Assembly: GCA_020200235.1 (NCBI GenBank) | Contig: JAIVJC010000008.1 | Span: 449 to 64,448 of the forward strand | DNA length: 64,000 bases | Origin: Acidobacteriota bacterium | Lineage (GTDB): Bacteria; Acidobacteriota; Blastocatellia; Pyrinomonadales; Pyrinomonadaceae | Reading direction: 5' to 3' | Shown here: positions 1-64,000 of the stretch, piece after piece | Layout: every line of letters begins with the position of its first letter | Numbering within the stretch: position 1 is the stretch's first letter | Position numbers and translations under genes: made by a program | The notes under the pieces: model-generated | Database searches by the model: none | What the model saw: only the letters and a program-made list of their open reading frames with translations | What the model was told of the DNA's origin: nothing

Positions 1-117
1 GAGATCACCTACGACTACGGCAAGGAATATTTCGACGTTCACCTCAAGCCGGTCGGCTGCAAGTGCAAGAAGTGCGCTCCGGAGACGAGGGGTAAGAAGC
101 GAAGGCGGAAGTCTTGA
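1..117 (+). CDS. SET-domain protein, C-terminal fragment (5' end lies outside window)
   Basis: Frame 1 reads EITYDYGKEYFDVHLKPVGCKCKKCAPETRGKKRRRKS*. It has a SET-type xxTYDYG motif followed by a CxCxxC cluster and a basic tail. Stop TGA at 115-117. Confidence 0.5.
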   Translation, partial: EITYDYGKEYFDVHLKPVGCKCKKCAPETRGKKRRRKS

Positions 118-229
118 GTTGGAGACTCTGCCGCCCGACGACTCCTCCTGACGGATCAGCCTCCTGCCAAAACGAAGCGCGGCGCTCGCAACGGGCGCCG
201 CGCTTCACCCTTCTTCACGAACTCGCGAG

Positions 230-3361
<3,132 letters not shown>

Positions 3362-3432
3362 GACGGTTAACCCTCTCGACTTTATTTGAAAGCGATCCGG
3401 CTTGATTGAACGTGAACGAAGGCGGGCGCGTT

Positions 3433-3464
3433 GCCGGGCGCGGGCTTCACTGCCCGCGCCCGGC
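3433..3464 (-). terminator. GC-rich hairpin downstream of the 3499..4335 gene
   Basis: A 13-bp perfect stem, gccgggcgcgggc / gcccgcgcccggc, with a 6-nt loop. It lies between the stop of one minus-strand gene and the start of the next. There is no clear U-tract. Confidence 0.4.
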
Positions 3465-3498
3465 GTCGCGTGTCATCAGTTGAGTATCGGTCGTGTGA

Positions 3499-4335
3499 CT
3501 AGCCGACCGGCGGCTTCTTGCCCGGCTCGGGCTTCTTGCCGGCGGGCTTCGTCTCGGACTCTTTGTTCTCGGGCTTCGCGGCGGGGGCGTTTCCCTCAGC
3601 CTTCTTCACTTCCGGCATCTTGAAGCGCGCGTCCTCGACAGCCGGGTTGATCTCGACCTTCTCGATGGTGATGCGCTGCCGCTGCGGGCTCCCCTTCTGC
3701 CCGGCTTCGAGCGAGTGCGGGATCATCAAGCCCTCGACCTCTTTGTAGTCGCCGCTGAACGACTCGGTCTCGACCTCCGAGCCGCGCACCATCCGCTTGC
3801 CCTCGGCCTTGACCGCGAGGAAGGTGTCGGCGTCCAGGTAGACGGTCTGAACGTCGCCGTTCTTGAGCGTGATCTTCAGCTTGTAGGCGTCGCTGCCCTC
3901 GACCTTGTCCTTGCCGATCAGCTCGACCTTGTGCCCCTTCGCTTTATAGTTGACGAGCGGACCTTCGACGAAGTCCGCCTCCTCCTCCATGTTCTTGCGC
4001 TCGTCTTCACCCATCGCCTCCGGGTTCTTGTTGCCCTGGAACGGCATGATCTGCCAGGCGTTCGCGCCGTCGTAAGCCTGGACGGCGGTCATGCCCTGCA
4101 ACGTGATCTCCAGCCGGACATTTTTAGGACGCTTGAACTCGATGATGGCTGGGGCTTCGATGCCGGGACCGACGGTCATCTTTCCCGTCAGGCGCATCGA
4201 CTTGACGGCGTTCAGCTTCGCCATGCCGCCCATCGCGGTGACGTGCTTGGCGATGATCTCATCAGCGGTCTGCGCCGTCGCGCTCACGGCTGCGAGCGCG
4301 ACGAAGGCGAAGGCGAAAAAACTCTTTCGGAACAT
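3499..4335 (-). CDS. Secreted LolA-fold-like (outer membrane lipoprotein-sorting type) protein with Lys/Pro-rich tail
   Basis: 278-aa ORF with a signal peptide (FAFAFVALAAVSATAQ), a beta-rich body and a KPE-rich low-complexity C-terminus. The family call is from memory of similar proteins and is not verified. Confidence 0.5.
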   Translation of the reverse strand: MFRKSFFAFAFVALAAVSATAQTADEIIAKHVTAMGGMAKLNAVKSMRLTGKMTVGPGIEAPAIIEFKRPKNVRLEITLQGMTAVQAYDGANAWQIMPFQGNKNPEAMGEDERKNMEEEADFVEGPLVNYKAKGHKVELIGKDKVEGSDAYKLKITLKNGDVQTVYLDADTFLAVKAEGKRMVRGSEVETESFSGDYKEVEGLMIPHSLEAGQKGSPQRQRITIEKVEINPAVEDARFKMPEVKKAEGNAPAAKPENKESETKPAGKKPEPGKKPPVG

Positions 4336-4547
4336 TCTGGACTCTCCTTGTTAACTTCAGGACTGTTTATCGGCTGATCGCAGTGGCGACATGACAAGCC
4401 TGGCGAGGCGCCGCGCGCGGGGAGAATAATCTTGATCCGTTCGAAGCCCTCCGCGCTCCCCGTCGTGCCCGGTTGCACCATCAAGTACGGGAGGGAGGGG
4501 GCGAAAGTTTCGCTTCCGCCGGGGCGTTTGGGAGGCTTCAGGTGACG

Positions 4548-5933
4548 TTATTTTTCGACCGCGTAGCCGGCGTTGACGTAAGCGGAGGTGCCGCCCGCGA
4601 CGTTGAAGATTTTCGCGAAGCCGCGCGGGGCGAGCAGGCTCGTCGCCGCGCTCGAGCGGTAGCCGCCCGCGCAGACGACGGCGAGCGGGCGCGACGGATC
4701 GAGACCTTCGAGCGCGTTCTGCCGAAGCTCCGCGAGCGGCGCGGGGACGGCGCGGGGGACGTGACCGTCGGCGTACTCCGCGGGTCGGCGCACGTCGAGT
4801 ATTTGCAGGTCTTCGCCCGACTCGATGCGGCGGCTCAGATCCTCCACGGTGATTTGCGGAACCTCCGCCGTCTCGTACCCGGCGGCGCGCCACGCCTCAA
4901 CGCCGCCGCCGAGGAAGCCCTCGACCGTTTCGAGACCGACGCGCGCGAGGCGCATCACGGCTTCGACAACTTTGTCCTCCCCGTCCGCAACGACGATGAG
5001 CTTCTGCCCCGGCTCGATCAGGCTCGCCGCCCAGATCGCGAACTGCCCTCCGAGTCCGACGTTGAGCGCGCCCGGAACGTGACCCGCGCCGAACTCGGCG
5101 GCACTGCGAACGTCGAGGACGAGGCGATCTTGACTTTCAAGCTCCTTCACTTCCCGCGGCGGGAGAGCGCGCGGTCGGGGCACGTCGGCGAGCGCGGGCG
5201 CGCCCGCGCGGTTGATCTCCGCGTCGCGCGAGAAGTACGAAGGCGCGGGCGCGAGGTCGGTTGTCATCTTCCGCACGAACTCCTCCTTCGGCATCGGCGC
5301 GAGCGCGTAGTTGAAGCGGCGCTGCTGCCCGATGGTGGAAGAAGTCTCCTTCGAGATGTTGCGCCCGCACATCGAGCCCGCGCCGTGCGCGGGGAACACC
5401 TCCACCGCGTCGTCGAGCTTGAGGAGCTTGCCGTGCAGGCTCTCGTAGAGCATTGCCGCCATCGCCTCGCTCGTGAAGCCGCGCGAGCCCGCGAGATCGG
5501 GTCGCCCCACGTCGCCGACGAAGAGAGTGTCGCCCGTCAAAACTTTCTGCGGCTCGTCGGAAACTTCGTGATCGACGACGAGCACCGAAACGCCTTCCGG
5601 CGTGTGCCCCGGAGTTTCGAGGAAGCGCAGGGTGACGTTGCCGACGCGAAGCTCGTCACCTTCGCCGGCGGCGCGGTGCGGGAACGTCGCGCCGGCGCGG
5701 CGGCCGATGACGATCTCCGCGCCAGTGCGCGCCGCCAGCTCGCAGTGGCCGCTAACGAAATCGGCGTGGAGGTGCGTCTCGACGATGTACCTGATCGCGA
5801 GCCCCTGCCGCGCCGCCTCCTCGAGGTACTGCTCGACGTCGCGCTGCGGATCGACGACCACAGCCTCGCCCTCCGAGCCGATCATGTAGGAGGCGTGCGC
5901 CAGACATCCGAGGTAGAACTGTTTGAAGTACAT
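4548..5933 (-). CDS. MBL-fold persulfide dioxygenase (ETHE1-like) fused to two rhodanese domains
   Basis: HxHxDH metal motif (THLHADFVSGH) near the N-terminus. Two rhodanese modules follow. The second carries the active-site loop CAGGYRSS and the first lacks the Cys. Confidence 0.85.
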   Translation of the reverse strand: MYFKQFYLGCLAHASYMIGSEGEAVVVDPQRDVEQYLEEAARQGLAIRYIVETHLHADFVSGHCELAARTGAEIVIGRRAGATFPHRAAGEGDELRVGNVTLRFLETPGHTPEGVSVLVVDHEVSDEPQKVLTGDTLFVGDVGRPDLAGSRGFTSEAMAAMLYESLHGKLLKLDDAVEVFPAHGAGSMCGRNISKETSSTIGQQRRFNYALAPMPKEEFVRKMTTDLAPAPSYFSRDAEINRAGAPALADVPRPRALPPREVKELESQDRLVLDVRSAAEFGAGHVPGALNVGLGGQFAIWAASLIEPGQKLIVVADGEDKVVEAVMRLARVGLETVEGFLGGGVEAWRAAGYETAEVPQITVEDLSRRIESGEDLQILDVRRPAEYADGHVPRAVPAPLAELRQNALEGLDPSRPLAVVCAGGYRSSAATSLLAPRGFAKIFNVAGGTSAYVNAGYAVEK

Positions 5934-5986
5934 GAGAGCTGTCCCAGATTCAGCGCGGAGTCGGCGCGGAATGCGACCGACGACCT

Positions 5987-6964
5987 CTACTTCCGCGTGT
6001 AGCCCGCCGGGTAATCGAGCTGCGCGCCTTCGAGAGTCGCTTCGAGCTTGATCTTGTGGAAACCTTTTTCCGCGTGCGTCGAGAGGTAGGTGAGCGCGAT
6101 CAGGTTGCCGAGTTTGTCGCCGATCTCGCGCAGGAACGGATCGAAGCTGACGGCTGCGCCAAATCCCTGGAAGAAGGACTTGCCGCCCGTCTCTTCCGAG
6201 AGGCGGGAGAGAGCGCCCTGCGCGTTGTTGACGAGCGAGGGGCTGCCGCCGGTGTTGGCGGTCGGAGCGTAGATCGAGTAGACGGCGACGCCCCGCCGCT
6301 GCGCCTCGTCGATGGCGCGTTGGAGATCGGTGCTTTGCGAGGCGGCGGAGTTCTCGACGCCGCGCGAGATGTCGAGACCGTCCGTGACGGCGAGGACTGC
6401 GCGCCGCCCGACGGGCTGCGACTGGTAGCGCTTGAGGGCTTCGACGATGGTCGCGTAAGGGTTGTAGGGACCGACGGCGGGCGTGCCGCCGGGGATGCGC
6501 AGCGCCTTCGCCGCGCGTTCCAGATCGGTCGTGAACCTCTGCCTGATCTGGACTGATCCGACGCGCAAGTAGCCGACCGAGACGTAAGAGCCTTCGGGAA
6601 GACGGCGAATGAAATTGGCGAGCGTGGCGATCTCGTTCGCCGCGGGCGGGACGAGATCGTCCTGAACGAGCACGGTGAGGTAGAGCGGCGCGTGCTCCGC
6701 CTGGCTGCGTGTCGAAAGTATCTCCTGCCGCTCGCCGTCTTCGAGCAGCGAGAGACCGAGCGGGCGGAGCTCCTCGCTCCCGCCGCGCTGCGGCGGCACC
6801 TTCACCATCACCGGGATCGTCACGGAGCGGACGGCTCCGCGCCGCTCGCGACGCTCGTCGCCCGCACGTAAGGCCCCCTGGGCGGCGACCACTTGCGCCG
6901 CCAAGAGCCCGAAGGCGAGCGCGGCGAGATAGGTCGTCGCCTTCGACATAGGATTCCGACTCAT
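5987..6964 (-). CDS. VWA-domain protein (VWFA-related acidobacterial type)
   Basis: 325-aa ORF with a signal peptide (LAALAFGLLAAQVVAAQ). An N-terminal beta segment reads LSLLEDGERQEI and is followed by a vWFA-like core (LYLTVLVQDD..., LAVTDGLD). Confidence 0.7.
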   Translation of the reverse strand: MSRNPMSKATTYLAALAFGLLAAQVVAAQGALRAGDERRERRGAVRSVTIPVMVKVPPQRGGSEELRPLGLSLLEDGERQEILSTRSQAEHAPLYLTVLVQDDLVPPAANEIATLANFIRRLPEGSYVSVGYLRVGSVQIRQRFTTDLERAAKALRIPGGTPAVGPYNPYATIVEALKRYQSQPVGRRAVLAVTDGLDISRGVENSAASQSTDLQRAIDEAQRRGVAVYSIYAPTANTGGSPSLVNNAQGALSRLSEETGGKSFFQGFGAAVSFDPFLREIGDKLGNLIALTYLSTHAEKGFHKIKLEATLEGAQLDYPAGYTRK

Positions 6965-7087
6965 CGAGACTCCTCCCGGATCAACTCTGCGACATCGCGG
7001 GTGATTATAAACCCTCGCTACGCCCTCTGGCGATCAAGGCAGGTCGGCGCCCACACGCCGGGCGAGCCGCGGGCGACGCGGCTCATC

Positions 7088-7957
7088 TCATCCCGCCCCA
7101 CGAAGCCGCTCGTCGAAATCCGTCAACCGGTACATGCCTTCCTCGATCCGCGCGGCGTAGCCCTCTCGCACGAGCGCGTGGTTGCCGAGACCCGCGTCGG
7201 GTCGCGACAGACCCGTGACGCGCGCGAGCTCGCCGCGCGTCGTCATGCCCGCCCCGTCAAGAAAAGCGCGCGCGATCTCGCGAAGCGCCACGCCGCGCGT
7301 GACGCGCACCTTCAACTGCGCGGCGAATCGTCCCTCGGCGAGCGTCCACACGTAGGTAAACCAGGGCTCGTAGAGCACGTCTTCGGGCACGACCTTCATC
7401 ATGCGCTGCAACTCTTCGAGGGAGCGCGTCAGGCGTGCGCGATCCATCTTCGTCTCTTCGCGCAGATCGCTCGTCGCCATCTCCCACTCCCGGCGCAGCA
7501 CGCGCAGCACGGCGCGCGCGTCCGCCGACAGTCGTGCGGCTTCCTGCCCGCGCGGGACGCCCCACAGCGCGTTGAAGTATGGGACGAGGCGCGGCGCGAC
7601 GAACGTCGCGCGCCCCTTCGCGAGTTTCGCGTAGTAGACCTGACCGCGGCGCATCACCTCGTCTTTGATCGTCCACGTGAGGCTGCTCTCGGGGTCTTTC
7701 TGGACGTTGCGCGGCATGAAGGCGTCGCGCCTGCCGCAGACGGCGACGTAGAGCGACGCTCCGGGGCGCCGCGAGTCGGTCATCGCGGTGCAAAAGCCCG
7801 CCGCTTCGATGAGACTCTCCGCTTCCGCCGCCGTCTCGACGCGCCGCTCCGGCTCGCGCCGCCACGCGCGGTCGCGGAACGCTTCGACCTCTTCGGGCAG
7901 CGCCGTAGGAATCTTCATTCGTCTGCGAATTGGTGTCGCCATCACCTGTGCGCTCAC
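7088..7957 (-). CDS. Hypothetical protein, possibly winged-helix (AlkZ/YcaQ-like) DNA-binding
   Basis: 289-aa ORF with normal amino-acid composition, whereas the overlapping frames are Arg/Ala-rich shadows. The C-terminal segment [26 protein letters not shown] looks like a wHTH. The family call is weak. Confidence 0.5.
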
Positions 7958-8152
7958 GCGGTGAGCTCAATCACCCTGACTGATGAATTCTCTCACGATG
8001 ACCGCCACGCTGACCGATCTGCGCGCCGTGGCGGCGGAAAAGGCTCATCTTTCAGCCGAAAACGCGTAATGCGCGATTGGCATGGTCGTTGCCAAATCAG
8101 GGTGGCGCATTAGGACTGTCTTGCGTTCGCGCCGACCGGAAAAATCTAGCAG

Positions 8153-10087
8153 ATGAAAAGCCCAGAGAAACTGATCATGGGTATCCCACGCCGCCATCGT
8201 AGGACAACACTCAAATCGCTGTTCACGTTACTCCTCTGCCTTGTCGCGGGCATTATCCTCGCGGACCGCTCGGCGCACAAAGCGTCAGCCGGTGGTTCCC
8301 ACGACAAGATTTCCGCCGATCTGAAGAAGAAGATTCAGACCACGAACAGCGGTGACATGATCGATGTCATCGTCGTCCCTGTGGGCGGGTGGAATGGCAC
8401 GCTTGATTCAGAGGTGGGAAACAACTCCGGGAAGATCAAAAAGAATTTCAGCAAGCTCAACTCGCGCCCGGTGCAAATGCCGGCCTACGCGATCAGCAAT
8501 CTGGCGAAAAGCCCCGACGTTGATTATGTGGCGCTCGACCGCCCGCTCAAGTCGCTCGGTCACGTCTCATTGACGACGGGCACTGACGCCGCGCGCTCGC
8601 TCGGCATCTTGACGAAGTACGAAGGCACGGGCGTCGGCATCGCCGTCATCGACTCCGGCATCTATGTCAACCATGCCTCGTTCGGGGGTCGCGTTGCCTT
8701 TAGCAAGGACTTCACGGGCGAGGGGCGCACGGACGACCCCTACGGGCACGGCACGCACGTCGCCTCCATCGCCGCCGGCAACGGAGCCGTGTCGAGCGGC
8801 GCATACCAGGGTATCGCCTCGAACTCCAAGATCGTCAGCCTGCGCGTGCTTGATTCGCAGGGTCGAGGCTCTGTCTCCAGCCTGCTCGGTGCGCTCGATT
8901 GGGTGCTTGCCAACCGAGCCGCCCACAACATCCGCGTCGTCAACATCAGCCTCGGCACGACCGCCATCGACTCGTACCTATATGACCCCCTCTGCCAGGC
9001 GGCGCGCCGCCTCGTGAACGCCGGGGTTGTCGTCGTCGCCGCCTCCGGCAACGAGGGCAAAGACGGATCGGGGCGCGAAATCTACGGCCAGGTCCACTCG
9101 CCAGGCAACGAGCCCTCTGTCATCACGGTCGGCGCGTCGAACTCCTTTGGCTCCGACTTGCGCAGTGACGACATAGTGACCACTTACAGCTCGCGTGGCC
9201 CGACGCGCAGCTTCTGGAGCGACCCGAATGGCACACGCCATTACGACAACCTGATCAAACCGGATCTAGTCGCGCCCGGCAACAAGATCATCGCCGCGCA
9301 GTCGCCCGGCAACTACCTCGTCCTGAACAACCCTTCGCTCGACGCCAACGTGAGTGGATCGGACACCCGCGCGCAGATGTACCTGAGCGGCACGTCGATG
9401 GCTGCGCCAGTTGTCTCCGGCGCCGCGGCGATGATGTTGCAAGCCAACCCGTCTCTCACCCCGAACCTCGTCAAGGCGATACTCTCTTACACGGCGCAGC
9501 CGCTCATGGGCTTCAACCCTCTACAGCAGGGCGCTGGCGAGATCAACGTCGAGGGCGCGGTGCGCATGGCGAAGGCTGTGCGGTCGGACTTGGGCCTCGT
9601 CAATCTCGTAATCGGCTCGCCACTGCTCTGCCCCGGCTGCTCGCTCCCGACCCAGCAGACGACGATAGCGGGCTTCAGCTTCCAATGGTCGCAGGGCGTC
9701 ATCTTCGATCAGACTTACGGCACGGGCGCCACCCTGATGACGCAGTACCAGAAGGTCTACGCGCTCGGCGTCCTGATGGGCGACGCCACGGTCGAGAGCA
9801 ACGGGGTCCTCATCGGTGACGGTGTCTTGATCGGCGACGGCGTGCTGATGGGCGACACACTCCTCACCAGCGACGGCACGACCATGAACGGCGGGACGTA
9901 TTTCTACGGGACGGGTGTCCTCATCGGCGACGGCGTCTTGCTCGGCGACGGCGTCCTCATCGGCGACGGAGTGCTGATGGGCGACGGAGTGCTGATGGGC
10001 GACGGAGTGCTGATAGGAGATGTGGCATCGCAGGCCGCGCACGCACTTACACACGGCGACGCGACGGCGTGCATGGTCGCCAACTAA
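8153..10087 (+). CDS. S8 (subtilisin) family serine protease with C-terminal GDGVLx hexapeptide-repeat tail
   Basis: Catalytic triad motifs AVIDSGI (Asp), HGTHVASIAAG (His) and GTSMAAPVVSGAAA (Ser). There is an N-terminal hydrophobic anchor or signal. GC is lower than the flanks. Confidence 0.9.
   Translation: MKSPEKLIMGIPRRHRRTTLKSLFTLLLCLVAGIILADRSAHKASAGGSHDKISADLKKKIQTTNSGDMIDVIVVPVGGWNGTLDSEVGNNSGKIKKNFSKLNSRPVQMPAYAISNLAKSPDVDYVALDRPLKSLGHVSLTTGTDAARSLGILTKYEGTGVGIAVIDSGIYVNHASFGGRVAFSKDFTGEGRTDDPYGHGTHVASIAAGNGAVSSGAYQGIASNSKIVSLRVLDSQGRGSVSSLLGALDWVLANRAAHNIRVVNISLGTTAIDSYLYDPLCQAARRLVNAGVVVVAASGNEGKDGSGREIYGQVHSPGNEPSVITVGASNSFGSDLRSDDIVTTYSSRGPTRSFWSDPNGTRHYDNLIKPDLVAPGNKIIAAQSPGNYLVLNNPSLDANVSGSDTRAQMYLSGTSMAAPVVSGAAAMMLQANPSLTPNLVKAILSYTAQPLMGFNPLQQGAGEINVEGAVRMAKAVRSDLGLVNLVIGSPLLCPGCSLPTQQTTIAGFSFQWSQGVIFDQTYGTGATLMTQYQKVYALGVLMGDATVESNGVLIGDGVLIGDGVLMGDTLLTSDGTTMNGGTYFYGTGVLIGDGVLLGDGVLIGDGVLMGDGVLMGDGVLIGDVASQAAHALTHGDATACMVAN
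9767..10021 (+). repeat. In-frame 18-nt (hexapeptide) tandem repeats inside the S8 protease gene
   Basis: There are two blocks, about 9767-9858 and 9914-10021. The unit ggcgacggagtgctgatg is perfect at 9962-9979 and 9980-9997, and has one mismatch at 9998-10015. Confidence 0.85.
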
Positions 10088-10434
10088 CCCCGCGCGAGCG
10101 ACCTCCTGATGAAAACCGCAGTTTGGGCGCGGGAGCTGACGGGAAAATGCAGACGTGAGCTCCTTGAGAATGAGAAGCAGTTCCGGCATGGGCGCCGCGC
10201 GACATTCGCGCGGCGCCCACGCCCCTCTTCCGCCCGCCGCTCTTTTCCTGACCCACGCCCTCGATCACTGATGACGACCCTAAAGCTCTGATGCGAGCGC
10301 CTTCGACGGCGAGAAAAGTTTTTCTCACACACCGCGCCCCATTTGATACTATCGATCACGGCGGCTCTCAGCCGCCTCCTTGCCACGCCCTTCCTCCCTC
10401 GACACTTAAGGTGACCCGGAGACGCTCCCAGATC

Positions 10435-12399
10435 ATGGAGAACGGAAGCACACGCCGTTTCACACAGCCCTTCCTGCGGACGATTATCGTCCTCGGCGTG
10501 GTGGCTTACCTCCTCTCGCTCGGCTTCCTGCCCTTCTCGCGCCTCGACTCGCGCTTCCTCATCCTCGCGCTGCTCACGCTCGGCATCGGCTCGCGCTTCA
10601 GCATCAAGATTCCGCGCGTCAGCGCACACATCTCCGTCTCCGACTCCTTCATCTTCCTCACGCTCCTGCTCTTCGGCGGCGAGGCGGCGGTCATCGTCGC
10701 CGCGCTCGACGGGCTCTTCACCTCGCTGCGCTTTAGCCGCAAGCCCACCACGCTCCTCTTCAACGCGGCGGTCGTCGCCTTCTCCACCTTCGCTACGGCG
10801 GAGCTCCTCTGGTGGAGCGTGGGCGACGTGGTCGCCCTCACGAGCGAGCGTTACACGCCGCTCTACATCCTCGCACTGAGCGTGATGGCGTTCGGGCAGT
10901 ACGTCTTCAACTCAGGCATCGTCGCCGTCTGCGGCGCGATCAAGGACGGGCGACCCGTCTGGCAGACTTGGAGCAGGAACTACCTCTGGACTTCCGTCAC
11001 CTACTTCGCGGGCGCGTTCGCCGCTGGCGCCCTCGCCAAGCTCGTCGGGTTCGTCGGCTTCTACGCCTTCGTCGGCACGCTGCCCATCCTCGGCATCGTC
11101 TACTTCACCTACCTGACCTACCTCAAGCACGTCGAGACTTCCGCCGCGCAAGCCGAGCAGGCGGAGCGCCACGTCGAGGAGTTGTCGCACCACATCGCCG
11201 AACAGGATCGGCTGAGGCGCGAGCAGGAGGAGATGCGCGAGCAATTCACGCAGCTCGAAAAAATGTCCGCGCTCGGCGAGCTGGCTTCGGGCGTCGCCCA
11301 CGACTTCAACAACACCCTCGCGGGCGTCCTCGGTCGCGCGCAACTGATGATGCGCACCTCCGACCCGGAGAAGATCAAAAAGGGCTTGCAGATCATCATC
11401 AAGACGGCGGAGGACGGCGCGCGCACGGTCAAGCGTATTCAGGACTTCGCGCGCCAGAGGCGAAGCCAGGACTTCGAGCCCGTCGCCACCGATCAACTCC
11501 TGCTCGACGTGAAGGACATGACGAGCCCGCGCTGGAAGGACAGCGCCGAGGCTCGCGACGCCTACGTCCGCGTCGTGCTCAGGATCAAATCAAACTCTTT
11601 CGTCATGGGCGACGAGTCGGAGCTGCGCGAGGTGCTCGTCAACATGGTCTTCAACGCCGTCGACGCGATGCCGCACGGCGGCACGCTCACGCTCGCGTCG
11701 CGCGACGAGGGCGACCACGTTCTCGTCAGCGTCTCGGACACCGGCTGCGGGATGAGTCAGGAAGTGCGCTCGCGCATCTTCGATCCGTTCTTCACGACGA
11801 AGGGCAAGGCGGGGATGGGGCTCGGTCTCGCCGTCTCCTACGGCATCGTCCGCAGGCACGAGGGCGCGGTCGAAGTGCAGTCAGAGGTGAATGAGGGGAC
11901 GACCTTCACGATCCGCTTGCCTATAGCGCACGGCGTGCGTCAGCCCGAAGCCGTCGAGGATGTCTCAGCCGCCGCCGACGCCCCCGCGGCGAGCGCGGGG
12001 AAGCGCACGCGCGTCCTCGTCGTCGACGACGAAGATCACGTCCGCGATCTGCTCGCGGACATTCTCGAATCAGAGGGCTGTGAGGTTGTGACCTGCGCGA
12101 GCGGCAACGAGGCTGCCGCGATCATCGGCGCGGGCGGGTTCGACGCCGTCTTCACAGACATCGGCATGCCGGGCATGAGCGGCTGGGAGCTGGCGCGGAT
12201 CGTGCGAGAGCACGACGCGGACATTCCGGTCGCCGTGATAACCGGCTGGGGGGAGTCCGTGGGCTCAGACCAGCAGCAGGCTGCGCGCGTCGATTGGGTT
12301 GTGTCGAAGCCGTTCTCGATGAAGCGGATCGTGGAAATCGTGCGCGAGATCGAGCAGCGCGATAAATCAGCGCGCGACGCTCAACTAGCCGCCGCCTGA
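10435..12399 (+). CDS. Hybrid sensor histidine kinase (polytopic membrane sensor + HisKA + HATPase + receiver)
   Basis: H-box ELASGVAHDFNNTL. ATPase boxes NMVFNAVDAM, DTGCGM and GMGLGLAVS. The C-terminal receiver has VLVVDDEDHV, TDIGMPGMSG and VSKPF. About 6 hydrophobic helices lie in the first 270 aa. I chose ATG 10435 as the start; the ORF is open from 10291. Confidence 0.85.
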   Translation: MENGSTRRFTQPFLRTIIVLGVVAYLLSLGFLPFSRLDSRFLILALLTLGIGSRFSIKIPRVSAHISVSDSFIFLTLLLFGGEAAVIVAALDGLFTSLRFSRKPTTLLFNAAVVAFSTFATAELLWWSVGDVVALTSERYTPLYILALSVMAFGQYVFNSGIVAVCGAIKDGRPVWQTWSRNYLWTSVTYFAGAFAAGALAKLVGFVGFYAFVGTLPILGIVYFTYLTYLKHVETSAAQAEQAERHVEELSHHIAEQDRLRREQEEMREQFTQLEKMSALGELASGVAHDFNNTLAGVLGRAQLMMRTSDPEKIKKGLQIIIKTAEDGARTVKRIQDFARQRRSQDFEPVATDQLLLDVKDMTSPRWKDSAEARDAYVRVVLRIKSNSFVMGDESELREVLVNMVFNAVDAMPHGGTLTLASRDEGDHVLVSVSDTGCGMSQEVRSRIFDPFFTTKGKAGMGLGLAVSYGIVRRHEGAVEVQSEVNEGTTFTIRLPIAHGVRQPEAVEDVSAAADAPAASAGKRTRVLVVDDEDHVRDLLADILESEGCEVVTCASGNEAAAIIGAGGFDAVFTDIGMPGMSGWELARIVREHDADIPVAVITGWGESVGSDQQQAARVDWVVSKPFSMKRIVEIVREIEQRDKSARDAQLAAA

Positions 12400-12443
12400 T
12401 CCCGCGGCGCTCGTCGGCGCCCCGCCCTTTTCCGTATTACAGA

Positions 12444-12836
12444 TCAAGCAGGCTGGTCTTGACCCGACAGCCACAGCCTCCGCTGCTTGATCGCGCCCTC
12501 GACCCGTTCCTCGACCTCTTCGCTGCGGAAGGGCTTCACCAGGCAGGCATAAGCTCCGAGTTTGAGCATCCCCCTCGCGTGCTCCTCGTCGCCGATGCCC
12601 GAGATGATGATGACGGGCGTGTACGGCTGCTGCTGGCGGACGTGCCCGAGTAGTTCGACTCCGCTAATGCCGGGCATCGAGATGTCTGTGAGCACCACGT
12701 CGTAGGTGTCTTCGGCGAGCCAGACGAGCGCCTGCTCTGCGGTCTCAGCCACGTGGCAGAGATGCCCTTCCGAAAAGAGATCGTAGAGTGTGTCGCGGAT
12801 GGCTTCGTCGTCGTCGACGATGAGGATTGCTGCCAT
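12444..12836 (-). CDS. Single-domain (CheY-like) response regulator
   Basis: 130 aa with ILIVDDDEAIRD, DVVLTDISMPGISG and LVKPF, and no output domain. It is convergent with the kinase across a 44-nt gap. Confidence 0.9.
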   Translation of the reverse strand: MAAILIVDDDEAIRDTLYDLFSEGHLCHVAETAEQALVWLAEDTYDVVLTDISMPGISGVELLGHVRQQQPYTPVIIISGIGDEEHARGMLKLGAYACLVKPFRSEEVEERVEGAIKQRRLWLSGQDQPA

Positions 12837-13078
12837 GAGGTTTCTCTGCGCGCGCGGGGCGGGTCGGCGACCGCGCGCGGCGCGTTTATCCCTTCGGAGA
12901 ATTAGCGGAGTGCAGGTAGACCTTATGCGGGTGCGGGCTGGACGCCCTTCTTCATCGGAAAACGCACGCCCCGCGGAAAAATAATACGCGATCGCGCGCG
13001 GAATCGTTACCCGATTCGGAGTGAGTTTGCATTAACTGCTCCGGCGATTTTTACTCCAACAGTTGCACGCAATGACTG

Positions 13079-13136
13079 AGGGCGTCACGCCCGGCGCGAG
13101 CCTCCGGAGGAGACCCGCGCCGGGCGTGACGCCCTG
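13079..13136 (-). terminator. Perfect 20-bp hairpin just 3' of the 13157..14710 gene
   Basis: agggcgtcacgcccggcgcg (13079-13098) pairs perfectly with cgcgccgggcgtgacgccct (13117-13136) around an 18-nt loop. It sits 20 nt after the stop codon. There is no U-tract. Confidence 0.5.
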
Positions 13137-13156
13137 TCGTCGCATCGGTTTATTTA

Positions 13157-14710
13157 CTAACGCCGCGGACTGCTCGAACGGACTGTCACTTCGCTGCCGC
13201 GCAACAGTTCCAGATCGTCGCGGCCCTGCACGTAGACCGAGCCGGCGCCCGCGCCCGCGCCGACGACCGCGCCGATGGCAGCGCCCGAGCCGCCGCCCGC
13301 GATGGCTCCGATGATGGCGCCGACCGCCGTGCCGATAGCCGTGCGCTGCACGGTGCGGTTCGTCTGGCTGCTGTCGCGCACGCCGCCCTCGTTATCGACC
13401 TTGACGCTCTCGCCGTTAGTCGAGCGGATGCCCTCGACGAAGCCGGAGAAGGTGTAGCTGCGCCCGTCGCGCAGGACGATGCGGTCGAAGTTGAAGCTCA
13501 TCTCCGAGCGACCCGTGACGCGACCCGAGCGGGCGACGCCCGAGATGTGACCCTGCAGCGACGCGCCCGCGTACTCCGAAGGCTGCGTGACCGTCATCGT
13601 GAACTGCTCGCCCTCTCGCGTGGTGCGCGTGCTCAGGTCCTGATCGAGCGTGGCGCTCAGCGTGACGCCGTCGGGCACGATGAACTCGCTGCTCGCGGTC
13701 GGCACGGTCGTCCCGGCTGTGTAGCCGCCGCCACGGTAAACGTCGAATTGCGCTACGTCGGACGTGCGCTCGTAGACGCTGCGGACGGTAACGGGCGTGC
13801 GCAGGTTGATGTCGGAGATGCGGCGGGTGACTTCGAGCCGCCGACCGCCCTCTATCGGATCGAACGTGACCGTGAAGTCGCTGTCGCGGTCGCCGGTCGT
13901 GCTGACGATGAGCTGGTCGCCGTAGACGCTCGCCCTGGCGCGGACGGAGTGCCCGTCAGCCGCCTGCTCGACGCGCTCGCGCCCGTCGGCGACGAACGTG
14001 ATCTGCGGGGCGCGGGTCGAAGCGATGGTCACCTGCGTGCCGCGACGCTCGACGGCGAGTGTGTCGGGCGCTTCGAGGCGCGCGATCAGGGCGTCCTCGG
14101 TGCGCTGCCGGTTATAACCCGGAAGGGCTCTCGACGCGTTCTGCGCCGCGGTGCGCGGATCGTCGCTGCGCGAAACGTCGAGGCGGTAAGTGCCGGTCAG
14201 CAGACGGTCGACGCCGTAGACAGTGCTCGTGCCCGGTAACGGGTTGTTGCCGTAGCCGCCGCGAGCCGTGTCGGGGTTCCAGGTGATGCCGTAGGCGCTC
14301 GCCAGCTCGCCGAGATCGGCGCGGACGGTCGCCCAGTCGTCGTTGACGTTACCCTCGAGCTGGTTGCGTCTGAGGAAATTATCGACGAGCGTCGCGCGGT
14401 CGAGCACGAGACGGACGTCGGCGACGGTCGCCCGCCGCTGATTGTTGCGCGTGCGGAGCTGCGTCGTGGCGTTGACGAAGTCTGTGATGTAAAGGTTGAT
14501 GTTGTTCTCGCGCCGCGTGTTGTCGATGCGGCTGTTCCTGATCGCGTAGTCGAGGTCCGTGCGGAAGCGCGCCGTGTCGCTCTGGACGCGGCTGATGATC
14601 TGCGCCACCTGGAAGCGGTTGACGCGCGCGCGCTGCGCCTGCGCCGTCAGCCCCGTGGTGACAAAGGCTAAAAGGAGTGCCGCCGAAATGATTCTTCTTG
14701 CGTGGTTCAT
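13157..14710 (-). CDS. Secreted protein of unknown function with C-terminal glycine-zipper segment
   Basis: 517-aa ORF with a signal peptide (ALLLAFVTTGLTAQAQ). It has an N-terminal helical region and a beta-rich middle. The C-terminal segment AIGTAVGAIIGAIAGGGSGAAIGAVVGAGAGAGS is a YMGG/Rick_17kDa-type glycine zipper. Confidence 0.7.
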   Translation of the reverse strand: MNHARRIISAALLLAFVTTGLTAQAQRARVNRFQVAQIISRVQSDTARFRTDLDYAIRNSRIDNTRRENNINLYITDFVNATTQLRTRNNQRRATVADVRLVLDRATLVDNFLRRNQLEGNVNDDWATVRADLGELASAYGITWNPDTARGGYGNNPLPGTSTVYGVDRLLTGTYRLDVSRSDDPRTAAQNASRALPGYNRQRTEDALIARLEAPDTLAVERRGTQVTIASTRAPQITFVADGRERVEQAADGHSVRARASVYGDQLIVSTTGDRDSDFTVTFDPIEGGRRLEVTRRISDINLRTPVTVRSVYERTSDVAQFDVYRGGGYTAGTTVPTASSEFIVPDGVTLSATLDQDLSTRTTREGEQFTMTVTQPSEYAGASLQGHISGVARSGRVTGRSEMSFNFDRIVLRDGRSYTFSGFVEGIRSTNGESVKVDNEGGVRDSSQTNRTVQRTAIGTAVGAIIGAIAGGGSGAAIGAVVGAGAGAGSVYVQGRDDLELLRGSEVTVRSSSPRR

Positions 14711-15254
14711 TTACTCTTCCCTCCGGTCTTGAAATTCCAAGTGATGTTTGAGCCGAAGCCCTCGCGCCAGCCGCCCATTCCGGGAAGCCGTTTGCGCTTT
14801 ACATTAACGGGGGGAGTTTCAGTCGGACGCCGAGGAGAGCGGGAGACTTGAGCCGCGCCGAAATAATTTCGCGCGTGGTTTGAACTTTCCGAAGTGTCGC
14901 GCCCGCGTTCCGAGGAGTCTCGTGTGCGGGCTTTTAGCGCGACCCTGTAAAATCTGATTCACATCCGCGCAGCTCAGGTTGCCGCGATTTCCGACCCACC
15001 AAAGCGGGGTGTTTACCCACCGTTTTCAATGTACAAAGATCGTCCACAGCGTACCGTTCCGCGTATCGTGCGGGTTCACCGCGCCGACGAAGAGCGCCGC
15101 TAACTCCTACGAACTGAATGATTCGCACTTTCCCACCTACGTCCTATTGCAATTACCGTGCGCGCGCGTTGACCCGGCGACCGACGCACCGGCGGCTGAG
15201 TCCCCGGCTCCGGCTCGTGCTATCCTGTCCGAACCCTGACGGAGGTGAATCGGA

Positions 15255-15689
15255 GTGGAAACAGGCGACGCCAAAGCCGTCGTAAAGTTCGCGGGCGACG
15301 ATCTCTTCGTCGCCGTCTCCGCGAGCGGTCACGCGCTGGCGGTCGAGACCGACTCGGCACGCTCGCGCGCGGCGACGCCGATGGAGCTGCTGCTCCTCGC
15401 CGTCGGCTCCTGCACGGGTGTGGACGTGATCTCGATCCTCCGCAAGAAGCGCGAGCGCGTGACGGGCTATCACATAGAGGTGCGCGGCGAGCGCCGCGCG
15501 GAGCACCCGCGCTCTTACACGCGCATCGAGGTGAGGCACGTCCTCAGCGGTCACAACCTCTCGGAACGCGCCGTCGCGCAGGCGATTGAGTTGTCCGACA
15601 CGAAGTATTGCAGCGTCGCCGCGACGCTCCGACCCGCGGTTGAGATCGTCACGAGCTATGAGATCGTGGAGGACGGGTCGGCCGTGTGA
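15255..15689 (+). CDS. OsmC/Ohr family peroxiredoxin-like protein
   Basis: 144 aa with a GTG start. The two conserved Cys are in typical context (AVGSCTGVDV and DTKYCSVAATL). Confidence 0.8.
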   Translation: METGDAKAVVKFAGDDLFVAVSASGHALAVETDSARSRAATPMELLLLAVGSCTGVDVISILRKKRERVTGYHIEVRGERRAEHPRSYTRIEVRHVLSGHNLSERAVAQAIELSDTKYCSVAATLRPAVEIVTSYEIVEDGSAV

Positions 15690-15809
15690 GGCACGGCGCA
15701 ACTGAATGGGCGTGGGCTCGTCGTCAGGAAAAGCTTGCGCCCGCGCGCCCACTTGCTGCTAGAATGCCCGCCTGACCCTGAGCATCAATTTACTTCCGAG
15801 GAGAAAGAC

Positions 15810-15953
15810 ATGGCTGACGAGAAGAAGAATTGCAAACACCCCGGCTGCCTGTGCCCGGCGGACGAAGACAGCGACTATTGCAGCGCCTACTGCCAGGGGG
15901 CGGGGCAACAACCGGAAACGATCTGCGATTGCGGCTGCCCCGACTGCATGTAA
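15810..15953 (+). CDS. Small cysteine-rich protein, bacterial metallothionein (SmtA/BmtA)-like
   Basis: ATG at 15810 is preceded by gaggagaaaga. The product is the 47-aa MADEKKNCKHPGCLCPADEDSDYCSAYCQGAGQQPETICDCGCPDCM, with 9 Cys and 1 His. The pattern CxHxxCxC...YCxxxC...CxCxCxxC resembles SmtA CxCxxCxC...YCxxxC. A terminator follows. Confidence 0.55.
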   Translation: MADEKKNCKHPGCLCPADEDSDYCSAYCQGAGQQPETICDCGCPDCM

Positions 15954-15973
15954 GCGCATCTTAGGTTTCGACC

Positions 15974-16029
15974 GACCGGCTGAAGCGACTCCCCGCCCGG
16001 GCGCGCGTCTTCAGCCGGTTAATTTTTTC
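15974..16029 (+). terminator. Rho-independent terminator after the metallothionein-like ORF
   Basis: Stem gaccggctgaag / cttcagccggt with a 23-nt loop, followed by taatttttt. Confidence 0.6.
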
Positions 16030-16093
16030 CGGCAGCTCGGGCGTTGACGGTCGCGCGTTTCGATGGCGCGCCTGCCGAATCATTCCCGCCATC

Positions 16094-17605
16094 TTGAGAA
16101 CGCGAAGAAAGATGATCGTCCCTTCCACACTGATCCTCAGCCCCGTGCTCTACGCGCTGGCGCTGCTCCCGGCCTGCTACCGCGCGCCGAGCCCGAACGC
16201 GAACTCGCCGGCGGCCGCGCCCGCGAGCGCGGTCTTCTTCGAGTCGCTCCCGACGGACGAGCAGGGCGGCGACGACGCGCTCGCGAACGCGCGCCGCCTC
16301 GACCGCCAGAACCGCGGCGCGGACGGCGGTCTCTCGACGCTGCCGCCGCAGGAGCACATGCGCCGCGCCGCCGTCTACCTCGCCAACCGCGCCTTCTCGG
16401 AAGCGCGCGAGCACTGGACGGCGCTCATCGCGCAGTACCCCGCGGACGCGAACGTGCCCGGCTCGCTCTTCGGCATCGGTCGCTCCTACTACGTCGAGCG
16501 CCGCTACGCCGAGGCGCTCCCCTTCTTCGAGCGTCTGGGTCGCGACTTCGCGGGGCAGAAGGAGGGGCGGGAAGGCTTCTACTACACCGCCGCGACGATC
16601 CTGCGCCTGGGCAGACCGGCGGATGCCGCCGCGCGCTACCTCGAATACGCCGAGCGCCACCCGCAGGGCGAGCGCATCGAGAACGCCTACCTGAACGCCA
16701 TCGACAGTTGGCGCGAAGCGGGTCGCGACGATCTCGCGCGGCAGTGGATCGGCTCGGCGCGCGAGCGGTTCCGCGGCAAGCCCTCGGAGGCGAACGCGCT
16801 CTTCGCCCTGCTCCGACTCGAAATCGCGGCGGGCGAGTGGCAGTCGGCGGTGCGCGCGGCGGATCAGATGCGCGGCGTCGCGTTCAACAAGGACGTGCAG
16901 ACGACGCAGGCGGAAGTCACATACCTCAAAGCCTACGCGCTGGAGCGCTCCGGTCAGAAGGCGCAGGCTGGCGCCGTCTACCAATCGATCACGGACCGCG
17001 CCGCTTCATACTACGGCTGGCAGGCGACCGAGCACTTGCATGATTTGGGCGGAGACTGGAAACGCGCCGCGGCTGTGAGGGCGGCGTCGGTGAAGAGGGA
17101 GGTGGAAGCGGCGGCGGCGAACTTCCCCGCCCCGAATCGCGAGGTGCTGTTGCGCGCGGTGAAGGGCAAGAACGTCGATCCGCGCTACGTCCTCTCGATC
17201 ATGCGGCAGGAGAGCAGCTTTAATACGCGCGCGCGCTCGCTCGCCGGCGCGCGCGGACTGCTCCAGCTCACCATCGACGTGGCGAACAAGTACGCGAAGG
17301 GCGCCGGGCTGGAACGGGTGATCGAGGACGACCTCTACCGACCCGAAGTGAACATCCCCGTCGGCGTCGAATACCTCTCGCAGCTCTTCCGCATGTTCCC
17401 CGACCTGCCCGAAGGGGTCGCGGCTTCATACAACGGCGGCGAGGACAACGTCGAGCGCTGGGTGCGCCGCGCCGTCCACAAAGACAACGGAGTCTTCGCC
17501 GCCGAGATCGGCTTCGCCGAGTCAAAAGACTACGCGCTGAAGGTAATGGCGAACTACCGCGCCTACCAGCAGCTCTACACCTCCGACCTCCAGCGGAGAC
17601 GCTGA
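16094..17605 (+). CDS. Lytic murein transglycosylase (TPR-like N-domain + SLT catalytic domain), probable lipoprotein
   Basis: SLT motifs IMRQESSFN (catalytic Glu), GLLQLT and AYNGGEDNV. The N-terminal LALLPAC is lipobox-like. The start is either TTG 16094 or ATG 16112. Confidence 0.85.
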   Translation: MRTRRKMIVPSTLILSPVLYALALLPACYRAPSPNANSPAAAPASAVFFESLPTDEQGGDDALANARRLDRQNRGADGGLSTLPPQEHMRRAAVYLANRAFSEAREHWTALIAQYPADANVPGSLFGIGRSYYVERRYAEALPFFERLGRDFAGQKEGREGFYYTAATILRLGRPADAAARYLEYAERHPQGERIENAYLNAIDSWREAGRDDLARQWIGSARERFRGKPSEANALFALLRLEIAAGEWQSAVRAADQMRGVAFNKDVQTTQAEVTYLKAYALERSGQKAQAGAVYQSITDRAASYYGWQATEHLHDLGGDWKRAAAVRAASVKREVEAAAANFPAPNREVLLRAVKGKNVDPRYVLSIMRQESSFNTRARSLAGARGLLQLTIDVANKYAKGAGLERVIEDDLYRPEVNIPVGVEYLSQLFRMFPDLPEGVAASYNGGEDNVERWVRRAVHKDNGVFAAEIGFAESKDYALKVMANYRAYQQLYTSDLQRRR

Positions 17606-17619
17606 GAGAAAACCTTCTC

Positions 17620-18216
17620 CTACGAGTTGCGCCAGATGCGTAGTTGCTCACGACGCTTGGCCTCGCTACGCTCCCGAAGTTTAGCCGCCGGGTAGCCGAT
17701 CACGAAGAGGACGAAGCCGAGCGCAGCCCCAGTTGCGTACTGCTCACCTGTCGGACTAATCATCGCACCCATAGCTCCCATCATCGGCTCATATTGAGTT
17801 ACATTTGTATCGGGCACGCTAACAGGTGAAACGGGCGCGCTAACGGGCTCACTCTTCTCCGGCGCGGGCGCAATTCCGACCCCGGCAAAGAAGCCGATGA
17901 TCGTTGCGAATACCGCGCTCGAAACTTTCGAGACGCGGCGCTTGAGGGCGCGCAAACCTACGGGACAGCTCCGCGTCAGCATCGTCCCGTCCTTGCGGCA
18001 GTAGAAGCGGACGCATAGACGTGCTCCTTCCCAACGCATGACGAGTCGCTCGGCTTCCTTACTCGTCATCTCCGATAAGTTGTAGACGTTCAGGCTGCAA
18101 CGGTGGCAGAAGCGCACGCGCTTGTCGCCCCGCATCTCGTCCCAGTCAGCCTCGCACGGCGCGGCTATCCGCACGCGGTCGAGTGCGTTCGTGAAGCGTA
18201 CCACCATCGCGTCCAC
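17620..18216 (-). CDS. Hypothetical Cys-rich (zinc-ribbon-like) protein with C-terminal membrane segments
   Basis: 198 aa. It contains APCEADWDEMRGDKRVRFCHRCSLNVYNLSEM...CVRFYC...SCP, then two hydrophobic helices. GC is lower than the surroundings. Confidence 0.6.
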   Translation of the reverse strand: MDAMVVRFTNALDRVRIAAPCEADWDEMRGDKRVRFCHRCSLNVYNLSEMTSKEAERLVMRWEGARLCVRFYCRKDGTMLTRSCPVGLRALKRRVSKVSSAVFATIIGFFAGVGIAPAPEKSEPVSAPVSPVSVPDTNVTQYEPMMGAMGAMISPTGEQYATGAALGFVLFVIGYPAAKLRERSEAKRREQLRIWRNS

Positions 18217-18296
18217 CCCCGGCTCAAGTTTCCCTCACCGGAGTTAGACACCGCGCTCGCGCATTCGTTCCGCGCCGCGCTCTCACCCCGCGCCAT

Positions 18297-19217
18297 TCAC
18301 TGCGGTGGGTCGGGACAGAAGCGCGGGTCTGCGAAGCCGCGCGCGCGCTCGCGACGCCGCAGCGGATCGGGTTGATCATAGTGGCGCGGCAGGACGCCGA
18401 GCCGCACGAGCGCGGGGCGGTATTCATAACGAAGCGTGACCTCCGCCGCCGGGTCCCGTTCGAGGTCGAGGTTCACCCAGCGCACGTCGTGTCCGACCGA
18501 GCGACCGATGCCCGTCGCCGCGTACTCGTCGTCGCGCGCGGGCTCGGCGGCGCGGTTTCTGGCGGCGCCCGCCGCCCCGCTCGACGACTGCGAGGGCTGC
18601 GGCGCTGACTTCATCTTGCTCTCCTCGTCGCGGCTCGACTCGCCCAGCGGTCGCGGGCTCGGCGGCACGACCTCCGAATACCCCGCACGCTCGCGGAAGA
18701 AGACGGCGGTGATGACGCCCACGTCCGCGGCGCGCCCGAGCTTCTTCGCGTAGGAGTCGCGCTCGGAGGTGAAGTAGAAGCGGCGCGCGCGCGTCTGGCT
18801 CATCTGCCAGCCGGTGACGGTGATCGTGCCGTAGGGCTGGACGACCCACTTGCTCGCGTCGCGCGCCGTCGTGCGCCGCGCGTCGATGGTGTTGAGCCCG
18901 TCGACCGAGAGCGCGACCGCGACGCGCACGGGCAGCGGGTTGCGGATCCGCAGCACGTACTCGGAGCCGGCGACCGCCTCGACGTAAACCCTGCCGCGCC
19001 CCGGTAATTGTTCGAGCGGCGAGCCGCCGACGATGACCTCGACGCCGAACGGGTCGTAGCGGACGGGGTGCGCCGGTCGCCCCCACGGCCGCTCCTGCCC
19101 CGCTTCGTCGCCCTCGATTAACGCAGTCGTCTCGTCCTTCGAGCCGCCCGCGAAGACCGCCGCGCCGAGTGTCGCGAAGCAGGCGCAGCAGAACGCCGCC
19201 GCAAAAGTCTTTCGCAT
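18297..19217 (-). CDS. Hypothetical secreted protein
   Basis: 306 aa with a signal peptide (AAAFCCACFATLGAAVFA). It has a beta-rich core (YVLRIRNPLPVRVAVALSVDGLN) and a Ser/Ala-rich linker. I do not recognise a family. Confidence 0.6.
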   Translation of the reverse strand: MRKTFAAAFCCACFATLGAAVFAGGSKDETTALIEGDEAGQERPWGRPAHPVRYDPFGVEVIVGGSPLEQLPGRGRVYVEAVAGSEYVLRIRNPLPVRVAVALSVDGLNTIDARRTTARDASKWVVQPYGTITVTGWQMSQTRARRFYFTSERDSYAKKLGRAADVGVITAVFFRERAGYSEVVPPSPRPLGESSRDEESKMKSAPQPSQSSSGAAGAARNRAAEPARDDEYAATGIGRSVGHDVRWVNLDLERDPAAEVTLRYEYRPALVRLGVLPRHYDQPDPLRRRERARGFADPRFCPDPPQ

Positions 19218-19337
19218 CTCTTCGACCTCCTCCGATTATTCCGAGCCACTATTTGAACGCGGCTCTCCTCATTTCCTTGCGGGCGCGGCGGCGGTTTGTG
19301 GTACAAAACTTCGGCGGGGGACGGAGGCGACTGCCGG

Positions 19338-21200
19338 ATGATTAGTTTCGGGGCGGACGAATGCGCGCGGCTCGACGCGGCTTCGCGGCGCGAGTGGCTT
19401 GAGACGAACGGGCTGGGCTTCACCTACCGCGCGGGCGATTTCGAGATCGAAAAAAAAGTCTTCATGCAGCACTGTCAGAACACGACGGTCGTCCGCTACG
19501 GCTTCACCGCGCCGCGGGGTGCGAAGGCTCGGCTCGAACTCCGCCCGCTCGTCGCCTTCCGCGACTACCACTCGCTCGCGCGCGAGGCGCTCGACATCTT
19601 TCTCCGCGCCGAGATGAAGAAGGGGCTCCTGCGACTCGGCAGGCGCGACGACTCCCTCGCGCTCTTCCTCGCGCACGACGCGCGCTCGGTCTCCGTCGAA
19701 GGGCTCTGGTACAGGAACTTCGAGTACGCGGAAGAGCGCGAGCGCGGCTTCGACTGTCACGAAGACCTCTTCAACCCGTGCCTGCTGACGTTCGACGTTT
19801 CAAGCGGCTCTTCGTGCGACATCATCGCCTCGACGGAGCGGCGCGACGCGGGCGAAGCCGCGCTGCTCGAAGACTCGGAGCGCGCGCGTCGCCGCGGACT
19901 CAGCCTTTCCATCTTAGAGGTAAACACACAAGCCTCTGCGAAAGACGACAACACCGCATCATCAAGTGGGGTGAAGGACGAACGCGATGACGGCATCGAA
20001 GCAGCGGAGCAGGATGTTGATGAAGACATCGCGGGCGGCGAAGAGCGCGCCGAGCATCTGAAGTCGCTCGCGCGCGCCGCCGATCAGTTCGTCGTCCGCC
20101 GCGGCGAAAGCCTCTCGACCGTCATCGCCGGCTACCACTGGTTCACCGACTGGGGGCGCGACACGATGATCTCGCTCACGGGTCTCGCCCTCGTGTCGCG
20201 CCGCTTCGAAGAGGCGCGCGAAACCCTCCTCGCCTTCGCCGCGAGCCTCGATCAGGGCTTGATCCCGAACCGCTTCCCCGACGCGGGCGAACGCCCCGAA
20301 TACAACACCGCCGACGCCACGCTCTGGTTCGTCAACGCCGTGGGCGAGTACCTGCGCCGCGCGCGGGACGAACAGTTCGTCCGCGAGAAATTGTACGAGC
20401 CCCTTCTCGAGATCATCCGCTGGCACGAGCGCGGCACGCATTACGGGATCCGCATGGCGGAGGACAGTCTGCTGCGCGCGGGCGACGTGGACGCGCAGGT
20501 CACCTGGATGGACGTGAAGCTCGGCGACTATCTGGTGACGCCGCGCACGGGCAAGCCCGTCGAGATTCAAGCGCTCTGGTACAACGCGCTGCGCACGGTC
20601 GAGGCGCTCGCGCGCCGCTTCGGCGACGAGCCCACGCGCAACCGCTGCCGTGCCACAGCCGACGCCGCGCGCGCCAGCTTCAACGGTCTCTTCTGGAACG
20701 AGGCGGAGGATTGTCTCTACGACTGCGTCTCCGACGCGGGCGAGCCGGACGACTCGCTGCGACCGAATCAAATCTTCGCCGTCAGCCTGCCGCACGCGAT
20801 CACGACGGGCGAGCGGGCGCGCTCGGTCGTCCGCAAGGTCGAGCAGGAGTTGCTCACGCCCTTCGGTCTGCGCTCGCTCTCGCCGCGCCACCCCGCATAC
20901 CGCGGTCGCTACGAGGGCGACGCATACTCGCGCGACACCGCGTATCATCAGGGCACGGTCTGGGCCTGGCTGCTGGGTCCCTTCGTCACGGCTTACCTGA
21001 AAGTTAACGACCGCTCGCCGGAGAGCGTGGCAGCGGCGCGCGGCTGGCTCGGCAACTTCCGCGCGCACCTGCGCGAGGCGGGGCTCGGTCAAGTCTCCGA
21101 AATCTTCGACGGCGACGCGCCCCACGCGCCGCGCGGCTGCATCGCCCAAGCCTGGAGCGTCGCCGAGATTTTGCGTTGCGAGTTGGAAGAGGTAGGCTGA
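19338..21200 (+). CDS. Amylo-alpha-1,6-glucosidase / bacterial glycogen-debranching-type enzyme (GDE_C), atypical N-terminus
   Basis: GDE_C-type motifs AGYHWFTDWGRDTMISL, PNRFPD, YNTADATLWF, VEIQALWYNAL, RPNQIFAVSLP and YHQGTVWAWLLGPF. I chose ATG 19338 (MISFGADE...). Confidence 0.8.
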   Translation: MISFGADECARLDAASRREWLETNGLGFTYRAGDFEIEKKVFMQHCQNTTVVRYGFTAPRGAKARLELRPLVAFRDYHSLAREALDIFLRAEMKKGLLRLGRRDDSLALFLAHDARSVSVEGLWYRNFEYAEERERGFDCHEDLFNPCLLTFDVSSGSSCDIIASTERRDAGEAALLEDSERARRRGLSLSILEVNTQASAKDDNTASSSGVKDERDDGIEAAEQDVDEDIAGGEERAEHLKSLARAADQFVVRRGESLSTVIAGYHWFTDWGRDTMISLTGLALVSRRFEEARETLLAFAASLDQGLIPNRFPDAGERPEYNTADATLWFVNAVGEYLRRARDEQFVREKLYEPLLEIIRWHERGTHYGIRMAEDSLLRAGDVDAQVTWMDVKLGDYLVTPRTGKPVEIQALWYNALRTVEALARRFGDEPTRNRCRATADAARASFNGLFWNEAEDCLYDCVSDAGEPDDSLRPNQIFAVSLPHAITTGERARSVVRKVEQELLTPFGLRSLSPRHPAYRGRYEGDAYSRDTAYHQGTVWAWLLGPFVTAYLKVNDRSPESVAAARGWLGNFRAHLREAGLGQVSEIFDGDAPHAPRGCIAQAWSVAEILRCELEEVG

Positions 21201-21240
21201 ATCCTATCGTCGTGTAGGTTGGTACCGCCTGCCACTTTCG

Positions 21241-21374
21241 ATTGCGGAATGCGGATTGCGGATTGCGGATAAGGGGGATCGAGCCATTCTCTCATTGACC
21301 AAATGACTCAACGACTCAATGAGACAGTGATTTAATCCTCTTCAATCCGCATTCCGAAATCCGAAATCCGCAAT
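21241..21374. repeat. Inverted arrays of tandem heptamers (A[TA]TGCGG x4) flanking a 74-nt low-GC spacer
   Basis: Left arm 21241-21270 is ATTGCGGAATGCGGATTGCGGATTGCGGAT. Right arm 21345-21374 is ATCCGCATTCCGAAATCCGAAATCCGCAAT. The arms are complementary at 26 of 30 positions. Confidence 0.8.
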
Positions 21375-21394
21375 TCTCACTGAGGAATCGTTGA

Positions 21395-21556
21395 ATGCCG
21401 ACCAACACGCCGCCGCCCTATTTCCCGCAGGGCTCGCTACAGCCGCCCGACCCGAACCGCTGGCGCAAGATCAAGGGCGGGTTCTTCGGCTGCCTCGCGC
21501 TCATCCTCCTCCTGCTCGTCGCGCTGGCGACGTGGCTCGTCACGCGCGCACACTGA
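21395..21556 (+). CDS. Possible small membrane protein (53 aa), below the ORF-track size cut-off
   Basis: ATG 21395 is preceded by gaggaa. The product is MPTNTPPPYFPQGSLQPPDPNRWRKIKGGFFGCLALILLLLVALATWLVTRAH*, with a Pro-rich head and one clear TM helix. Confidence 0.35.
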   Translation: MPTNTPPPYFPQGSLQPPDPNRWRKIKGGFFGCLALILLLLVALATWLVTRAH

Positions 21557-21568
21557 GCCCCGAATCCG

Positions 21569-22042
21569 TCAGACGCGCCGCGCCGCGAAGCGTTGTACGA
21601 GGACTACGACGAGCAGCAGCGTCGTGACGGAAGCCGAGAGCAGGCAGTACTGGCAGAAGGCGTGGAGCACGAAGGCTTGCAGGTACAAGAGCCACAGCGA
21701 GAACAGGAACATTAACGCGACGAGGACTGTGAGGAGCCTGCGCGCGGAGGCGTAGCCGAAGGCGGCGAGCGTGGCGAGGCTGAAGGCTGTGAAGTACGCC
21801 GCCGCGCCGAACGCCGCGAGCGGCAAGCCGCCGACGGTCGCGTAGCGGCTGCCGAGGACTTCCGCGCACCCGTGCGTGATCGAGCACTGGAGCGTCGTGC
21901 CGTTCAGGTGCTCCACCGTCAGGTAGATCGCGTCGCACAGCCCGACGAGCGCGAGCAGCGCGGCGCAGGCGTCGAGCAGCGCGGCGCGCGTCGATCCGAC
22001 CGACCCCGCGAACGCCCCCCCGCCCTCCGTTCTTTCAGACAC
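21569..22042 (-). CDS. Vitamin K epoxide reductase (VKOR) family protein
   Basis: 157 aa with 4 hydrophobic helices. The loop Cys pair is in LQCSITHGC and the CxxC is in the last helix (FCQYC). The start is GTG. Confidence 0.8.
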   Translation of the reverse strand: MSERTEGGGAFAGSVGSTRAALLDACAALLALVGLCDAIYLTVEHLNGTTLQCSITHGCAEVLGSRYATVGGLPLAAFGAAAYFTAFSLATLAAFGYASARRLLTVLVALMFLFSLWLLYLQAFVLHAFCQYCLLSASVTTLLLVVVLVQRFAARRV

Positions 22043-22568
22043 GATAGCCGCTCACCTCTTCTGCGCAGCCAGCTCGCTCTCGACCGCCGCGCTCAGCTTC
22101 TCCAGCGGCGTCTGCCGCGTCCTTCCACTCGTTCTGCTTCTCGTAAATCAGGTCGTGCATCTCCCAGAACTTGCCCTGCATCCCCGCGGCTTCCGCGGCG
22201 AGCGCGGCTTCGGCGGCGTGCCTGTGGATCTCGCGCAGCGGGAAGTTGCGGAAGGCGACGCCGACCTGCGTCGGGTACTTCGCGACGAGCTGCTTGAGGA
22301 CGCCGTGCATCAACCCGCAGGTCGGGCACTGGAAGTCGCTGAACTCCTCGAGCTTCACGGGAGCGTCGGCGCGACCGCGCACGCGCGCGGGCGGCGAGTC
22401 GTCGGCGACCGCCGCGCGCGCCGGGCGCGGGGCGTTCGGCGCGGCGTTGGTGGCGGCGCTCGCAGCCGGCTTCACGTCGCTCGAAGGCGAGCGCATCAGG
22501 AGCGCCCCGCCGCCGAGCGCGACGAGGAGGACGACGGCGATGATCAGTACGGGCAGAGTTTTTTTCAT
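22035..22568 (-). CDS. Membrane-anchored DsbA/thioredoxin-fold oxidoreductase, apparently C-terminally truncated
   Basis: N-terminal TM (LPVLIIAVVLLVALGGGALL). Active site FSDFQCPTCG. A helical insert runs up to GKFWEMHDLIYEKQNEW. The ORF ends before the expected cis-Pro (GTPT) strand region. Confidence 0.65.
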   Translation of the reverse strand: MKKTLPVLIIAVVLLVALGGGALLMRSPSSDVKPAASAATNAAPNAPRPARAAVADDSPPARVRGRADAPVKLEEFSDFQCPTCGLMHGVLKQLVAKYPTQVGVAFRNFPLREIHRHAAEAALAAEAAGMQGKFWEMHDLIYEKQNEWKDAADAAGEAERGGRERAGCAEEVSGYRV

Positions 22569-22829
22569 AAAGTTTTCGACAACGTCGGGCGCGCCGCGCT
22601 GATTTCAGAGCGCGCGCGACCGTTCACGCGAGGCTGAGGTGCGCGCTCAGCCGGGACGCGCCTTGTGGATTTCGGTCTCTGCTAGTATAAAAGCAAACGA
22701 CTCTTTAATCACTACGTCAGAACTATTTATTGCGCCGGCCACGCGGGACTCGCCGCCGCTCAGGTTTCGGTTGACGCCGCGCGGGTACGAAGGCGCACGC
22801 GCTCTGCTTCGGGGAGGTCGGCTCTAACG

Positions 22830-23489
22830 ATGTCGCAGAACACCGCCACGACACTCGACAGCGGCGAAGGCGCAGCCGCCACGCTCTACGACCGTTTCGC
22901 GAACCTCTACGATCTCACCTTCAGGTTCAACCGCTACAGCAACTCGTTGGAGCGTTACCTGCGCGAGCGCGCGCTCCCGCTCCCCGACGGCGCGCGCGTC
23001 CTCGACGCCGGGTGCGGCACGGGGCTGCTCACACTCGCGCTGCTCCGCACGCTCAAACGCCCCTCAGAAGTCACCGCCTTCGATCTCTCCGCTCCTTCCC
23101 TGCTCAAAGCACTCTCCGCCGTGAAGAAGCTCGGCGGGCGCCCGCGCCACCGCGTCAGCTTCCTCCAGGCGAACCTGCTCGCGCTCCCCTTCGCCGCGGA
23201 GACTTTCGACTTCGTCGTGACCAGCGGCGCGCTCGAATACGTCCCGCTCGGCGAAGGGCTCGCGGAGCTGGCGCGCGTCACGAAGCCCGGCGGCTGCCTG
23301 CTGCACCTGCCCGTGCGCCCCGCCCTCGCGAGCAAGCTGCTCGAAATCATGTTCCGCTTCAAAACCCACCCGCCCGCCGAGGTCGAGCGCCACACGCGCC
23401 GCCACTTCCACCTGATCGAACGTCACCGCTTCGATCCTCTCGAACCCATCGGCTGGACGAAAGAAGCCATACTCGCGCAAAAGCCGTGA
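22830..23489 (+). CDS. Class I SAM-dependent methyltransferase
   Basis: 219 aa with motif I VLDAGCGTGLLTLAL and post-I and II-like segments (FDLS, FDFVVTSGALEYV). Confidence 0.85.
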   Translation: MSQNTATTLDSGEGAAATLYDRFANLYDLTFRFNRYSNSLERYLRERALPLPDGARVLDAGCGTGLLTLALLRTLKRPSEVTAFDLSAPSLLKALSAVKKLGGRPRHRVSFLQANLLALPFAAETFDFVVTSGALEYVPLGEGLAELARVTKPGGCLLHLPVRPALASKLLEIMFRFKTHPPAEVERHTRRHFHLIERHRFDPLEPIGWTKEAILAQKP

Positions 23490-23495
23490 CCAAAA

Positions 23496-23610
23496 AGTAC
23501 TGTGTACTGAGTACTGTGTACTGAGTGAAAGATGATCTCTCGCTCTCGCTTTCGTTACTGCTCTTGCTCCTATCTCAGTACTCAGTACTCAGTACTCAGT
23601 ACTCAGTACT
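23496..23610. repeat. Inverted arrays of tandem heptamers ([AT]GTACTG x4 / CTCAGTA x5) between convergent stop codons
   Basis: Left arm 23496-23525 is AGTACTGTGTACTGAGTACTGTGTACTGAG. Right arm 23574-23610 is (CTCAGTA)x5 followed by CT. The arms are complementary at 28 of 30 positions across a 48-nt spacer. Confidence 0.85.
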
Positions 23611-23618
23611 TCTTTTCA

Positions 23619-24776
23619 TCACTGCTTGTTGAAGTGCTCGATGACTACGCGCGCGACGGTGGGGATGATGTCGCGCTCGTTCGCCTGATTCTCGGTGAAG
23701 GTGACGACGACGAAGCGCGCCCCGTTCGGCAGCTCGATGTAGGCGGCGTCGTGCCGCGTGGTCGAAGTCCAGCCAGCCTTCGACCAGAGCCGCGCGCCGG
23801 GGAAGTCTTCGAGGGCGATGCCCGTGAAGCCGTGCGCCTGATCGTCGGCGTCCTTCGACTCGCCCGCGAAGTCGCGCTTCAAAAGCGACCTCATCGCGGC
23901 GCTGCGCGCCGGGGTGACGGCGCGATCCGTGGCGATCTCGGCGAGCAGGCGCGCGACGGCGTCGGTCGTGAGCTTGTTGCGGTTCTCGCCCTTCGCGCCG
24001 CGCGAGAAGCGCTCGCGCCCGTAGGCGTCCTCGCAGAAAGTCTTCTGGTTCGTGTTGATGTTCGTGTAGCCGAGCGAGGCGAAGTAGCGGTTGACGGCGT
24101 CGCGCTTCTGCTGCCAACGCTTCATCTCCGCGCCCTGAAGCTCCCTGCCGCTCGTCGTGTCCGTGAGCATGTCGAGGACGTAGCCGGTCGCGTCGTTGGA
24201 AGAATCGACGATCATGTCGCGCAGCGCGCGCTTCAGCTCGTCGGTCTCCTTGAGCCTCCCGTCTTCGAGCAGGCGGTGCGCGTAGGCGAGGTAGAAGAGC
24301 TTGACGACGCTCGCCGGGTAGATGCGCTCGTTGCCGCGGAAACTCCCCTGGGCGGGGCGCGCCGTGTCGCGCAGGTCGATGACCGTGATCGCGAGCTGAC
24401 TCTCCGTCAGCTTTTTACCGGCGAACTTCTTCAACGCAGCGCGCGCCGCCGCGTCGACTAACGACTGAAGCTCCGGCGACTGCGCGGGCATCAGCCGGGT
24501 CGTCGATGCGGGCTGTGTTTTGTTCGCCGACTTTTTACGCGCAGACGCGCCTGATGGCGTGATGATAGACAAAACTACCGCGGCGAAGAATAGACCTCTT
24601 GCGAAAGTGGCGACAGGTCGGAACCGCCTGCGGTAGCGGGCGGGTGTGTGCGACGTAAGAGACCCGCCCGCTACCGCAGGCGGTTCCGACTTGAGAGACC
24701 CGCCCGCTACCGCAGGCGGTTCCGACTTGATAGCGACGCGCGACGTTCGCAAGATGTCTAATATTTTTTTGCTCAT
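23619..24776 (-). CDS. Class A beta-lactamase-fold serine hydrolase (secreted); 5' end uncertain
   Basis: SxxK motif (PASVVKLFY), SxN-like motif (DSSNDATG) and KTG-like motif (SKAGWT). An internal signal-like segment reads RRRFRPVATFARGLFFAAVVLSIITPSGASA. The only ATG upstream is at 24776 (MSKKILD). The 815-aa track ORF further upstream is a shadow of gltS. Confidence 0.7.
   Translation of the reverse strand: MSKKILDILRTSRVAIKSEPPAVAGGSLKSEPPAVAGGSLTSHTPARYRRRFRPVATFARGLFFAAVVLSIITPSGASARKKSANKTQPASTTRLMPAQSPELQSLVDAAARAALKKFAGKKLTESQLAITVIDLRDTARPAQGSFRGNERIYPASVVKLFYLAYAHRLLEDGRLKETDELKRALRDMIVDSSNDATGYVLDMLTDTTSGRELQGAEMKRWQQKRDAVNRYFASLGYTNINTNQKTFCEDAYGRERFSRGAKGENRNKLTTDAVARLLAEIATDRAVTPARSAAMRSLLKRDFAGESKDADDQAHGFTGIALEDFPGARLWSKAGWTSTTRHDAAYIELPNGARFVVVTFTENQANERDIIPTVARVVIEHFNKQ
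24617..24729. repeat. REP-like element: 29-bp perfect inverted repeat plus a second tandem 36-nt copy
   Basis: gtcggaaccgcctgcggtagcgggcgggt (24617-24645) pairs with acccgcccgctaccgcaggcggttccgac (24662-24690) around a 16-nt loop. The 36-nt unit agagacccgcccgctaccgcaggcggttccgacttg is repeated at 24658-24693 and 24694-24729. Confidence 0.85.
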
Positions 24777-26059
24777 TTGATCCAGTTGGCGAAGGCGGTG
24801 ATGACGACGGCGTTCGTGAAGTCGATGAAGAACGCGCCGACGACGGGGACGACGAGGAAGCTGCGCGGCGCGGGACCGAAGCGGGCGGCGAGCGCCTCCA
24901 TGTTGGCGACGGCGTTGGGCGTGATGCCGAGCCCGAAGCCGATGTGGCCGCTCGACGTGACCGCCGCCTCGTAATCGCGCCCCATCAAAACGAAAGTCAC
25001 GAAGACGGCGTAGAGGATCATCAGCACGACCTGCGCCGCGAGGATGACGAGCATCGGCACGGCGAGACCGGCGAGCTGCCACAGCTTCAAGTCCATCAGG
25101 GCGATGACGAGGAAGAGCGCGAGCGCGACGGTTCCGAGCGCGTCCATCGCGCGCGTGTCGATGCGCAGCCACCCGTATCGGTCGTCGAGGTTGCGCGCGA
25201 CGCCGGCGACGAGCATCGTGCCGACGTAGCCGGGCAGCGTGATGCCTCCCCGCGTCGCCGCGAAACTGATCAGCGCGCCCACACCCATCGCGAGCAGGAT
25301 CAAGAGTAGGTTCCTCAACAGCTCGCCCGGCTCCGTCGTGCGCGCCTCGTCTTTTGCGCGCACAGCCGCGTCCGTCACAGGCGTCTCTTCGTCGGGTGGA
25401 GCCATCGAGCCTATCGCCCAGAACTGCTCCGAGCCGTCGTCCTTCTGCTTCGAGGGCTTCGGCGCGAGGCGGCGTCGCCGGATGAGCGCGGTCGCGACCG
25501 GGTTGCCGACGAGGCTGGAGACGAAGATGCCGAAGGTCGCCGACGCGATGATGAGCGCGCCAGCGCCAGCGACGCCCTTCTGCTCGAAGAGAGACGTGAA
25601 GGCGAGACCCGTCGCGGGTCCGCCCGTCAGCGTCAGCGAGCCGCAGATGATGCCGAGCGCGGGCGGGGCTTTGAGCGCGAGCGCGACGGCGATCCCTGCG
25701 AAATTCTGCACGACCGCCATGAGCGACGCGATGATGAAGAAGAAGATCATGCGCGCGCCGCCCGCGCGCAGCAGCCCGAGCGTCGCGCCGTAGCCGATGG
25801 TCGTGAAGAAGGCGGTTTGCAGCGGCGCGCGCAGGGTCGAATCTATCGTGACGCCCAGCGGCGCGTAGCGGCGCAATATCATCACGAGCGCGGCGAACAG
25901 CAGTCCCCCGATGGCCGCCGAAGGGATGCTCGCGCGCGCGAACACCCCGACGCGGCGTTGCAGCCACCCGCCCACGAAGAGGAAGAGCGCGGCGAGCGCG
26001 AGCGTCAGCACGAGATCGAGCTTGAGCGTGCGCAAGCCTTCGATGATTGTCAGTTCCAT
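24773..26059 (-). CDS. gltS: Sodium/glutamate symporter
   Basis: 428-aa polytopic membrane protein with about 10-12 helices. It has GltS-like organisation, with a central hydrophilic loop (RRRRLAPKPSKQKDDGSEQ) between two helix bundles. The family is recognised by overall pattern. Confidence 0.75.
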   Translation of the reverse strand: MELTIIEGLRTLKLDLVLTLALAALFLFVGGWLQRRVGVFARASIPSAAIGGLLFAALVMILRRYAPLGVTIDSTLRAPLQTAFFTTIGYGATLGLLRAGGARMIFFFIIASLMAVVQNFAGIAVALALKAPPALGIICGSLTLTGGPATGLAFTSLFEQKGVAGAGALIIASATFGIFVSSLVGNPVATALIRRRRLAPKPSKQKDDGSEQFWAIGSMAPPDEETPVTDAAVRAKDEARTTEPGELLRNLLLILLAMGVGALISFAATRGGITLPGYVGTMLVAGVARNLDDRYGWLRIDTRAMDALGTVALALFLVIALMDLKLWQLAGLAVPMLVILAAQVVLMILYAVFVTFVLMGRDYEAAVTSSGHIGFGLGITPNAVANMEALAARFGPAPRSFLVVPVVGAFFIDFTNAVVITAFANWIK

Positions 26060-26070
26060 CAGTCACGCCT

Positions 26071-26700
26071 TCACTGTAGCTTCACTTCAGAGTCCGGGGG
26101 CGGGGCCGTGCCGTCTCCCGTGCCTGCGCCTGAGCCAGCATCGCCTTGGACGCGCGGCGGCGGCGGCGGGGGCGGCGGTTCGCCGCCCCCGGCGAGTCGC
26201 ATGTAGCCCAGCGCGAGCAGTTGCGTTCCGAGGTGGTACGTCGCCAAGCCTCTCAGGCCGCCGATCAGGCTGGGGAAGATGAACAGCGCGTTGGTCAGGA
26301 TCACGGGGGCGTAGAGGACGACGATCCTTGAGCGCACGAAGCTCCAGCGCCGTGGCCCCGCGCCGCCGGGGAATCCGAGGCGCAGCCACAGACAGACGGG
26401 CACGACCCAGTAGGCAATCCTCAGAGCCAAGTACAGCCAAACCGATCCGGTGAAGAAGACGATGAACGACACGTCGGCCACGTGATAGAGTGCCAGTACG
26501 CCGGCGATCGCGTAGAATGCGCGGCTCAGGCGCGTGCTCCTGGCGGCGGCGCCGCGCCTGATGACGGTCGCGAAGACGACCAGCCCGATTAAAGCTAGCC
26601 AGAGGCTGAGGACGTAGAAGATCAGATCGAGGCGGTTCACGGCGTCCTGCCAACTCTGCTCGCCGAGCAGCAGAGCCGTGACCCAGTACACTCGCCCCAC
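26071..26700 (-). CDS. Hypothetical polytopic membrane protein with poly-Pro C-terminal tail (or 3' part of a frameshifted larger gene)
   Basis: In the frame of the 26071..26958 ORF, plausible sequence begins at GTG 26700 (or 26691), preceded by ggagagg. The product has about 5 TM helices and the tail GGGEPPPPPPPPRVQGDAGSGAGTGDG. Confidence 0.45.
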   Translation of the reverse strand: MGRVYWVTALLLGEQSWQDAVNRLDLIFYVLSLWLALIGLVVFATVIRRGAAARSTRLSRAFYAIAGVLALYHVADVSFIVFFTGSVWLYLALRIAYWVVPVCLWLRLGFPGGAGPRRWSFVRSRIVVLYAPVILTNALFIFPSLIGGLRGLATYHLGTQLLALGYMRLAGGGEPPPPPPPPRVQGDAGSGAGTGDGTAPPPDSEVKLQ

Positions 26701-27740
26701 CCGCGCACCCTCTCCCAAAGTCGCGTCGGCAAGCCGGGCTGCCGCCGCCACTCGGGCGGCAGCAACGCCGCCTCTTCGATCTCGGCGGCGGCGGCGCGGG
26801 CGTAGGCGACGGCGTAGAAGGTGAAAATGGCGAGCACAGTGCAGATCGGGATGAGCGCGTAGGGCGACCAGTTCTGCCAGAGCGGCCTGCCAGCGGGGAC
26901 GAGGTAGAGCATGAGCCCCCACGTGCCGAGGGTGGATGCCAGAATCTCGAACTGCCAAGCGTTGCTCGCGAACGGCGAACGCTGGCCGGGCTCGACGGGG
27001 AAGGTCAGCTTGTCCAACGCCGAAGTGGTGTCACCGGTCGCCTTGACGATCTTCGCGCCGAGCGCGCCGAGCGCCCCGATCTTTCTCCGCAGCACGTAGA
27101 AGTAGGCCTCCGAGATGATGAGCGCGAAAGGCAACGCGTAGATCCACGTCCGCAGATCGAAATCGAGCTTGGCGTCGAGCACCGCCATCTCGAAGAGGAA
27201 TGCCTTGTCCGTCCGCTCTTCCAGGCCCTGCGTGCACGTCTCCAGCTTCTCCTGCCGCGCCTCGAGCGCGGCCCGCTCTTCCTCCTGCTGGCGCTTCCTC
27301 TCGGCACCTGTCGGTTCCGCCTGCGAGGCGGCAGAAGGCATGCCCGCTTGACGGCTCGCCGGTGAGGGCTGCGGCGTGGCCGCCGACGCGGCTTCGGCAT
27401 TCGCGTCTGGCTGCGGGCTCGCGTCGGGCGTGGGCGAGGCTGGCAGCGTTGCGCACTGTGGCCCGGCCCCAATCTCTTCGCCCCCGTACTTCGTCCTGCT
27501 GAAGTCGAACGGCCCGCGGTAGATGTTCAGGTTGAGCGGCTTCTGCACGAGTTCGCAACTGAGCTGTTCGCACTCTTTGCGGAGTTTGCTGAACTCGCCC
27601 GCGCCGATCTTTTCAAAGGCGCGCGAGAAGGTGAGGGCGAGGACGAGCACGATGCCGAAGCGTGTCAGGTTCAGGCGCGTCAGCCGCGTCGAGAGCTTGT
27701 CCTGCGCCTCGCGTAGATTCTTGAAGGGATCGTCGCTCAT
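26637..27740 (-). CDS. Hypothetical membrane protein with coiled-coil/low-complexity linker
   Basis: 367 aa. It has an N-terminal TM (FGIVLVLALTF), a PASP-rich linker, a charged coiled coil (ERKRQQEEERAALEARQEKLE) and then several TM helices. The last roughly 25 aa look out of frame. Confidence 0.55.
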   Translation of the reverse strand: MSDDPFKNLREAQDKLSTRLTRLNLTRFGIVLVLALTFSRAFEKIGAGEFSKLRKECEQLSCELVQKPLNLNIYRGPFDFSRTKYGGEEIGAGPQCATLPASPTPDASPQPDANAEAASAATPQPSPASRQAGMPSAASQAEPTGAERKRQQEEERAALEARQEKLETCTQGLEERTDKAFLFEMAVLDAKLDFDLRTWIYALPFALIISEAYFYVLRRKIGALGALGAKIVKATGDTTSALDKLTFPVEPGQRSPFASNAWQFEILASTLGTWGLMLYLVPAGRPLWQNWSPYALIPICTVLAIFTFYAVAYARAAAAEIEEAALLPPEWRRQPGLPTRLWERVRGWGECTGSRLCCSASRVGRTP

Positions 27741-27824
27741 GGGAGTAGCGGGGATGATTTACGTGCGCGCCCCGAAGCCGGCAGTCGGCGCGTGGGACGG
27801 CGGGCGACGGCGGATCGCCGACTG

Positions 27825-29234
27825 TCAGGGCGACGCCGCTTCGTAGACGACGCGACCGTCCATGATCGTCGTCGTCACCTTCGCCTTCTCGATCTCGACC
27901 GGGTCGATCTTAAAGATGTCGCGGTCGATGATGACGAGGTCGGCGAGCTTGCCGGGGGCGAGCGTGCCCTTCACGTCGTCTGTGAACTCGGCGAAGGCGG
28001 AGCCGACGGTGTAGGCGCGCACGGCTTCCTCGACCGTGATCTTCTGCTCGGGAATCCACCCGCCGGGGTTCTTGCCGTCGAGCGTGCGCCGCGTGGCGGC
28101 GGCGTAGACGCCGAAGAGCGGGTTCAGCGGCGCGACGTACCAGTCGGTGCCGAAGGCGAGGGTCGCGCCGGTGTCGAGCAGGGTGCGGAACGCGTAGGTC
28201 GTCTCGGCGCGCTTGTGACCGATGCGCTTCTCAGCCCAGCGACCGTCGTCGATGCAGTGGTAGGGCTGCATCGAGGCGATGACGCGGGCGCGCCCGAAGC
28301 GCGCGATGTCTTCGGCGCGGATGTGCTGCGCGTGCTCGATGCGGAAACGACGGTCGCGCGCGCCGCCTTCCTTTTCCAGTCGCTCGTAGAAGGAGAGGAT
28401 CGTGTCGTTCGCCTGGTCGCCGATGGCGTGGATCATCACCTGGAGCCCGGCGCGGTCGGCGGCGAGGACGCGCTCGTACATTTTCTCGGGCGGGAACATC
28501 TCGTCGCTCGGCAGACCCGACGTGTCGGGCGCGTCGTTGTAGGGCGCGAAGAAGAGGGCGGTGGTCGAGCCGAGGCTGCCGTCGGCGAATCCCTTGAGAC
28601 CGCCGATGCGTATGAGGTCGCCGCCGAAGCGAGCGCGCACGCCCACGCCCGCGATGCGCTGCCACGCCGAGAGCGGCGAGACGGCGTAGACCCTCGTCTT
28701 CATCTCGCCGCGCGCGGCGAGGTACTGGTAGACGCCCACGTCCGTGCCCGCGCTCATGTCCTGCACGCTCGTCACGCCTAGCCCGGCGGCGTGGTTCGTC
28801 GCGGCGCGAGCGTAGTCGAGCCGCTCGTCCCAGGAAGGATCGGGAATCTTCGCGTAGACGAAACTCTGCGCCGCGTCTTTCAAGACGCCGGTCGGCTCTT
28901 TGGTCTTCGCGTCGCGGACGATGAGACCGCCGGGCGGGTCGGGCGTCTCCTTCGTCACCCCGGCGAGCTTGAGGGCGACGCTGTTGGCGAGCCCCATGTG
29001 ACCGTCGAGCCGGTTGACGAAGACCGGATGATCGGGCGTGACGCGATCGATCATCTCCTTCGTCGGGAGCGCGGCGGGCGTCCAGCGCTCGTGATCCCAG
29101 TCGCCGCCGGTGATCCAGCGACCCTTCGGCGTCTTCGCGGCGAACTCGCCGATGCGGCGCGCGAACTCCTCCGGGCTCGCGGCGTCGCGCAGTTGCACGG
29201 ACGCCAGGTGCTGACCGCCGTCCGTGAAATGCAC
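27825..29234 (-). CDS. Amidohydrolase-3 (YtcJ-like metal-dependent hydrolase); homologous frame extends to 29385 without a start codon
   Basis: Family-typical N-region [47 protein letters not shown] is encoded at 29235-29385, upstream of the first usable start (GTG 29234, the V of HVH). The remainder is a typical TIM-barrel amidohydrolase (HAIGD, EHAQ, GTDW). Confidence 0.7.
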
Positions 29235-29412
29235 GTGGGAGTCGTTGAAGCCGGGCAGGACCAGCGCGCCGCGTGCGTCGATGACGCGCGTCCGCTTGCC
29301 CGCGAGTTTGCGAATTTCGGCGGTCGTCCCGACGGCGGCGATGCGGTTGCCGAAGACCGCGACGGCTTGGGCGCTCGGTCGCTGCTACGATTACAGCCGG
29401 AACGGGGGCGTA

Positions 29413-32376
29413 GTGTATCATCTGCGCGAGTCCCCCGGTAAACATTTTCGCGCTCCCCCGGAAGCTTCCCTCTTGGATCAACTGCTAGAAAATTTGCGCG
29501 CGGCGGTCGGGCGCGAGAACGTGCTCGCCGCACGCGACGAGCTGCTCGTCTACGAGTGCGACGGGCTGACGCAGCACCGGCACACGCCGCGCGCGGTCGC
29601 CTTCCCCGCCTCGACCGAGGAGGTCGCGTGTGTCGTGCGCGAGCTTGCGCGCGCGGGCGTGAGCTTCGCGCCGCGCGGGGCGGGGACAGGTCTTTCGGGC
29701 GGCGCGTTGGCGGTCGGCGGCGGTGTCGTCGTCGAGCTGGCGCGGATGAGAAAGCTGCTGAGGCTCGACGTTGAGAACCGCGTCGCGGTCGTCGAGACCG
29801 GCATGATCAACGCTCAGGTGTCGCGCGCCGCCGCCGCGCACGGGCTCTACTACGCGCCCGATCCTTCGAGCGGCGCGAGCTGCACCGTCGGCGGCAACAT
29901 CGCGGAGAACGCGGGCGGCATTCATTGCCTCAAGTACGGCGTGACGACCGATCACGTCGTCGGCGCGCGCGTCGTCCTCTCCGACGGCAAGGTCGTCGAT
30001 CTCGGCGCGGCGGGCGCGGGCGACTCGGTGGGCTATGATCTGCTCGGCGTCTTCGTCGGCTCCGAGGGCACGTTCGGCATCGCGACCGAGGCGACCGTCA
30101 AACTCCTTCCCCTGCCGCAGTCCGTGCGCACGCTCCTCGCGGACTTCGCAGACATCGACGACGCGAGCCGCGCCGTCTCCGCGATCATCGCCGCGGGTTT
30201 GATCCCCGCCGCGCTTGAGATGGTTGACGGCGCGACGATCCGCGCGGTCGAGGCGAGCGTCTTCGCCGCTGGGCTCCCGTTGGACGCGCAAGCCGCGCTG
30301 CTCATCGAGCTGGACGGGTTGGAAGCCGGGCTCGACGGAGAGGCGCAGCGCGCCGAAGACATCTGCCTGAGAAACGGCGCGCGCGGCGTGCGCCACGCGG
30401 CGGACGAGCGCGAGCGAAAAAAGTTGTGGGCGGCGCGCAAGGGCGCGTTCGGCGCGATGGGTCGGCTCGCGCCCGACATGATGTTGCAGGACGCCGTCGT
30501 GCCGCGCTCGCGCCTGCCCGAAGTTCTGGCGGAGACGTACCGCATCAGCGCGAAGCACGGACTCATCCTCGCCAACGTCTTCCACGCGGGCGACGGCAAC
30601 CTCCACCCCATACTCTGCTTCGACCGGCGCAACGCCGACGAGCTGCGCCGCGTCGAGTGTGCCAACCGCGAGATCGTCGAGACCTGCGTGCGCGCGGGCG
30701 GCACGCTCACGGGCGAGCACGGCGTCGGGCTCGACAAGAGTAAGTACATGCCGCTGCTCTTCTCCGAAAACGATCTCGACGCGATGCTCGCCGTGCGCGC
30801 GGCTTTCGATCCGACGGGCTTGTGCAACCCCGGCAAGATCATCCCCGCGCCGCGCGGCTGCGGCGAGGCTCGCGTCGTGGCGGCTGCGAGCAGTGGCAAT
30901 CAAAACGCGGCTGTTGATAACGGACGCGGCGAAGCGCACGTTGCTCACGAAGAAGCCGCGGGCGAAGTAGAGAATGAGGCTGGCACGGCGTCGAACTTCC
31001 TGGCGGATGAAATTACACTCGTCAACGCGAGCGCCTCTCCGGTTGATGACGCGCGCGCCCCGCTCGTCCAACGGCGAGTCGCGATCACGAATGACATCAG
31101 GGATGCGTTCCGACGGGTCGCGGAGACCGAAGAAGACGAGGCGCGAGGCGGCGCGCTCGTCGTCTCGCCAGCATCGACCGACGAAGCCGCCGAAGTATTG
31201 CTGGTCGCTTCGCGCGAGGGCGTGCCGGTCGTACCGGAAGGCGCGGGGACGTGGCTCGGAGACGATCAGACTCACGCGCGCGGCTGCGTCTTCGTTTCGA
31301 CGCGGCGGCTCTCGCGCATCGTCGCACACTCGCCCGCAGACCTCGTCGTCACGGTGGAGGCTGGCGTGCCGCTGTCCGCGTTGAACGAAGAGCTGGCGCG
31401 CGCGGGTCAGTGGCTCCCGCTCGACCCACCGGGCGGCGCGGGCACGAGCGTCGGCGGCGTGGTGGCGACGAACACGGCGGGCGCGCACGGCTCGGCTTAC
31501 GGGACGCCGCGCGCTTTCGTGCTCGGGATGACGGTCGTGCTGGCGGACGGACGCGTCGTCAGAGTCGGCGGGCGCGTCGTCAAGAACGTCGCGGGCTACG
31601 ATCTCTCCAAACTCTTCACGGGGAGTTTCGGCACGCTCGGGCTCATCACCGAGATCAACTTCAAGCTCCGACCGCGCCCCGAACGCGAGGCGACCTTGCG
31701 CGCGAACGCGGAGACCGTTGATAACTTATTCGTCGCCGCGCGTGGCATACTCCGCGGGGAGTTTCTGCCCGTCGCCCTCGACGTGCGCGCATCCGGCGCG
31801 GCGTCTCGGCAGGCGAACGCCGATCCCGCTCCACGCTTCACGCTGCTCGCGCGCTTCGCGGGCTCTGCGCGGACAGTCGAATCGCAACTCGGACGCGCGC
31901 GCGGTCTGCTGGGCGAGGGTGAGTCGCTGTCGGGCGTCGAGGTCGTCGAAGACGACGCGCGCTTGTGGGCGGAGGGCGGCGAGTCGAACTCAGATGAGGC
32001 TCAGCATATCGAGTTGAAGGTCAACGTCCTGCCCACGCGACTGAGAGCCGCGCTGCTCCGCCTCGAAGAACTACTCGGGGCTTCCGCCGCGCTCGACAAC
32101 TGGGGCGCGAACGTCGCGGCGGGTCGCCTGCGCGTCCGCCTGTATGAAGTTAACGATCCCGCCGGCTGCGTCGATGCGCTCACGCGTTTGCGCGCGGGGC
32201 TGCGGGCTGAGGGCGGATCGGTCGTCGTCGAAAACGCGACGCGCGATTTGCGCGACGTGATGGATCGGATCGGTTTCGATCAGTGGGGCATGAGCGACGA
32301 GCGCGCCGCGCTCATGCGGCGCGTCAAGCTGCGGCTCGACCCGCGCGGGCTGCTGCCGCGTCGGTTCTTCGTGTGA
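29413..32376 (+). CDS. Glycolate oxidase GlcD-GlcE fusion (two FAD-binding PCMH oxidase modules in one ORF)
   Basis: The N-half carries LLVYECDG...FPASTEEVACVVREL...PRGAGTGLSGGA (GlcD type) up to about GKIIPAP. A linker of about 100 aa follows. The C-half carries VVSPASTDEAAEVLL...GAGTWLG...VKNVAGYDLSKLFTGSFGTLG (GlcE type). The start is either GTG 29413 or TTG 29473. Confidence 0.8.
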   Translation: MYHLRESPGKHFRAPPEASLLDQLLENLRAAVGRENVLAARDELLVYECDGLTQHRHTPRAVAFPASTEEVACVVRELARAGVSFAPRGAGTGLSGGALAVGGGVVVELARMRKLLRLDVENRVAVVETGMINAQVSRAAAAHGLYYAPDPSSGASCTVGGNIAENAGGIHCLKYGVTTDHVVGARVVLSDGKVVDLGAAGAGDSVGYDLLGVFVGSEGTFGIATEATVKLLPLPQSVRTLLADFADIDDASRAVSAIIAAGLIPAALEMVDGATIRAVEASVFAAGLPLDAQAALLIELDGLEAGLDGEAQRAEDICLRNGARGVRHAADERERKKLWAARKGAFGAMGRLAPDMMLQDAVVPRSRLPEVLAETYRISAKHGLILANVFHAGDGNLHPILCFDRRNADELRRVECANREIVETCVRAGGTLTGEHGVGLDKSKYMPLLFSENDLDAMLAVRAAFDPTGLCNPGKIIPAPRGCGEARVVAAASSGNQNAAVDNGRGEAHVAHEEAAGEVENEAGTASNFLADEITLVNASASPVDDARAPLVQRRVAITNDIRDAFRRVAETEEDEARGGALVVSPASTDEAAEVLLVASREGVPVVPEGAGTWLGDDQTHARGCVFVSTRRLSRIVAHSPADLVVTVEAGVPLSALNEELARAGQWLPLDPPGGAGTSVGGVVATNTAGAHGSAYGTPRAFVLGMTVVLADGRVVRVGGRVVKNVAGYDLSKLFTGSFGTLGLITEINFKLRPRPEREATLRANAETVDNLFVAARGILRGEFLPVALDVRASGAASRQANADPAPRFTLLARFAGSARTVESQLGRARGLLGEGESLSGVEVVEDDARLWAEGGESNSDEAQHIELKVNVLPTRLRAALLRLEELLGASAALDNWGANVAAGRLRVRLYEVNDPAGCVDALTRLRAGLRAEGGSVVVENATRDLRDVMDRIGFDQWGMSDERAALMRRVKLRLDPRGLLPRRFFV

Positions 32377-32444
32377 GGAGTCGCAAAGAGAAGCGCGGAA
32401 GTTTTGCAAGGAGTCCTTATTCCGATTTCGCTGGCAGCCCCAGG

Positions 32445-33866
32445 ATGATGCAGACTCAACCTCAGACACTCGCACGCGCGCTCGCACACGAGGAGGCGAA
32501 GCTGCTCGCGTGCATCCACTGCGGACTGTGCCTCGAAGCCTGCCCGACCTACGTCCACACGGGCGACGAGAACGACGGTCCGCGCGGGCGGCTCTACCTG
32601 ATGCGCGCCGCCGAAGAGGGGCGACTCGCCGTCGCGTCGCCCGCCTTCGAGCGGCACATCGACCGCTGCCTCGGCTGTCGCGCGTGCGAGAGCGCGTGCC
32701 CGGCGGGCGTCGAGTACGGCGTGCTTCTCGAAGCCGCGCGCGCAGACATCCGCGAGCACGGCGAGAGGCGCAGCCACACCGGCAGGCTTCTCAACTTCAC
32801 GCTGCGCCACGTCTGGCTCCACCCCGCGCGCCTGCGCTTCGCCTTCGCCGCGGCGCGCGTCTTCCGCGATGCGGGGCTCGCACGTCTCCTGCTCAAGTCG
32901 CGCCTGCCGCGTCTCGTCTCGCCGCGCTTCGAGCTCGCGCTCGCGCTGCTCGACTCTTCTGCGCGCGCCCCGCTCAACGGATCGAAGAGTATCGCGCGCG
33001 AAGCGTCGCACGAAGAGGGCACGCCGCGATCGGTCGTTGGAAAGAATGTTGGCGGCGCTGAGAGCCGTCCCGATGAGCCACGCGCCGCGCAACTCTTCGA
33101 GGGCTGCGTGACGGAAGGGCTGTTCGCGCGCGTCAACCGCGCCACGGCGCGCGTCGTGCGCGTGCAGGGCTGCGAGGTCTCCGCGCCTTCGGGTCAGGTC
33201 TGCTGCGGCGCGCTTCACGCGCACGCGGGCGACACAGAAGGCGCGCGCACGCTCGCGCGGCGCAACGTCGAGGCGTTCGAGTCCGCGCCGTTGGCTCCGG
33301 TCGTGACGAATGCGGGCGGGTGCGGGGCGATGCTCAAGGGTTACGGGCATCTCCTCTCGGACGACGTGGAGTTCGCGGATCGGGCGCGGGATTTCAGCGC
33401 GCGCGTGCGCGACGTGAGCCAGCAGCTGGCGGCGACGGGCTTGCGCGTGGGCGCGCCGATAGACGCCGGGGTGACGACCTACGACGCCTCGTGCCACCTG
33501 CTCCACGGCCAGCGCGCGGCGGAAGAGCCCCTGCGGATGCTCGAGGCGATCCCCGCGCTGCGCTTCGTCGCGCTCGAAGGCAGCGACGTGTGCTGCGGCG
33601 GCGCGGGCGTCTACAACCTGCTCGAAATGGAGCTGTCTGCGCGCGTGCTCGCGGAAAAACTCAAACACGTCGCGGAGTCGGGCGCGACGCTGCTCGCCAC
33701 GGGCAACGCCGGATGCCACATGCAGATCGGGGCGGGCGCACGGCTCGCGGGCATGGAGCTTCGCGTCTGCCACCCCGTCGAGCTGCTTGACGAGTCGTAC
33801 CGGCGTGCGGGATTTTATGACGAAGAGATTGCAGAGGCTGAGGGCTCGGCGAAGCAGAACCCTTGA
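32445..33866 (+). CDS. glcF: Glycolate oxidase iron-sulfur subunit
   Basis: Two 4Fe-4S ferredoxin motifs (CIHCGLCLEACP and CLGCRACESACP) followed by two CCG cysteine-rich domains (CCG...C, DVCCGGAG). ATG at 32445 (MMQTQPQ). Confidence 0.85.
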   Translation: MMQTQPQTLARALAHEEAKLLACIHCGLCLEACPTYVHTGDENDGPRGRLYLMRAAEEGRLAVASPAFERHIDRCLGCRACESACPAGVEYGVLLEAARADIREHGERRSHTGRLLNFTLRHVWLHPARLRFAFAAARVFRDAGLARLLLKSRLPRLVSPRFELALALLDSSARAPLNGSKSIAREASHEEGTPRSVVGKNVGGAESRPDEPRAAQLFEGCVTEGLFARVNRATARVVRVQGCEVSAPSGQVCCGALHAHAGDTEGARTLARRNVEAFESAPLAPVVTNAGGCGAMLKGYGHLLSDDVEFADRARDFSARVRDVSQQLAATGLRVGAPIDAGVTTYDASCHLLHGQRAAEEPLRMLEAIPALRFVALEGSDVCCGGAGVYNLLEMELSARVLAEKLKHVAESGATLLATGNAGCHMQIGAGARLAGMELRVCHPVELLDESYRRAGFYDEEIAEAEGSAKQNP

Positions 33867-33894
33867 AGTGTGATCCTTTGAGCGTGTATCGACC

Positions 33895-35157
33895 TTATTT
33901 TTCAGCGGCGTCGAACGCGACGCGACCGGCGATGAGCGTCAGTCGGACTTGACCGCCATCGTCGATGGCGACGAGGTCGGCGCGCTTCCCTTCCTCGATG
34001 GAGCCGCATGAGTCTTCGACGCCGAGCAGGCGCGCGGGCGTGAGCGACGCCATGCGCGCGACCTCGTGGGGACGCGCGCCGAGCGCGAGCATCATGCGCG
34101 CGGCGTCGAGCGAGGTGATGACGGAGCCCGCTATCGAGCCGCGCGCGTTCCGCGTGCGCCCTCCCTCGACCGTGATCGTCTCGCCCCAGACTTCGTAGTC
34201 GCCGTCGCCGAGGCCCGCGGGCAGCACGGCGTCGCTGATGAGCGCGAGGCGATCCGCGCCTTTGCAGCGCAGCGCGAGGCGGAGCGCAAGGGGATGGCAG
34301 TGGACGCCGTCGGCGATCACGTCGCAGGTCACGTCGTCGGCGAGCAAGCCCCAGCCGACCACACCGGGCGCGCGGTGGTGGAGCGGCGACATCGCGTTGA
34401 AGAAGTGCGTCAGGTGGCGCGCGCCAGCCCCGCGCGCCGCGTCGAGTGTTTGCGCGTCGGCGCGCGTGTGACCGACGGAGACGATCCAGCCGCGCCCGCA
34501 GAGTTCGCCGACCAGCGCGACGCCGCCTTCGATCTCCGGCGCGACCGTCATCAAGTGCACCGCGCGCGGGTCGTCGATGGCGGCTACTCCTTCGAGGCTC
34601 GAAGCGTCGGCGAAGGTGCGGAAGTATCGCGTGCGGAGCGCGCCGCACTGCGCGGTGTTGACGAAGGGTCCTTCGTAGTGGACGCCGAGGGCGCGCGCCG
34701 ACGGGGGTCGTTCCCGGTCGCTGACGGTCGTCGCTTCTTCGTCCTGCTCGCGCATGAGCGTCGCGATTGCTCCGACGGCGCGCCGGTAGTCTTCGTCGGG
34801 CGCGGGGACGAGCGTGGGGAGCCACGAGGTGACGCCGCGCGAGGCGAGGAAGCGCGCGACGCGGCGCAGGTCTTCCGCGGAAGCCGCGAGCGCGTCGACG
34901 CCGACCGCGCCGTGGATGTGTACGTCGACGAAGCCGGGGTAGAGGGTCGCGCCGCGCAGATCGAACTCGCGCGCGTCCCGCGCCTCTGAGCTCAACTCGT
35001 CGTCGGTCGCGACGCGGGCGATGAGACCGCCCTCGACGAGAATCGTCGCGTCGTCCGCGACGCCGTCCGGCAACACGACGCGCGCGCCGCGCAACAGCAC
35101 GCGGTCGCGTGTCCTCTCGCCAGCCTTCAGTTCCCTCCCGTCTTCTTCCGCCGTCAT
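33895..35157 (-). CDS. nagA: N-acetylglucosamine-6-phosphate deacetylase
   Basis: Motifs PGFVDVHIHGAVGVD, MTVAPE, VSVGHTRA, LTHFFNAM and LISDA, in NagA order. Confidence 0.85.
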   Translation of the reverse strand: MTAEEDGRELKAGERTRDRVLLRGARVVLPDGVADDATILVEGGLIARVATDDELSSEARDAREFDLRGATLYPGFVDVHIHGAVGVDALAASAEDLRRVARFLASRGVTSWLPTLVPAPDEDYRRAVGAIATLMREQDEEATTVSDRERPPSARALGVHYEGPFVNTAQCGALRTRYFRTFADASSLEGVAAIDDPRAVHLMTVAPEIEGGVALVGELCGRGWIVSVGHTRADAQTLDAARGAGARHLTHFFNAMSPLHHRAPGVVGWGLLADDVTCDVIADGVHCHPLALRLALRCKGADRLALISDAVLPAGLGDGDYEVWGETITVEGGRTRNARGSIAGSVITSLDAARMMLALGARPHEVARMASLTPARLLGVEDSCGSIEEGKRADLVAIDDGGQVRLTLIAGRVAFDAAEK

Positions 35158-36518
35158 TGTTTCCCCCCGCTCGCCGTGCCGGTCTTCGCGTCCGCGTCGA
35201 AGGCGGCTCGGCGGAGTCGTTCGAGGTAGTCGCCCGCGGGGTTGTTGGGCTGGCTCGGCGCGGCTGTGAAGTCGTAGGAGAAGAGGATGAAGCCGTCGGC
35301 GGCGAGCCCGCGCGCAACACTAATTTTCTCGACGCTCGACTCGACGGGGATGCGGTACGCGCCCACGCCCGCCCAGATGCGCTTCCCGGAGGCGTGCGCC
35401 GCGGCGGTCGCGATCTCGATCTGCTTGCGGAAGACGGCGGTGTCGGTCGTGTAAGCCATCGGGCAGACCACGTCGATGACGCCCATCGCGAGCCACCGCT
35501 TCCAATCCTGGAAGCGGCGCGCGTACGCGTCGGCGTCGTTGGCGAAGACCGCGGCGGAGACGATCGCCTCCGGCTTGCGCTTTTTGACGCCGTGGTAGAC
35601 GCGCTCGACGAGCGACGTGATCTGCTCGCGCTGGAAGTCGGCGAACTGCTCGCGGTAGGCGTCCGCGGCGGCGAGCGGGTTGGACTTGAGCGCGTCGTCG
35701 AGCAGCCGGCGCTCGGCTGTCGAGAGGCGCGGGTCGAGCCACGCGCGGAAGCGATCCAGTGAGGTGCGGCTGTGATCGAAGTCGGGACTCGCGAGGCGGA
35801 CGTAGTCGAAGTGGAGCCCGGAGAGATCGGGGTAGCGTTCGAGCAAGTCCATCCAGACGGAGTAGACGTGCTCTCTGACGGCGGGGTGCGCGGGGCTCGT
35901 GTAGACGCCTTCGAGTTCCGCGCGGTTCGCCTTCGACCACTCGACGATCTTCGCGCGGTAGCGCGGGTCGGCAGGCGCCGTCGCGTAGAGCTCTGCCGCG
36001 ACTGCGCGCGGGACGGCGAGCCAGTCCGGATGAGAGTTCCAGACGTGCGAGTCCTCGGTCGGCAGATCGTCGAGGTTGGCGAGCAGGCTCGTGTTGATCC
36101 ACGCGTGGACTCGGAGCCCGGCGCGCTTCGCCTCGGAGATGGCGAGGGCGAGCGGGTCGAAGTCGCGCCGCTGATCTTTGAGAGCCGACGCGCGCGGTTC
36201 CCAGCGCGAAGTGTAGTAGGCGTCGCCGCGCCCGCGCACCTGCACGACGAGCGTGTTAAAGCCCGAGCGGGACGCGCTCTTCACCATCGCCCGAATTTTT
36301 TCCGGCGAGGTCAGAGTAGTTCGGACGACCCAGAGGGCGCGCACCTCGCCGGCGACCGGCGGGGCGATAGTCTGCTTCGCTGGCGTGGCGGCTGATCCCT
36401 CGCGCGCAGGGGCGGGCTCGGTCTGCGCCGAGACGCACGCGGCGGCGAGCAGCACGAAGGCGGCGGCGATGATTCGTCGCCCGGTTTCGCGGCGGTTACT
36501 TTTCGGCATGAATCTCAT
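35154..36518 (-). CDS. GHL10 (DUF187, YddW/DigH-like) glycoside-hydrolase-like protein, secreted
   Basis: Signal peptide (IIAAAFVLLAAACVSAQ). The family-typical N-region is VRALWVVRTTL...GFNTLVVQVRGRGDAYYTS followed by LRVHAWIN. The stop overlaps the nagA start by 4 nt. I chose ATG 36518. Confidence 0.7.
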   Translation of the reverse strand: MRFMPKSNRRETGRRIIAAAFVLLAAACVSAQTEPAPAREGSAATPAKQTIAPPVAGEVRALWVVRTTLTSPEKIRAMVKSASRSGFNTLVVQVRGRGDAYYTSRWEPRASALKDQRRDFDPLALAISEAKRAGLRVHAWINTSLLANLDDLPTEDSHVWNSHPDWLAVPRAVAAELYATAPADPRYRAKIVEWSKANRAELEGVYTSPAHPAVREHVYSVWMDLLERYPDLSGLHFDYVRLASPDFDHSRTSLDRFRAWLDPRLSTAERRLLDDALKSNPLAAADAYREQFADFQREQITSLVERVYHGVKKRKPEAIVSAAVFANDADAYARRFQDWKRWLAMGVIDVVCPMAYTTDTAVFRKQIEIATAAAHASGKRIWAGVGAYRIPVESSVEKISVARGLAADGFILFSYDFTAAPSQPNNPAGDYLERLRRAAFDADAKTGTASGGKQ

Positions 36519-36657
36519 GGGGTGAGTGTGACCTGACGTGTGGGTGAGCGGGACGCGGTAGACACACCGCCCGGCGGCAGGTCGGGAGCGCCGCACAAAA
36601 GAAACGGGGCGGGGACCACTCCGGACCCCGCCCGCTGTTTGAGCCGGGGGTCCGGCG

Positions 36658-39600
36658 TTAGAAGGTGTAGCGCAGCGCCATCTGGATGATGCGCGGCCGG
36701 TAGAGGCCGTACGTGCCCGTGATGCGCCCGAAGTTGACGCTCTGGATGTCCGTGTTAGGGAGCCCGTACCAGACGTGGTTCAGGGCGTTGAACATGTCGG
36801 CGCGCACCATGAAGCGGTGGCCCTCCCACGGCATCTGGAAGAACTTGCTGAGGCCAAGGTCTACGATCTGCTGGCCGTCGCGGTTGAACGTGTTGCGGCC
36901 GAGGATGCCGTTGCCGTAGTCGGCCATCGTCGAGGAGCGGAAGGCCGAGCGCGGCAGGCGGGACTGCGAGTTCGCCGGGTTGTCGATGTCCTGCCCGAGG
37001 ATGGAGGTGTTGATGATTACGGGGCGGCTATCGGTAAAGCCGTCGAGGTTCACGTCGGCGCCGAGGCTGTCCGTGACGGTGAAAGGCGTTCCCGAAGCGA
37101 GCCGGACGACCGTGGAGACCTGCCAGCCGCCAAGCACCTGGCCGGCGAGGTCCTTCCGCCCCGTGAAGAACGGGACGCGGTAGGTGCCGTAGACGGTGAA
37201 GCGGTGCGGCGTGTGGAAGAGCGACGGCCCGCGCGAGATGCGCGCCGTGTTGCCGTTCTGGTTGTTGTCGCCGGCGGAGCCGAGGTTGGTCGCCTCGGAA
37301 GTGGTGTCTATGCTCTTACTGAGCGTGTAGGAGACCTGGAAGTTGAGGCCCTGGCTGAGCCGCTTGTCCCACTGAGCCTGGAAGCCGTGGTAGTAGCTCC
37401 ACGAGGCGTTGCTCACGAGCAGGTTGGTCGAGTAGCGCGGGTCGGGGCGCCGCTCGTCGGTGCGCGGGACGCGGACGCTGTACTCCAGGGCGCCGATGGG
37501 CACCACTACCGGGCACGCCGCGGTGAACGGGATCGCCGACGTCCCGGCCGTCCCCGCGCACTGAGCGTCGGCCGCCAGGCGGATGACCTGCCCGCGCTGC
37601 GCCGCCGCGTTGTTCGGGTGGTTGGCGACGAAGACGCCGTTGACGGGGTCGTGGAGGGGCAGGTTCCCCTGCGCGAAGCGGAGCAGGCCGATGCCGCGGT
37701 TGCCCGTGTAGGTCAGGCGCAGGGCCGACTTGAGCGGGAGCTGGCGCTCGTAGCTCAGGTTCCACTGCTGCGTGTAGGGCATTTCGAGGCCGGGATCGAC
37801 GATGGTCAGCGGGTGGCGATTGGCCTGCGGGCCCGGGACGAAGACGAAGCCGCCGGTCGGGTCGGCGAGGTTTGTCGGCTGGAAGCCTTGGGTGGGCGCC
37901 GTCGTCGAGGAAGTGCGGGTGTAGTTGAGCGCGTTCGGCGGATTGAAGCGCAGACCGGCGCCGCCCTGCGAGAAGACCGACTGGAAGATGCGGCCGTGGT
38001 AGATGCCGTAGCCGCCGCGGATGGAGGACTCGCCGGGGCCGCCGAAGATGTCATTCCAGAACCCCGACTTGAAGGCCGGGCTCCAGGCGAAGCCGACGCG
38101 CGGCTCGATGTTGTCCTTGTCGTCCTCGTAAAGGTAGTCGATGCGCCCCTCGGCCTCTTCCGGCACCGCCACGTACTCGTAGCGCAGGCCGAGGTTCAAC
38201 GTCAGGTTAGGCCGGACGCGCCAGTTGTCCTCACCGTAGAAATTGTACTCGTTGATACGGTTTTCTAGGAAGAACGGCCCGAAGCCCTTCTGGAAGTTGG
38301 GGACGCAGCCGTTCAGGAGCGAGTTGAAGCCGCTCCCGTAGTTGACGGTGTTGCAGGAGGCGGAGTTGAAGTTGTAGAAGCCGCGCGAGAAGCTGTCGGC
38401 CAAGTCGTCGAGGTGCTGGCGGCGGATGTCCGTGCCGGCCTTGAACTGGTGGTTGCCGCCGAAGAAGGTCGAGAGGTTGTAGACAAACTGGTTGTCGGTC
38501 TGGTAGCGCTGGATCGGGACGGCGATGTTGACGAGCGTGGTGCGCAGGCCCAGACCGTAGCGTGCCTCGCCGACGACCGTCGGCGAGAAGATGTGCGTCC
38601 ACGTGAAGCCGATGTTCTGCTGCTTGTTGTTCTGGTCGGCGCGCTCGCCGATGATGAGATCGTCGGCAGTGAACCTCTGCCGCGTGTACTGCCAGCGCCC
38701 GGTCACGGTGTCAGACTGCCGGGCGTTCCAGTCGAAGCGGCCCGAGTAGTCGCGCGCCGGGAAGTCGCGGCTCTGCACGCCGCGCCAGCAACGGGGGCAG
38801 CGCGTCGGGTCGTTCGGGTAGACGTTGTTCTCGGCGAAGCGGGCGAGCGTGGCCTGGATGAAGGCGCGGTTGGCCGGCGTGTTGTTGGCCGGGGTGGTGT
38901 TGAACCAGTTGGCCGGGTCGTGCTCGCTGCGCAGAAAGACGTCGCGCGAGATGTTGGCGCCCCCCGTGTCCTCGGTGTGATCCCAGCTCACGAAGCCGAA
39001 CAGGTGATTCTTGACCAGGGGAAAGCCGCCGGTCATGCCGAACTGGTTGCGCCGGTCGACGGCCTTCTTGAGTCCGGGGCTGAAGACGTTGTTCGTCGCG
39101 TTCAAGGCGCTGTTCTGGTTGAACCAGTAGGCGCTGCCGTGGAGCTTGTTGGTGCCGGAGAGCGTCTGGACGAGGACGACGGCGCCGTAGCCGCGCCCGA
39201 ACTCGGCGGTGAAGTTATTGGTGATGACCTGGAACTCTTTGATCGTGGCGAGCGAGACGCCCTGCCGGTTCTGGTTCTCGGAGGAGTCGTCGTTGTTGAC
39301 GCCGTTGATCTGGAAGGTGGCGCCGCGCGTGCCCGTGCCGTTGAAGTTGATGGAGGAGCCGGAGGAGGCGGTCGGGTTGTTCTGACCCGAGACGGGGTTT
39401 TCCTGGAAGCCGGTGAAGGTCTCGGCGAGCGTCAGGAAGTTGCCCTGGTTGAGCGTCGGCTTGTCGGTGATCTCCTGCGTGTTGAGCGACTGCTTGACCT
39501 CGGCGTTGGTGGTGTTGATCGGCGCCTCCTCGGCGGTGATGGTCACCTCTTCGTTGACGGCCGGCTTCAACTCGAAGTTGACGGCGAGCGTCTGGTTCAG

Positions 39601-39912
39601 GGTCACCACGATGTTCTCGCGCGTCACGCGACCGAAGTTCGCCACCGTCGCGTTCACGGTGTACTTCCCGAGCGGGAGGAACGGCGCGCTATACGTCCCC
39701 TCTTCGTTGGTGGTGACGGTGCGCTCCTGGCCGGTCTCGACGTTGCGGATGGTGATCGTGACGCCGGGGATGGCGGCGGCGTTCTGATCCGTCACCCTGC
39801 CCTGAACGGTGCCGGTGACGGTCTGGGCGGCGGCGAGCGGGCACGCCGCCCCAGCGAAGATCGCGAACGCCGCCGTGATGAAGAAGCGCGTGAAGCAAGC
39901 CTTGAGTGACAT
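36658..39912 (-). CDS. TonB-dependent receptor with N-terminal CarboxypepD_reg-like domain (1084 aa)
   Basis: ATG 39912 follows a perfect aaggag RBS. Signal peptide ...ACPLAAAQ. The CarboxypepD_reg pattern is TGTVQGRVTDQNAAAIPGVTITIRNVETG...GTYSAPFLPLGKYTV. A beta-barrel body follows and the terminal residue is F (ALRYTF). Confidence 0.9.
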   Translation of the reverse strand: MSLKACFTRFFITAAFAIFAGAACPLAAAQTVTGTVQGRVTDQNAAAIPGVTITIRNVETGQERTVTTNEEGTYSAPFLPLGKYTVNATVANFGRVTRENIVVTLNQTLAVNFELKPAVNEEVTITAEEAPINTTNAEVKQSLNTQEITDKPTLNQGNFLTLAETFTGFQENPVSGQNNPTASSGSSINFNGTGTRGATFQINGVNNDDSSENQNRQGVSLATIKEFQVITNNFTAEFGRGYGAVVLVQTLSGTNKLHGSAYWFNQNSALNATNNVFSPGLKKAVDRRNQFGMTGGFPLVKNHLFGFVSWDHTEDTGGANISRDVFLRSEHDPANWFNTTPANNTPANRAFIQATLARFAENNVYPNDPTRCPRCWRGVQSRDFPARDYSGRFDWNARQSDTVTGRWQYTRQRFTADDLIIGERADQNNKQQNIGFTWTHIFSPTVVGEARYGLGLRTTLVNIAVPIQRYQTDNQFVYNLSTFFGGNHQFKAGTDIRRQHLDDLADSFSRGFYNFNSASCNTVNYGSGFNSLLNGCVPNFQKGFGPFFLENRINEYNFYGEDNWRVRPNLTLNLGLRYEYVAVPEEAEGRIDYLYEDDKDNIEPRVGFAWSPAFKSGFWNDIFGGPGESSIRGGYGIYHGRIFQSVFSQGGAGLRFNPPNALNYTRTSSTTAPTQGFQPTNLADPTGGFVFVPGPQANRHPLTIVDPGLEMPYTQQWNLSYERQLPLKSALRLTYTGNRGIGLLRFAQGNLPLHDPVNGVFVANHPNNAAAQRGQVIRLAADAQCAGTAGTSAIPFTAACPVVVPIGALEYSVRVPRTDERRPDPRYSTNLLVSNASWSYYHGFQAQWDKRLSQGLNFQVSYTLSKSIDTTSEATNLGSAGDNNQNGNTARISRGPSLFHTPHRFTVYGTYRVPFFTGRKDLAGQVLGGWQVSTVVRLASGTPFTVTDSLGADVNLDGFTDSRPVIINTSILGQDIDNPANSQSRLPRSAFRSSTMADYGNGILGRNTFNRDGQQIVDLGLSKFFQMPWEGHRFMVRADMFNALNHVWYGLPNTDIQSVNFGRITGTYGLYRPRIIQMALRYTF

Positions 39913-40020
39913 CGCTGTCTCCTTAATCGTCACCATTGCCCTTAAAAGAAGGGCGGGGACTTTAGCGCCGCCTTGACCACCCGCCGCGCTCCGAGCCTTT
40001 GACGGGTGAACGCACTCTTA

Positions 40021-43000
40021 TCAGAAGTAGAACTTCACGCCGAGCTGGATGATGCGCGGGTCGCGCGTCGATGTCACGGCGCCGAAGTTGCTCGCCGTCA
40101 CGTTCGTGCTGATCGCCCTGAAGTTCGTGTGGTTGAAAAGGTTGAAAGCCTCGCCGCGAAGCTGGAAGCGCGTCGACTCCCCGAGTCGCACGTTCTTCGT
40201 GACGGTGAGATCGACGCGCGAGGTCGGCGGTCCGCCGATGGTGTTGATGCTCGCGTTGCCGAGGACGTTCGGCACGTCCGTGGCTGTGGTCGCGGGGTTA
40301 CGCGAGAAGCAGTTGGTGTTGAACCACTGCTGCTGCGTGTGCGACCCGCCCTGATTCGGATCGCAGAGCTGGTTGGGGCGGTTGCCAGCAGTTGGAACGG
40401 GGATGGTACCGACGCCAGACGCGTCAAAGCTCGAGGTCGTGGCGGTGAACGGCACGCCCGTGTAATAGCTGACGATGCCGGAGAACTGCCAGCCGCCGAG
40501 CAGCCGCCCCTCCGCGCCGCGCTGATCCTTGAACCAAGGTAGCTCGTAGATGTAGTTGACGGAGAGGATGTGCCTGCGGTCGAGGTTCGCGCGCCCGTAG
40601 TCGAGGCGGATGTCGTAAGGGTTCTGCGGCGGGTTGGAGCGATCCGAGCGGTTGTCGGAGAGGTTCTTCGAGAAAGTGTAAGCCACGTTGACCTGCGACG
40701 CCCCCGTGAAGCGGTGCTGGAGGAACGTCTGGAGGCTGTTGTAGTTCGAGTTGAAGCGCGTCTGCACGATCTCGACCGACTGGTAGCCGCGGTAGGGGCG
40801 AATCTGGTTGAGGATGTTCGAATTCTGCGGGCTGCCGGCCGCCGCGCCGCCGACGAAGGCGATGCCCCGCTGCTGGCAGGGCACGATGGTGGTCGATCCG
40901 GCGGTCGCGTTCGAGCGGCAGTTCTGCGTCAGCGCGAAGCCCGGCGGAAGCAGGTTCAGATCGACAAGGCCCGGCAAGTGCGTCCCCTTCGAGCCGTAGT
41001 AGCCGACGGTCATCACGGTCTTCTGCGTGAGCTGGCGCTGAACGTCCAACGACCAGTGCTGCGTGTAAGGCGTTTGGAAGTTAGTCTGCACGCCGCGCAC
41101 GCGGCTGAACACTGTGGCTGAGGGCGTCCCCTCCGCCCCGGCGAGCGGGTTGTCGAGGCGCGTGTTGTTGATGGTGACTGTCTGCTGGTAGGTCGGGTTC
41201 AGACCGATGGCGTTCAAGTAAATGCCCAGAAGCACCTGATCGTGATAGATGCCGTAGCCCGTGCGGACGGCGGTCTTGCCGTCGTGGAACGGATCCCACG
41301 CCAGCCCAACGCGCGGCGCGATGTTCCCCTTGTCGGTCTTGACGACCTGCTCGCCCCATGGCGAGATAGTCGCGCCGGCGACGGGGTTGCTCGCGTTCAC
41401 GATGAAGCCGTTGTTCGGGTTGAAGGTGCCGCTGCGCGTGCCGCGGCCGTCAACGATGGGGGCTTGCGCCGGGTTGTAGAGGGCCGGGTCGAAGTTCGAG
41501 AGCCGACCGTTGAGGTCCACGGGCTGGCCGAAGACCGAGTAGCGCGCGCCGTAGTAGAGAGTCAGGTTAGGGCGCACGCGCCACTCGTCCTGCCCGAAGA
41601 GTTCGAGGTTCTTGGCGCGCAAGTCCGCCGTGAAGTCGAAACGCGCCTGCGTGAAGGTGGCGTTCGTGCCGACGAGGAAATTCGCAAAGCGCTGGATGTT
41701 CTGGTTGATCGTCGAAGCCGTGACGCCGGCCGGCAGCGTCGCGCTGAAGCCGCTGAACTGGCCCTCGTTGATGCCGGCGAGCGCGTTCTCGTTCTTGCGA
41801 TACCAAGAGACGTTGCCGCCGAACTTGGTGGTGTGCGTGCCGCGGAGCAGGCTCGTGTTGGCGTAGAGCGACTTGTTGAAGGAGAAGTTGTCGTAGGGAC
41901 CGAAACCGCCCAGCGCGGTGAACCCGTTGCCCGAGACGCTCGGCACGCGGTCACTGTCGACGGTGAACGGCAGCGCGACGCTGATCGGCGAGTTGTTCCT
42001 CGCGAGGAGCCCAATGTTCTCGCTCTTGATCGCGCCGTAAGAGAAGGAGTAACCGCCCTCGATGATCGCGCTCGGCGTGAGAGCCCACGTGGCGCGCGCG
42101 ACGTGCGAGCGCCCCGGCGACTTCGTCTGGACGGTGGAGACGCCGGGCAGTCCCGTCCCGCTGCTGAAGATGGCGTTGGCGTCGATAGACGGGATCGAGT
42201 CGTTCTGGAAGCGGTAGAAGCCCGACAGATTCTTGGTGAAGTTGTGATCGAACTTGATGAGCTGCTGGTTGAAGTAAACCTGGTTACGCGCCGTGGCGGC
42301 GAGCTGGAAGTTCGTCAGGTTCGGCAGCGGCAGATTGTTGTATATCTCGTTGACGTAAGACTGAGACACGGGGCTGATGCGGTTGGCGGCCAGTTGCGTG
42401 TTGGCGGGCAGCACCTCTGTGCACGTGCCCGTGGCGTTGACGGTCAGGCAGACGGGGATCGGGAAGATGCCCCTGCGCAGGTTGGCGTCCGGGACGGTCG
42501 TGATCGGGAGCGAAGGGTAGCGTATGTCTCGGCGGTACTCCATCGAGAGGAAGAAGAAGGTGCGGTTGCGCCCGTCGTAGAGAACGGGGCCACCCTCGCC
42601 GAAGCGCGGCAGGTAGAGTGGACCTGCGAACGTGCCGCCGAAGTTGTTGTAGCGCAGCGGGCGGCGGCGGGCGCGTCCCTCCGAAGTCAGCCCCGCGTTC
42701 GCGTTCTGGTTGGTGAAGTAGTCGTTGGCGTTCATCCGCTCATTGCGAACGAACTCGAAGAGCGTCCCGTGGAAGTCATTCGAGCCCGAACGGGTGACGA
42801 CGTTGACCTGACCGCCGCCGCTGCGGCCGCTCTCAGCCGGGTAGAGGCTGCGCAGCACCTTGAACTCGCCGATGGCGTCGACGCTAGGGTAGGTTTGGAT
42901 GGTGATGTTCGAGCCGCGGTCGGTCGTGTCGGCGCCGTCCACCGTGTAGGTGTTAGAGCTCTGGCGCGCGCCGTTGACCGAGATGGCCAGGATGTTGGGC

Positions 43001-43551
43001 GCGCCGTTGTTGGTGTCGGGATCGGTCGTGCCAACCTCGAACAGGTCGTCGTTGTTGTGCGAGACGCCGGGAGCCAGCGTGACGAGTTGCACCCAGTTGC
43101 GGTTGTTCAACGACAGCTCTCGCACCTGATCGCCGCTGATCAGCGTCGAGGCGGTCGGCGTGGTCAACTCGACCGTGAGTGGGTCGGCTTGGACCGTTAC
43201 GACCTCGGAGATGTTACCCGCCTCGAGTGCCACGTGGAGCGTGCGGCGCTGGTTCACGTCGAGCTTGACGTTGGTCTGGGCAGACTTCTTAAAGTTTGCT
43301 GCTTCGACCGTCACTGTGTAGACGCCGGCGGGCAGCGACGGCGCGGAGTATTCGCCGTCATCTCCCGTGGTGACCGTCCGCACCACGACCTTCTTTTCCT
43401 GATCGGTGATAGTGACTGTCGCGCCGGCGACGGTTGCGCCGGTCGAGTCCTTAACCGTGCCGTTGATCGTGCCGGTGACATCCTGAGCCGTGACGGCCGC
43501 AGTGCCGAGCGCGAGCGTGAGCGTGACGACCGATAAAATTCTTCTCAACAT
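40021..43551 (-). CDS. TonB-dependent receptor with N-terminal CarboxypepD_reg-like domain (1176 aa)
   Basis: ATG 43551 (MLRRILSVVTLTLALGTAAVTAQ) follows ggagg. The same domain pattern is present (TGTINGTVKDSTGATVAGATVTITD...GEYSAPSLPAGVYTV). LNNRNW is plug-like. The terminal sequence is F (GVKFYF). Confidence 0.9.
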   Translation of the reverse strand: MLRRILSVVTLTLALGTAAVTAQDVTGTINGTVKDSTGATVAGATVTITDQEKKVVVRTVTTGDDGEYSAPSLPAGVYTVTVEAANFKKSAQTNVKLDVNQRRTLHVALEAGNISEVVTVQADPLTVELTTPTASTLISGDQVRELSLNNRNWVQLVTLAPGVSHNNDDLFEVGTTDPDTNNGAPNILAISVNGARQSSNTYTVDGADTTDRGSNITIQTYPSVDAIGEFKVLRSLYPAESGRSGGGQVNVVTRSGSNDFHGTLFEFVRNERMNANDYFTNQNANAGLTSEGRARRRPLRYNNFGGTFAGPLYLPRFGEGGPVLYDGRNRTFFFLSMEYRRDIRYPSLPITTVPDANLRRGIFPIPVCLTVNATGTCTEVLPANTQLAANRISPVSQSYVNEIYNNLPLPNLTNFQLAATARNQVYFNQQLIKFDHNFTKNLSGFYRFQNDSIPSIDANAIFSSGTGLPGVSTVQTKSPGRSHVARATWALTPSAIIEGGYSFSYGAIKSENIGLLARNNSPISVALPFTVDSDRVPSVSGNGFTALGGFGPYDNFSFNKSLYANTSLLRGTHTTKFGGNVSWYRKNENALAGINEGQFSGFSATLPAGVTASTINQNIQRFANFLVGTNATFTQARFDFTADLRAKNLELFGQDEWRVRPNLTLYYGARYSVFGQPVDLNGRLSNFDPALYNPAQAPIVDGRGTRSGTFNPNNGFIVNASNPVAGATISPWGEQVVKTDKGNIAPRVGLAWDPFHDGKTAVRTGYGIYHDQVLLGIYLNAIGLNPTYQQTVTINNTRLDNPLAGAEGTPSATVFSRVRGVQTNFQTPYTQHWSLDVQRQLTQKTVMTVGYYGSKGTHLPGLVDLNLLPPGFALTQNCRSNATAGSTTIVPCQQRGIAFVGGAAAGSPQNSNILNQIRPYRGYQSVEIVQTRFNSNYNSLQTFLQHRFTGASQVNVAYTFSKNLSDNRSDRSNPPQNPYDIRLDYGRANLDRRHILSVNYIYELPWFKDQRGAEGRLLGGWQFSGIVSYYTGVPFTATTSSFDASGVGTIPVPTAGNRPNQLCDPNQGGSHTQQQWFNTNCFSRNPATTATDVPNVLGNASINTIGGPPTSRVDLTVTKNVRLGESTRFQLRGEAFNLFNHTNFRAISTNVTASNFGAVTSTRDPRIIQLGVKFYF

Positions 43552-43670
43552 AAGGCTGCCTCCAGTGGTGAAAGGGGGTGAACGACTGCAATCATCAGAG
43601 CGCCCGGACGCGATGGCGTCCGCCGCGCCGGAACAATTTCTCAAACTTTTTCGCGGCTCCCCGCCGCCGC

Positions 43671-45175
43671 TCATCGCGACGCGACCGCGGACGACGGCGG
43701 CGCGGCTCCCGCGCCGCGCAGCGCCGCGCCGGGGCGCGCCTCGGTCATGCGCGAGTCGGCGAAGACCTCCGCGCCGTTGACGACGACGTGGCTCAAGCCC
43801 GCCGGGTACTGGTGCGGCTGCTCGAAGGTGGCGCGATCCGCGAAGAGCGCGTCGTCGAAGACGACCACGTCAGCCGCGTAGCCCTCGCGCAGCAAGCCCC
43901 GATCCGTCAGGCGGAAGGTCTGCGCCGGCAGCGAGGTCATCTTCCTGACGGCGTCCTCGAGCGTGACGATCTTCAGCTCCCTCACGTAGCGACCGAGCAC
44001 GCGCGCGTTGTTGCCGTAGCCGCGCGGGTGCGGGACTCCGTCGCCGAGCCGGTGCACGCCCGAGTCCGACGCGATCATGGTGAAGGGCTCGCGCATGATC
44101 GCCTGCACGTCGCGCTCGTCCATGCTGTGGTAGATCATGCCGGCTCCGCCCGCCGCGTACATCTCGAGCATCTGCTCGATCTGGCTGTCGGCGTCCTTCT
44201 TCTTGCGCGCCTCGAGCGTGATCTGCGCGATGGACTTGCCGTTGAACGCGGGGTTCGGCGCGTAGCGCGCGACGACGGCGTAGGAGTAGTCCTTCTGCAT
44301 GCTCCGCTTGAGGGAGTCGCGCATCTCCTTGCGCACGCGCTCGCGCGTCGCCGGATCGCCCAGCCGCTTCTTCCCCTCCTCGCGCCCGCCTTCGAGGAGC
44401 CACGAGGGCAGGCGCGAGTCGAGCGAGGTCGAGCTCGCCGTGTAGGCGTACTGATCGACCGTCACGGCGAGACCGCGAGAGCGCGCCTCGCGCACGAGAC
44501 CGAGCGTCATCTGGCTCTCGCCCCACAGGCGCTTGGTGCTGATCTCTTCGCGTAAGTGCCGGGGACGTAGATGAGCCCCGTGGAGAGACCGACCGCGCCG
44601 TCGCGCATCGCCTGCTCGACGATCGACTCCATCTGCCGCAACTCGTCGGGCGAGGGCTCGCGGTTGACGAGCCCCATCACTTTCTGCCTGACCGAGCCGT
44701 GCGCGACGAGCGTGGCGAGGTTGACGGCGAGCGGCGTCTTCTGCGCGCGACCGAGGAACTCCGCGACGTTCGTCGCCGAGCTCCCGCAGTTGCCGGTGAC
44801 GAGCGTGGTCACGCCCATCCGCACGAAGTTCTCCGCCGCCGGCTGGTTGTAGATGCTCTCGACGTGCGTGTGCACGTCGATGAAGCCGGGCGCGACGATC
44901 TGGTTGCGCGCGTCGATGACGGCGCGAGTTTCCGCCGGGCTGATGCGGCCCACGCGCGCGATGCGCCCGTCCTTGATCCCAACGTCGGCGCGGAACCACG
45001 GGTTGCCCGTGCCGTCGACGATCCGCCCGTTCGTGATCAGGAGATCGTAAGCTGGCGCGCCCGCCTGCGGCGGCGGCTGCTGCCCGCGCGGGGTCGCGGC
45101 CGGACTTGCGAGCAAGGCGGCGACAAGCGCGGTGAAGATCAGACGCCGGGTGAATGTCTGGGTCATCAAGCTCAC
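43671..45175 (-). pseudogene. N-acyl-D-amino-acid deacylase (D-aminoacylase) disrupted by internal deletion and frameshift
   Basis: The N-part (44507..45175 frame) has a signal peptide, GFIDVHTH and ...GLSTGLIYVPGTYA. Homology then continues in another frame (EEISTKRLWGES...VDQYAYTASSTSLD...HPRGYGNNARVLG...). About 50 aa expected between the two parts, including the SHxR His region, are absent. Confidence 0.7.
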
Positions 45176-45631
45176 GCGGGAGGCGGACGCGCCACGCGTG
45201 CGTGCGCGCCTAAGCCATTTAATTAGAGTGTCTGGTTGCAGTCGGACGAAGCTCTAACGGGACGCGGCGGCGGACAAAGCCCCTCGGACGGACGCCGCTT
45301 TGGTATCAGCGCGCACATTCTAATGAACGTGCCTGCGATAATGAAAGCTAAAAGTTTTTATCTGCGGCATAAGGAGCTGTAATGTCACGGGCGCGCGCCG
45401 CGCCGCCCCCGACGACCGGCGCGCAGTGCGCCGGAGTGATATTTCGGGGGTGCAATTCATGTTCCGACGCGGCGCGATCGCGTTTCCTCTGGGGATTCGT
45501 CGCGTGCGGCTCACGCCTTACAAAAAAATGGACGCGCCCCTACGCTTTTTCGGATTCGACTACGAGCCGCGCGCCGCGAGAGTCGGGGGCGCGGTCGGGC
45601 GCGCGCGCGCGCGGCGGCTAAAACTTTTCCC

Positions 45632-45659
45632 TTGACGGTGAGCGCGCCGCCTGTATATT
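45632..45659 (+). promoter_or_regulatory. Sigma70-like promoter candidate for the 45854 receptor gene
   Basis: TTGACG (45632-45637), a 16-nt spacer, then TATATT (45654-45659). It is preceded by CTTTTCCC and would give a leader of about 190 nt. Confidence 0.35.
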
Positions 45660-45853
45660 TTGCGTCATTCATTCTTGAGAGTGGCGCGCCGCCCGGCGCG
45701 GCTGTTGTGTTCGAAGGGCGGCGACTCGCAGAAGCGCGAATCATTTTCTCCAAACTCTTTCCGGCTCTCCGGCAGCGATCCTACGGCGCGGAGTTTCCCG
45801 CGCCTCCCAGCCTTCGCAGGCTTTGCTGTTTCCCACTTCCCAGGAGGTCTCTC

Positions 45854-48800
45854 ATGTCACGTATCATCCCGCGCGCCCTCTGCCTCGCCGCCGCACTCGT
45901 CCTCGCGGCGGGAACACTTTCCGCGCAGACATCAACCTCGCGCATCACGGGCACCGTCACCGATTCGACCGGCGCGGTCGTCGCGGGCGCGACCGTCACG
46001 GCGAAGAACGAAGCGACCGGCGTCACGCAGACGCAGGTGACGACCGACTCCGGTCTCTACGCCTTCACCTCGCTCCCCGTCGGGGCGTACACCGTCTCGG
46101 TGGAGCGGCAAGGGTTCAAGACTGCACAGCGCACCAACAACCAACTGCTCGTCAACACGCCGCTCTCCGTCGACATGGTGCTCGAAGCCGGCAACGTCTC
46201 CGAGGTCGTCACCGTGCAGGGCGGCGCGGAGCAGCTCCAAACCTCGAACGCCACCATCGGCAACGTCGTCGAGCAGAAGGCTATCGAGCAGCTCCCGCTG
46301 AACGGTCGCAACCCGCTCACCCTCCTCGTCTACGAGCCGGGAGTCGTGCAACGCTCGGCGGGAGGCGCGGGCTCCGGCATCCACGTCAACGGCTCGCGCG
46401 ACCGCGCCTTCAACGTGACCATCGACGGCATCGAGGCGAACGAATCGTCCGTGCCCAACCCGGTCTCGAACCTCTACCGCCTGAACCCCGACAACGTGCA
46501 GGAGTTCAAGGTCACGACCAACAACGCGACCGCCGAAGAGGGGCGCAACTCCGGCGCGTCGATCTCGGTGCGCACCCGCTCGGGGACGAACGAGCTGCAC
46601 GGCAACGCCTTCTACTTCCACCGCAACGACGCGCTCAACTCCAAAGAGTTCTTCGCCAACGCCCTCAACCAGCCGAAGCAGATCATCAAGCTCCACCAGT
46701 TCGGCGGCGAGGCGGGCGGCCCCGTCATCCGCGACAAGACGTTCTTCTTCGGCAGCTACCAGATGAACCGCGTCTCCTTCACTCAGGCCATTGACCAAAC
46801 CTTCGGCGTGCCCATCGTCTACACGGGGCTCGCGCGCCAGGGCATCTTCCGCTATTTCGTGCCCGACCCGGCGAACCCGCTCGTCATCAACGGCACGACC
46901 ATCACGCGCAACAGCCGCCTCCTCGTCGATTCATCGACGGGCAACCTCGTCTCCGGCGTGAGCCTCTGCTCGACGCCGACGCAGTTGCGCTGCGTCCGCA
47001 CCTACAACGTCCTCGACCCGGCGAACAACACGGGCGGGCGCACCTTCGATCAGTCGGTCGCCGCCCTGATCAACCGCTACCCCGCGCCGAACAACTTCAA
47101 CGTGGGCGGCGACGGTCTCAACACCGGCGCGTACCTCTGGAACCCGCCGACGAAGATCAAGGGGCCCGCCTACATGGCGCGCATCGATCACACCTTCAAC
47201 CAGTCGAACAGCATCTTCGGCCGCTACCTCTTCTCCGACTACAACACGCTCGAAGGCGATCCGCTGAACGGCAGGCCGCAGGTCTTCCCCGGCTTCGCGC
47301 CGCTCGGCGAAGTTTACCGCCGCACCTCCGGTCTCGCGCTCAACTACCGCCACGTCTTCTCGCCCTACATCACCAACGAGGTGACGGTCGGCTACGGGCG
47401 CTTCCAGTTCCTCTTCACGCAGGGCGAGGCGAACCCCGACTTCCCGAACGTGCCGCCCTTCGACTTCAACAACCTGAGCGAGCCCTACAACAACACGCCG
47501 CGCACGGCGCGCGCCGTCACCACGCCGCAGATTCTCGACAACCTGACGGTCGTCCGCGGCGCGCATGTCATAGGCGCTGGCGCGAACATTCGCGTCTATC
47601 GCCACGTCGATCAGCGCGGTCAGCCGGGCGGCATCAACGTCACGCCCGCCATCGACTTCGCGCCTAGCCGCCGCAACCCGTTCGCCGCGGGCGGCGGCTT
47701 CACCACGGCGGCGAACATCGACACCACCACTGACATCACGACCCTTCGAGGTCTCATCAACAACGTCTTCGGTCTGCCTGCCCGCATCCAGCAGACCTTC
47801 ATCTCTAACCTCAACCAGGACGTCTTCCTGCCCTTCAAGGTCGGCGATCAGGTGACGCTCTTCGCCGAGCAACACAAGCTCAACCAGTTCAACTTCTACG
47901 CGCAGGACGAGTGGAAGGCGCGCCAGAACCTGACGCTCAGCTACGGCTTGCGCTGGGAGATTAACCCGGCGGCGACCACCGTCGGCGGCTCAGTCCTGCG
48001 ACCGACGACCGCGATCACGAACCAGACCGTCACGTTCGCGCCCGCCGACACCTGGTACGACACCACGAAGTTGGGCGTCTTCGGACCGCGCCTCGGTCTC
48101 GCGTGGTCACCCGCCTTCAAGAGCGGCCCGTTCAAGTCGCTCTTTGGCACGAACAGCCGCAGCGTCATCCGCCTCGGCTACGGCATCGCCTATGACACGA
48201 TCTCTTCGTTCCAGGTGACAGCCGCCGCCGGGCGTGTCCCCGGCTTACTCGTTACCTGTTCATCCACCTTCAACAATACGACGCAGACCTTCAGCACCGC
48301 GACTAACGGCTGCGTGCCGCCGACGAGCACGAGCCTCGCAGGCGGCTTCCCGCTCCTGTTGTCCCCGCCGACGACGAAACCCTCTTCATTCCTGACGCTA
48401 CCCGTCCAAACCGTCAATAACGCGCCACCCGTGACGGTTTTCGCACCCGAGATGAAAGTCCCGACGGTGCACCAGTGGAATGTCTCGTTCCAGCGGGAGT
48501 TGCCGGGCGGCTTCGTCGGGCAGATGGCATACGTCGGTCGCGCGGGCAACCGCCTCTTCATGGCGTACAACATCAACCAGATCAACTCCGATCCGATCCT
48601 GCCGTCGTTCCTGTTGCTACAGGAGAACGTGCGCCGCGGGTGTAACCCGGCGGGCACGGTCTGCGTCGGGGGCGCGACCCCGATCCCGGCGTCGCAAATT
48701 CCGCTCATCGGTCAGCTCAACGCCCTCGGCGGCGGCACCGCCGGCGTCACCTTCGTCAACTCGGACGACGTGGTGGGCGACCTCAGGCTCAACGCGGCGG

Positions 48801-49720
48801 GCGCGACCGTCGACCGCATCGAGCAGAATGCGGCGTTCCTGCCGCTGCGTCTCAGACGCAACCAGCAGTTCTCGACCATCACTTACCTCGACAACAGCGG
48901 CGCGTCTAACTACCACTCCGCGCAGTTCACCTTGCGCAAACGCTTCGCCGCCGGTCTCGGCTTGAGCGCGGCTTACACCTTCGGCAAGTCGATCGACAAC
49001 CAGTCGGTCGATCCCGTGGGCGCGGCGTCGGGCGGTGGTCTCTCGCAAACCAACTCGCGCACGCCGACTGACATCCGCAACTTCCGCGAGGAGCGCGCCC
49101 GCTCTGACTTCGACCGCCGCCACGTCTTCACGATGACCTCTTCGTGGGAAGTGCCCGTCGGCAAGGGTCGCCGCTTCCTGGCGGACTCCCCCGGAATCGT
49201 CAAAACCCTTCTGGGCGACTGGAGCATCAACGGCATCTTCAACGCGATGTCGGGCGAGCCCTTCTCGGTGCGCAGCGGCGCGCGCACGTCCAACTCGGCT
49301 CACGAGTCTCGCGCGGCGGTCCTGAACTTCGTCCAACCGGAGTTGCAAGACCTCCCGAACGTCCGCGGGCCCGTGCTCTTCCCGAACGCGAACAACTTCG
49401 CGCTCCCGCAGCCGGGTACGAACGGGGCGGGGCGCAACATCTTCACCGCGCCCGGCTACTGGAACCTCGATCTCTCCTTCATCAAGTTCTTCAACGTGAC
49501 GGAGCGGCTCAGGGTGCAGTTCCGCACGGAGATGTTCAACGCGCTGAACCACGCGAACTTCGACAATCCGCGCGATGCTTCGGTCGGCAGCCCGAGCTTC
49601 CGCTCCGACGTGTTCGGGCAGACCTGCTGCGCTGCTGTCGCGCCCCCTTCGGCGCAGACCATCATCCAGACGGGCGAGTCGTCGCGCGTCATCCAGTTCG
49701 GTTTGAAGATTCAGTTCTAG
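45854..49720 (+). CDS. TonB-dependent receptor with N-terminal CarboxypepD_reg-like domain (1288 aa)
   Basis: ATG 45854 lies 6 nt after aggagg. Signal peptide ALCLAAALVLAAGTLSAQ. The domain pattern is TGTVTDSTGAVVAGATVTAKNEATG...GLYAFTSLPVGAYTV. LNGRNP is plug-like. The terminal sequence is F (GLKIQF). Confidence 0.9.
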   Translation: MSRIIPRALCLAAALVLAAGTLSAQTSTSRITGTVTDSTGAVVAGATVTAKNEATGVTQTQVTTDSGLYAFTSLPVGAYTVSVERQGFKTAQRTNNQLLVNTPLSVDMVLEAGNVSEVVTVQGGAEQLQTSNATIGNVVEQKAIEQLPLNGRNPLTLLVYEPGVVQRSAGGAGSGIHVNGSRDRAFNVTIDGIEANESSVPNPVSNLYRLNPDNVQEFKVTTNNATAEEGRNSGASISVRTRSGTNELHGNAFYFHRNDALNSKEFFANALNQPKQIIKLHQFGGEAGGPVIRDKTFFFGSYQMNRVSFTQAIDQTFGVPIVYTGLARQGIFRYFVPDPANPLVINGTTITRNSRLLVDSSTGNLVSGVSLCSTPTQLRCVRTYNVLDPANNTGGRTFDQSVAALINRYPAPNNFNVGGDGLNTGAYLWNPPTKIKGPAYMARIDHTFNQSNSIFGRYLFSDYNTLEGDPLNGRPQVFPGFAPLGEVYRRTSGLALNYRHVFSPYITNEVTVGYGRFQFLFTQGEANPDFPNVPPFDFNNLSEPYNNTPRTARAVTTPQILDNLTVVRGAHVIGAGANIRVYRHVDQRGQPGGINVTPAIDFAPSRRNPFAAGGGFTTAANIDTTTDITTLRGLINNVFGLPARIQQTFISNLNQDVFLPFKVGDQVTLFAEQHKLNQFNFYAQDEWKARQNLTLSYGLRWEINPAATTVGGSVLRPTTAITNQTVTFAPADTWYDTTKLGVFGPRLGLAWSPAFKSGPFKSLFGTNSRSVIRLGYGIAYDTISSFQVTAAAGRVPGLLVTCSSTFNNTTQTFSTATNGCVPPTSTSLAGGFPLLLSPPTTKPSSFLTLPVQTVNNAPPVTVFAPEMKVPTVHQWNVSFQRELPGGFVGQMAYVGRAGNRLFMAYNINQINSDPILPSFLLLQENVRRGCNPAGTVCVGGATPIPASQIPLIGQLNALGGGTAGVTFVNSDDVVGDLRLNAAGATVDRIEQNAAFLPLRLRRNQQFSTITYLDNSGASNYHSAQFTLRKRFAAGLGLSAAYTFGKSIDNQSVDPVGAASGGGLSQTNSRTPTDIRNFREERARSDFDRRHVFTMTSSWEVPVGKGRRFLADSPGIVKTLLGDWSINGIFNAMSGEPFSVRSGARTSNSAHESRAAVLNFVQPELQDLPNVRGPVLFPNANNFALPQPGTNGAGRNIFTAPGYWNLDLSFIKFFNVTERLRVQFRTEMFNALNHANFDNPRDASVGSPSFRSDVFGQTCCAAVAPPSAQTIIQTGESSRVIQFGLKIQF

Positions 49721-49735
49721 TCTTCGACCGCTCAC

Positions 49736-49784
49736 ACGCAAAGAGAGTGGCGCGCCAACCAAAGGCGCGCCACTCTCTTTGCGT
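49736..49784. terminator. Perfect 21-bp hairpin between convergent genes (bidirectional terminator candidate)
   Basis: acgcaaagagagtggcgcgcc (49736-49756), a 7-nt loop, then ggcgcgccactctctttgcgt (49764-49784). Confidence 0.7.
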
Positions 49785-49857
49785 TCGACTAATTCGATCT
49801 ACCTCGCACGAGCTGGCGCGGGCGTCCGCCGTCTCGACTGCCCGCGCGCCCCGCGCC

Positions 49858-51066
49858 TTACTTCCCCGAAGGCCGAGTCTTTAGCTTGCCCACCGCGTCC
49901 CTGATCTCGGCGGCGTTGCGCGCGTCGGGCACGTCCTTTAAATACTGCTCGAAGGCGAGCCGGGCGAGATCGAACTTCTGCTGGTGGAAGTAGAGCTGAC
50001 CGAGCATGAGCTGCGCGTAGCCGGCGCGCGCGCCGCCGAGCTCGTAGGCGCGCAGCAGCGAGCGCTCAGCCTCCGGCAGCTGCTTGAGCTGGATCAGACC
50101 GCCGCCGAGCAGCAGGTGCGCGTTGAACCCTGTGGGCTCAAGCTCGGTCGCGCGCCGCAACTCCCTGACCGCCTCCACCATTTTAGCCTCGCGGCTCAGC
50201 ACCCGCCCCAGTTTGTAATGCAGCTCAGCCCGCTCCTCGCGCGAGAGGGTCTCTCCGGCGAGACCGGCGCGCAGAGCCTTGGCGGTCTCAGCCAGGCGTC
50301 CCGCGTCGTAGAGCGCGTCGGCTAAGCTCGCGCGCAGGCCGGGCAGCAACGGGTTCTCTTTGAAGAGCGTCTGGAGCAGGTCGGCGGCTTCGTCGTGCTT
50401 GCCCATGCGGTTGAGCGTGATGCCGAGGTTGAGCCGCGAGGGGGCGAAGCGGTTGCTGATCTTTATCGCGCGCTGGAAGGTGTCGGCTGCTTCCTCCAAC
50501 CGATTAATCTTCATGTAGACGACGCCGAGATCGTTGAGCGCGCGCAGGTACTGCGGGTGAAGACTCACGGCTCGCTTGAGGCTCTCGATGCCGGCGTCGG
50601 TCTGCCCCTTGACTATCGCCTCCATCCCCTCCCTGTAGGCTGACTGCGCGCCCGCCGGCACGTCCGCGTCGAGGGTGGCGACATCGATCACGCCCGCGCG
50701 CGGCGTCGCGGCGGCTTTGAGCGGGCGGAGGAAGACCGTCGTGTAAGGGATGTCGCCCATGTTGGAGAGGCGGAACACGACCGTCGTGTCGTCGTACGTC
50801 TGCCGGTCGCCGTTGACGAAGATGGTGTAGTTGCCGGGCTTCATGAGGGATCGGGGCATGCTGTATTTGCCCTTCGAGTCCGTGTAGAGCGTCTCGATGC
50901 GCCCGTCGTCGCGCGACAGCGTGAACCGTAACTCGTGGCTGAACTGGCCCCCGCCCGGCATGAAAAACTGGATGACGGGCGGAGCGCCCGGGCTTTGGGC
51001 CGAGACGCCGAGCGTGCACAGGAGGATGACGTGCGCGAGGAGAAGAAGGGTTCGCGTGAGTCTCAT
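49858..51066 (-). CDS. Secreted TPR-repeat protein with beta-rich N-terminal domain (copy 1)
   Basis: ATG 51066 (MRLTRTLLLLAHVILLCTLGVSAQ). The N-domain reads VIQFFMPGGGQFSHELRFTLSRDDGRIETLYTDSKGKY. About 7 TPR units follow (e.g. YLRALNDLGVVYMKINRLEEAADTFQRAIKI). It is a paralog of 55585..56784. Confidence 0.8.
   Translation of the reverse strand: MRLTRTLLLLAHVILLCTLGVSAQSPGAPPVIQFFMPGGGQFSHELRFTLSRDDGRIETLYTDSKGKYSMPRSLMKPGNYTIFVNGDRQTYDDTTVVFRLSNMGDIPYTTVFLRPLKAAATPRAGVIDVATLDADVPAGAQSAYREGMEAIVKGQTDAGIESLKRAVSLHPQYLRALNDLGVVYMKINRLEEAADTFQRAIKISNRFAPSRLNLGITLNRMGKHDEAADLLQTLFKENPLLPGLRASLADALYDAGRLAETAKALRAGLAGETLSREERAELHYKLGRVLSREAKMVEAVRELRRATELEPTGFNAHLLLGGGLIQLKQLPEAERSLLRAYELGGARAGYAQLMLGQLYFHQQKFDLARLAFEQYLKDVPDARNAAEIRDAVGKLKTRPSGK
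50521..50588. repeat. 68-nt tract identical to 56248-56315 (inside the two TPR paralogs)
   Basis: gacgccgagatcgttgagcgcgcgcaggtactgcgggtgaagactcacggctcgcttgaggctctcga occurs at both places. The flanking paralogous sequence is clearly diverged. Confidence 0.85.
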
Positions 51067-51228
51067 GTTCGTCGCCCCTCGGCTGCGATGGTTGACCCCT
51101 TGCCGGTTGAGGCGCAAGGATACCTCCGAGGGCGCGGCGCCGTCTAGCCTCACGCCCTCGCCTCGCACGTCGGTGCCGGGGTCGAGCCTTCGGCGTGCGT
51201 GCAGGCGAGCGCGCCGGATTAATTTTCC

Positions 51229-51257
51229 TTGACCTGACTCAGGCACACCGGTATCTT
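51229..51257 (+). promoter_or_regulatory. Sigma70-like promoter candidate for the 51490 receptor gene
   Basis: TTGACC (51229-51234), a 17-nt spacer, then TATCTT (51252-51257). It is preceded by ATTTTCC and would give a leader of about 230 nt. Confidence 0.35.
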
Positions 51258-51489
51258 GCCCGCAACGTTGGCAGAACCGAACCGGGGTCGAGGGATTACC
51301 TGCGCGAAGGGTTGTCGTTTTTTCCGTCCCAGCTGAATCCTTTAAAGCTAGCCGTCACGTCTTCAACATCGAGGGGTATCATTCGTCCGGCGAGTGTAGC
51401 TACGAGCACGACCTCCCCCGCCCACACCGCAGTCGCCCGCCGCCAGGCGAGCGCACTCGGGAATCTTAAGCCTCTGGAAGGAGCCCACC

Positions 51490-54400
51490 ATGAAAAAGTT
51501 CATGCCTGCCGTCGCCGCCGCGCTCTGCCTCGCGGCGCTGCTCTCCGCGCACGCCTTCGGGCAAGCCACCACCACCAGCTCCCTTAACGGCTCTGTGACC
51601 GACGCGCAGCACGCCGTCGTCGCGAACGCCAACGTCGTCGTCAGGAACACGGCGACCAGCGCCGAGTTCAACGTCCAGACCGCCGACAACGGCACGTTCA
51701 CCGTGCCCGCGCTGCCCGCCGGCACCTACACGGTGACGATCACGGCGCAGGGCTTCAAGCAGTCGCTCGTGCAGGACGTGAAGGTGGAGCTGACCCGCCC
51801 GGCGTCGGTCAACGTCATGCTCGAGGTCGGCGCGGTGACGGACGTCGTCACCATCACGGGCGGCGGCGAGGTCTTGCAGTCGACGAATGCCACCATCAGC
51901 TCGACCATCACGGGGCGGCAGATCATCGAGCTCCCCTTCGCCACGCGCGACGCGCTCCAGCTCGCCCTCGTGCAGCCGGGGACGCAGACGGCGACCGTGC
52001 CGCGCGCCTCGACGATCAACGGGCTCCCCAAAGCCAGCGTCAACATCACCCTCGACGGCATCAACGTGCAGGACAACCTGCTGAAGTCATCGGACGGGTT
52101 CTTCACCTCGACGCAGGCGAAAGCCGACGCCGTCGGCGAGATGACGCTCTCCTCCGCCGTCCCCGGCGCGGAGAGCGGCGCGGGCGGCGCGTCGCAGATT
52201 CGCTTCTCGACCAAGAGCGGGACCAACGAGTTCCACGGCGGCGGCTTCTGGCAGCACCGTAACACGGCGCTCAACTCGAACTACTACTTCAACAACATCG
52301 ACGGGCTGCGGCGCGACTTCCTCATCCTCAACCAGTTCGGCGGCCACCTCGGCGGCCCCGTCATGAAGAACAAGCTCTTCTTCTTCGTCAACTATGAGGA
52401 GTTCCGTCTGCCCCAATCCTACCCCGCCGCCAGGACGGTTCTGACGGACAAGGCGCGGAGCGGCATCTTCACCTACAAGGATACGGGCGGGGTCGTCCGC
52501 GAGGTCCCCCTCTTCGCCATCGCGGCGGCGCGCAACCCGACCTTGCCGTCGAACGTGCGCCCCTACGCCACCACCGCCGATCCGATCGTCACAAACCTGC
52601 TGGGGCTGTTCGCGCAGGGCGTCGCTCAAGGCGGCACAATCCGCAGCCGCATCGGGAGCGCGAACGACTACAACCGGCTCGACTACAACTTCCAGGCGCC
52701 GGGCACCAACATCCGCCGCTTCCCGACCTCGCGCTTCGACTGGAACATCAACAAGAACCACCAGGTCGAGTTCAGCTACCACTACCAGCAGTACTTCTCC
52801 AACCCTGACGCCGTCAACGGTCAGTTGCCGGTCGTCCCCGGAGCCGGGATCGTGCTCGGGGCGGAGTCGAACACGACGGGCAGCATCCGGCGCAACGCCT
52901 TCTCGTTCGCCGGGGCGCTGCGCTCGACCCTCTCCACGACTTTAGTCAACGAGGCGCGCTACACGCTCGGCAACGGCGGCATCTCGATCTTCGGCGGCGA
53001 GGTGAACCCGACGCTCTTCGCCGGGCGGCGCGGCTACACGCTCGGCTTCCCCTTCGGCAGCAACCCGCAGACGCGCAGCACGCAGTCGCGCCGCCACACC
53101 CCGGTCACGACCATCTACGACACGCTGACCTGGACGAAGGGCGAGCACTCGATCAACTTCGGCGGCAGCCTCACCCACGTCAAAGGCTTCCAGCAGAGCC
53201 AGGGCAGCGAGACGATCCCGGCCGCCAACTTCGGCATCGCCGCCGGCGATCCCGTCAACAACGGCGCGACCGCGATCTTCACCCTGGCGAACTTCCCCGG
53301 CAGCAGCAGCGGTCAGCGCAGCGAAGCCGCCAACCTCTACGCCCTGCTGACGGCGCGCGTGAGCAGCCTCACCTACCGCGCCACGCTCGACGAGGAGCAC
53401 CAGTTCGGCACGACGCCCTTCGAGGAGCAGAACTTCCACAACGAGCTGGGCTTCTACGCGCAGGATCAGTGGCGCTTCCGCCCGAACCTCACGCTCAACT
53501 ACGGCGTGCGCTGGGAGATCGACTTCGCGCCGCGCAACCAGAACGGCGTCTACACCACCGCCGGCTACGAGTCGGTCTACAGCGTTTCGGGTGTCGGCAA
53601 CCTCTTCAAGCCCGGCGTCTACACCAACAACACGATGCCCCAGTTCCGGCTCGTCGATGAGAACACTAAGCCCTACAAGACACGTTACAACGACTTCGCC
53701 CCCTCCTTCGGCGCGGCCTGGTCGCCGAACCTCGGGGCGAAGTCCGAGCTGCTCAGGCGCGTCTTCGGGAAGGGCGGGCAGACGGTCTTGCGCGGCGGGT
53801 ACTCCATCGCCTTCGTGCGCGAAGGCTTCGACACTTTCTACAGCATGTGGGGCCTCAACCCCGGCCCCTTCCTCAGCCTGAGCGTGAGCCCCGGGACGAC
53901 GCCCGCCGACTTCGTCGGCCCGAGCGGGTTCAGCGGTCCCGGCAGCGTCTACTTCCGCGACCCGACTCTGCCGCGGCGGCTCCCGCCCGCGCAAGCCCAA
54001 TTCCCGATCACGCCGGGACCGGGCGAAGATTTCAACGAGTGGTCGCCCAATCTCCGGATGGGCTACGTCCAATCCTGGTCGGTCGGCATCCAGCGCGAGC
54101 TGAGCAAGAACATGGCGTTCGAGATTCGCTACGTCGGCAACCACGGGACGAGCCTCTGGCGTCAGTACGAGCTCAACGAGGTGAACATCTTCGAGAACGG
54201 GTTCCTCGACGAATTCAAGATCGCCCAGGAGAACCTGCGGCTGGCGCGCCTCAGCAACCCGACGAGCAACAACTTCGGCCCGCAGGTTTCCGTGCCCGGG
54301 ACGAGGCCCATCCCGATCATCTCGACGGCTCTCGGCCTGACGACGGACGAAGGTTTCGCGACCACGATCCGGCGCGGGCTGGCGGGCAGCCTCGCGAACA

Positions 54401-55494
54401 GCATCGCGTTCAACACGACCCGCATGAATAATCTGCTGTTCGCCGGCCCCACACAGGCCGGGCTGCCGGGCGTCTCCTGGGTTGAGCTGCCCGGCTCAAG
54501 TTGCACGCGGCCAAACCCACCAGGCTCGCCCTCAGGAACCGTCACCACGGGTCCGTGCCGTGTGTCGAACTTCTTCATCGTCAACCCGCTGGCGACCGGG
54601 GGCTCGTTCCTCGTCACCAACGACGGTCACTCCACCTACAACGCGATGCAGGTGGAGCTCAGGCGGCGGCTCTCGCGCGGCTTGCTGGTGGACGGCAGCT
54701 ACACCTTCGCGAAGTCTCTGACGAACATGTTCGCCAACAGCTCGTCGGTCTTTAGCCAGCCCACGACCTTGCGGGATAAGGGTTACGACAAAGGTCCTTC
54801 GCCCTTCGACCTGCGCCACGCCTTCAAGATCAACGGCATCTACGAGCTGCCCTTCGGGCCCGGTCGCCGCTTCCTGGACAGCACGAACCCGGTCTTCAAC
54901 AAGCTGCTCGAAGGCTGGCAGATCGGCGGGGTGGCGCGCATCCAGTCGGGGACGCCGCTCCGCATCACCGGCGGTCGCGCGACTTTCAACGACAAGGAGA
55001 ACGGCGTGGTGCTCCACAACATCACGCGCAATCAACTCCAGAGCCTGGTCAAGCTCCGGAAGACGCCGAGCGGCGTCGTCTACTGGCTGCCCGACTCGAT
55101 CATCCAGAACTCGCTGGCGGCGTTCGAAGTCGCCGGCGCGCCCCCGCTCGACCCGAGCGCGCCTTACATCGGGCCGCCGACGACGCCGGGCGAGCTCGGC
55201 GCGCGCCTCTTCCTCTACGGTCTCTGGCAGAAGCGTATCGACTTGAACGTGCTCAAGAAGACCCGGATCACGGAGCGGGTTAACATGGAGTTCCGCGCCC
55301 AGTTCTTGAACGCTTTCAACTACCAGAACTTCTTCGCCGGGAGTGTGAACAGCGTCAACAGCCCGATCCTCGGCGACGGGGGCATCGGCTCGCAGTTCGG
55401 CCAGACCCGCTCGGCTTACCGCGACAACACCGTCTCCGGCACCAACGATCCGGGCGGGCGGCTGATCGAATTCCAGATCCGCCTCAACTTCTGA
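51490..55494 (+). CDS. TonB-dependent receptor with N-terminal CarboxypepD_reg-like domain (1334 aa)
   Basis: ATG follows ggaaggag. Signal peptide AAALCLAALLSAHAFGQ. The domain pattern is NGSVTDAQHAVVANANVVVRNTATS...GTFTVPALPAGTYTV. The terminal sequence is F (QIRLNF). Confidence 0.9.
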   Translation: MKKFMPAVAAALCLAALLSAHAFGQATTTSSLNGSVTDAQHAVVANANVVVRNTATSAEFNVQTADNGTFTVPALPAGTYTVTITAQGFKQSLVQDVKVELTRPASVNVMLEVGAVTDVVTITGGGEVLQSTNATISSTITGRQIIELPFATRDALQLALVQPGTQTATVPRASTINGLPKASVNITLDGINVQDNLLKSSDGFFTSTQAKADAVGEMTLSSAVPGAESGAGGASQIRFSTKSGTNEFHGGGFWQHRNTALNSNYYFNNIDGLRRDFLILNQFGGHLGGPVMKNKLFFFVNYEEFRLPQSYPAARTVLTDKARSGIFTYKDTGGVVREVPLFAIAAARNPTLPSNVRPYATTADPIVTNLLGLFAQGVAQGGTIRSRIGSANDYNRLDYNFQAPGTNIRRFPTSRFDWNINKNHQVEFSYHYQQYFSNPDAVNGQLPVVPGAGIVLGAESNTTGSIRRNAFSFAGALRSTLSTTLVNEARYTLGNGGISIFGGEVNPTLFAGRRGYTLGFPFGSNPQTRSTQSRRHTPVTTIYDTLTWTKGEHSINFGGSLTHVKGFQQSQGSETIPAANFGIAAGDPVNNGATAIFTLANFPGSSSGQRSEAANLYALLTARVSSLTYRATLDEEHQFGTTPFEEQNFHNELGFYAQDQWRFRPNLTLNYGVRWEIDFAPRNQNGVYTTAGYESVYSVSGVGNLFKPGVYTNNTMPQFRLVDENTKPYKTRYNDFAPSFGAAWSPNLGAKSELLRRVFGKGGQTVLRGGYSIAFVREGFDTFYSMWGLNPGPFLSLSVSPGTTPADFVGPSGFSGPGSVYFRDPTLPRRLPPAQAQFPITPGPGEDFNEWSPNLRMGYVQSWSVGIQRELSKNMAFEIRYVGNHGTSLWRQYELNEVNIFENGFLDEFKIAQENLRLARLSNPTSNNFGPQVSVPGTRPIPIISTALGLTTDEGFATTIRRGLAGSLANSIAFNTTRMNNLLFAGPTQAGLPGVSWVELPGSSCTRPNPPGSPSGTVTTGPCRVSNFFIVNPLATGGSFLVTNDGHSTYNAMQVELRRRLSRGLLVDGSYTFAKSLTNMFANSSSVFSQPTTLRDKGYDKGPSPFDLRHAFKINGIYELPFGPGRRFLDSTNPVFNKLLEGWQIGGVARIQSGTPLRITGGRATFNDKENGVVLHNITRNQLQSLVKLRKTPSGVVYWLPDSIIQNSLAAFEVAGAPPLDPSAPYIGPPTTPGELGARLFLYGLWQKRIDLNVLKKTRITERVNMEFRAQFLNAFNYQNFFAGSVNSVNSPILGDGGIGSQFGQTRSAYRDNTVSGTNDPGGRLIEFQIRLNF

Positions 55495-55526
55495 CCCGGC
55501 GATCCGAGATCGACCGGCGCATTAAA

Positions 55527-55565
55527 GAAGGGGCGCGCGAGTTCAACGAACTCGCGCGCCCCTTC
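55527..55565. terminator. GC-rich hairpin between convergent genes (bidirectional terminator candidate)
   Basis: gaaggggcgcgcgagtt ... aactcgcgcgccccttc, a stem of about 17 bp with a 3-5 nt loop. Confidence 0.7.
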
Positions 55566-55584
55566 CCTTTCCGCGTCGCTGCTC

Positions 55585-56784
55585 TTACTTGCCGCGCAAC
55601 CTGTTCTTGATCTTCACAGTCAGCGCCGTAATCTGCGCCGCGTTCGGCGACTGCGGCACGTCCTTCAGATACTGCTCGAAGGCGCGCAGCGCCGGCTCGA
55701 ATTTATTCTGCTCCAGGTAGAGCTGCCCGAGCAGGAGTTGCGCGTGCCCGACTCCCGCCCCGCCCAGCTCGTAGGCGCGCAGGAGAGACTTCTCCGCCTC
55801 CTCGGGGCGTTTCAACTGGAGCAGCCCGCCGCCCAAGAGCAGGTGCGCGTTCGCCGCGTCGGGCTGTAGCTCGACCGCGCGGCGCAGCTCCTTGACCGCC
55901 TCCGCGACCTTGTCCTCGCGGCTCAGCACGCGCCCGAGTTTGTAGTGCAGCTCGCCGCGCGCCGCGCGGTCGAGCCCTTCGCTGTCGAGCGCGGCGGCGA
56001 GTAGTTTCCGCGCCTCGCCGAGCCGACCCACGCCGTAGAGCGCGTCGGCGTAAGTGACCCGCGCGCCTTCGAGGTTCGGGCTGTCGCGGAAGAGCGTCTC
56101 CAGCAGCGCCACCGCCTCCTCGTGCCGGCCCTGCCGGTTCAGCACCGCGCCGAGGTTGAGGCGCGCGTGGGGGAAGCGGCTGTTGATCTTGATCGCGCGG
56201 CTGAAAGAGTCGGCGGCTTCGTCCAGCCGGTTCGACTTCAGGTAGAGGACGCCGAGATCGTTGAGCGCGCGCAGGTACTGCGGGTGAAGACTCACGGCTC
56301 GCTTGAGGCTCTCGACGGCTTCGGCGAGTCTCCCCTTGCCCGCCGCTTCCATCCCGGCGTCGTATGCGGCGCGCGCCGCGGCGGGCACGCCCAGATCGAA
56401 CTCGGACAGATCGACGACGTTCGCAGGGGGCACCGGCACGCCCTTCAGCGGTCTGAGGAAGACGGGCACGTAGGTGACGCCGCCCCCGGCGACGATGCGG
56501 AAGTTGGTGGTCGTCGTCTCGTAAGTCCGACCGTCGCCGTAAGCGGTCACGGTGTAGCTGCTCTCTTGCGAGAGGCTCCCGGTGAGATCGAATTTGCCCT
56601 TCGAATCCGTGAAGAGGGTTTCGACCCGCCCGTCGTCGCGCGTGAGCGTGAAGCGAATCTCCCGCGCCGGGTGCGACCTGTCGGGCATGAAGAACTGTAT
56701 GACGTGGGGAGCCTGCGCGCGGGCGCTCGCGGCGCACGCCAGGAGGCAGAGGGCGAGGGCGAGACTGTTTCGACGGACGCTCAT
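55585..56784 (-). CDS. Secreted TPR-repeat protein with beta-rich N-terminal domain (copy 2)
   Basis: 399 aa. The signal region has a possible lipobox (ALCLLACAASARAQ). The N-domain reads VIQFFMPDRSHPAREIRFTLTRDDGRVETLFTDSKGKF and TPR units follow. Confidence 0.8.
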   Translation of the reverse strand: MSVRRNSLALALCLLACAASARAQAPHVIQFFMPDRSHPAREIRFTLTRDDGRVETLFTDSKGKFDLTGSLSQESSYTVTAYGDGRTYETTTTNFRIVAGGGVTYVPVFLRPLKGVPVPPANVVDLSEFDLGVPAAARAAYDAGMEAAGKGRLAEAVESLKRAVSLHPQYLRALNDLGVLYLKSNRLDEAADSFSRAIKINSRFPHARLNLGAVLNRQGRHEEAVALLETLFRDSPNLEGARVTYADALYGVGRLGEARKLLAAALDSEGLDRAARGELHYKLGRVLSREDKVAEAVKELRRAVELQPDAANAHLLLGGGLLQLKRPEEAEKSLLRAYELGGAGVGHAQLLLGQLYLEQNKFEPALRAFEQYLKDVPQSPNAAQITALTVKIKNRLRGK

Positions 56785-56857
56785 GTGCTCTCAGCCGCCG
56801 CGCCCGATGGTCTCGACCCGACGCGGCGGCTGCGCGATTCTAACCCGGACGACGCGC

Positions 56858-57730
56858 TTACGGGTAAAGCGAATTGAGCAGGTTCGCGAGCCGGTAGCCC
56901 GCGAGCGCGATCCGTCTGCGCGCCGTCGCCTGCGCCTTCGCCTCGTAGGCTGGCGTCGGCTTGGAGTTCTCCGCGAGCGCGTAGACGACCGTGCGCGCCA
57001 GCGCGTTGCCCTCCTCCGCCCACTTCTGCGGGTCGAGTTCTTTAGCCTCCGGCATCGACGCAACCGGGTTCGCCGCGACTATTTCTTTCGCGTAGGCGTC
57101 GAGCCGTCGGCGGTCGCGCGCGTCGAGCGGTCGGTCGGGTCGCCAGAAGTGGAACGAGCCCGCCGCCGAGTCCCAGTAGTAGTGGAGGTGATCGACTTCG
57201 GGCAGGCCCGCGAGCTTGAACTCGTTGCCGCCCGCGTCGCCGTCGAGGTTCGTCGGCGTCACCCGCGTCGAGGCGTGCAGCGGCTGGTGGATGTCACCGA
57301 CGAGGTGGTAGAGGTAGCCGAGCAGCTCCGCGTCCTTCTTGTCCGAGCCGGGGCCCTTGCGCAGCGCGTCCGCCGCCCAGATGATGCGCGCGACGGCGTG
57401 CTCCTTGCCCGGCTGCAACTTCGGGTCGGGCGGCGTGCCGTCGAAGATGGGGATGTCGGTGTAGTGCCACACGCGCAGATCGTCGTGCGTCGAGTCCGCC
57501 TTGATGTCGTCCATCCACGCGCCGAGCGTCGTGCCGTCGTAGGTCTTGCCGCAGAAGCGGATCGTCTTCGCCATCGCGTCCACCTTCGCCTTCGCCGCCG
57601 CGCTCAGGCGCTCGTAGGCGATCTGCGAGACGAGCAGGTGCCCCGCGTCGTCCCACGCGAGGGCGGTCTGCGGCGCGAGCAGCAGCAGCGAGAGCAGGAG
57701 CGGCAGAGCCTTCAAACTTTTTCCCATCAT
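56858..57730 (-). CDS. S1/P1-type zinc nuclease, secreted
   Basis: The signal peptide ends ...APQTALA, followed by WDDAGH (the mature N-terminal Trp ligand). Motifs HYTDIP, LYHLVGDIHQPLH, GGNEF and HYYWDS are in S1/P1 order. Confidence 0.8.
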   Translation of the reverse strand: MMGKSLKALPLLLSLLLLAPQTALAWDDAGHLLVSQIAYERLSAAAKAKVDAMAKTIRFCGKTYDGTTLGAWMDDIKADSTHDDLRVWHYTDIPIFDGTPPDPKLQPGKEHAVARIIWAADALRKGPGSDKKDAELLGYLYHLVGDIHQPLHASTRVTPTNLDGDAGGNEFKLAGLPEVDHLHYYWDSAAGSFHFWRPDRPLDARDRRRLDAYAKEIVAANPVASMPEAKELDPQKWAEEGNALARTVVYALAENSKPTPAYEAKAQATARRRIALAGYRLANLLNSLYP

Positions 57731-57792
57731 TTCAACTCCAAAAGCGTTTTATGAGAGCAGGGTAATACCTATCCTCTAAGGTGCAGGCATTC

Positions 57793-58765
57793 CTATGCCT
57801 CGTAGGGACCCAAGAACCGCGCACCGTTGAAGTGAATCATGTGGGTAGCTGCCTCGGCAACCCACACCTCGGTCTCTCCATGATATTTCGCCGAGGTATT
57901 TGAGCAGCGTCCTGCGGTCGAGGAATGCGGTGACGAATACCAAACCCGCCTTCGAGCCACGGAATAGGGCTTTCAATTCTTCGTGGCGTTTCGGGTTCAC
58001 GGGTCCGTGGCTCGTGACGGCTTCGACGAGCACCAACCAATTCCGCTCGACGTGATGCACGACGACATCAGGCATCTTGCCGTGCGCGTCCACGCTGATT
58101 CCTAGCTCCGCGAAAGTCTCCTGATCGAAGATCGCCCACTTCTCGTCGGCATCGCCGACGTAGACCACCCTACCGCCCGGCGTGAAGTAGGGGCAAAAGT
58201 CCTCGATGATTCTAGCGATCAAAACGTTCTGACCGCCCGCCGAGAGCGTGAAGGTTCGACCTGTCGGTGTCGTGACAGGTATGCGGCTCATCTCGCGCGC
58301 CTGCGTGTATTTCTCCTGTAGCGTCTCAACGGTCGGCAGATAGGCCTGCAATTTTTGCTCCCACTAGTCGGAGCCGAAGGCGCGCAGTACCTCCAACGCG
58401 GCGGCTTCGATCTGATAGACGGTCTTGCCGCTGTTGATGGGGCGCGATGGCTTGTCGGGGTTGGCGATGATCAGCGCGGCGTCGCGGAACTGATGCACGG
58501 TCTGGCGGCGCACGCTCTCGCGCGTGTTCGGCTTGTACTGCTTGCCGTAGTGCTCGGCGAAGAAGTCCATCATCTCCGTCACTCCTCGCAGCGGCGCGCG
58601 CGCCTCTGCCCACGGCGTTTCCGGTCGTAGGTCGAGCAGCGCGAGCAGCGTGAGCGCGGATCGCTCGTTCTGCTGCGCCGAGGGCAAGCCGAGGGCTTTC
58701 AGGGCGCGCGCGGCTTCGTCAATTCGCTTCTTCGCAGGGATCGGATCGGAGGTGTCGGTGTTCAT
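57793..58765 (-). pseudogene. PstI/BsuBI-family type II restriction endonuclease, disrupted by in-frame TAG and a 1-nt frameshift
   Basis: The N-domain runs from ATG 58765 (LGLPSAQQNERSALTLLALL, NTRESVRRQTVHQF, PSRPINSGKTVYQIE). TAG occurs at 58364-58366. The same frame then continues with the catalytic domain (GGRVVYVGDADEKW, HGKMPDVVV, VEAVTSHGPV, VFVTAF). The conserved tail [30 protein letters not shown] is readable only by skipping nt 57877. Confidence 0.75.
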
Positions 58766-60286
58766 GTGCAGCAGTTGAGAGGCGATGAGATGATCGAGCG
58801 CGCCTTGGTCGAGGGCGCGTTCGCCGACGCTCGCGCCCACAGCCTCTAGCTCCGATCGGGAGGGGTATTTGAGGCTCCGCAGATCGGTGGCGTTGACCTG
58901 TGTGTGCCCGTTGAACTGACGGAAGTAAGCGTCGAGCAGGCTGGAGTTGAGGAACGCTGCCAGCCCGCGCGCCAGATCAGCGCCCATCCCCTTACCCATC
59001 TCGTGAAAATAATTCAGATGGTTCTCAAAGCCGACACGCGGCGCGCGCGTGCGCTCCGGATCGTAGATGGCGGCGACGACGCGGCGCGGCTCTTCCTTCG
59101 AGGAGAAGCGTTTGACGAGCACGTACACGCCGGACGGCACGAGCAGATCGGCAGAGCCGGGCGCGTCGGCGATCCAGTTCAACTTTTTGCTGTGCGGAGT
59201 GGGGTGGCAGACGTAGCCGCCGCAGAAGTGGTGCGGGTAGATGAGCGGCACCGCGTCCTCGGTGGGCTCACGCCGCAGGTGCTCGGTGGCTCTAAAATCT
59301 ACGACGCGCCCCGTCGAGACCGTAAGACCGAGATCAGCAAGCGTCGCCGTGAATCGCCCCATGCGCGCGGCGACCCTGTAGCCGAGCTCGTCCGGCACGA
59401 TGCGGATAAAGGCGTCGGGATCGTCGGGCTGCACCAATTGCTCCGGCGGCACCTGCCTGATCATCATCGCCTCGTCATCCAGATCGCTGCTGGAGGAGAC
59501 GATCACGCTCCCGCCGTCGCCCACCTGCTTGACGGCGTGAAAAATGATGTTTTCTTGCAGCACGTCGTCGTCGCCAAACGCGAGGTTGCGCGCGTCGAAG
59601 AGGTGGATGCGCTTGAATCTCATCGCTTCGAGGAACGACCGCCTGAACGACTTGAAGTAAGAGCCGTTGCAGAAGCTGCGCGGCGTAATAGCGACCAGTT
59701 CCCCGGCAGGCTCAAGCAGCCGCGTCACCAGCGAGACGAAGGCGCTGTAGAAGTTAGAGGTCTCGACGCCGACCGAGCGCAGCAGTTGGCGTGCTGCGGA
59801 GCCGCTGCTCATCTTGCGGTACGGCGGGTTGAGGATCGCGTGTGTGTAAGCCTCGCCCCGCGCCGCGCCGACCACACGTGCAGCCGCCTCGATGAAGTCT
59901 TCGCCGCGCACCTCCGCGCTGAAATTGATGCCGGCACCCTCGCACTCGACGCGACAGGCTTCGAGCGTGTCGCGCAGGTAGCCGACGAGGGCGGGATCGA
60001 TCTCGTAAGCTGTGACCGACAGTTCGGCGGGCGGCGACTGCCAGCGGCAGACCTCGGCGACGAACGCAGCGGAGAGAGCGCCCACGCCCGCCCCTGCGTC
60101 GAGCAGGCGGACATGCTCGCGCGGCGGCTGGAAGAGTGATGCCATGAAGCGCGCGATCGCTGGCGGCGTGAGGAACTGACCCCACTCGGCGCGCCGCCCG
60201 GCGTCGAGCTTGCGCGCCACGTCGAGCCGGAAGAACTCGGCGCGTTCGGCGGGCGTTGCAAAACCCTTTTGTACGTCTGCACTCAT
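58364..60286 (-). CDS. N6-adenine DNA methyltransferase (Eco57I/PstI-like, NPPY) with read-through into the REase N-domain
   Basis: ATG 60286 (MSADVQKGF). Motifs FLTPPAIARFM, LLDAGAGVGAL (motif I) and ILNPPYRK (motif IV). The target-recognition-like C-region reads NGHTQVNATDLRSLKYP. There is no stop before 58364. The track ORF part upstream of 60286 is a shadow. Confidence 0.8.
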   Translation of the reverse strand: MSADVQKGFATPAERAEFFRLDVARKLDAGRRAEWGQFLTPPAIARFMASLFQPPREHVRLLDAGAGVGALSAAFVAEVCRWQSPPAELSVTAYEIDPALVGYLRDTLEACRVECEGAGINFSAEVRGEDFIEAAARVVGAARGEAYTHAILNPPYRKMSSGSAARQLLRSVGVETSNFYSAFVSLVTRLLEPAGELVAITPRSFCNGSYFKSFRRSFLEAMRFKRIHLFDARNLAFGDDDVLQENIIFHAVKQVGDGGSVIVSSSSDLDDEAMMIRQVPPEQLVQPDDPDAFIRIVPDELGYRVAARMGRFTATLADLGLTVSTGRVVDFRATEHLRREPTEDAVPLIYPHHFCGGYVCHPTPHSKKLNWIADAPGSADLLVPSGVYVLVKRFSSKEEPRRVVAAIYDPERTRAPRVGFENHLNYFHEMGKGMGADLARGLAAFLNSSLLDAYFRQFNGHTQVNATDLRSLKYPSRSELEAVGASVGERALDQGALDHLIASQLLHMNTDTSDPIPAKKRIDEAARALKALGLPSAQQNERSALTLLALLDLRPETPWAEARAPLRGVTEMMDFFAEHYGKQYKPNTRESVRRQTVHQFRDAALIIANPDKPSRPINSGKTVYQIEAAALEVLRAFGSD

Positions 60287-60345
60287 CAGCGGTGGAGAGG
60301 AACTGCGACACCCTGCGCGCAGATGTCGCGGATGAGATAATTCAT

Positions 60346-62880
<2,535 letters not shown>

Positions 62881-62887
62881 CGTGCGA

Positions 62888-64000
62888 TCAGTTTCCCGTC
62901 GCGGCGCGCGCCTGCGTCTGCGCCTTGAGCTGGATGCCCGTGCCGCGCGCGTAGAGTTTGGGGAGCGTGATGGGGAGTCGCCCCGTCACGGCGATCTCGC
63001 CGGAGAGGGCGCGCGCCGCCGCCTGCTGGAGACTCGGCATGTCGCCGTAGGCGACCATGTAAGTTTTCAGATCGGTAAAACTTCCGAGCAGGTACGGGTT
63101 GCCGAAGCTGATGCCGACGAGCGGCGCCTTCCTGTCGATCAGCTTGTCGAGCGCGCGCTTGCCCGGATCGGGGAGCGCGCCGCTGTTCGACTGCCCCGTC
63201 CGCACGCGACCGTAGAGAGCTGCGACGACGAGGTCCGCGCCCTTCGCGCGCTCCAGAGCCTTCTCGACTTCCTTGTCGGATGAGCGCTCGTCTAAGACGA
63301 CGACTTCGAGCCTGCGCCCGCCGCGCGCGAGCGTCGAGACGAAGGGCTGCGCGATCCAGAGTCGATCCTCGCCGTTCGTCACCGCGAGGACGAAGAGGCG
63401 CGAGTTTGCGCCGAGGCTGGTGGCGGGCAGCAGGTGCACCTCGTCGCGCACGAGCGTGACGGCGTGCTCCGCGATCTCGCGCGCCAGTCTTTCACTGTCA
63501 GCCGTGCCCACGACCGTGTCGATGTTCTCGAGCGGCGCGACGCGCTGCCTGACGAGACCGAGATCGTACTTCGCGGCGAGGACGCGGCGCGCCGACTCTT
63601 CGATCCGCTGCTCCGTCAGACGCCCCGACTGCACAGCCTCGCGCACGCCGCGCACCGTCGCGTCCGGGTCGGAAGGTTTCAGGAGCAGGTCCGCGCCCGC
63701 GAGCAGCGCGCGCACAGCGGACTCGCCGGGTGTGAAGTAGATCGTGAGGCCGCTCATGTCGAGCGCGTCGGTCGTGATGATGCCGTCGAAGCCGAGGTCG
63801 CGCCGGAGTATGCCGGTCAGGACTTGCGGCGAGAGCGTGCCGGGCAAAGTCGCGTTCTCGGTGAGCACTTCGCTGTCGGCGTAAGTCGGCCTGGCCGCGC
63901 CCGCGCGCGGGATGGGGCTCACGGTGGTCGGGTCGATCTGCGGCAGGCCGATGTGCGCGGACATGATGGAGCCGACGCCCGCCGCGATCGCCGCGCGGAA
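62888..64000 (-). CDS. nagZ: GH3 beta-N-acetylhexosaminidase (NagZ-like) with extra C-terminal domain; 5' end outside window
   Basis: The frame is open to the window edge (FRAAIAAGVGSIMSAHIG...). The GH3 segment is GFDGIITTDALDMSG and a second alpha/beta domain follows. Confidence 0.75.
   Translation of the reverse strand, partial: FRAAIAAGVGSIMSAHIGLPQIDPTTVSPIPRAGAARPTYADSEVLTENATLPGTLSPQVLTGILRRDLGFDGIITTDALDMSGLTIYFTPGESAVRALLAGADLLLKPSDPDATVRGVREAVQSGRLTEQRIEESARRVLAAKYDLGLVRQRVAPLENIDTVVGTADSERLAREIAEHAVTLVRDEVHLLPATSLGANSRLFVLAVTNGEDRLWIAQPFVSTLARGGRRLEVVVLDERSSDKEVEKALERAKGADLVVAALYGRVRTGQSNSGALPDPGKRALDKLIDRKAPLVGISFGNPYLLGSFTDLKTYMVAYGDMPSLQQAAARALSGEIAVTGRLPITLPKLYARGTGIQLKAQTQARAATGN

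Follow-up and report, generated by a model that had tools for sequence, protein, structure and literature searches.

Inverted heptamer arrays form an abundant class of extragenic palindromes in a Pyrinomonadaceae genome, with a small four-helix-bundle gene in the loop of the full form

Introduction

Intergenic heptamer repeats have been known since 1990, when the STRR heptamers of heterocystous cyanobacteria were described (Mazel et al. 1990, as cited in PMC4692102), and they are still unexplained. One such case is that of Xanthomonas campestris and X. axonopodis, which have about 180 intergenic GGGAATC arrays, with 70-75 convergent pairs and a preference for four units (Rehm et al. 2015, PMC4692102). 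These arrays show a strong tendency to adjoin or overlap a stop codon, their length varies between species with the gene context kept, and their G-tract unit has been studied as a G-quadruplex former (PMC4692102). Arrays of the heptamer GGGGAYT are found in Nostoc, and that study did not connect heptamer arrays with any protein gene (Rehm et al. 2015, PMC4692102). The TAACTGA repeats of Beggiatoaceae, which occur upstream of start codons, comprise 169 direct sets and 1 inverted set (PMC4679880).

Heptamers also occur in the intervening sequences that interrupt helices 9, 25 or 45 of 23S rRNA in Coxiella burnetii and Leptospira (PMC4990558). The Coxiella burnetii intervening sequence has a 28-bp terminal stem within which RNase III cuts (Warrier et al. 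2016, PMC4990558), and its S23p open reading frame is preceded, in the 5' part of the sequence and its stem region, by GACAGAT heptamers whose number is strain-variable (PMC4990558). Intervening sequences of the S23p type are regarded as selfish and horizontally acquired, and the S23p protein of Xanthomonas forms a pentamer, a ring built of four-helix bundles (PMC4990558). Our literature search found no paper joining intergenic heptamer hairpins to PF05635, the family of S23p.

Here, we describe an inverted heptamer element from a member of the Pyrinomonadaceae and the genome-wide class to which it belongs. We present evidence that the stems of this class are inverted tandem-heptamer arrays, that its full form holds a PF05635 gene in the loop, and that the element under study is a gene-less member. 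Furthermore, we weigh an RNase III-type role for the transcribed stems against explanations based on neutral replication by-products, terminators and transposases.

Results

A heptamer-armed hairpin downstream of a glycogen debranching enzyme gene

The stretch of DNA analysed here, called the window, is 64,000 nucleotides long and corresponds to C218:449-64448 in an assembly of 4.08 Mb (258 contigs, 66% GC, 88% complete). The element under study begins 40 nt past the stop of a plus-strand gene for a glycogen debranching enzyme (19296-21200; GDE_C / GDE_N; PF06202, E 1e-131) and precedes a plus-strand ORF of 53 aa (21395-21556), which is predicted to encode a small membrane protein and has no Pfam match. 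A repeat search placed its arms at 21241-21270 and 21345-21374, each of 30 nt, complementary at 26 of 30 positions (87%) and 74 nt apart, and Tandem Repeats Finder reported a period of 7 with 4.4 copies at 21240-21270 and likewise at 21344-21374. The left arm is G-rich and reads GATTGCG GAATGCG GATTGCG GATTGCG GAT, and the right arm is C-rich and reads AATCCGC ATTCCGA AATCCGA AATCCGC AAT. A second element with the same architecture and the unit AGTACTG/T lies between convergent genes at 23496-23610; its arms (23496-23525 and 23574-23603) are 93% complementary, and three more inverted pairs of this unit are present in the genome. Both elements had been described in a first-pass annotation of the window, together with the debranching-type gene upstream and the small ORF downstream of the first, and the coordinates, complementarity and gene context given there are borne out by our analysis.

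Folds and alignment show that the spacer (21271-21343) is itself self-complementary, so that the stem carries on inward. An inner stem pairs 21290-21298 with 21316-21324 (TCTCATTGA / TCAATGAGA) around a loop of 17 nt, and the inverted pair tcattga (21292-21298) / tcaatga (21316-21322), which the annotation had noticed in the spacer, is the apical stem in that predicted structure. The segment 21236-21379 (144 nt) is predicted to form a single long hairpin spanning about 134 nt, in which the heptamer arms make up the outer stem, GGGGGAUC/GAUUUAAUCC the middle and UCUCAUUGA/UCAAUGAGA the tip. The predicted RNA fold has an energy of -64.6 kcal/mol, compared with -35.1 +/- 3.7 kcal/mol for shuffled sequences (z -7.98; 0 of 200 shuffles as good), and the predicted DNA fold reaches -32.7 kcal/mol (z -5.44). 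No ORF was found in the 74-nt spacer, and a search of Rfam gave only sub-threshold microRNA-like matches, which fall on neighbouring hairpins.

Downstream of the right arm the next bases are AATTCTCACTGAGG, with no T-run, and a ribosome-binding site, GAGGAA (21382-21387), lies 8 nt 3' of the arm and ahead of the 53-aa ORF. This ORF begins MPTNTPPPYFPQG and is hydrophobic in its C-terminal half. Its start region is conserved in the five congeners of our comparison set, whose flanking genes are 78-94% identical to those here, which indicates that it is a real small gene.

A BLAST search with the gap containing the element recovered seven further full-length copies in the genome at 67-75% identity, spacer included, and further full-length copies are present in the congeners G001, G006 and G008. 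Alignment of the eight full-length copies resolves three nested palindromes: an outer GC-rich repeat, the heptamer arms and an inner array of CATTGA words. The words of this inner array are 8-10 nt long in the sister copies, resemble CATTGATC (CATTGA) and face each other in inverted orientation. The outer repeat, GGAACCGCCTGC...AGCGGGCGGG, occurs in 146-161 copies genome-wide, with its core motif GAACCGCCTGC found 161 times, and 5 of 8 sister copies have it around the GATTGCG hairpin; at the window copy it is reduced to a degenerate remnant, GGTACCGCCTGCC, at 21221-21233. Elsewhere in the window (24617-24776) the same GC-rich palindromic repeat (GGAACCGCCTGC(N)AGCGGGCGGG / CCCGCCCGCTACCGCAGGCGGTTC) is present as a hairpin with a 36-nt tandem copy.

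An abundant class of paired and handed heptamer arrays

The genome contains 383 arrays of period 7 with at least about three copies, compared with 5 of period 8 and 8 of period 9. This excess excludes chance; a chance low-complexity hairpin is what the first-pass annotation would have been left with had there been no further copies in the genome and no conservation in relatives. At a looser cut-off 796 period-7 arrays fall into about 20 unit families, of which the largest are GATGAAC (183 arrays), AGCTGTT (86), GAATGCG (74), GATTGCG (61), GATGAGT (58) and GATGAAG (45). Pairs of arrays within 250 nt number 251, and 217 of these are inverted, as against 4 direct. Among 362 unpaired arrays, 257 have a degenerate inverted partner, defined as a reverse-complement match of at least 76% within 220 nt (6 in the control). 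Together, the inverted pairs and the degenerate partners give about 350 hairpins in this 88%-complete genome. The most common arm length is four units, and the 217 clear elements take up about 19 kb of non-coding DNA.

The G-rich arm is the 5' arm in 207 of the 217 elements and in 24 of 27 unit families, a true handedness for which a palindrome as such gives no reason. This handedness bears on an account in which the elements are neutral by-products of replication, produced by heptamer slippage and by fold-back (template-switch) palindrome formation, with no function and with the PF05635 gene described below as a passenger. On this account, coding DNA would not tolerate the arrays, since 7 is not divisible by 3. 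A heptamer excess reported in many bacteria has been ascribed to slippage (cited in PMC4692102). The 5' bias of the G-rich arm is evidence against this account, as is the GATGAAC family. In that family the palindrome is fixed, 81 nt long at the median, with one internal unit that is irregular; it is present in 59-64 copies, which is more than local slippage can produce. Its arms are near-identical, its centres are unrelated (58 of 59 distinct, mean identity 0.34), and 43 of 59 copies have variable triplets that are complementary. We judge a purely neutral origin unlikely.

The window copy and its class resemble the Xanthomonas arrays in several respects. Both occur in high-GC genomes, as convergent intergenic arrays near stops, in many copies and with a preference for four units; the window copy has 4.4 units on each side with 26 of 30 positions complementary, in line with a definition of at least three convergent units per side, and its distance of 40 nt from a stop compares with a genome median of 5 nt for a class of 217 inverted pairs. 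The differences are equally plain. Xanthomonas has one G-tract unit, whereas about 20 units without G-tracts are found here; GATTGCG, GAATGCG and most other units lack the run of three G that a G-quadruplex would call for. Furthermore, nearly all arrays here are paired, and the elements are nested. The STRR and TAACTGA repeats are likewise intergenic tandem heptamers of many copies in which a single unit is common to distant phyla, and cyanobacterial genomes with STRRs, like the present genome, have several unit types each. TAACTGA arrays, in contrast, are direct and stand ahead of starts, whereas the elements here are inverted pairs after stops.

The full form of the class encloses a PF05635 gene

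Five complete PF05635 genes and one truncated gene are present in the genome, and all six lie in the loop between inverted heptamer arrays, the units of which all differ from one another. The arms of the cassette at C138:9367-9801 consist of GAATGCG/GATTGCG, the words of the window copy. The remaining cassettes have arms of GATGAAC, including the irregular unit of the 81-nt palindrome (C256), or the units AGTGATG (C200), CAGAGGT (C137), GTCCGTT (C29) and GAAGGAT (C43). All five complete genes are co-oriented with their neighbouring genes. The C138 protein, of 118 aa, matches TIGR02436, 'four helix bundle protein' (E 5e-25), and PDB 2RLD (E 4e-18).

The association extends beyond this genome. 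PF05635 genes are present in 10 of 10 genomes of the genus, at 1-8 each, and in 35 of 51 genomes of the class. At an inverted repeat score of at least 30, 54 of 59 PF05635 genes from 39 genomes of the class (92%) are bracketed by an inverted repeat, compared with 2 of 59 in a reverse-not-complement control, and the arm period among the 54 is 7 in 47 cases, 8 in 4 and 9 in 3. A bracketing of this frequency stands against the notion that slippage and fold-back alone, with the gene a passenger, produced the elements. Thus the class consists of extragenic palindromes whose stems are inverted tandem-heptamer arrays, typically with four units per arm, and its full form holds a small four-helix-bundle gene (PF05635 / TIGR02436, S23p) in the loop. 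Because a cassette with the same arms carries a PF05635 gene, and because such genes are consistently bracketed, the window element is a gene-less member of this class.

Gene-bearing and gene-less forms also occupy orthologous sites. At the C138 site, a gene-bearing cassette in this genome corresponds to gene-less hairpins with other units in G005, G007 and G001; at the C256 site, the cassette with GATGAAC arms corresponds to a gene-less GATGAAC palindrome in G003 and G001 and to other hairpins in G005 and G007. Clades of the PF05635 protein match the units, mostly at orthologous loci, and for non-syntenic pairs drawn from different genera the identity of the proteins drops from 0.76 to 0.31 with a rise in unit distance from 0 to 5. 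This trend is consistent with joint descent of gene and arms. We considered specific recognition of the heptamer by the PF05635 protein as the meaning of the co-variation and set it aside, since it is confounded by shared descent.

The six PF05635 genes are of the same design as the S23p intervening sequences, with an inverted-repeat stem, heptamers and an ORF. The window copy has the long, heptamer-containing terminal inverted-repeat stem of that design, and the PF05635 ORF is absent from its loop and present in the C138 cassette (9367-9801) with the same arms. It lies between protein-coding genes rather than in a 23S rRNA helix, and no intervening sequence was found in the only complete 23S rRNA of the genus (G006; 2936 nt for 2925 model positions). 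The genome encodes RNase III (rnc).

Words are replaced at persistent sites

In the congeners, the site of the window element (21201-21394) is occupied by other structures. A different hairpin, CTCTGTG/CACAGAG, is present in G005 (locus L011), a GCAGAGG/CCTCTGC hairpin with 8-nt spacing in G003 (locus L013), and a small unrelated hairpin in G001, while G008 and G007 have gaps of only 53-56 nt with flanks too diverged for exact insertion borders to be drawn. The CTCTGTG/CACAGAG and GCAGAGG/CCTCTGC words are not among the common units of the present genome, which points to word repertoires that are specific to species.

Across four regions (about 64 kb), an array was present in the relative in 21 of 42 comparisons at occupied sites and in 2 of 41 at unoccupied ones. 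The unit at an orthologous site often differs; one site has GATGAAC in the present genome (G000) and G001, GTCCGTT in G005 and G008, and an AGCTGTT-like unit in G003. Conservation of site occupancy in spite of word replacement counts against a neutral by-product, and would be expected of host-selected hairpins, since some hairpin is kept at the same sites across species.

Where orthologous elements are retained, their arms differ by mirrored substitutions and by whole units, as in C35:4731 compared with G008. The element at C35:19831 has 3/2 units and its G005 orthologue 3/4, a variation in unit number that slippage would readily account for. Inner hairpins are present or absent inside retained outer hairpins (C35:14289 in G005, C86:1942 in G008). 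The proposal that the arms evolve in steps of 7 nt is thus supported by whole-unit changes between orthologous copies, and the comparison adds that both arms change in concert, that elements nest and that they replace one another.

Beyond the genus, the exact inverted GATTGCG pattern, a strict one, was found in 0 of 300 other Acidobacteriota genomes, a sample without congeners. A collection-wide scan found exact (GATTGCG)4 in at least 118 contigs, where our own arithmetic gives a chance expectation of about 1e-5 matches. The contigs are labelled as Acidobacteriota (Pyrinomonadaceae, Blastocatellia), Planctomycetota, Verrucomicrobiota, Chloroflexota, Gemmatimonadota, Bacteroidota and Proteobacteria; although the labelling of metagenome bins can be in error, the loci range from 42 to 73% GC. 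Among the 80 loci analysed, inverted GATTGCG pairs in other phyla show the same handedness by 16:1. A PF05635 ORF was found near 1 of the 118 listed loci, within the flanking DNA retrieved. The contigs include one from an isolate, the cultured gammaproteobacterium Stagnimonas aquatica strain THS-13, which has an uninterrupted run of at least 16 GATTGCG units on contig03 (locus L125; 1218-1329) and could be a tractable host for work on this word.

No target-site duplication or transposase partner was found

The first-pass annotation had likened the element to a MITE. That comparison holds in part: the element is a gene-less derivative, and there are cassettes that share its arms and contain a PF05635 gene. 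Movement by a transposase, either a DDE enzyme or a REP-associated tyrosine transposase, would agree with the terminal inverted repeats, the large number of dispersed copies, the presence/absence differences between congeners and a patchy occurrence, the GATGAAC palindrome being present in 9 of 41 related genomes with 4-64 copies each. The target-site duplication that such movement would predict is, however, not visible at the window copy, nor at the 59 well-defined GATGAAC palindromes (at k=3, 1 observed and 0.5 expected; 0 at k>=4), an absence that a neutral origin would share. In this genome the only ORF-bearing elements with heptamer-array ends are the PF05635 cassettes, and PF05635 is not, to our knowledge, a known transposase. 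Inverted arrays 250-6000 nt apart occur in 7 cases, 2 of which are PF05635 cassettes, and no transposase-sized candidate was found among those tested. The pattern of conserved arms with unrelated centres also speaks against a transposase, and we consider transposition of this kind very improbable. A classical MITE was rejected, since there is neither a target-site duplication nor a transposase-coding parent with the same ends.

REP elements are not built of tandem heptamers. REP/BIME elements, and REPINs with their RAYT genes, nevertheless resemble the present class as extragenic palindromes of hundreds of copies at 3' gene ends, often nested or clustered. The difference lies in the associated gene: the RAYT-like gene of this genome that is flanked by repeats has another repeat and not heptamer arrays. 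Neither of the two Y1 transposase genes has heptamer arrays beside it, the second having no repeat flanks at all, and a REPIN/RAYT origin was rejected on this ground. The Y1 (IS200/RAYT-like) gene with flanking repeats encodes 148 aa and lies at C186:4850-5480 (locus L030), between CCCACGGC(N)GCCGTGGG repeats that have about 30 copies in the genome; the locus has the classical REP-RAYT layout and no relation to the heptamer hairpins.

The elements sit inside transcription units and show no strand preference

With gene calls from our own GC3-based method, 127 elements lie in co-directional, 38 in convergent and 6 in divergent gaps, against a background of 2143, 494 and 497 gaps, respectively; 42 elements were scored as 'genic', mostly owing to over-extended starts. 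The median distances are 5 nt past the upstream stop and 20 nt ahead of the next start. The elements thus avoid promoters and sit inside transcription units. Their depletion from divergent gaps argues against a neutral by-product. Both the depletion and the enrichment directly after stops, in convergent and co-directional gaps, would suit bidirectional terminators or 3'-end stabilizers of the REP/BIME kind, selected by the host independently of the PF05635 gene. The very stable stems, with an average of about -57 kcal/mol, and flanks with a mild excess of A on the 5' side and of T on the 3' side, add to this case. Several properties oppose it. In a weak test confined to the 40 elements measurable after boundary refinement, at least four T in the next 8 nt followed the stem in only 6, so that a U-tract is generally lacking; the stems, at 40-60 bp, are far above intrinsic-terminator length; and with the next start a median of 20 nt away inside apparent operons, full termination would silence the downstream gene. 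Neither the 7-nt period nor the link to PF05635 is explained by such a role, and it appears improbable to us. As for the window copy itself, an intrinsic terminator was rejected, given one hairpin of about 134 nt in place of a short GC-rich stem and the lack of a T-run after it. The annotation's view that the element resembles neither an ordinary terminator nor an ordinary REP family agrees with the genome-wide set, in which one architecture is built from many heptamers, and the element is not a classical MITE, REPIN or intrinsic terminator.

Stem stability averages -56.94 kcal/mol in the sense and -56.90 kcal/mol in the antisense orientation (wins, 65 and 61), and G-U pairs number 303 and 305. 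This equality gives no sign that the RNA made in the direction of transcription is under selection, and a DNA-level role or no role fits it equally; a neutral origin would likewise leave no strand asymmetry. Nothing marks the elements as directional RNA signals or canonical terminators. Among public sequencing runs compared with the window, the best contains 8% of its words, and no RNA run was found to include it.

At C256:31040-31080 (locus L168, about 1440-1480), the end of the upstream gene, ..GAA ACG ATG AAC TAG, lies inside the first units of a GATGAAC arm, and congeners retain ..GAAACGATGAGC.. at the orthologous gene end. An arm can therefore overlap, and perhaps grow from, a coding 3' end.

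Discussion

The class described here is abundant, lies in transcribed gaps after stops, persists at sites where its words are replaced, changes its arms in concert by whole units, and nests. We hold with moderate confidence that the window element is a gene-less member of this class of heptamer-armed palindromes, and that its arms are transcribed into a putative RNase III-substrate stem. As to function, an RNase III-type RNA hairpin is our best guess, drawn from analogy and from the position of the elements. Upon transcription of the operon, the arms would pair into an imperfect double-stranded RNA stem of about 50-60 bp, which may be a substrate of RNase III as in the S23p-type intervening sequences of 23S rRNA. 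Cutting by the enzyme would divide the transcript at these points, and what is left of the stem would form stable stubs on the newly made ends. The complementarity of the arms could be upheld by slippage together with arm-to-arm template switching on a DNA hairpin, and new copies may come from a copying step that prefers the loops of hairpins already in place and does not duplicate the target site. As the window copy has no ORF, any role of the PF05635 protein there would be indirect. A neutral or DNA-level reading stands alongside the preferred RNase III mechanism and fits the lack of strand asymmetry equally well.

A bolder proposal, which we regard as doubtful and put forward tentatively, is that the heptamer-armed hairpins and the PF05635 protein constitute one tiny, previously unrecognised genetic element, in which the protein recognises its own array and promotes its copying. 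The pentameric four-helix-bundle protein would contact about one unit per subunit, and arms here are of 4-5 units. With its help the palindrome would be copied into hairpin loops already present in transcribed DNA. The outcome would be gene-less copies by the hundred in the leaders and trailers of mRNAs and, in other bacteria, the intervening sequences of 23S rRNA. If true, cyanobacterial STRRs, Xanthomonas heptamer repeats and rRNA intervening sequences would have a common explanation, and should the PF05635 protein prove to be the arrays' partner, one explanation would cover several repeat classes and a large family of four-helix-bundle proteins now called 'hypothetical'.

This genome is a clean test bed for these ideas, with many unit types, gene-bearing and gene-less copies with the same arms, and replacement, nesting and concerted change among congeners, in a setting where heptamer repeats make up a visible share of the non-coding DNA. 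Because the elements lie inside operons and adjoin stop and start codons, they probably influence how mRNAs are processed or how stable they are in this little-studied phylum of soil bacteria.

Follow-up and report, generated by a model that had tools for sequence, protein, structure and literature searches.

The window, a 64,000-nt stretch of contig JAIVJC010000008.1 from a soil-dwelling member of the Pyrinomonadaceae (Acidobacteriota), contains two large receptor genes, each of which meets, tail to tail, a gene for a secreted TPR protein. All four genes named in the initial annotation were confirmed: receptor A (45851–49720, + strand), TPR-A (49858–51066, − strand; 402 aa from MRLTRT), receptor B (51490–55494, + strand; 1334 aa) and TPR-B (55585–56784, − strand; 399 aa). 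The open reading frame of receptor A extends from 45632 to 49720, and position 45632 falls on a promoter-like TTGACG-16-TATATT site; the signal peptide begins at the ATG at 45851, giving a protein of 1289 aa. The spacer at 51067–51489, from which TPR-A and receptor B diverge, holds a further promoter-like site, TTGACC-17-TATCTT (51229–51257, + strand); no conserved element was found in this spacer.

Judged by their domain content, both receptors are Oar-class TonB-dependent transporters. The barrel family OMP_b-brl_4 (PF25183, cut-off 30) matches receptor A with 542 bits (E 1e-162) and receptor B with 453 bits (E 1e-135), and the CarboxypepD_reg extension (PF13620, cut-off 32.3) scores 71.3 and 66.9 bits, respectively. 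Receptor A is composed, in order, of a signal peptide, the CarboxypepD_reg N-terminal extension, a TonB-box-like SEVVTVQG, the Plug (PF07715; 33.4 bits against a cut-off of 23.9) and the OMP_b-brl_4 barrel. The Plug has no match at E<=0.01 in receptor B, where the region can nonetheless be aligned with that of receptor A. The TonB-box-like motifs, SEVVTVQG and TDVVTITG, were read off the sequence and set against DEVVVTG of Bt1763 (PMC7782687). TIGR04056, the SusC/RagA model, reaches 15 bits in receptor A, against a cut-off of 368.25, and gives no match to receptor B at E<=0.01. Oar of Myxococcus xanthus consists of a PF13620 extension, Plug and barrel (PMC6434023), and the window receptors resemble it in domain order, with signal peptide, CarboxypepD_reg extension, TonB-box-like VVT(V/I) motif, plug (matched in receptor A only) and very large barrel. 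Unlike Oar, they are 1289–1334 aa long and match PF25183 rather than PF00593. They have no adjoining ExbB, ExbD or TonB genes, and none of these three domains occurs in the larger open reading frames of the window that were scanned against Pfam. No TPR partner has been described for Oar. Import and PopC-like export are both candidate directions of transport.

The TPR proteins contain TPR_16, TPR_2 and TPR_19 above the Pfam cut-offs, all of them generic TPR families. The AF2 model (pLDDT 89) comprises a signal helix, a 7-strand beta sandwich (residues 27–109) and 15 helices that form seven TPRs plus a cap, which bears out the signal peptide, beta-rich N-domain and approximately seven TPRs first read from the translation. 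The best 50 Foldseek matches in the PDB are all canonical TPR solenoids (CTPR, OGT and PEX5 among them; E 1e-14 for the solenoid) and include no SusD, nor does any SusD family of Pfam match. The N-domain was modelled (pLDDT 93) as a seven-strand transthyretin-like beta sandwich, and its Foldseek matches are transthyretin, HIU hydrolase and carboxypeptidase D's transthyretin-like domain (5aq0_B, TMt 0.73). PF13620 matches the N-domain in TPR-B only, with 17.9 bits (E 0.004), under the cut-off of 32.3, and hhalign of the N-domain with the receptors' extension gives a probability of 21%. As modelled, the N-domain shares its transthyretin-like fold with the receptors' own N-terminal extension, with weak sequence similarity. 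For the N-terminal extension of SusC, which is essential, the best structural match reported is to the same structure, 5aq0 (PMC7782687). This N-domain is confined to the N-domain plus TPR architecture, with 75 cluster representatives in 1.84 billion proteins.

An AxA site stands directly ahead of the N-domain in 62 of 78 family members and Gln occupies position +1 of the cleavage site in 75 of 78, versus five of 78 with a lipobox-like site. Export by Sec, with a signal peptidase I cut before the conserved Gln, argues for a soluble periplasmic protein and not a surface lipoprotein, and from these sequence features the TPR protein is probably soluble in the periplasm. The 'LLAC' of TPR-B, once taken as a hint of a lipoprotein, includes a cysteine that is not conserved in the family.

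A perfect GC-rich hairpin lies between the stops of each convergent pair, as had been reported, and begins 15–32 nt past the receptor stop. Hairpin A (49736–49784) has a 21-bp stem and a 7-nt loop, and the spacer containing it has a folding energy of -74.5 kcal/mol (z = -7.8 on the + strand and -6.8 on the − strand). Hairpin B (55527–55565) has a stem of 17–18 bp flanked by AAAGAA and TTCCCTTT, in a spacer of -51.6 kcal/mol (z = -5.5 on the + strand and -6.9 on the − strand). The T-tracts beside the hairpins are short (TCTCTTTGCGTT; TTCCCTTT), and a scan for the terminator consensus listed neither hairpin. Equivalent, non-homologous hairpins were found in 22 of 41 orthologous spacers. We read both as putative ordinary bidirectional intrinsic terminators, which would insulate the convergent receptor and TPR genes from each other.

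The two pairs had been described as one module duplicated as a unit. TPR-A and TPR-B are indeed paralogues, with 60% identity across 374 aa. However, the receptors are just 29% identical, and thus the unit was not duplicated as a whole; moreover, other genomes have receptors A and B together with just one TPR gene, which often serves both. Orthologues of receptor A (59–87% identity) are present in loci L005, L006, L012, L017, L018, L029, L050 and L055, and those of receptor B (50–78% identity) in 27 pair-set loci. TPR-A groups with TPR proteins whose genes converge on receptor-A-type genes, and this convergence is consistent throughout the post-duplication TPR-A clade. These comparisons indicate that the TPR gene alone was duplicated in the lineage of the window and that receptors A and B are ancient paralogues, each of which now has its own tail-to-tail TPR copy.

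Of 74 related loci surveyed in Blastocatellia, 41 have a receptor gene that converges on the TPR gene and lies within 600 bp of its stop. Beyond these, a co-directional receptor lies 10–160 bp upstream of the TPR gene in eight of 69 loci. A divergent receptor lies upstream in seven of 69. The proposal that receptor and TPR genes are not co-transcribed therefore holds for the window, where they converge, but need not hold for the several genomes in which the TPR gene closely follows a same-strand receptor. The receptor density of the flanks predicts convergence in 3–6% of loci by chance, corresponding to a binomial P of 1e-29 to 1e-41, a value that is not corrected for phylogeny and overstates independence, because a single ancestral arrangement underlies many of the 41 cases. 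The reciprocal scan detected receptor B orthologues of 50–78% identity in 80 loci, and 33 of 59 receptor-B-type loci have a convergent TPR gene, with one more co-directional; this type is the commonest receptor partner of the family. The suspected enrichment of the TPR family beside TonB-dependent receptors is thus borne out in both directions. The linkage spans three receptor clades (with identities of <=36% between one another), three orientations and three unrelated upstream contexts of the TPR gene, namely a MurQ/NamZ string, a UDG plus zinc-ribbon set, and a PabB-like gene plus receptor. Since the pairing recurs in dozens of related genomes, the receptor and the TPR protein probably work together. 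Adjacency is not obligatory, because the pairing is absent from 33 of the 74 loci with a TPR gene and from 23 of the 59 with a receptor-B-type gene, and in some genomes (L039/L109, L060/L112 and L079/L103) the two genes are tens of kb apart on one contig. In Bryobacteraceae, Solibacteraceae and Terriglobia, receptor-B-type genes occur with no adjoining TPR gene, so the receptor can probably work alone there.

The adjacency could instead be inherited synteny without shared function, the TPR protein being a general envelope protein encoded in a receptor-rich island and its two copies a local duplication unrelated to the receptors. The flanks are rich in receptors (46 further copies in 1.18 Mb), and four lie within 20 kb of window sequence; one orthologous receptor clade provides 28 of 37 pairs, as a single ancestral arrangement would; adjacency has been lost in the 33 loci; the convergent genes are not co-transcribed; and TPR and receptor divergence are weakly correlated (Pearson 0.21, a value reached in seven of 2000 permutations). 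However, the receptor is kept in 41 loci, whereas the next most conserved neighbour of the TPR gene is found in only 20, and the pair persists despite complete replacement of the upstream genes. In L075 the RlmH-DksA-ComF-receptor block is retained and the TPR gene is inverted, yet it still adjoins the receptor 3' end. Two further receptor clades are also paired, some in operon-like receptor-TPR arrangements, and a distant TPR paralogue stands beside receptor-B-type genes in L095, L136, L150 and L153. We therefore regard synteny alone as an unlikely explanation, though a serious one.

Another reading makes the TPR protein a dedicated biogenesis factor, such as a periplasmic chaperone or pilotin, that would act in the assembly of the unusually large 1300-aa barrels and not in transport. 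Among named families, the TPR proteins come closest to pilotins and assembly factors of the TPR type (Tgl, 99 bits; PilW, BamD, BepA and PgaA), with YbgF at 57 bits, and particular giant receptors are the linked ones. Furthermore, deletion of the SusC N-terminal extension is dominant-negative, which its authors noted could reflect biogenesis (PMC7782687). All of these named matches are under the curated cut-offs, however, and represent generic TPR similarity; no TPR gene adjoins C and D, receptors of equal size in this island; other acidobacterial classes have receptor-B-type genes without one; and the position of the TPR gene at the end of a MurQ/NamZ operon is left unexplained. A role confined to assembly is accordingly improbable. 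More generally, the TPR proteins resemble Tgl, PilW/PilF, BamD, CpoB/YbgF and NlpI in being secreted TPR proteins, which in those cases act on outer-membrane machines. To our knowledge, none of these has an N-terminal transthyretin-like domain or partners TonB-dependent transporters.

TPR-B is the final gene of a co-directional string. An S1/P1 nuclease gene (56858–57730, − strand) lies 73 nt upstream of it, a neighbour (cluster c36) also seen in L006, L011, L013, L019 and L029. Further upstream in this cell-wall salvage string are a fusion of a PBP4B-like domain, of beta-lactamase fold, with the exo-beta-N-acetylmuramidase NamZ (60346–62880, − strand; cluster c3, which lies ahead of the TPR gene in 20 loci) and a GH3 (NagZ-like) glycosidase (62888–63964, − strand; cluster c5, in 17 loci). 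As listed, the GH3 reading frame is missing the first ~210 positions of the N-terminal domain defined by Pfam; the gene probably starts upstream of the listed position, at or past the window end. In many genomes the TPR gene terminates a string of kinase, MurQ, symporter, NagZ-like GH3 and PBP4B/NamZ genes, in which MurQ scores 385 bits, over its cut-off, the kinase is NagK-like and the symporter belongs to the SSS family. This content recalls the MurNAc salvage clusters of Escherichia coli (murQP-yfeW), Tannerella forsythia and Bacillus subtilis (NamZ, PMC8054146), with MurQ, a sugar kinase, a NagZ-like GH3, NamZ and a PBP4B-like domain in one string. Unlike those clusters, the inner-membrane transporter is an SSS symporter and not MurP or MurT, NamZ and the PBP4B-like domain form one fusion protein, and the string terminates in a TPR gene facing an Oar-class receptor.

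On the other side of receptor A, a D-aminoacylase-like amidohydrolase gene (43731–45184, − strand; cluster c16), disrupted near 44546, is the first gene of a string. Next in it come receptors D (40021–43674) and C (36658–39936), both on the − strand, which are Oar-class transporters of this island as well. Receptor-D orthologues (52–59% identity) follow the amidohydrolase gene in L005, L010, L017 and L018. Approximately 130 nt upstream of the amidohydrolase start lies a conserved AT-rich element (45305–45380, − strand) with TTATC/GATAA half-sites plus TTCATTAGAAT. The 22 further copies in the loci, found in closer relatives only, point at the amidohydrolase gene, at receptors (including the type-3 receptor ahead of the TPR gene) and at the gene that opens the MurQ operon (L005 and L021). 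One element ahead of receptor-TPR, amidohydrolase-receptor and MurQ strings ties receptors and salvage genes together.

These neighbours raise the alternative that the TPR protein serves the salvage operon only, for instance in binding muropeptide stems or in arranging the NagZ-like and NamZ enzymes in the periplasm, with the receptor simply the next transcription unit. In its favour are the gaps of 4–52 nt between NamZ or S1/P1 and the TPR gene in the first of the upstream contexts, the MurQ, NamZ, PBP4B-like, GH3 and SSS annotations, and the GATAA element ahead of the operon. But the salvage string occurs in just 20 of 69 loci against 41 of 74 for the receptor, other upstream contexts keep the receptor without salvage genes, and the same element also heads strings that contain receptors; we judge a role in salvage alone to be slightly less probable still than one in assembly.

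The initial annotation had suggested a functional pairing of the SusC/SusD kind, of which the association stands and the likeness does not. As in SusC/SusD (RagA/RagB) of Bacteroidota, the gene for a receptor bearing a carboxypeptidase-D-regulatory-like extension is paired with one for a helical-repeat protein, and the SusC extension (closest match 5aq0) and the N-domain of the TPR protein share one fold. A reading of the TPR protein as a surface lipoprotein that forms a lid on the receptor is nevertheless already contradicted and very improbable, despite the shared extension, the 'LLAC' of TPR-B and the TPR-like helices of SusD, because neither receptor reaches the cut-off of the SusC model, the partner is a solenoid of the canonical TPR kind, cleaved by signal peptidase I and probably located in the periplasm, and the gene after the receptor is convergent, whereas susC and susD lie in one operon.

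We conclude that the region belongs to an outer-membrane uptake island conserved in Blastocatellia, comprising several Oar-class TonB-dependent transporters and a lineage-specific secreted TPR protein. The explanation that we prefer, with the case for it evenly poised, is that the TPR protein assists these receptors as an accessory in the periplasm and may take part in the uptake of peptidoglycan fragments. We infer a physical interaction with the receptor, at whose periplasmic face the TPR protein would act. Its N-domain would pair with, or replace, the receptor's own extension, while the TPR groove would hold an extended peptide, the candidates being the receptor linker between N-terminal extension and TonB box, TonB itself, and the imported cargo. 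Because the TPR gene ends a salvage string in many genomes and a common element lies upstream of both kinds of gene, we infer from this context that the cargo would be cell-wall-derived material, such as muropeptides or MurNAc.

The best start of receptor A is the ATG at 45851 (MSRIIPRALCLAAALVLAAGTLSAQ...), which gives a protein of 1289 aa; the upstream TTG of the same ORF, at 45632, falls at the same place as a promoter-like TTGACG-16-TATATT site. Receptor B (51490–55494) has 1334 aa. Each receptor has Pfam matches to CarboxypepD_reg (PF13620) and to OMP_b-brl_4 (PF25183), a family of large barrels; of the two, only receptor A has a Plug above the cut-off. Two further receptors of this class are encoded on the minus strand just upstream of receptor A (C, 36658–39936, and D, 40021–43674), and the interval 36658–55494 holds four Oar-class receptors (1092–1334 aa) inside 19 kb. 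The closest described relatives are the Oar subclass, an architecture that accounted for 28% of the TonB-dependent transporters in PMC6434023. In other Blastocatellia, receptors A, B and D have orthologues that occur together, in shuffled order, as a conserved receptor island. Receptors of the Oar type with a CarboxypepD_reg extension make up a large share of all TonB-dependent transporters and have undergone massive expansion in soil Acidobacteriota; to our knowledge, little has been described of what they transport or of what the extension does. A PDB sequence search with receptor B gave no match.

Sigma-70-like promoter matches on the plus strand at 45632–45659 and 51229–51257, around 190 and 230 nt before the starts of receptors A and B, respectively, imply long leaders. 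Neither a known RNA family nor a conserved sequence turned up in these leaders, and an Rfam scan of the whole window returned zero families, so that there is no riboswitch or known leader ahead of the receptors. A GC-skew turn near 44–46 kb was rejected as a replication landmark, because it coincides with the coding-strand switch of the long receptor genes.

The proteins TPR-A (49858–51066) and TPR-B (55585–56784), which consist of a transthyretin-like N-domain and tetratricopeptide repeats (TPRs), are encoded on the minus strand, convergent with receptors A and B. The positions given in the initial annotation for these four genes and the two hairpins between them are all borne out in the window. 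Full-length relatives of TPR-B number in the hundreds at 50–88% identity; their named sources are Pyrinomonadaceae, Blastocatellia or Acidobacteriota, and their labels are generic TPR only. An alignment of 37 members (A1) is conserved over its entire length.

A locus search with TPR-B alone gave only generic TPR genes, and A1 was needed in place of the single sequence. When one genome of each species was scanned with A1, 80 loci were retrieved. In 74 of them the downstream DNA extends for 700 bp or more, and 41 of these 74 have a convergent receptor gene of around 1300 aa within 600 bp of the TPR stop; furthermore, a co-directional receptor precedes the TPR gene by 10–160 bp in eight of 69 loci, and an upstream divergent receptor was found in seven of 69. 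The flanks contain 46 other receptor ORFs in 1.18 Mb, and from this density the chance expectation per neighbouring position is about 3% for a convergent receptor and about 6% for any orientation (binomial P 1e-41 to 1e-29, uncorrected for shared ancestry). Any other neighbour of the TPR gene is conserved in at most 20 loci. In the reciprocal analysis, 59 of the 80 best receptor-B-type loci had enough downstream DNA; the TPR gene is convergent in 33 of these, co-directional in one and farther off in two, and 23 are without it. The loci lacking it include other acidobacterial classes, and in some Blastocatellia without the pairing the receptor and the TPR gene are on one contig, far apart. Thus, the proposed linkage stands in both directions, and we found no paper describing it. 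In five loci with no convergent receptor (L039 and L057–L060), the TPR gene has behind it, in the same orientation, an ECF-type sigma factor gene, two small ORFs and a gene for a protein of around 1000 aa with weak receptor similarity. The divergence of the TPR proteins and that of the receptors are weakly correlated (mirror-tree r = 0.21), and this correlation was not counted as evidence of co-evolution.

The partner receptors form three clades with at most 36% identity between them: receptor B with 27 loci, receptor A with L005 and L006, and the receptors that precede a co-directional TPR gene (type 3). The genes upstream of the TPR gene are completely different between locus groups, being a kinase–MurQ–symporter–GH3–NamZ string (context 1), UDG and a zinc-ribbon gene (context 2), or a PabB-like gene and a receptor (context 3). 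In context 2, RlmH–DksA–ComF precede the receptor on its own strand; in L075 this block is intact and the TPR gene follows the receptor on the same strand, and therefore the TPR gene has been inverted while its place at the receptor 3' end was kept. Plain inherited synteny of the two genes is a rival explanation that descent of the loci from common ancestors would favor; against it we set the three receptor clades, the unrelated upstream contexts and this inversion. A distant TPR paralogue (N-domain scores of 53–68 bits; in tandem in L062 and L147) lies upstream of a receptor-B-type gene, often on the same strand, in L095, L099, L136, L150 and L153, the last a Chloracidobacterium MAG. Some receptors are thus flanked by two members of the TPR family.

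The duplication is less extensive than the whole-module event first proposed, since receptors A and B are just 29% identical, compared with 60% across 374 residues for TPR-A and TPR-B. Other genomes have receptor-A orthologues (59–72% identity) whose island also contains receptor-B orthologues along with just one TPR gene, in the layout TPR-> <-B <-A (L012 and L029) or <-A, TPR-> <-B (L017, L018, L050, L052 and L055); receptor-D orthologues and an amidohydrolase likewise recur in these islands. A tree of the TPR proteins places TPR-B as sister to a group of TPR-A, L005, L006, L011 and L013; four of these five genes (TPR-A, L005, L006 and L011) face a receptor-A-type gene tail to tail, and L013 has no convergent receptor at all. 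Because receptors A and B coexist elsewhere with one TPR gene, and because of this grouping, we infer that the TPR gene alone was duplicated in the sub-lineage of the window, each copy lying beside a different, much older receptor. That the copies settled by different older receptors argues for partner-specific use, not against it.

Of 78 family members, 62 have a signal peptide that ends in an AxA-type site immediately ahead of the N-domain, 75 have Gln at position +1, and five have a lipobox-like site. The TPR protein is thus a predicted signal-peptidase-I substrate, located most simply in the periplasm, and the 'LLAC' of TPR-B, once suggested as a lipoprotein sign, is not a family-wide feature. 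The predicted site in TPR-B is at window position 56715. Gln is also the mature N-terminus past a predicted signal-peptidase-I site (...AQ..., cut before Q) in receptors A and B (window positions 45920 and 51562) and in most type-1 receptor orthologues, the N-termini of both families being taken from the window and loci L005–L084. This resembles the tendency towards N-terminal pyroglutamate described for proteins secreted by Bacteroidota.

The AF2 model built on A1 (pLDDT 89) has a seven-strand sandwich at residues 27–109 and, past a linker of low confidence, 15 helices that form seven TPRs and a capping helix. Foldseek matched the whole model to canonical TPR solenoids only (designed CTPRs, OGT and PEX5), and since the solenoid dominated this search, the N-domain was modelled by itself. 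The structure 5aq0, which this model matches, is also the one reported as most similar to the N-terminal extension of Bt1763, a SusC protein. This extension precedes the TonB box, and deleting it abolishes growth (PMC7782687). In sequence, the N-domain resembles the receptors' own extension only weakly (Pfam E 0.004; hhalign probability 21%), so that any relatedness is indicated by the fold. An exhaustive search of 1.84 billion proteins yielded only 75 cluster representatives of the N-domain, nearly all with the same architecture of around 400 aa or fragments thereof; the few distant matches contain Ig or CarboxypepD_reg repeats in tandem.

In context 1 the TPR gene is the final gene of a co-directional string with gaps of 4–52 nt, encoding a NagK-like kinase, MurQ (385 bits, above the cut-off), an SSS symporter, a GH3 protein resembling beta-N-acetylhexosaminidase, and NamZ fused to a PBP4B-like domain. 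NamZ is an exo-beta-N-acetylmuramidase (PMC8054146). The window contains the string from GH3 on (the listed GH3 ORF is N-terminally incomplete near the window end), followed by PBP4B/NamZ, an inserted restriction-modification unit, an S1/P1 nuclease and TPR-B. The restriction-modification unit (57776–60868, minus strand) separates NamZ from the nuclease at a place that is empty in other genomes. It has a lower G+C content (0.637) and comprises an 834-aa ORF, with an Eco57I-like methylase and the N-terminal HTH domain of a BsuBI/PstI endonuclease, and a separate 191-aa ORF for the endonuclease catalytic domain, overlapping by 14 nt; it looks like an inserted, possibly frameshifted, mobile gene. 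A role of the TPR protein in barrel biogenesis would suit its place beside receptor genes, and fits less readily with its place at the end of this string. A role confined to the salvage operon would suit the string, and fits less readily with the receptors that accompany the TPR gene in contexts 2 and 3.

A conserved AT-rich element of around 70 nt, CTTATC-N5/6-GATAAAAnCTTTTAGCTTT-N2-TTAT-N12-TTCATTAGAAT, combines TTATC/GATAA inverted half-sites with a –10-like box, TTCATTAGAAT. It lies at 45305–45380 on the minus strand, around 130 nt upstream of the amidohydrolase gene, and 22 further copies were found in the fetched loci, including L005:1626, L005:15505, L007:5959, L010:5966, L010:15639, L015:5882, L015:17944, L018:15559, L021:1023, L021:17819, L066:5975 and L066:15839. 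Nearly all copies with a called downstream gene face the amidohydrolase, a receptor gene or the first gene of the MurQ string (the last in L005 and L021); the receptors include type-3 receptors followed by the TPR gene (L007, L010, L015 and L066). No ORF was called for two copies (L006 and the window); in the window, the disrupted amidohydrolase was taken as the target on account of its position. The element has no Rfam match and is found only in closer relatives. Its shared position suggests a candidate promoter/operator joining salvage enzymes, receptors and the TPR gene in one regulon. The D-aminoacylase-like amidohydrolase itself (43731–45184, minus strand) is broken near 44546: residues 1–207 are in one frame and 260–531 in another, with around 50 residues missing relative to orthologues of 544–553 aa. 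Either the gene is a pseudogene or the assembly is in error here.

The hairpins between receptor and TPR genes are perfect, one (49736–49784) with a 21-bp stem and a 7-nt loop and the other (55527–55565) with a 17–18-bp stem, and their spacers are far more stably folded than shuffled sequences on either strand (z –5.5 to –7.8). Among 41 orthologous convergent spacers, 22 have a perfect stem of at least 8 bp and 19 one of at least 10 bp. The sequences of these hairpins are unrelated, and a conserved regulatory RNA or recombination site was rejected on this ground. Each of the window's hairpins stands between an A-rich and a T-rich tract; a consensus terminator scan listed neither, because the T-runs are short. 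They are best read as routine, putative bidirectional intrinsic terminators.

The interpretation with the most support is that Oar-class receptors have a real functional association, specific to this lineage, with a periplasmic protein that joins a transthyretin-like domain to a TPR solenoid. By inference, the TPR protein would act at the periplasmic face of the receptor and the cargo would be cell-wall-derived material. The initial annotation was thus right in its observation and in the linkage, but not in its whole-module duplication, and its SusC/SusD-like reading fails every defining feature tested, as no SusD is among the Foldseek matches of the whole TPR model and the family has a signal-peptidase-I site, with a lipobox-like site in so few members. 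The locus is best described as a receptor-centred uptake locus with a putative accessory protein. A more ambitious proposal, which we consider rather unlikely, is that the TPR family constitutes a new class of periplasmic TonB-dependent-transporter partner, in which a free-standing copy of the extension fold, joined to a peptide-binding TPR solenoid, docks on Oar-class receptors or their TonB and couples them to periplasmic peptidoglycan-salvage enzymes, together serving acidobacterial import of cell-wall debris (necromass) across the outer membrane.

If true, this would provide the first handle on what the N-terminal extension of these receptors binds, an extension that is essential yet unexplained in Bacteroides (PMC7782687). 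A linked periplasmic protein that carries the extension's fold on a TPR scaffold is a concrete, testable candidate partner for Oar-type receptors, and the MurQ/NamZ operon together with the shared element suggest a route for the uptake of peptidoglycan fragments by abundant soil bacteria. The main value of the locus is as a testable lead on extension function and on peptidoglycan scavenging in soil Acidobacteriota.

Follow-up and report, generated by a model that had tools for sequence, protein, structure and literature searches.

Recent nuclease inactivation in a one-gene PstI/BsuBI-type restriction-modification system of an Acidobacteriota lineage

Introduction

Enzymes of the Eco57I and MmeI kind are natural Type IIC restriction-modification (R-M) enzymes, and the characterised natural members of Type IIC/IIG mostly have an N-terminal nuclease, use one common recognition module, and cleave outside asymmetric sites. 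The Type IIP systems BsuBI, PstI, and SdaI are built otherwise, with the methyltransferase (M) and the endonuclease (R) encoded by separate genes. BsuBI is listed as a head-to-tail system, and systems of this arrangement were predicted to be able to give natural Type IIC derivatives (PMC3039593). The same work describes an engineered fusion, RM.Eco29kI, which is Type IIC, with R and M in one polypeptide. Type IIC activity has been described as controlled by assembly, the monomer being methylation-positive and the dimer restriction-positive (PMC12707154). In the literature that we searched, there was no description or biochemical study of a natural BsuBI/PstI M-R fusion, only the prediction in PMC3039593.

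Here, we analyze such a gene in a 64-kb stretch of Acidobacteriota DNA, referred to below as the window. We consider it very probable that the locus is a horizontally gained one-gene enzyme, a methyltransferase joined to a PstI/BsuBI-type nuclease, in which the nuclease was recently inactivated by a TAG codon and the methyltransferase was kept.

Domain architecture of the locus

The gene lies on the minus strand and has the following parts.

57793..60286, minus strand: whole interrupted M-R gene, 830 aa if the TAG is read as a sense codon and nt 57877 is absent
58766..60286, minus strand: gamma-class N6-adenine DNA methyltransferase module, aa 1-507, from Pfam, PADLOC, and conserved columns
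58370..58732, minus strand: BsuBI/PstI REase N-terminal HTH (DNA-recognition) domain, from PF17728 and SdaI alignment, in the methyltransferase frame
57878..58282, minus strand: BsuBI/PstI catalytic domain (PD-(D/E)XK-type), from PF06616, separated from the HTH by the TAG
57793..57876, minus strand: conserved 27-aa C-terminal tail, out of frame, with the native stop TAG 57793-57795

The open reading frame (ORF) starts at ATG 60286 (MSADVQKGF), has no stop past ...DHLIASQLLH, and runs via ATG 58763-58765 into QQNERSALTLLALL and NTRESVRRQTVHQF. Motif I (LLDAGAGVGAL, aa ~61-71) lies upstream of motif IV (NPPY, aa ~153-156), PF07669 (Eco57I) matches residues 150-232 in Pfam (36.3 bits against a cut-off of 25.3), and the module carries its own C-terminal target-recognition region. 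The stand-alone PADLOC model for the partner methyltransferase of BsuBI/PstI/SdaI systems, MTase_II PDLC03227, covers the M part at full length (6-489 of 494; E 1.4e-163). NCBIfam gave no family-level model, only weak partial matches to other methylases.

The R part has the same layout as the BsuBI/PstI/SdaI enzymes, with the HTH at the N terminus and the catalytic domain at the C terminus. PF17728 (BsuBI_PstI_RE_N) matches aa 519-639 (profile 1-121/140; 151.7 bits against a cut-off of 27; E 1.5e-44), and PF06616 (BsuBI_PstI_RE) matches after the TAG (profile 1-136/154; 169.1 bits; E 5.9e-50). Profile positions 133-153 of PF06616 are found only in another frame (57793-57960), at E 8e-5 and 22.5 bits, below the cut-off, because of an additional A at 57877; the domain is complete in the two sibling assemblies, L001 and L002. 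In PADLOC, a stand-alone REase model is matched over 6-316 of 317, and the fused model PDLC03359 (840 positions) is matched end to end. Counted from Met 58765, the repaired R part is 323 aa, and its alignment with the SdaI structure 2ixs, also 323 aa, is end to end (residues 8-322; E 5e-74); its catalytic part shares 58% identity with a plasmid-encoded stand-alone BsuBI/PstI REase. The C-terminal tail is nearly invariant in 111 homologues and is kept in SdaI as well. An interpretation made earlier from the letters alone (the sequence-only reading) had assigned the locus to a PstI/BsuBI-family R-M determinant with a PstI-sized nuclease; the three Pfam families and the SdaI alignment bear this out, and the coordinates, motifs, TAG at 58364-58366, Trp at 57878-57880, and tail readable by skipping 57877 that it gave were all reproduced. 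The locus is one gene and not two, a single-polypeptide, Type IIC-style R-M enzyme.

A native methyltransferase-endonuclease fusion

Among the best 120 homologues, 111 are single proteins of 780-870 aa with Eco57I, RE_N, and RE domains, at 57-83% identity, and intact homologues of 832-834 aa (P0002 and P0003) are 82-83% identical to the window gene. The best 150 representatives contain about 20 full-length fusion clusters at 50% identity, and the junction ...LLHMNTDTSDPIPAKKRIDEAA... is conserved in the uninterrupted three-domain homologues. Inspection of their DNA (L012-L015) showed that the fused proteins are not gene-calling artefacts. Because this is the native form of a large family, the in-frame continuity of M and R at our locus is neither decay nor read-through; the suggestion that a methyltransferase had come to read into the endonuclease as part of its decay therefore falls. 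The sequence-only reading had offered an M-R fusion as its alternative, which proved correct, although the fusion is not the unusual architecture that it was taken for. M and R in a single polypeptide, the defining feature of Type IIC, are found in the family, but not in the window copy, whose ORF stops at the TAG.

Intact homologues occur as single genes in unrelated neighborhoods, with no conserved partner gene. The sequence-only reading gave M and R as divergent in the PstI system; in the nearest two-gene relatives that we found, which are plasmid-borne and about 50% identical, the M (490 aa) and R (317 aa) genes are co-linear and overlap by 4 nt. The fused PstI/BsuBI clade, which soil metagenomes contain in abundance, is already represented in defence-system HMM libraries.

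Compared with the BsuBI/PstI/SdaI systems, where M and R are separate genes, the two are here in one reading frame, which is interrupted in the window copy. Compared with the natural Type IIC/IIG enzymes, the fused family has the order M then R, has a full recognition module in each part (the MTase region and the REase HTH), and goes back to a Type IIP enzyme that cuts palindromes. Judged from sequence, fused methylase-PstI/BsuBI-nuclease proteins almost certainly form a large clade with two independent recognition modules and palindrome-type specificity. One polypeptide with both activities is what defines Type IIC, and by analogy, control by assembly would be expected in the fused family too.

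Insertion site

57731..60345, strand not assigned: insertion of ~2.6 kb, the gene with short flanks, between NamZ-type and S1/P1 nuclease genes
60346-62880: beta-lactamase/NamZ fusion gene, flank of the insertion
56858-57730: S1/P1 nuclease gene, flank of the insertion

At seven related loci from Pyrinomonadaceae/Acidobacteriota metagenome-assembled genomes (L003-L008 and L010), the S1/P1 nuclease gene comes directly after NamZ, and an R-M gene is absent. The gene has a GC content of 0.638 and a GC3 of 0.795, compared with 0.68-0.70 and 0.885-0.93 in its neighbors, and GC falls to 0.58 in the nuclease part. The empty site in related genomes and the lower GC and GC3 together argue for horizontal acquisition, as had been proposed from the local GC. 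Nucleotide homology to other copies begins and ends at the ends of the CDS, and the flanks are not common to them. We found neither a target-site duplication nor direct or terminal inverted repeats on the two sides of the gene, nor a sigma-70-like promoter, and terminator-like matches did not exceed those in shuffled sequence.

Two lesions in the nuclease part

58364..58366, minus strand: in-frame TAG nonsense codon in the HTH/catalytic linker, ending the 640-aa M-HTH product
57877..57877, minus strand: extra A (minus strand), +1 frameshift after Trp 57878-57880, replacing the conserved 27-aa tail

The comparison with related genomes turned up intact fused homologues, the closest of which (L012/L013) has GAC GAG TGG at the site that is GAC TAG TGG in the window, L001, and L002; in the 111 full-length homologues, the residue at this position is E, Q, K, D, or A. 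In the window, L001, and L002, the TAG therefore splits the HTH from the catalytic domain, and no uninterrupted ORF spans both. The two other NCBI assemblies that carry the TAG, GCA_046262335.1 and GCA_020200215.1, differ from the window by 9 SNPs in 8.8 kb and by 0 SNPs, respectively; the latter may not be independent of the window's assembly. Since it is common to these near-identical assemblies, the TAG is real and inherited, contrary to the possibility, raised earlier, of an assembly error. Homology also resumes directly after the TAG, where W-E-Q-K-L aligns with WEEKL of the homologues, and not four codons later as had been stated; the four codons reflect only the first possible start codon, TTG 58351.

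The second lesion has a different distribution. The window reads TGG A GAG ACC, and L001, L002, and L012-L015 read TGG GAG ACC, so that in the window the 27 C-terminal residues, ending at TAG 57793-57795, are readable only by skipping nt 57877. Because no other indel distinguishes the window from L001 (over 8.8 kb) or L002 (over 6.7 kb), the extra A is either a private later mutation or an assembly error, and it may be the latter. It sits in TGGGAG, with no long homopolymer, and the 11.6 kb that can be compared has no other indel; as the extra A falls within 559 nt (~5%) that had already been freed from selection, a real mutation fits better than a random error. With this lesion private to the window assembly, the locus is once-broken in the population and twice-broken only in the window; the description of the nuclease as twice broken thus holds for the window but not for its two near-identical relatives, which have the TAG without the extra base.

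Age of the inactivation and the remaining methyltransferase

We took as conserved the columns kept by 97% or more of the 111 full-length homologues, with 90% as a second threshold. At 97%, all are retained in the M part (116/116), the HTH (40/40), and the R part (52/52), and the changes seen at 90% are all conservative (3 in M and 1 each in HTH and R). The inactivation is recent, since every column conserved at 97% or more is retained. Two further candidate defects were rejected: E822A, because the same position is V in the plasmid REase and S in SdaI, and a missing catalytic Lys (EAVTSHGP compared with EAVKSKGP in SdaI), because stand-alone members also have T. There are zero substitutions in the gene among the three near-identical genomes, and the next relatives are at ~85% nucleotide identity.

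The M part keeps an unbroken ORF and every conserved position, and the TAG cuts off the nuclease, which in the window is also frameshifted, in agreement with the earlier view that the nuclease was inactivated and the methyltransferase kept. From its sequence, the 640-aa methylase-HTH protein is likely now a solitary methyltransferase, and its m6A activity presumably continues. It resembles orphan methyltransferases that arose by endonuclease loss, which likewise have an intact methylase and an inactivated nuclease; unlike them, the window protein keeps the covalently attached endonuclease HTH and shows no further decay. The same outcome was reached independently in other copies of the family, with nuclease-side lesions beside an intact M ORF in L016, L017, and L018 and a nuclease-less M-HTH form in L021/L022. 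All the broken copies found have the lesion in the R part, to which we attach no significance, because the search query was M-HTH and copies broken in M would be missed.

Target site

The target would most likely be CTGCAG or a close relative; SdaI, the solved relative, recognizes an 8-bp site. CTGCAG occurs once in the 64 kb, against 16.4 +/- 4 expected. However, relatives without the gene at this locus also avoid it (4 sites against 34.9 expected), and the deficit is part of a general palindrome depletion. At gene-carrying loci in other taxa, CTGCAG is not specifically depleted relative to other palindromes, and the plasmid with the two-gene version shows no CTGCAG avoidance. Because the avoidance is lineage-wide, present in relatives that lack the gene at this site, and accompanied by depletion of palindromes in general, it is not assignable to the gene, and we rejected it as evidence of specificity.

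Alternative explanations

The locus could be a decaying two-gene system whose methyltransferase lost its stop and reads through into the endonuclease gene, and the co-linear plasmid versions offer a route to this, since with a 4-nt overlap, a one-base frame change could fuse the genes. However, the whole clade conserves the fusion, which is uninterrupted in 111 of the best 120 matches and has a conserved junction, so it is far older than the window copy and no part of its decay; with the genuinely fused DNA of L012-L015, the homologue set refutes this explanation, which we regard as scarcely credible. Alternatively, both lesions could be assembly or sequencing errors in an organism that has an intact, active one-gene R-M system. 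The absence of the 57877 lesion from two near-identical assemblies leaves room for error there, but three assemblies have the TAG, and 9 SNPs set one of these apart as a separate genotype, and the context and position of the extra A (no long homopolymer, sole indel in 11.6 kb, and inside the stretch released from selection) also speak against it, making this explanation very improbable.

A working enzyme might instead persist in spite of the TAG, and one feature just past the stop bears on this.

58349..58362, minus strand: GGGAG (58358-58362), 6-nt spacer, and TTG (58349-58351), a Shine-Dalgarno-like element with a possible re-initiation codon

Re-initiation at TTG 58351, coupled via GGGAG-N6-TTG, would yield the catalytic domain as a separate 21-kDa subunit that acts with M-HTH, at least in the frameshift-free siblings. 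The TTG lies 12 nt past the TAG, gene callers begin a 185-aa ORF there in L001 and L002, where the catalytic ORF has no other lesion, and in L020, a distant relative, M-HTH is succeeded by a second protein that contains PF06616. However, the GGGAG is probably incidental, since it derives from conserved Trp-Glu codons, and as the Leu codon likewise follows from the conserved W-E...L coding, neither is evidence of design. No full-length homologue (0/111) has a stop at this position, the window strain afterwards lost the conserved tail as a dead gene would, and the second protein of L020 is more than a catalytic domain, being a divergent 338-aa enzyme with its own N-terminal region (29% identity). 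To our knowledge, no PstI-family enzyme works with its HTH in one polypeptide and its catalytic domain in another. We therefore find a split enzyme in the siblings quite improbable; if true, it would mean that a PstI-type nuclease can work even when recognition and catalysis are assigned to different chains. The TAG could also be programmed recoding, in which low-frequency read-through sets a high methylase-to-nuclease ratio, and it does stand exactly in the inter-domain linker, where such an arrangement would in principle reduce toxicity. But the TAG is conserved in no homologue, and the gene also ends with TAG (57793-57795), which marks the codon as a normal stop here. We saw no structure or repeat downstream of the linker TAG, and the additional frameshift in the window points to neutrality, so we consider recoding extremely improbable.

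Evolutionary history and significance

The history that we favor, recent loss of the nuclease from a horizontally gained one-gene system, begins with an enzyme whose N-terminal part is a complete gamma-class m6A methyltransferase and whose C-terminal part is a complete PstI/BsuBI/SdaI-type endonuclease, with HTH and catalytic domains. In intact relatives, the monomer would methylate, and unmodified sites would be cut only once the nuclease halves dimerise; such assembly-based control may let a one-gene system establish safely. In one Pyrinomonadaceae (Acidobacteriota) lineage, a bare CDS-sized cassette was inserted with a housekeeping gene on either side. The linker Glu codon then became TAG by a G-to-T change, so that translation stops after the HTH domain, and the truncated protein would be expected to go on methylating without cutting. 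Later, in the window genome, the 1-nt insertion at 57877 would have destroyed the tail of a catalytic domain by then untranslated or orphaned.

For annotation, a methylase running into an endonuclease in this fused family is the native one-gene architecture and not a pseudogene signature. The locus is a real but ordinary case of R-M decay, of modest significance, and what it provides is a dated decay series, from acquisition to a nonsense mutation fixed in the population to a private frameshift. The series shows how a one-gene R-M system becomes a solitary methyltransferase, a route taken independently in at least four other copies. For the question of whether assembly regulates Type IIC enzymes, an intact family member, for example P0003, would be a sensible choice.

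Gene architecture and its fused relatives

Re-reading of the frames together with Pfam searches upheld every coordinate of the sequence-only reading and showed a single gene with three modules, ordered methylase, HTH (BsuBI_PstI_RE_N) and nuclease.

60286 (ATG) to 58364-58366 (TAG), minus strand: open reading frame of the 640-aa product
58364-58366, minus strand: TAG between the HTH and catalytic domains
57877, minus strand: extra A
57793-57795, minus strand: final TAG, reached when nt 57877 is skipped

The ATG lies 59 nt past the stop of the upstream gene. All three Pfam families expected by that reading were matched. The 640-aa product carries the motifs LLDAGAGVGAL and NPPY, an Eco57I-type methylase domain (PF07669, 36.3 bits versus a cut-off of 25.3) and, at residues 519-639, the HTH domain (E 1.5e-44). 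Immediately 3' of the TAG, and without a change of frame, comes the BsuBI_PstI_RE catalytic domain (E 5.9e-50, profile positions 1-136 of 154), its final ~20 positions being readable only with nt 57877 skipped. With both lesions repaired, the endonuclease part has 323 aa, PstI-sized as proposed, and aligns end to end (residues 8-322 of 323, E 5e-74) with SdaI, whose structure is solved (2ixs).

Searching with the 640-aa product gave at least 8000 matches. Among the best 120, 111 combine the three Pfam domains in one polypeptide of 780-870 aa (57-83% identity), uninterrupted across the methylase-nuclease junction (...LLHMNTDTSDPIPAKKRIDEAARALKALG...). The PADLOC model PDLC03359 (840 positions) matches such a fused protein end to end, and the stand-alone PADLOC methylase (494 positions) and endonuclease (317 positions) models are each matched full length, indicating that both modules are complete, the methylase with a recognition region of its own and the nuclease with its HTH. 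When 1.84 billion cluster representatives were scanned exhaustively, full-length fusions (36-50% identity) accounted for about 20 of the 150 best matches; hence, the fused clade is diverse. Its intact members are solitary, in unrelated neighborhoods with no conserved partner gene. The nearest two-gene versions, on proteobacterial plasmids and about 50% identical, have separate co-linear genes for a 490-aa methylase and a 317-aa endonuclease with a 4-nt overlap, in contrast to the single frame of the window gene.

The lack of a stop after the methylase had been read as decay, a two-gene system's methylase running into the endonuclease gene, with an unusual fusion architecture as the alternative. 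Read-through is refuted, since the homologue set is itself fused: the missing stop is ancestral for the window gene. The alternative is borne out by the 111 three-domain proteins, except for the word "unusual", given the full-length fusions among the cluster representatives. We conclude that a natural methylase-nuclease fusion clade derives from BsuBI/PstI-type two-gene systems and that the window gene is a broken member of it. The clade is already covered by Pfam architectures and one PADLOC model; no biochemical description of it was found in the literature searched. A Type IIC derivative was predicted for head-to-tail systems like BsuBI (PMC3039593). One intact fused homologue (P0009, L014:7726-12502) adjoins TIR-domain, AAA_35 ATPase and RHS-repeat genes, in defence-island-like surroundings.

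An inherited nonsense mutation and a private frameshift

The same locus is present in two NCBI MAGs, with 9 SNPs in 8.8 kb (GCA_046262335.1) and 0 SNPs in 6.7 kb (GCA_020200215.1) relative to the window. GAC TAG TGG in the window and both siblings corresponds to GAC GAG TGG in the closest intact homologue. The extra A is the sole indel separating either sibling from the window, which alone reads TGG A GAG ACC; all others compared read TGG GAG ACC. Because three assemblies have the TAG and only the window has the extra A, the nonsense mutation is real, inherited and older, and assembly error is excluded for it. For the extra A, assembly error stands beside a later private mutation; the latter is favored, since no other indel occurs in the 11.6 kb that can be compared, the A falls within the ~5% already freed from selection, and no homopolymer changes in length. 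The TAG is therefore common to three assemblies and the second lesion confined to one, so that the description "twice broken" holds for the window copy only. A TTG at 58351 behind GGGAG could permit re-initiation and a functional split enzyme in the sibling strains, but this is unlikely: GGGAG follows from conserved Trp-Glu codons, no homologue has a stop at the TAG position, and the window strain later lost the conserved tail. Programmed read-through of the TAG has no support.

Of the columns at which 97% or more of the 111 full-length homologues agree, the window retains all: 116/116 in the methylase, 40/40 in the HTH and 52/52 in the nuclease part. At 90% conservation, its differences are few and conservative. 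Judged from these columns, the inactivation appears recent and the methylase, whose frame has no lesion, looks intact, agreeing with the earlier view of a broken nuclease beside a preserved methylase. The tail lost through the frameshift is nearly invariant in homologues and conserved in SdaI, so its loss should itself inactivate the nuclease.

The intact enzyme would methylate as a monomer and cleave only upon dimerisation of the nuclease halves of two molecules at an unmodified palindromic site. Such assembly-based control was proposed for Type IIC enzymes (PMC12707154); in the intact fused homologues, it would allow a lone gene to become established with no need for a controller protein. 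From the TAG allele, only methylase-HTH would be made, a predicted solitary methyltransferase. On family grounds, the target is probably CTGCAG-like.

CTGCAG avoidance

The 64 kb of the window contain a single CTGCAG (13553-13558), whereas dinucleotide shuffles predict 16.4 +/- 4. When the 2121 testable hexamers are ranked by depletion, only AGATCT (BglII; 0 versus 15.9 expected) stands above CTGCAG (1 versus 12.8 in that ranking), and nearly all of the 25 most depleted are palindromes. Eight related MAG loci (L003-L010, 99.6 kb pooled) have 0 AGATCT versus 26.4 expected and 4 CTGCAG versus 34.9, and no CTGCAG avoidance was seen in two control loci (L011 and plasmid L019). As a mark of the gene's specificity the depletion was rejected: relatives without the gene at the locus are equally depleted, palindromes are depleted generally, and other taxa show no specific depletion at loci that carry the gene. 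These counts suggest long-standing BglII and PstI-type restriction pressure in the acidobacterial lineage; the CTGCAG depletion shows lineage-wide pressure only, not the specificity of the window gene.

Insertion at an otherwise empty site

Seven related MAG loci (labelled Pyrinomonadaceae or Acidobacteriota), whose neighbor proteins share 62-87% identity with those of the window, preserve the gene order GH3, beta-lactamase/NamZ and S1/P1 nuclease, the TPR gene following in five; in all seven, NamZ directly adjoins the S1/P1 nuclease gene with no R-M gene between. The gene is an insertion between these two. The empty site and the gene's composition (GC 0.638, GC3 0.795; neighbors 0.68-0.70 and 0.885-0.93) support the lower local GC and horizontal acquisition already proposed. 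Nucleotide similarity to other copies (86% to L018, 85% to the closest intact homologue, L012/L013) is confined within the CDS boundaries, and no flanking repeats were found around the gene.

In relatives, the empty site holds a palindromic REP- or MITE-type element rich in G+C (e.g., TGTAGGGGCAGGGCTTGTCCCTGCCC ... GGGCAGGGACAAGCCTTGCCCCTACA; L004:7840-8000, L005:4225-4445, L003:1480-1535). The window, with the R-M gene at this position, lacks the element, which possibly marks a hot spot for insertions. At L008:5400-7850 (MAG MFD09212.bin.1.134), beta-lactamase/NamZ matches the window protein only in a multitude of short segments that switch frame, which looks like numerous assembly indel errors rather than biology. 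Window DNA at 49904-50628 is 76% identical to part of the TPR gene 55585-56784, pointing to a TPR paralogue some 5 kb distant, beyond a TonB-dependent receptor gene.

Nuclease-less relatives

Independent copies with nuclease-side breaks and an intact methylase ORF (L016, L017 and L018) recur, a pattern that is ascertainment-biased because the set was found with a methylase-HTH query.

L018, 268-2770: frameshift at the methylase-nuclease junction and two in-frame stops in the nuclease part
L017, near aa 665-682: frameshift
L016, aa 702: homology lost from here
L021/L022: protein ends after HTH and linker, unrelated gene next

In L018, the closest DNA relative, the frameshift recreates a two-gene-like layout, a 511-aa methylase and then the nuclease, with a 4-nt overlap. 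In the 1.84 billion scan, about 19 of the 150 best representatives have a length of 600-745 aa and align with the query no further than about residue 590-690 (e.g., P0124, P0133, P0136, P0138-P0140, P0142, P0150, P0152, P0157 and P0256), so that methylase-HTH forms without a catalytic domain make up nearly as many clusters there as full-length fusions. They may be stable forms lacking the nuclease, fragments of pseudogenes or proteins cut short at contig ends. A distant relative (L020:2501-5550) may represent a split architecture of its own kind. It encodes a 655-aa methylase-HTH protein ending just past the HTH and then a separate 338-aa protein, which combines a 188-aa N-terminal region unmatched in Pfam with a divergent PF06616 catalytic domain (29% identity) in its C-terminal half; SMODS/DncV-like (CBASS-type) and UvrD-helicase genes adjoin the locus. 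The window gene itself offers a neatly ordered decay series, its biology being otherwise ordinary.
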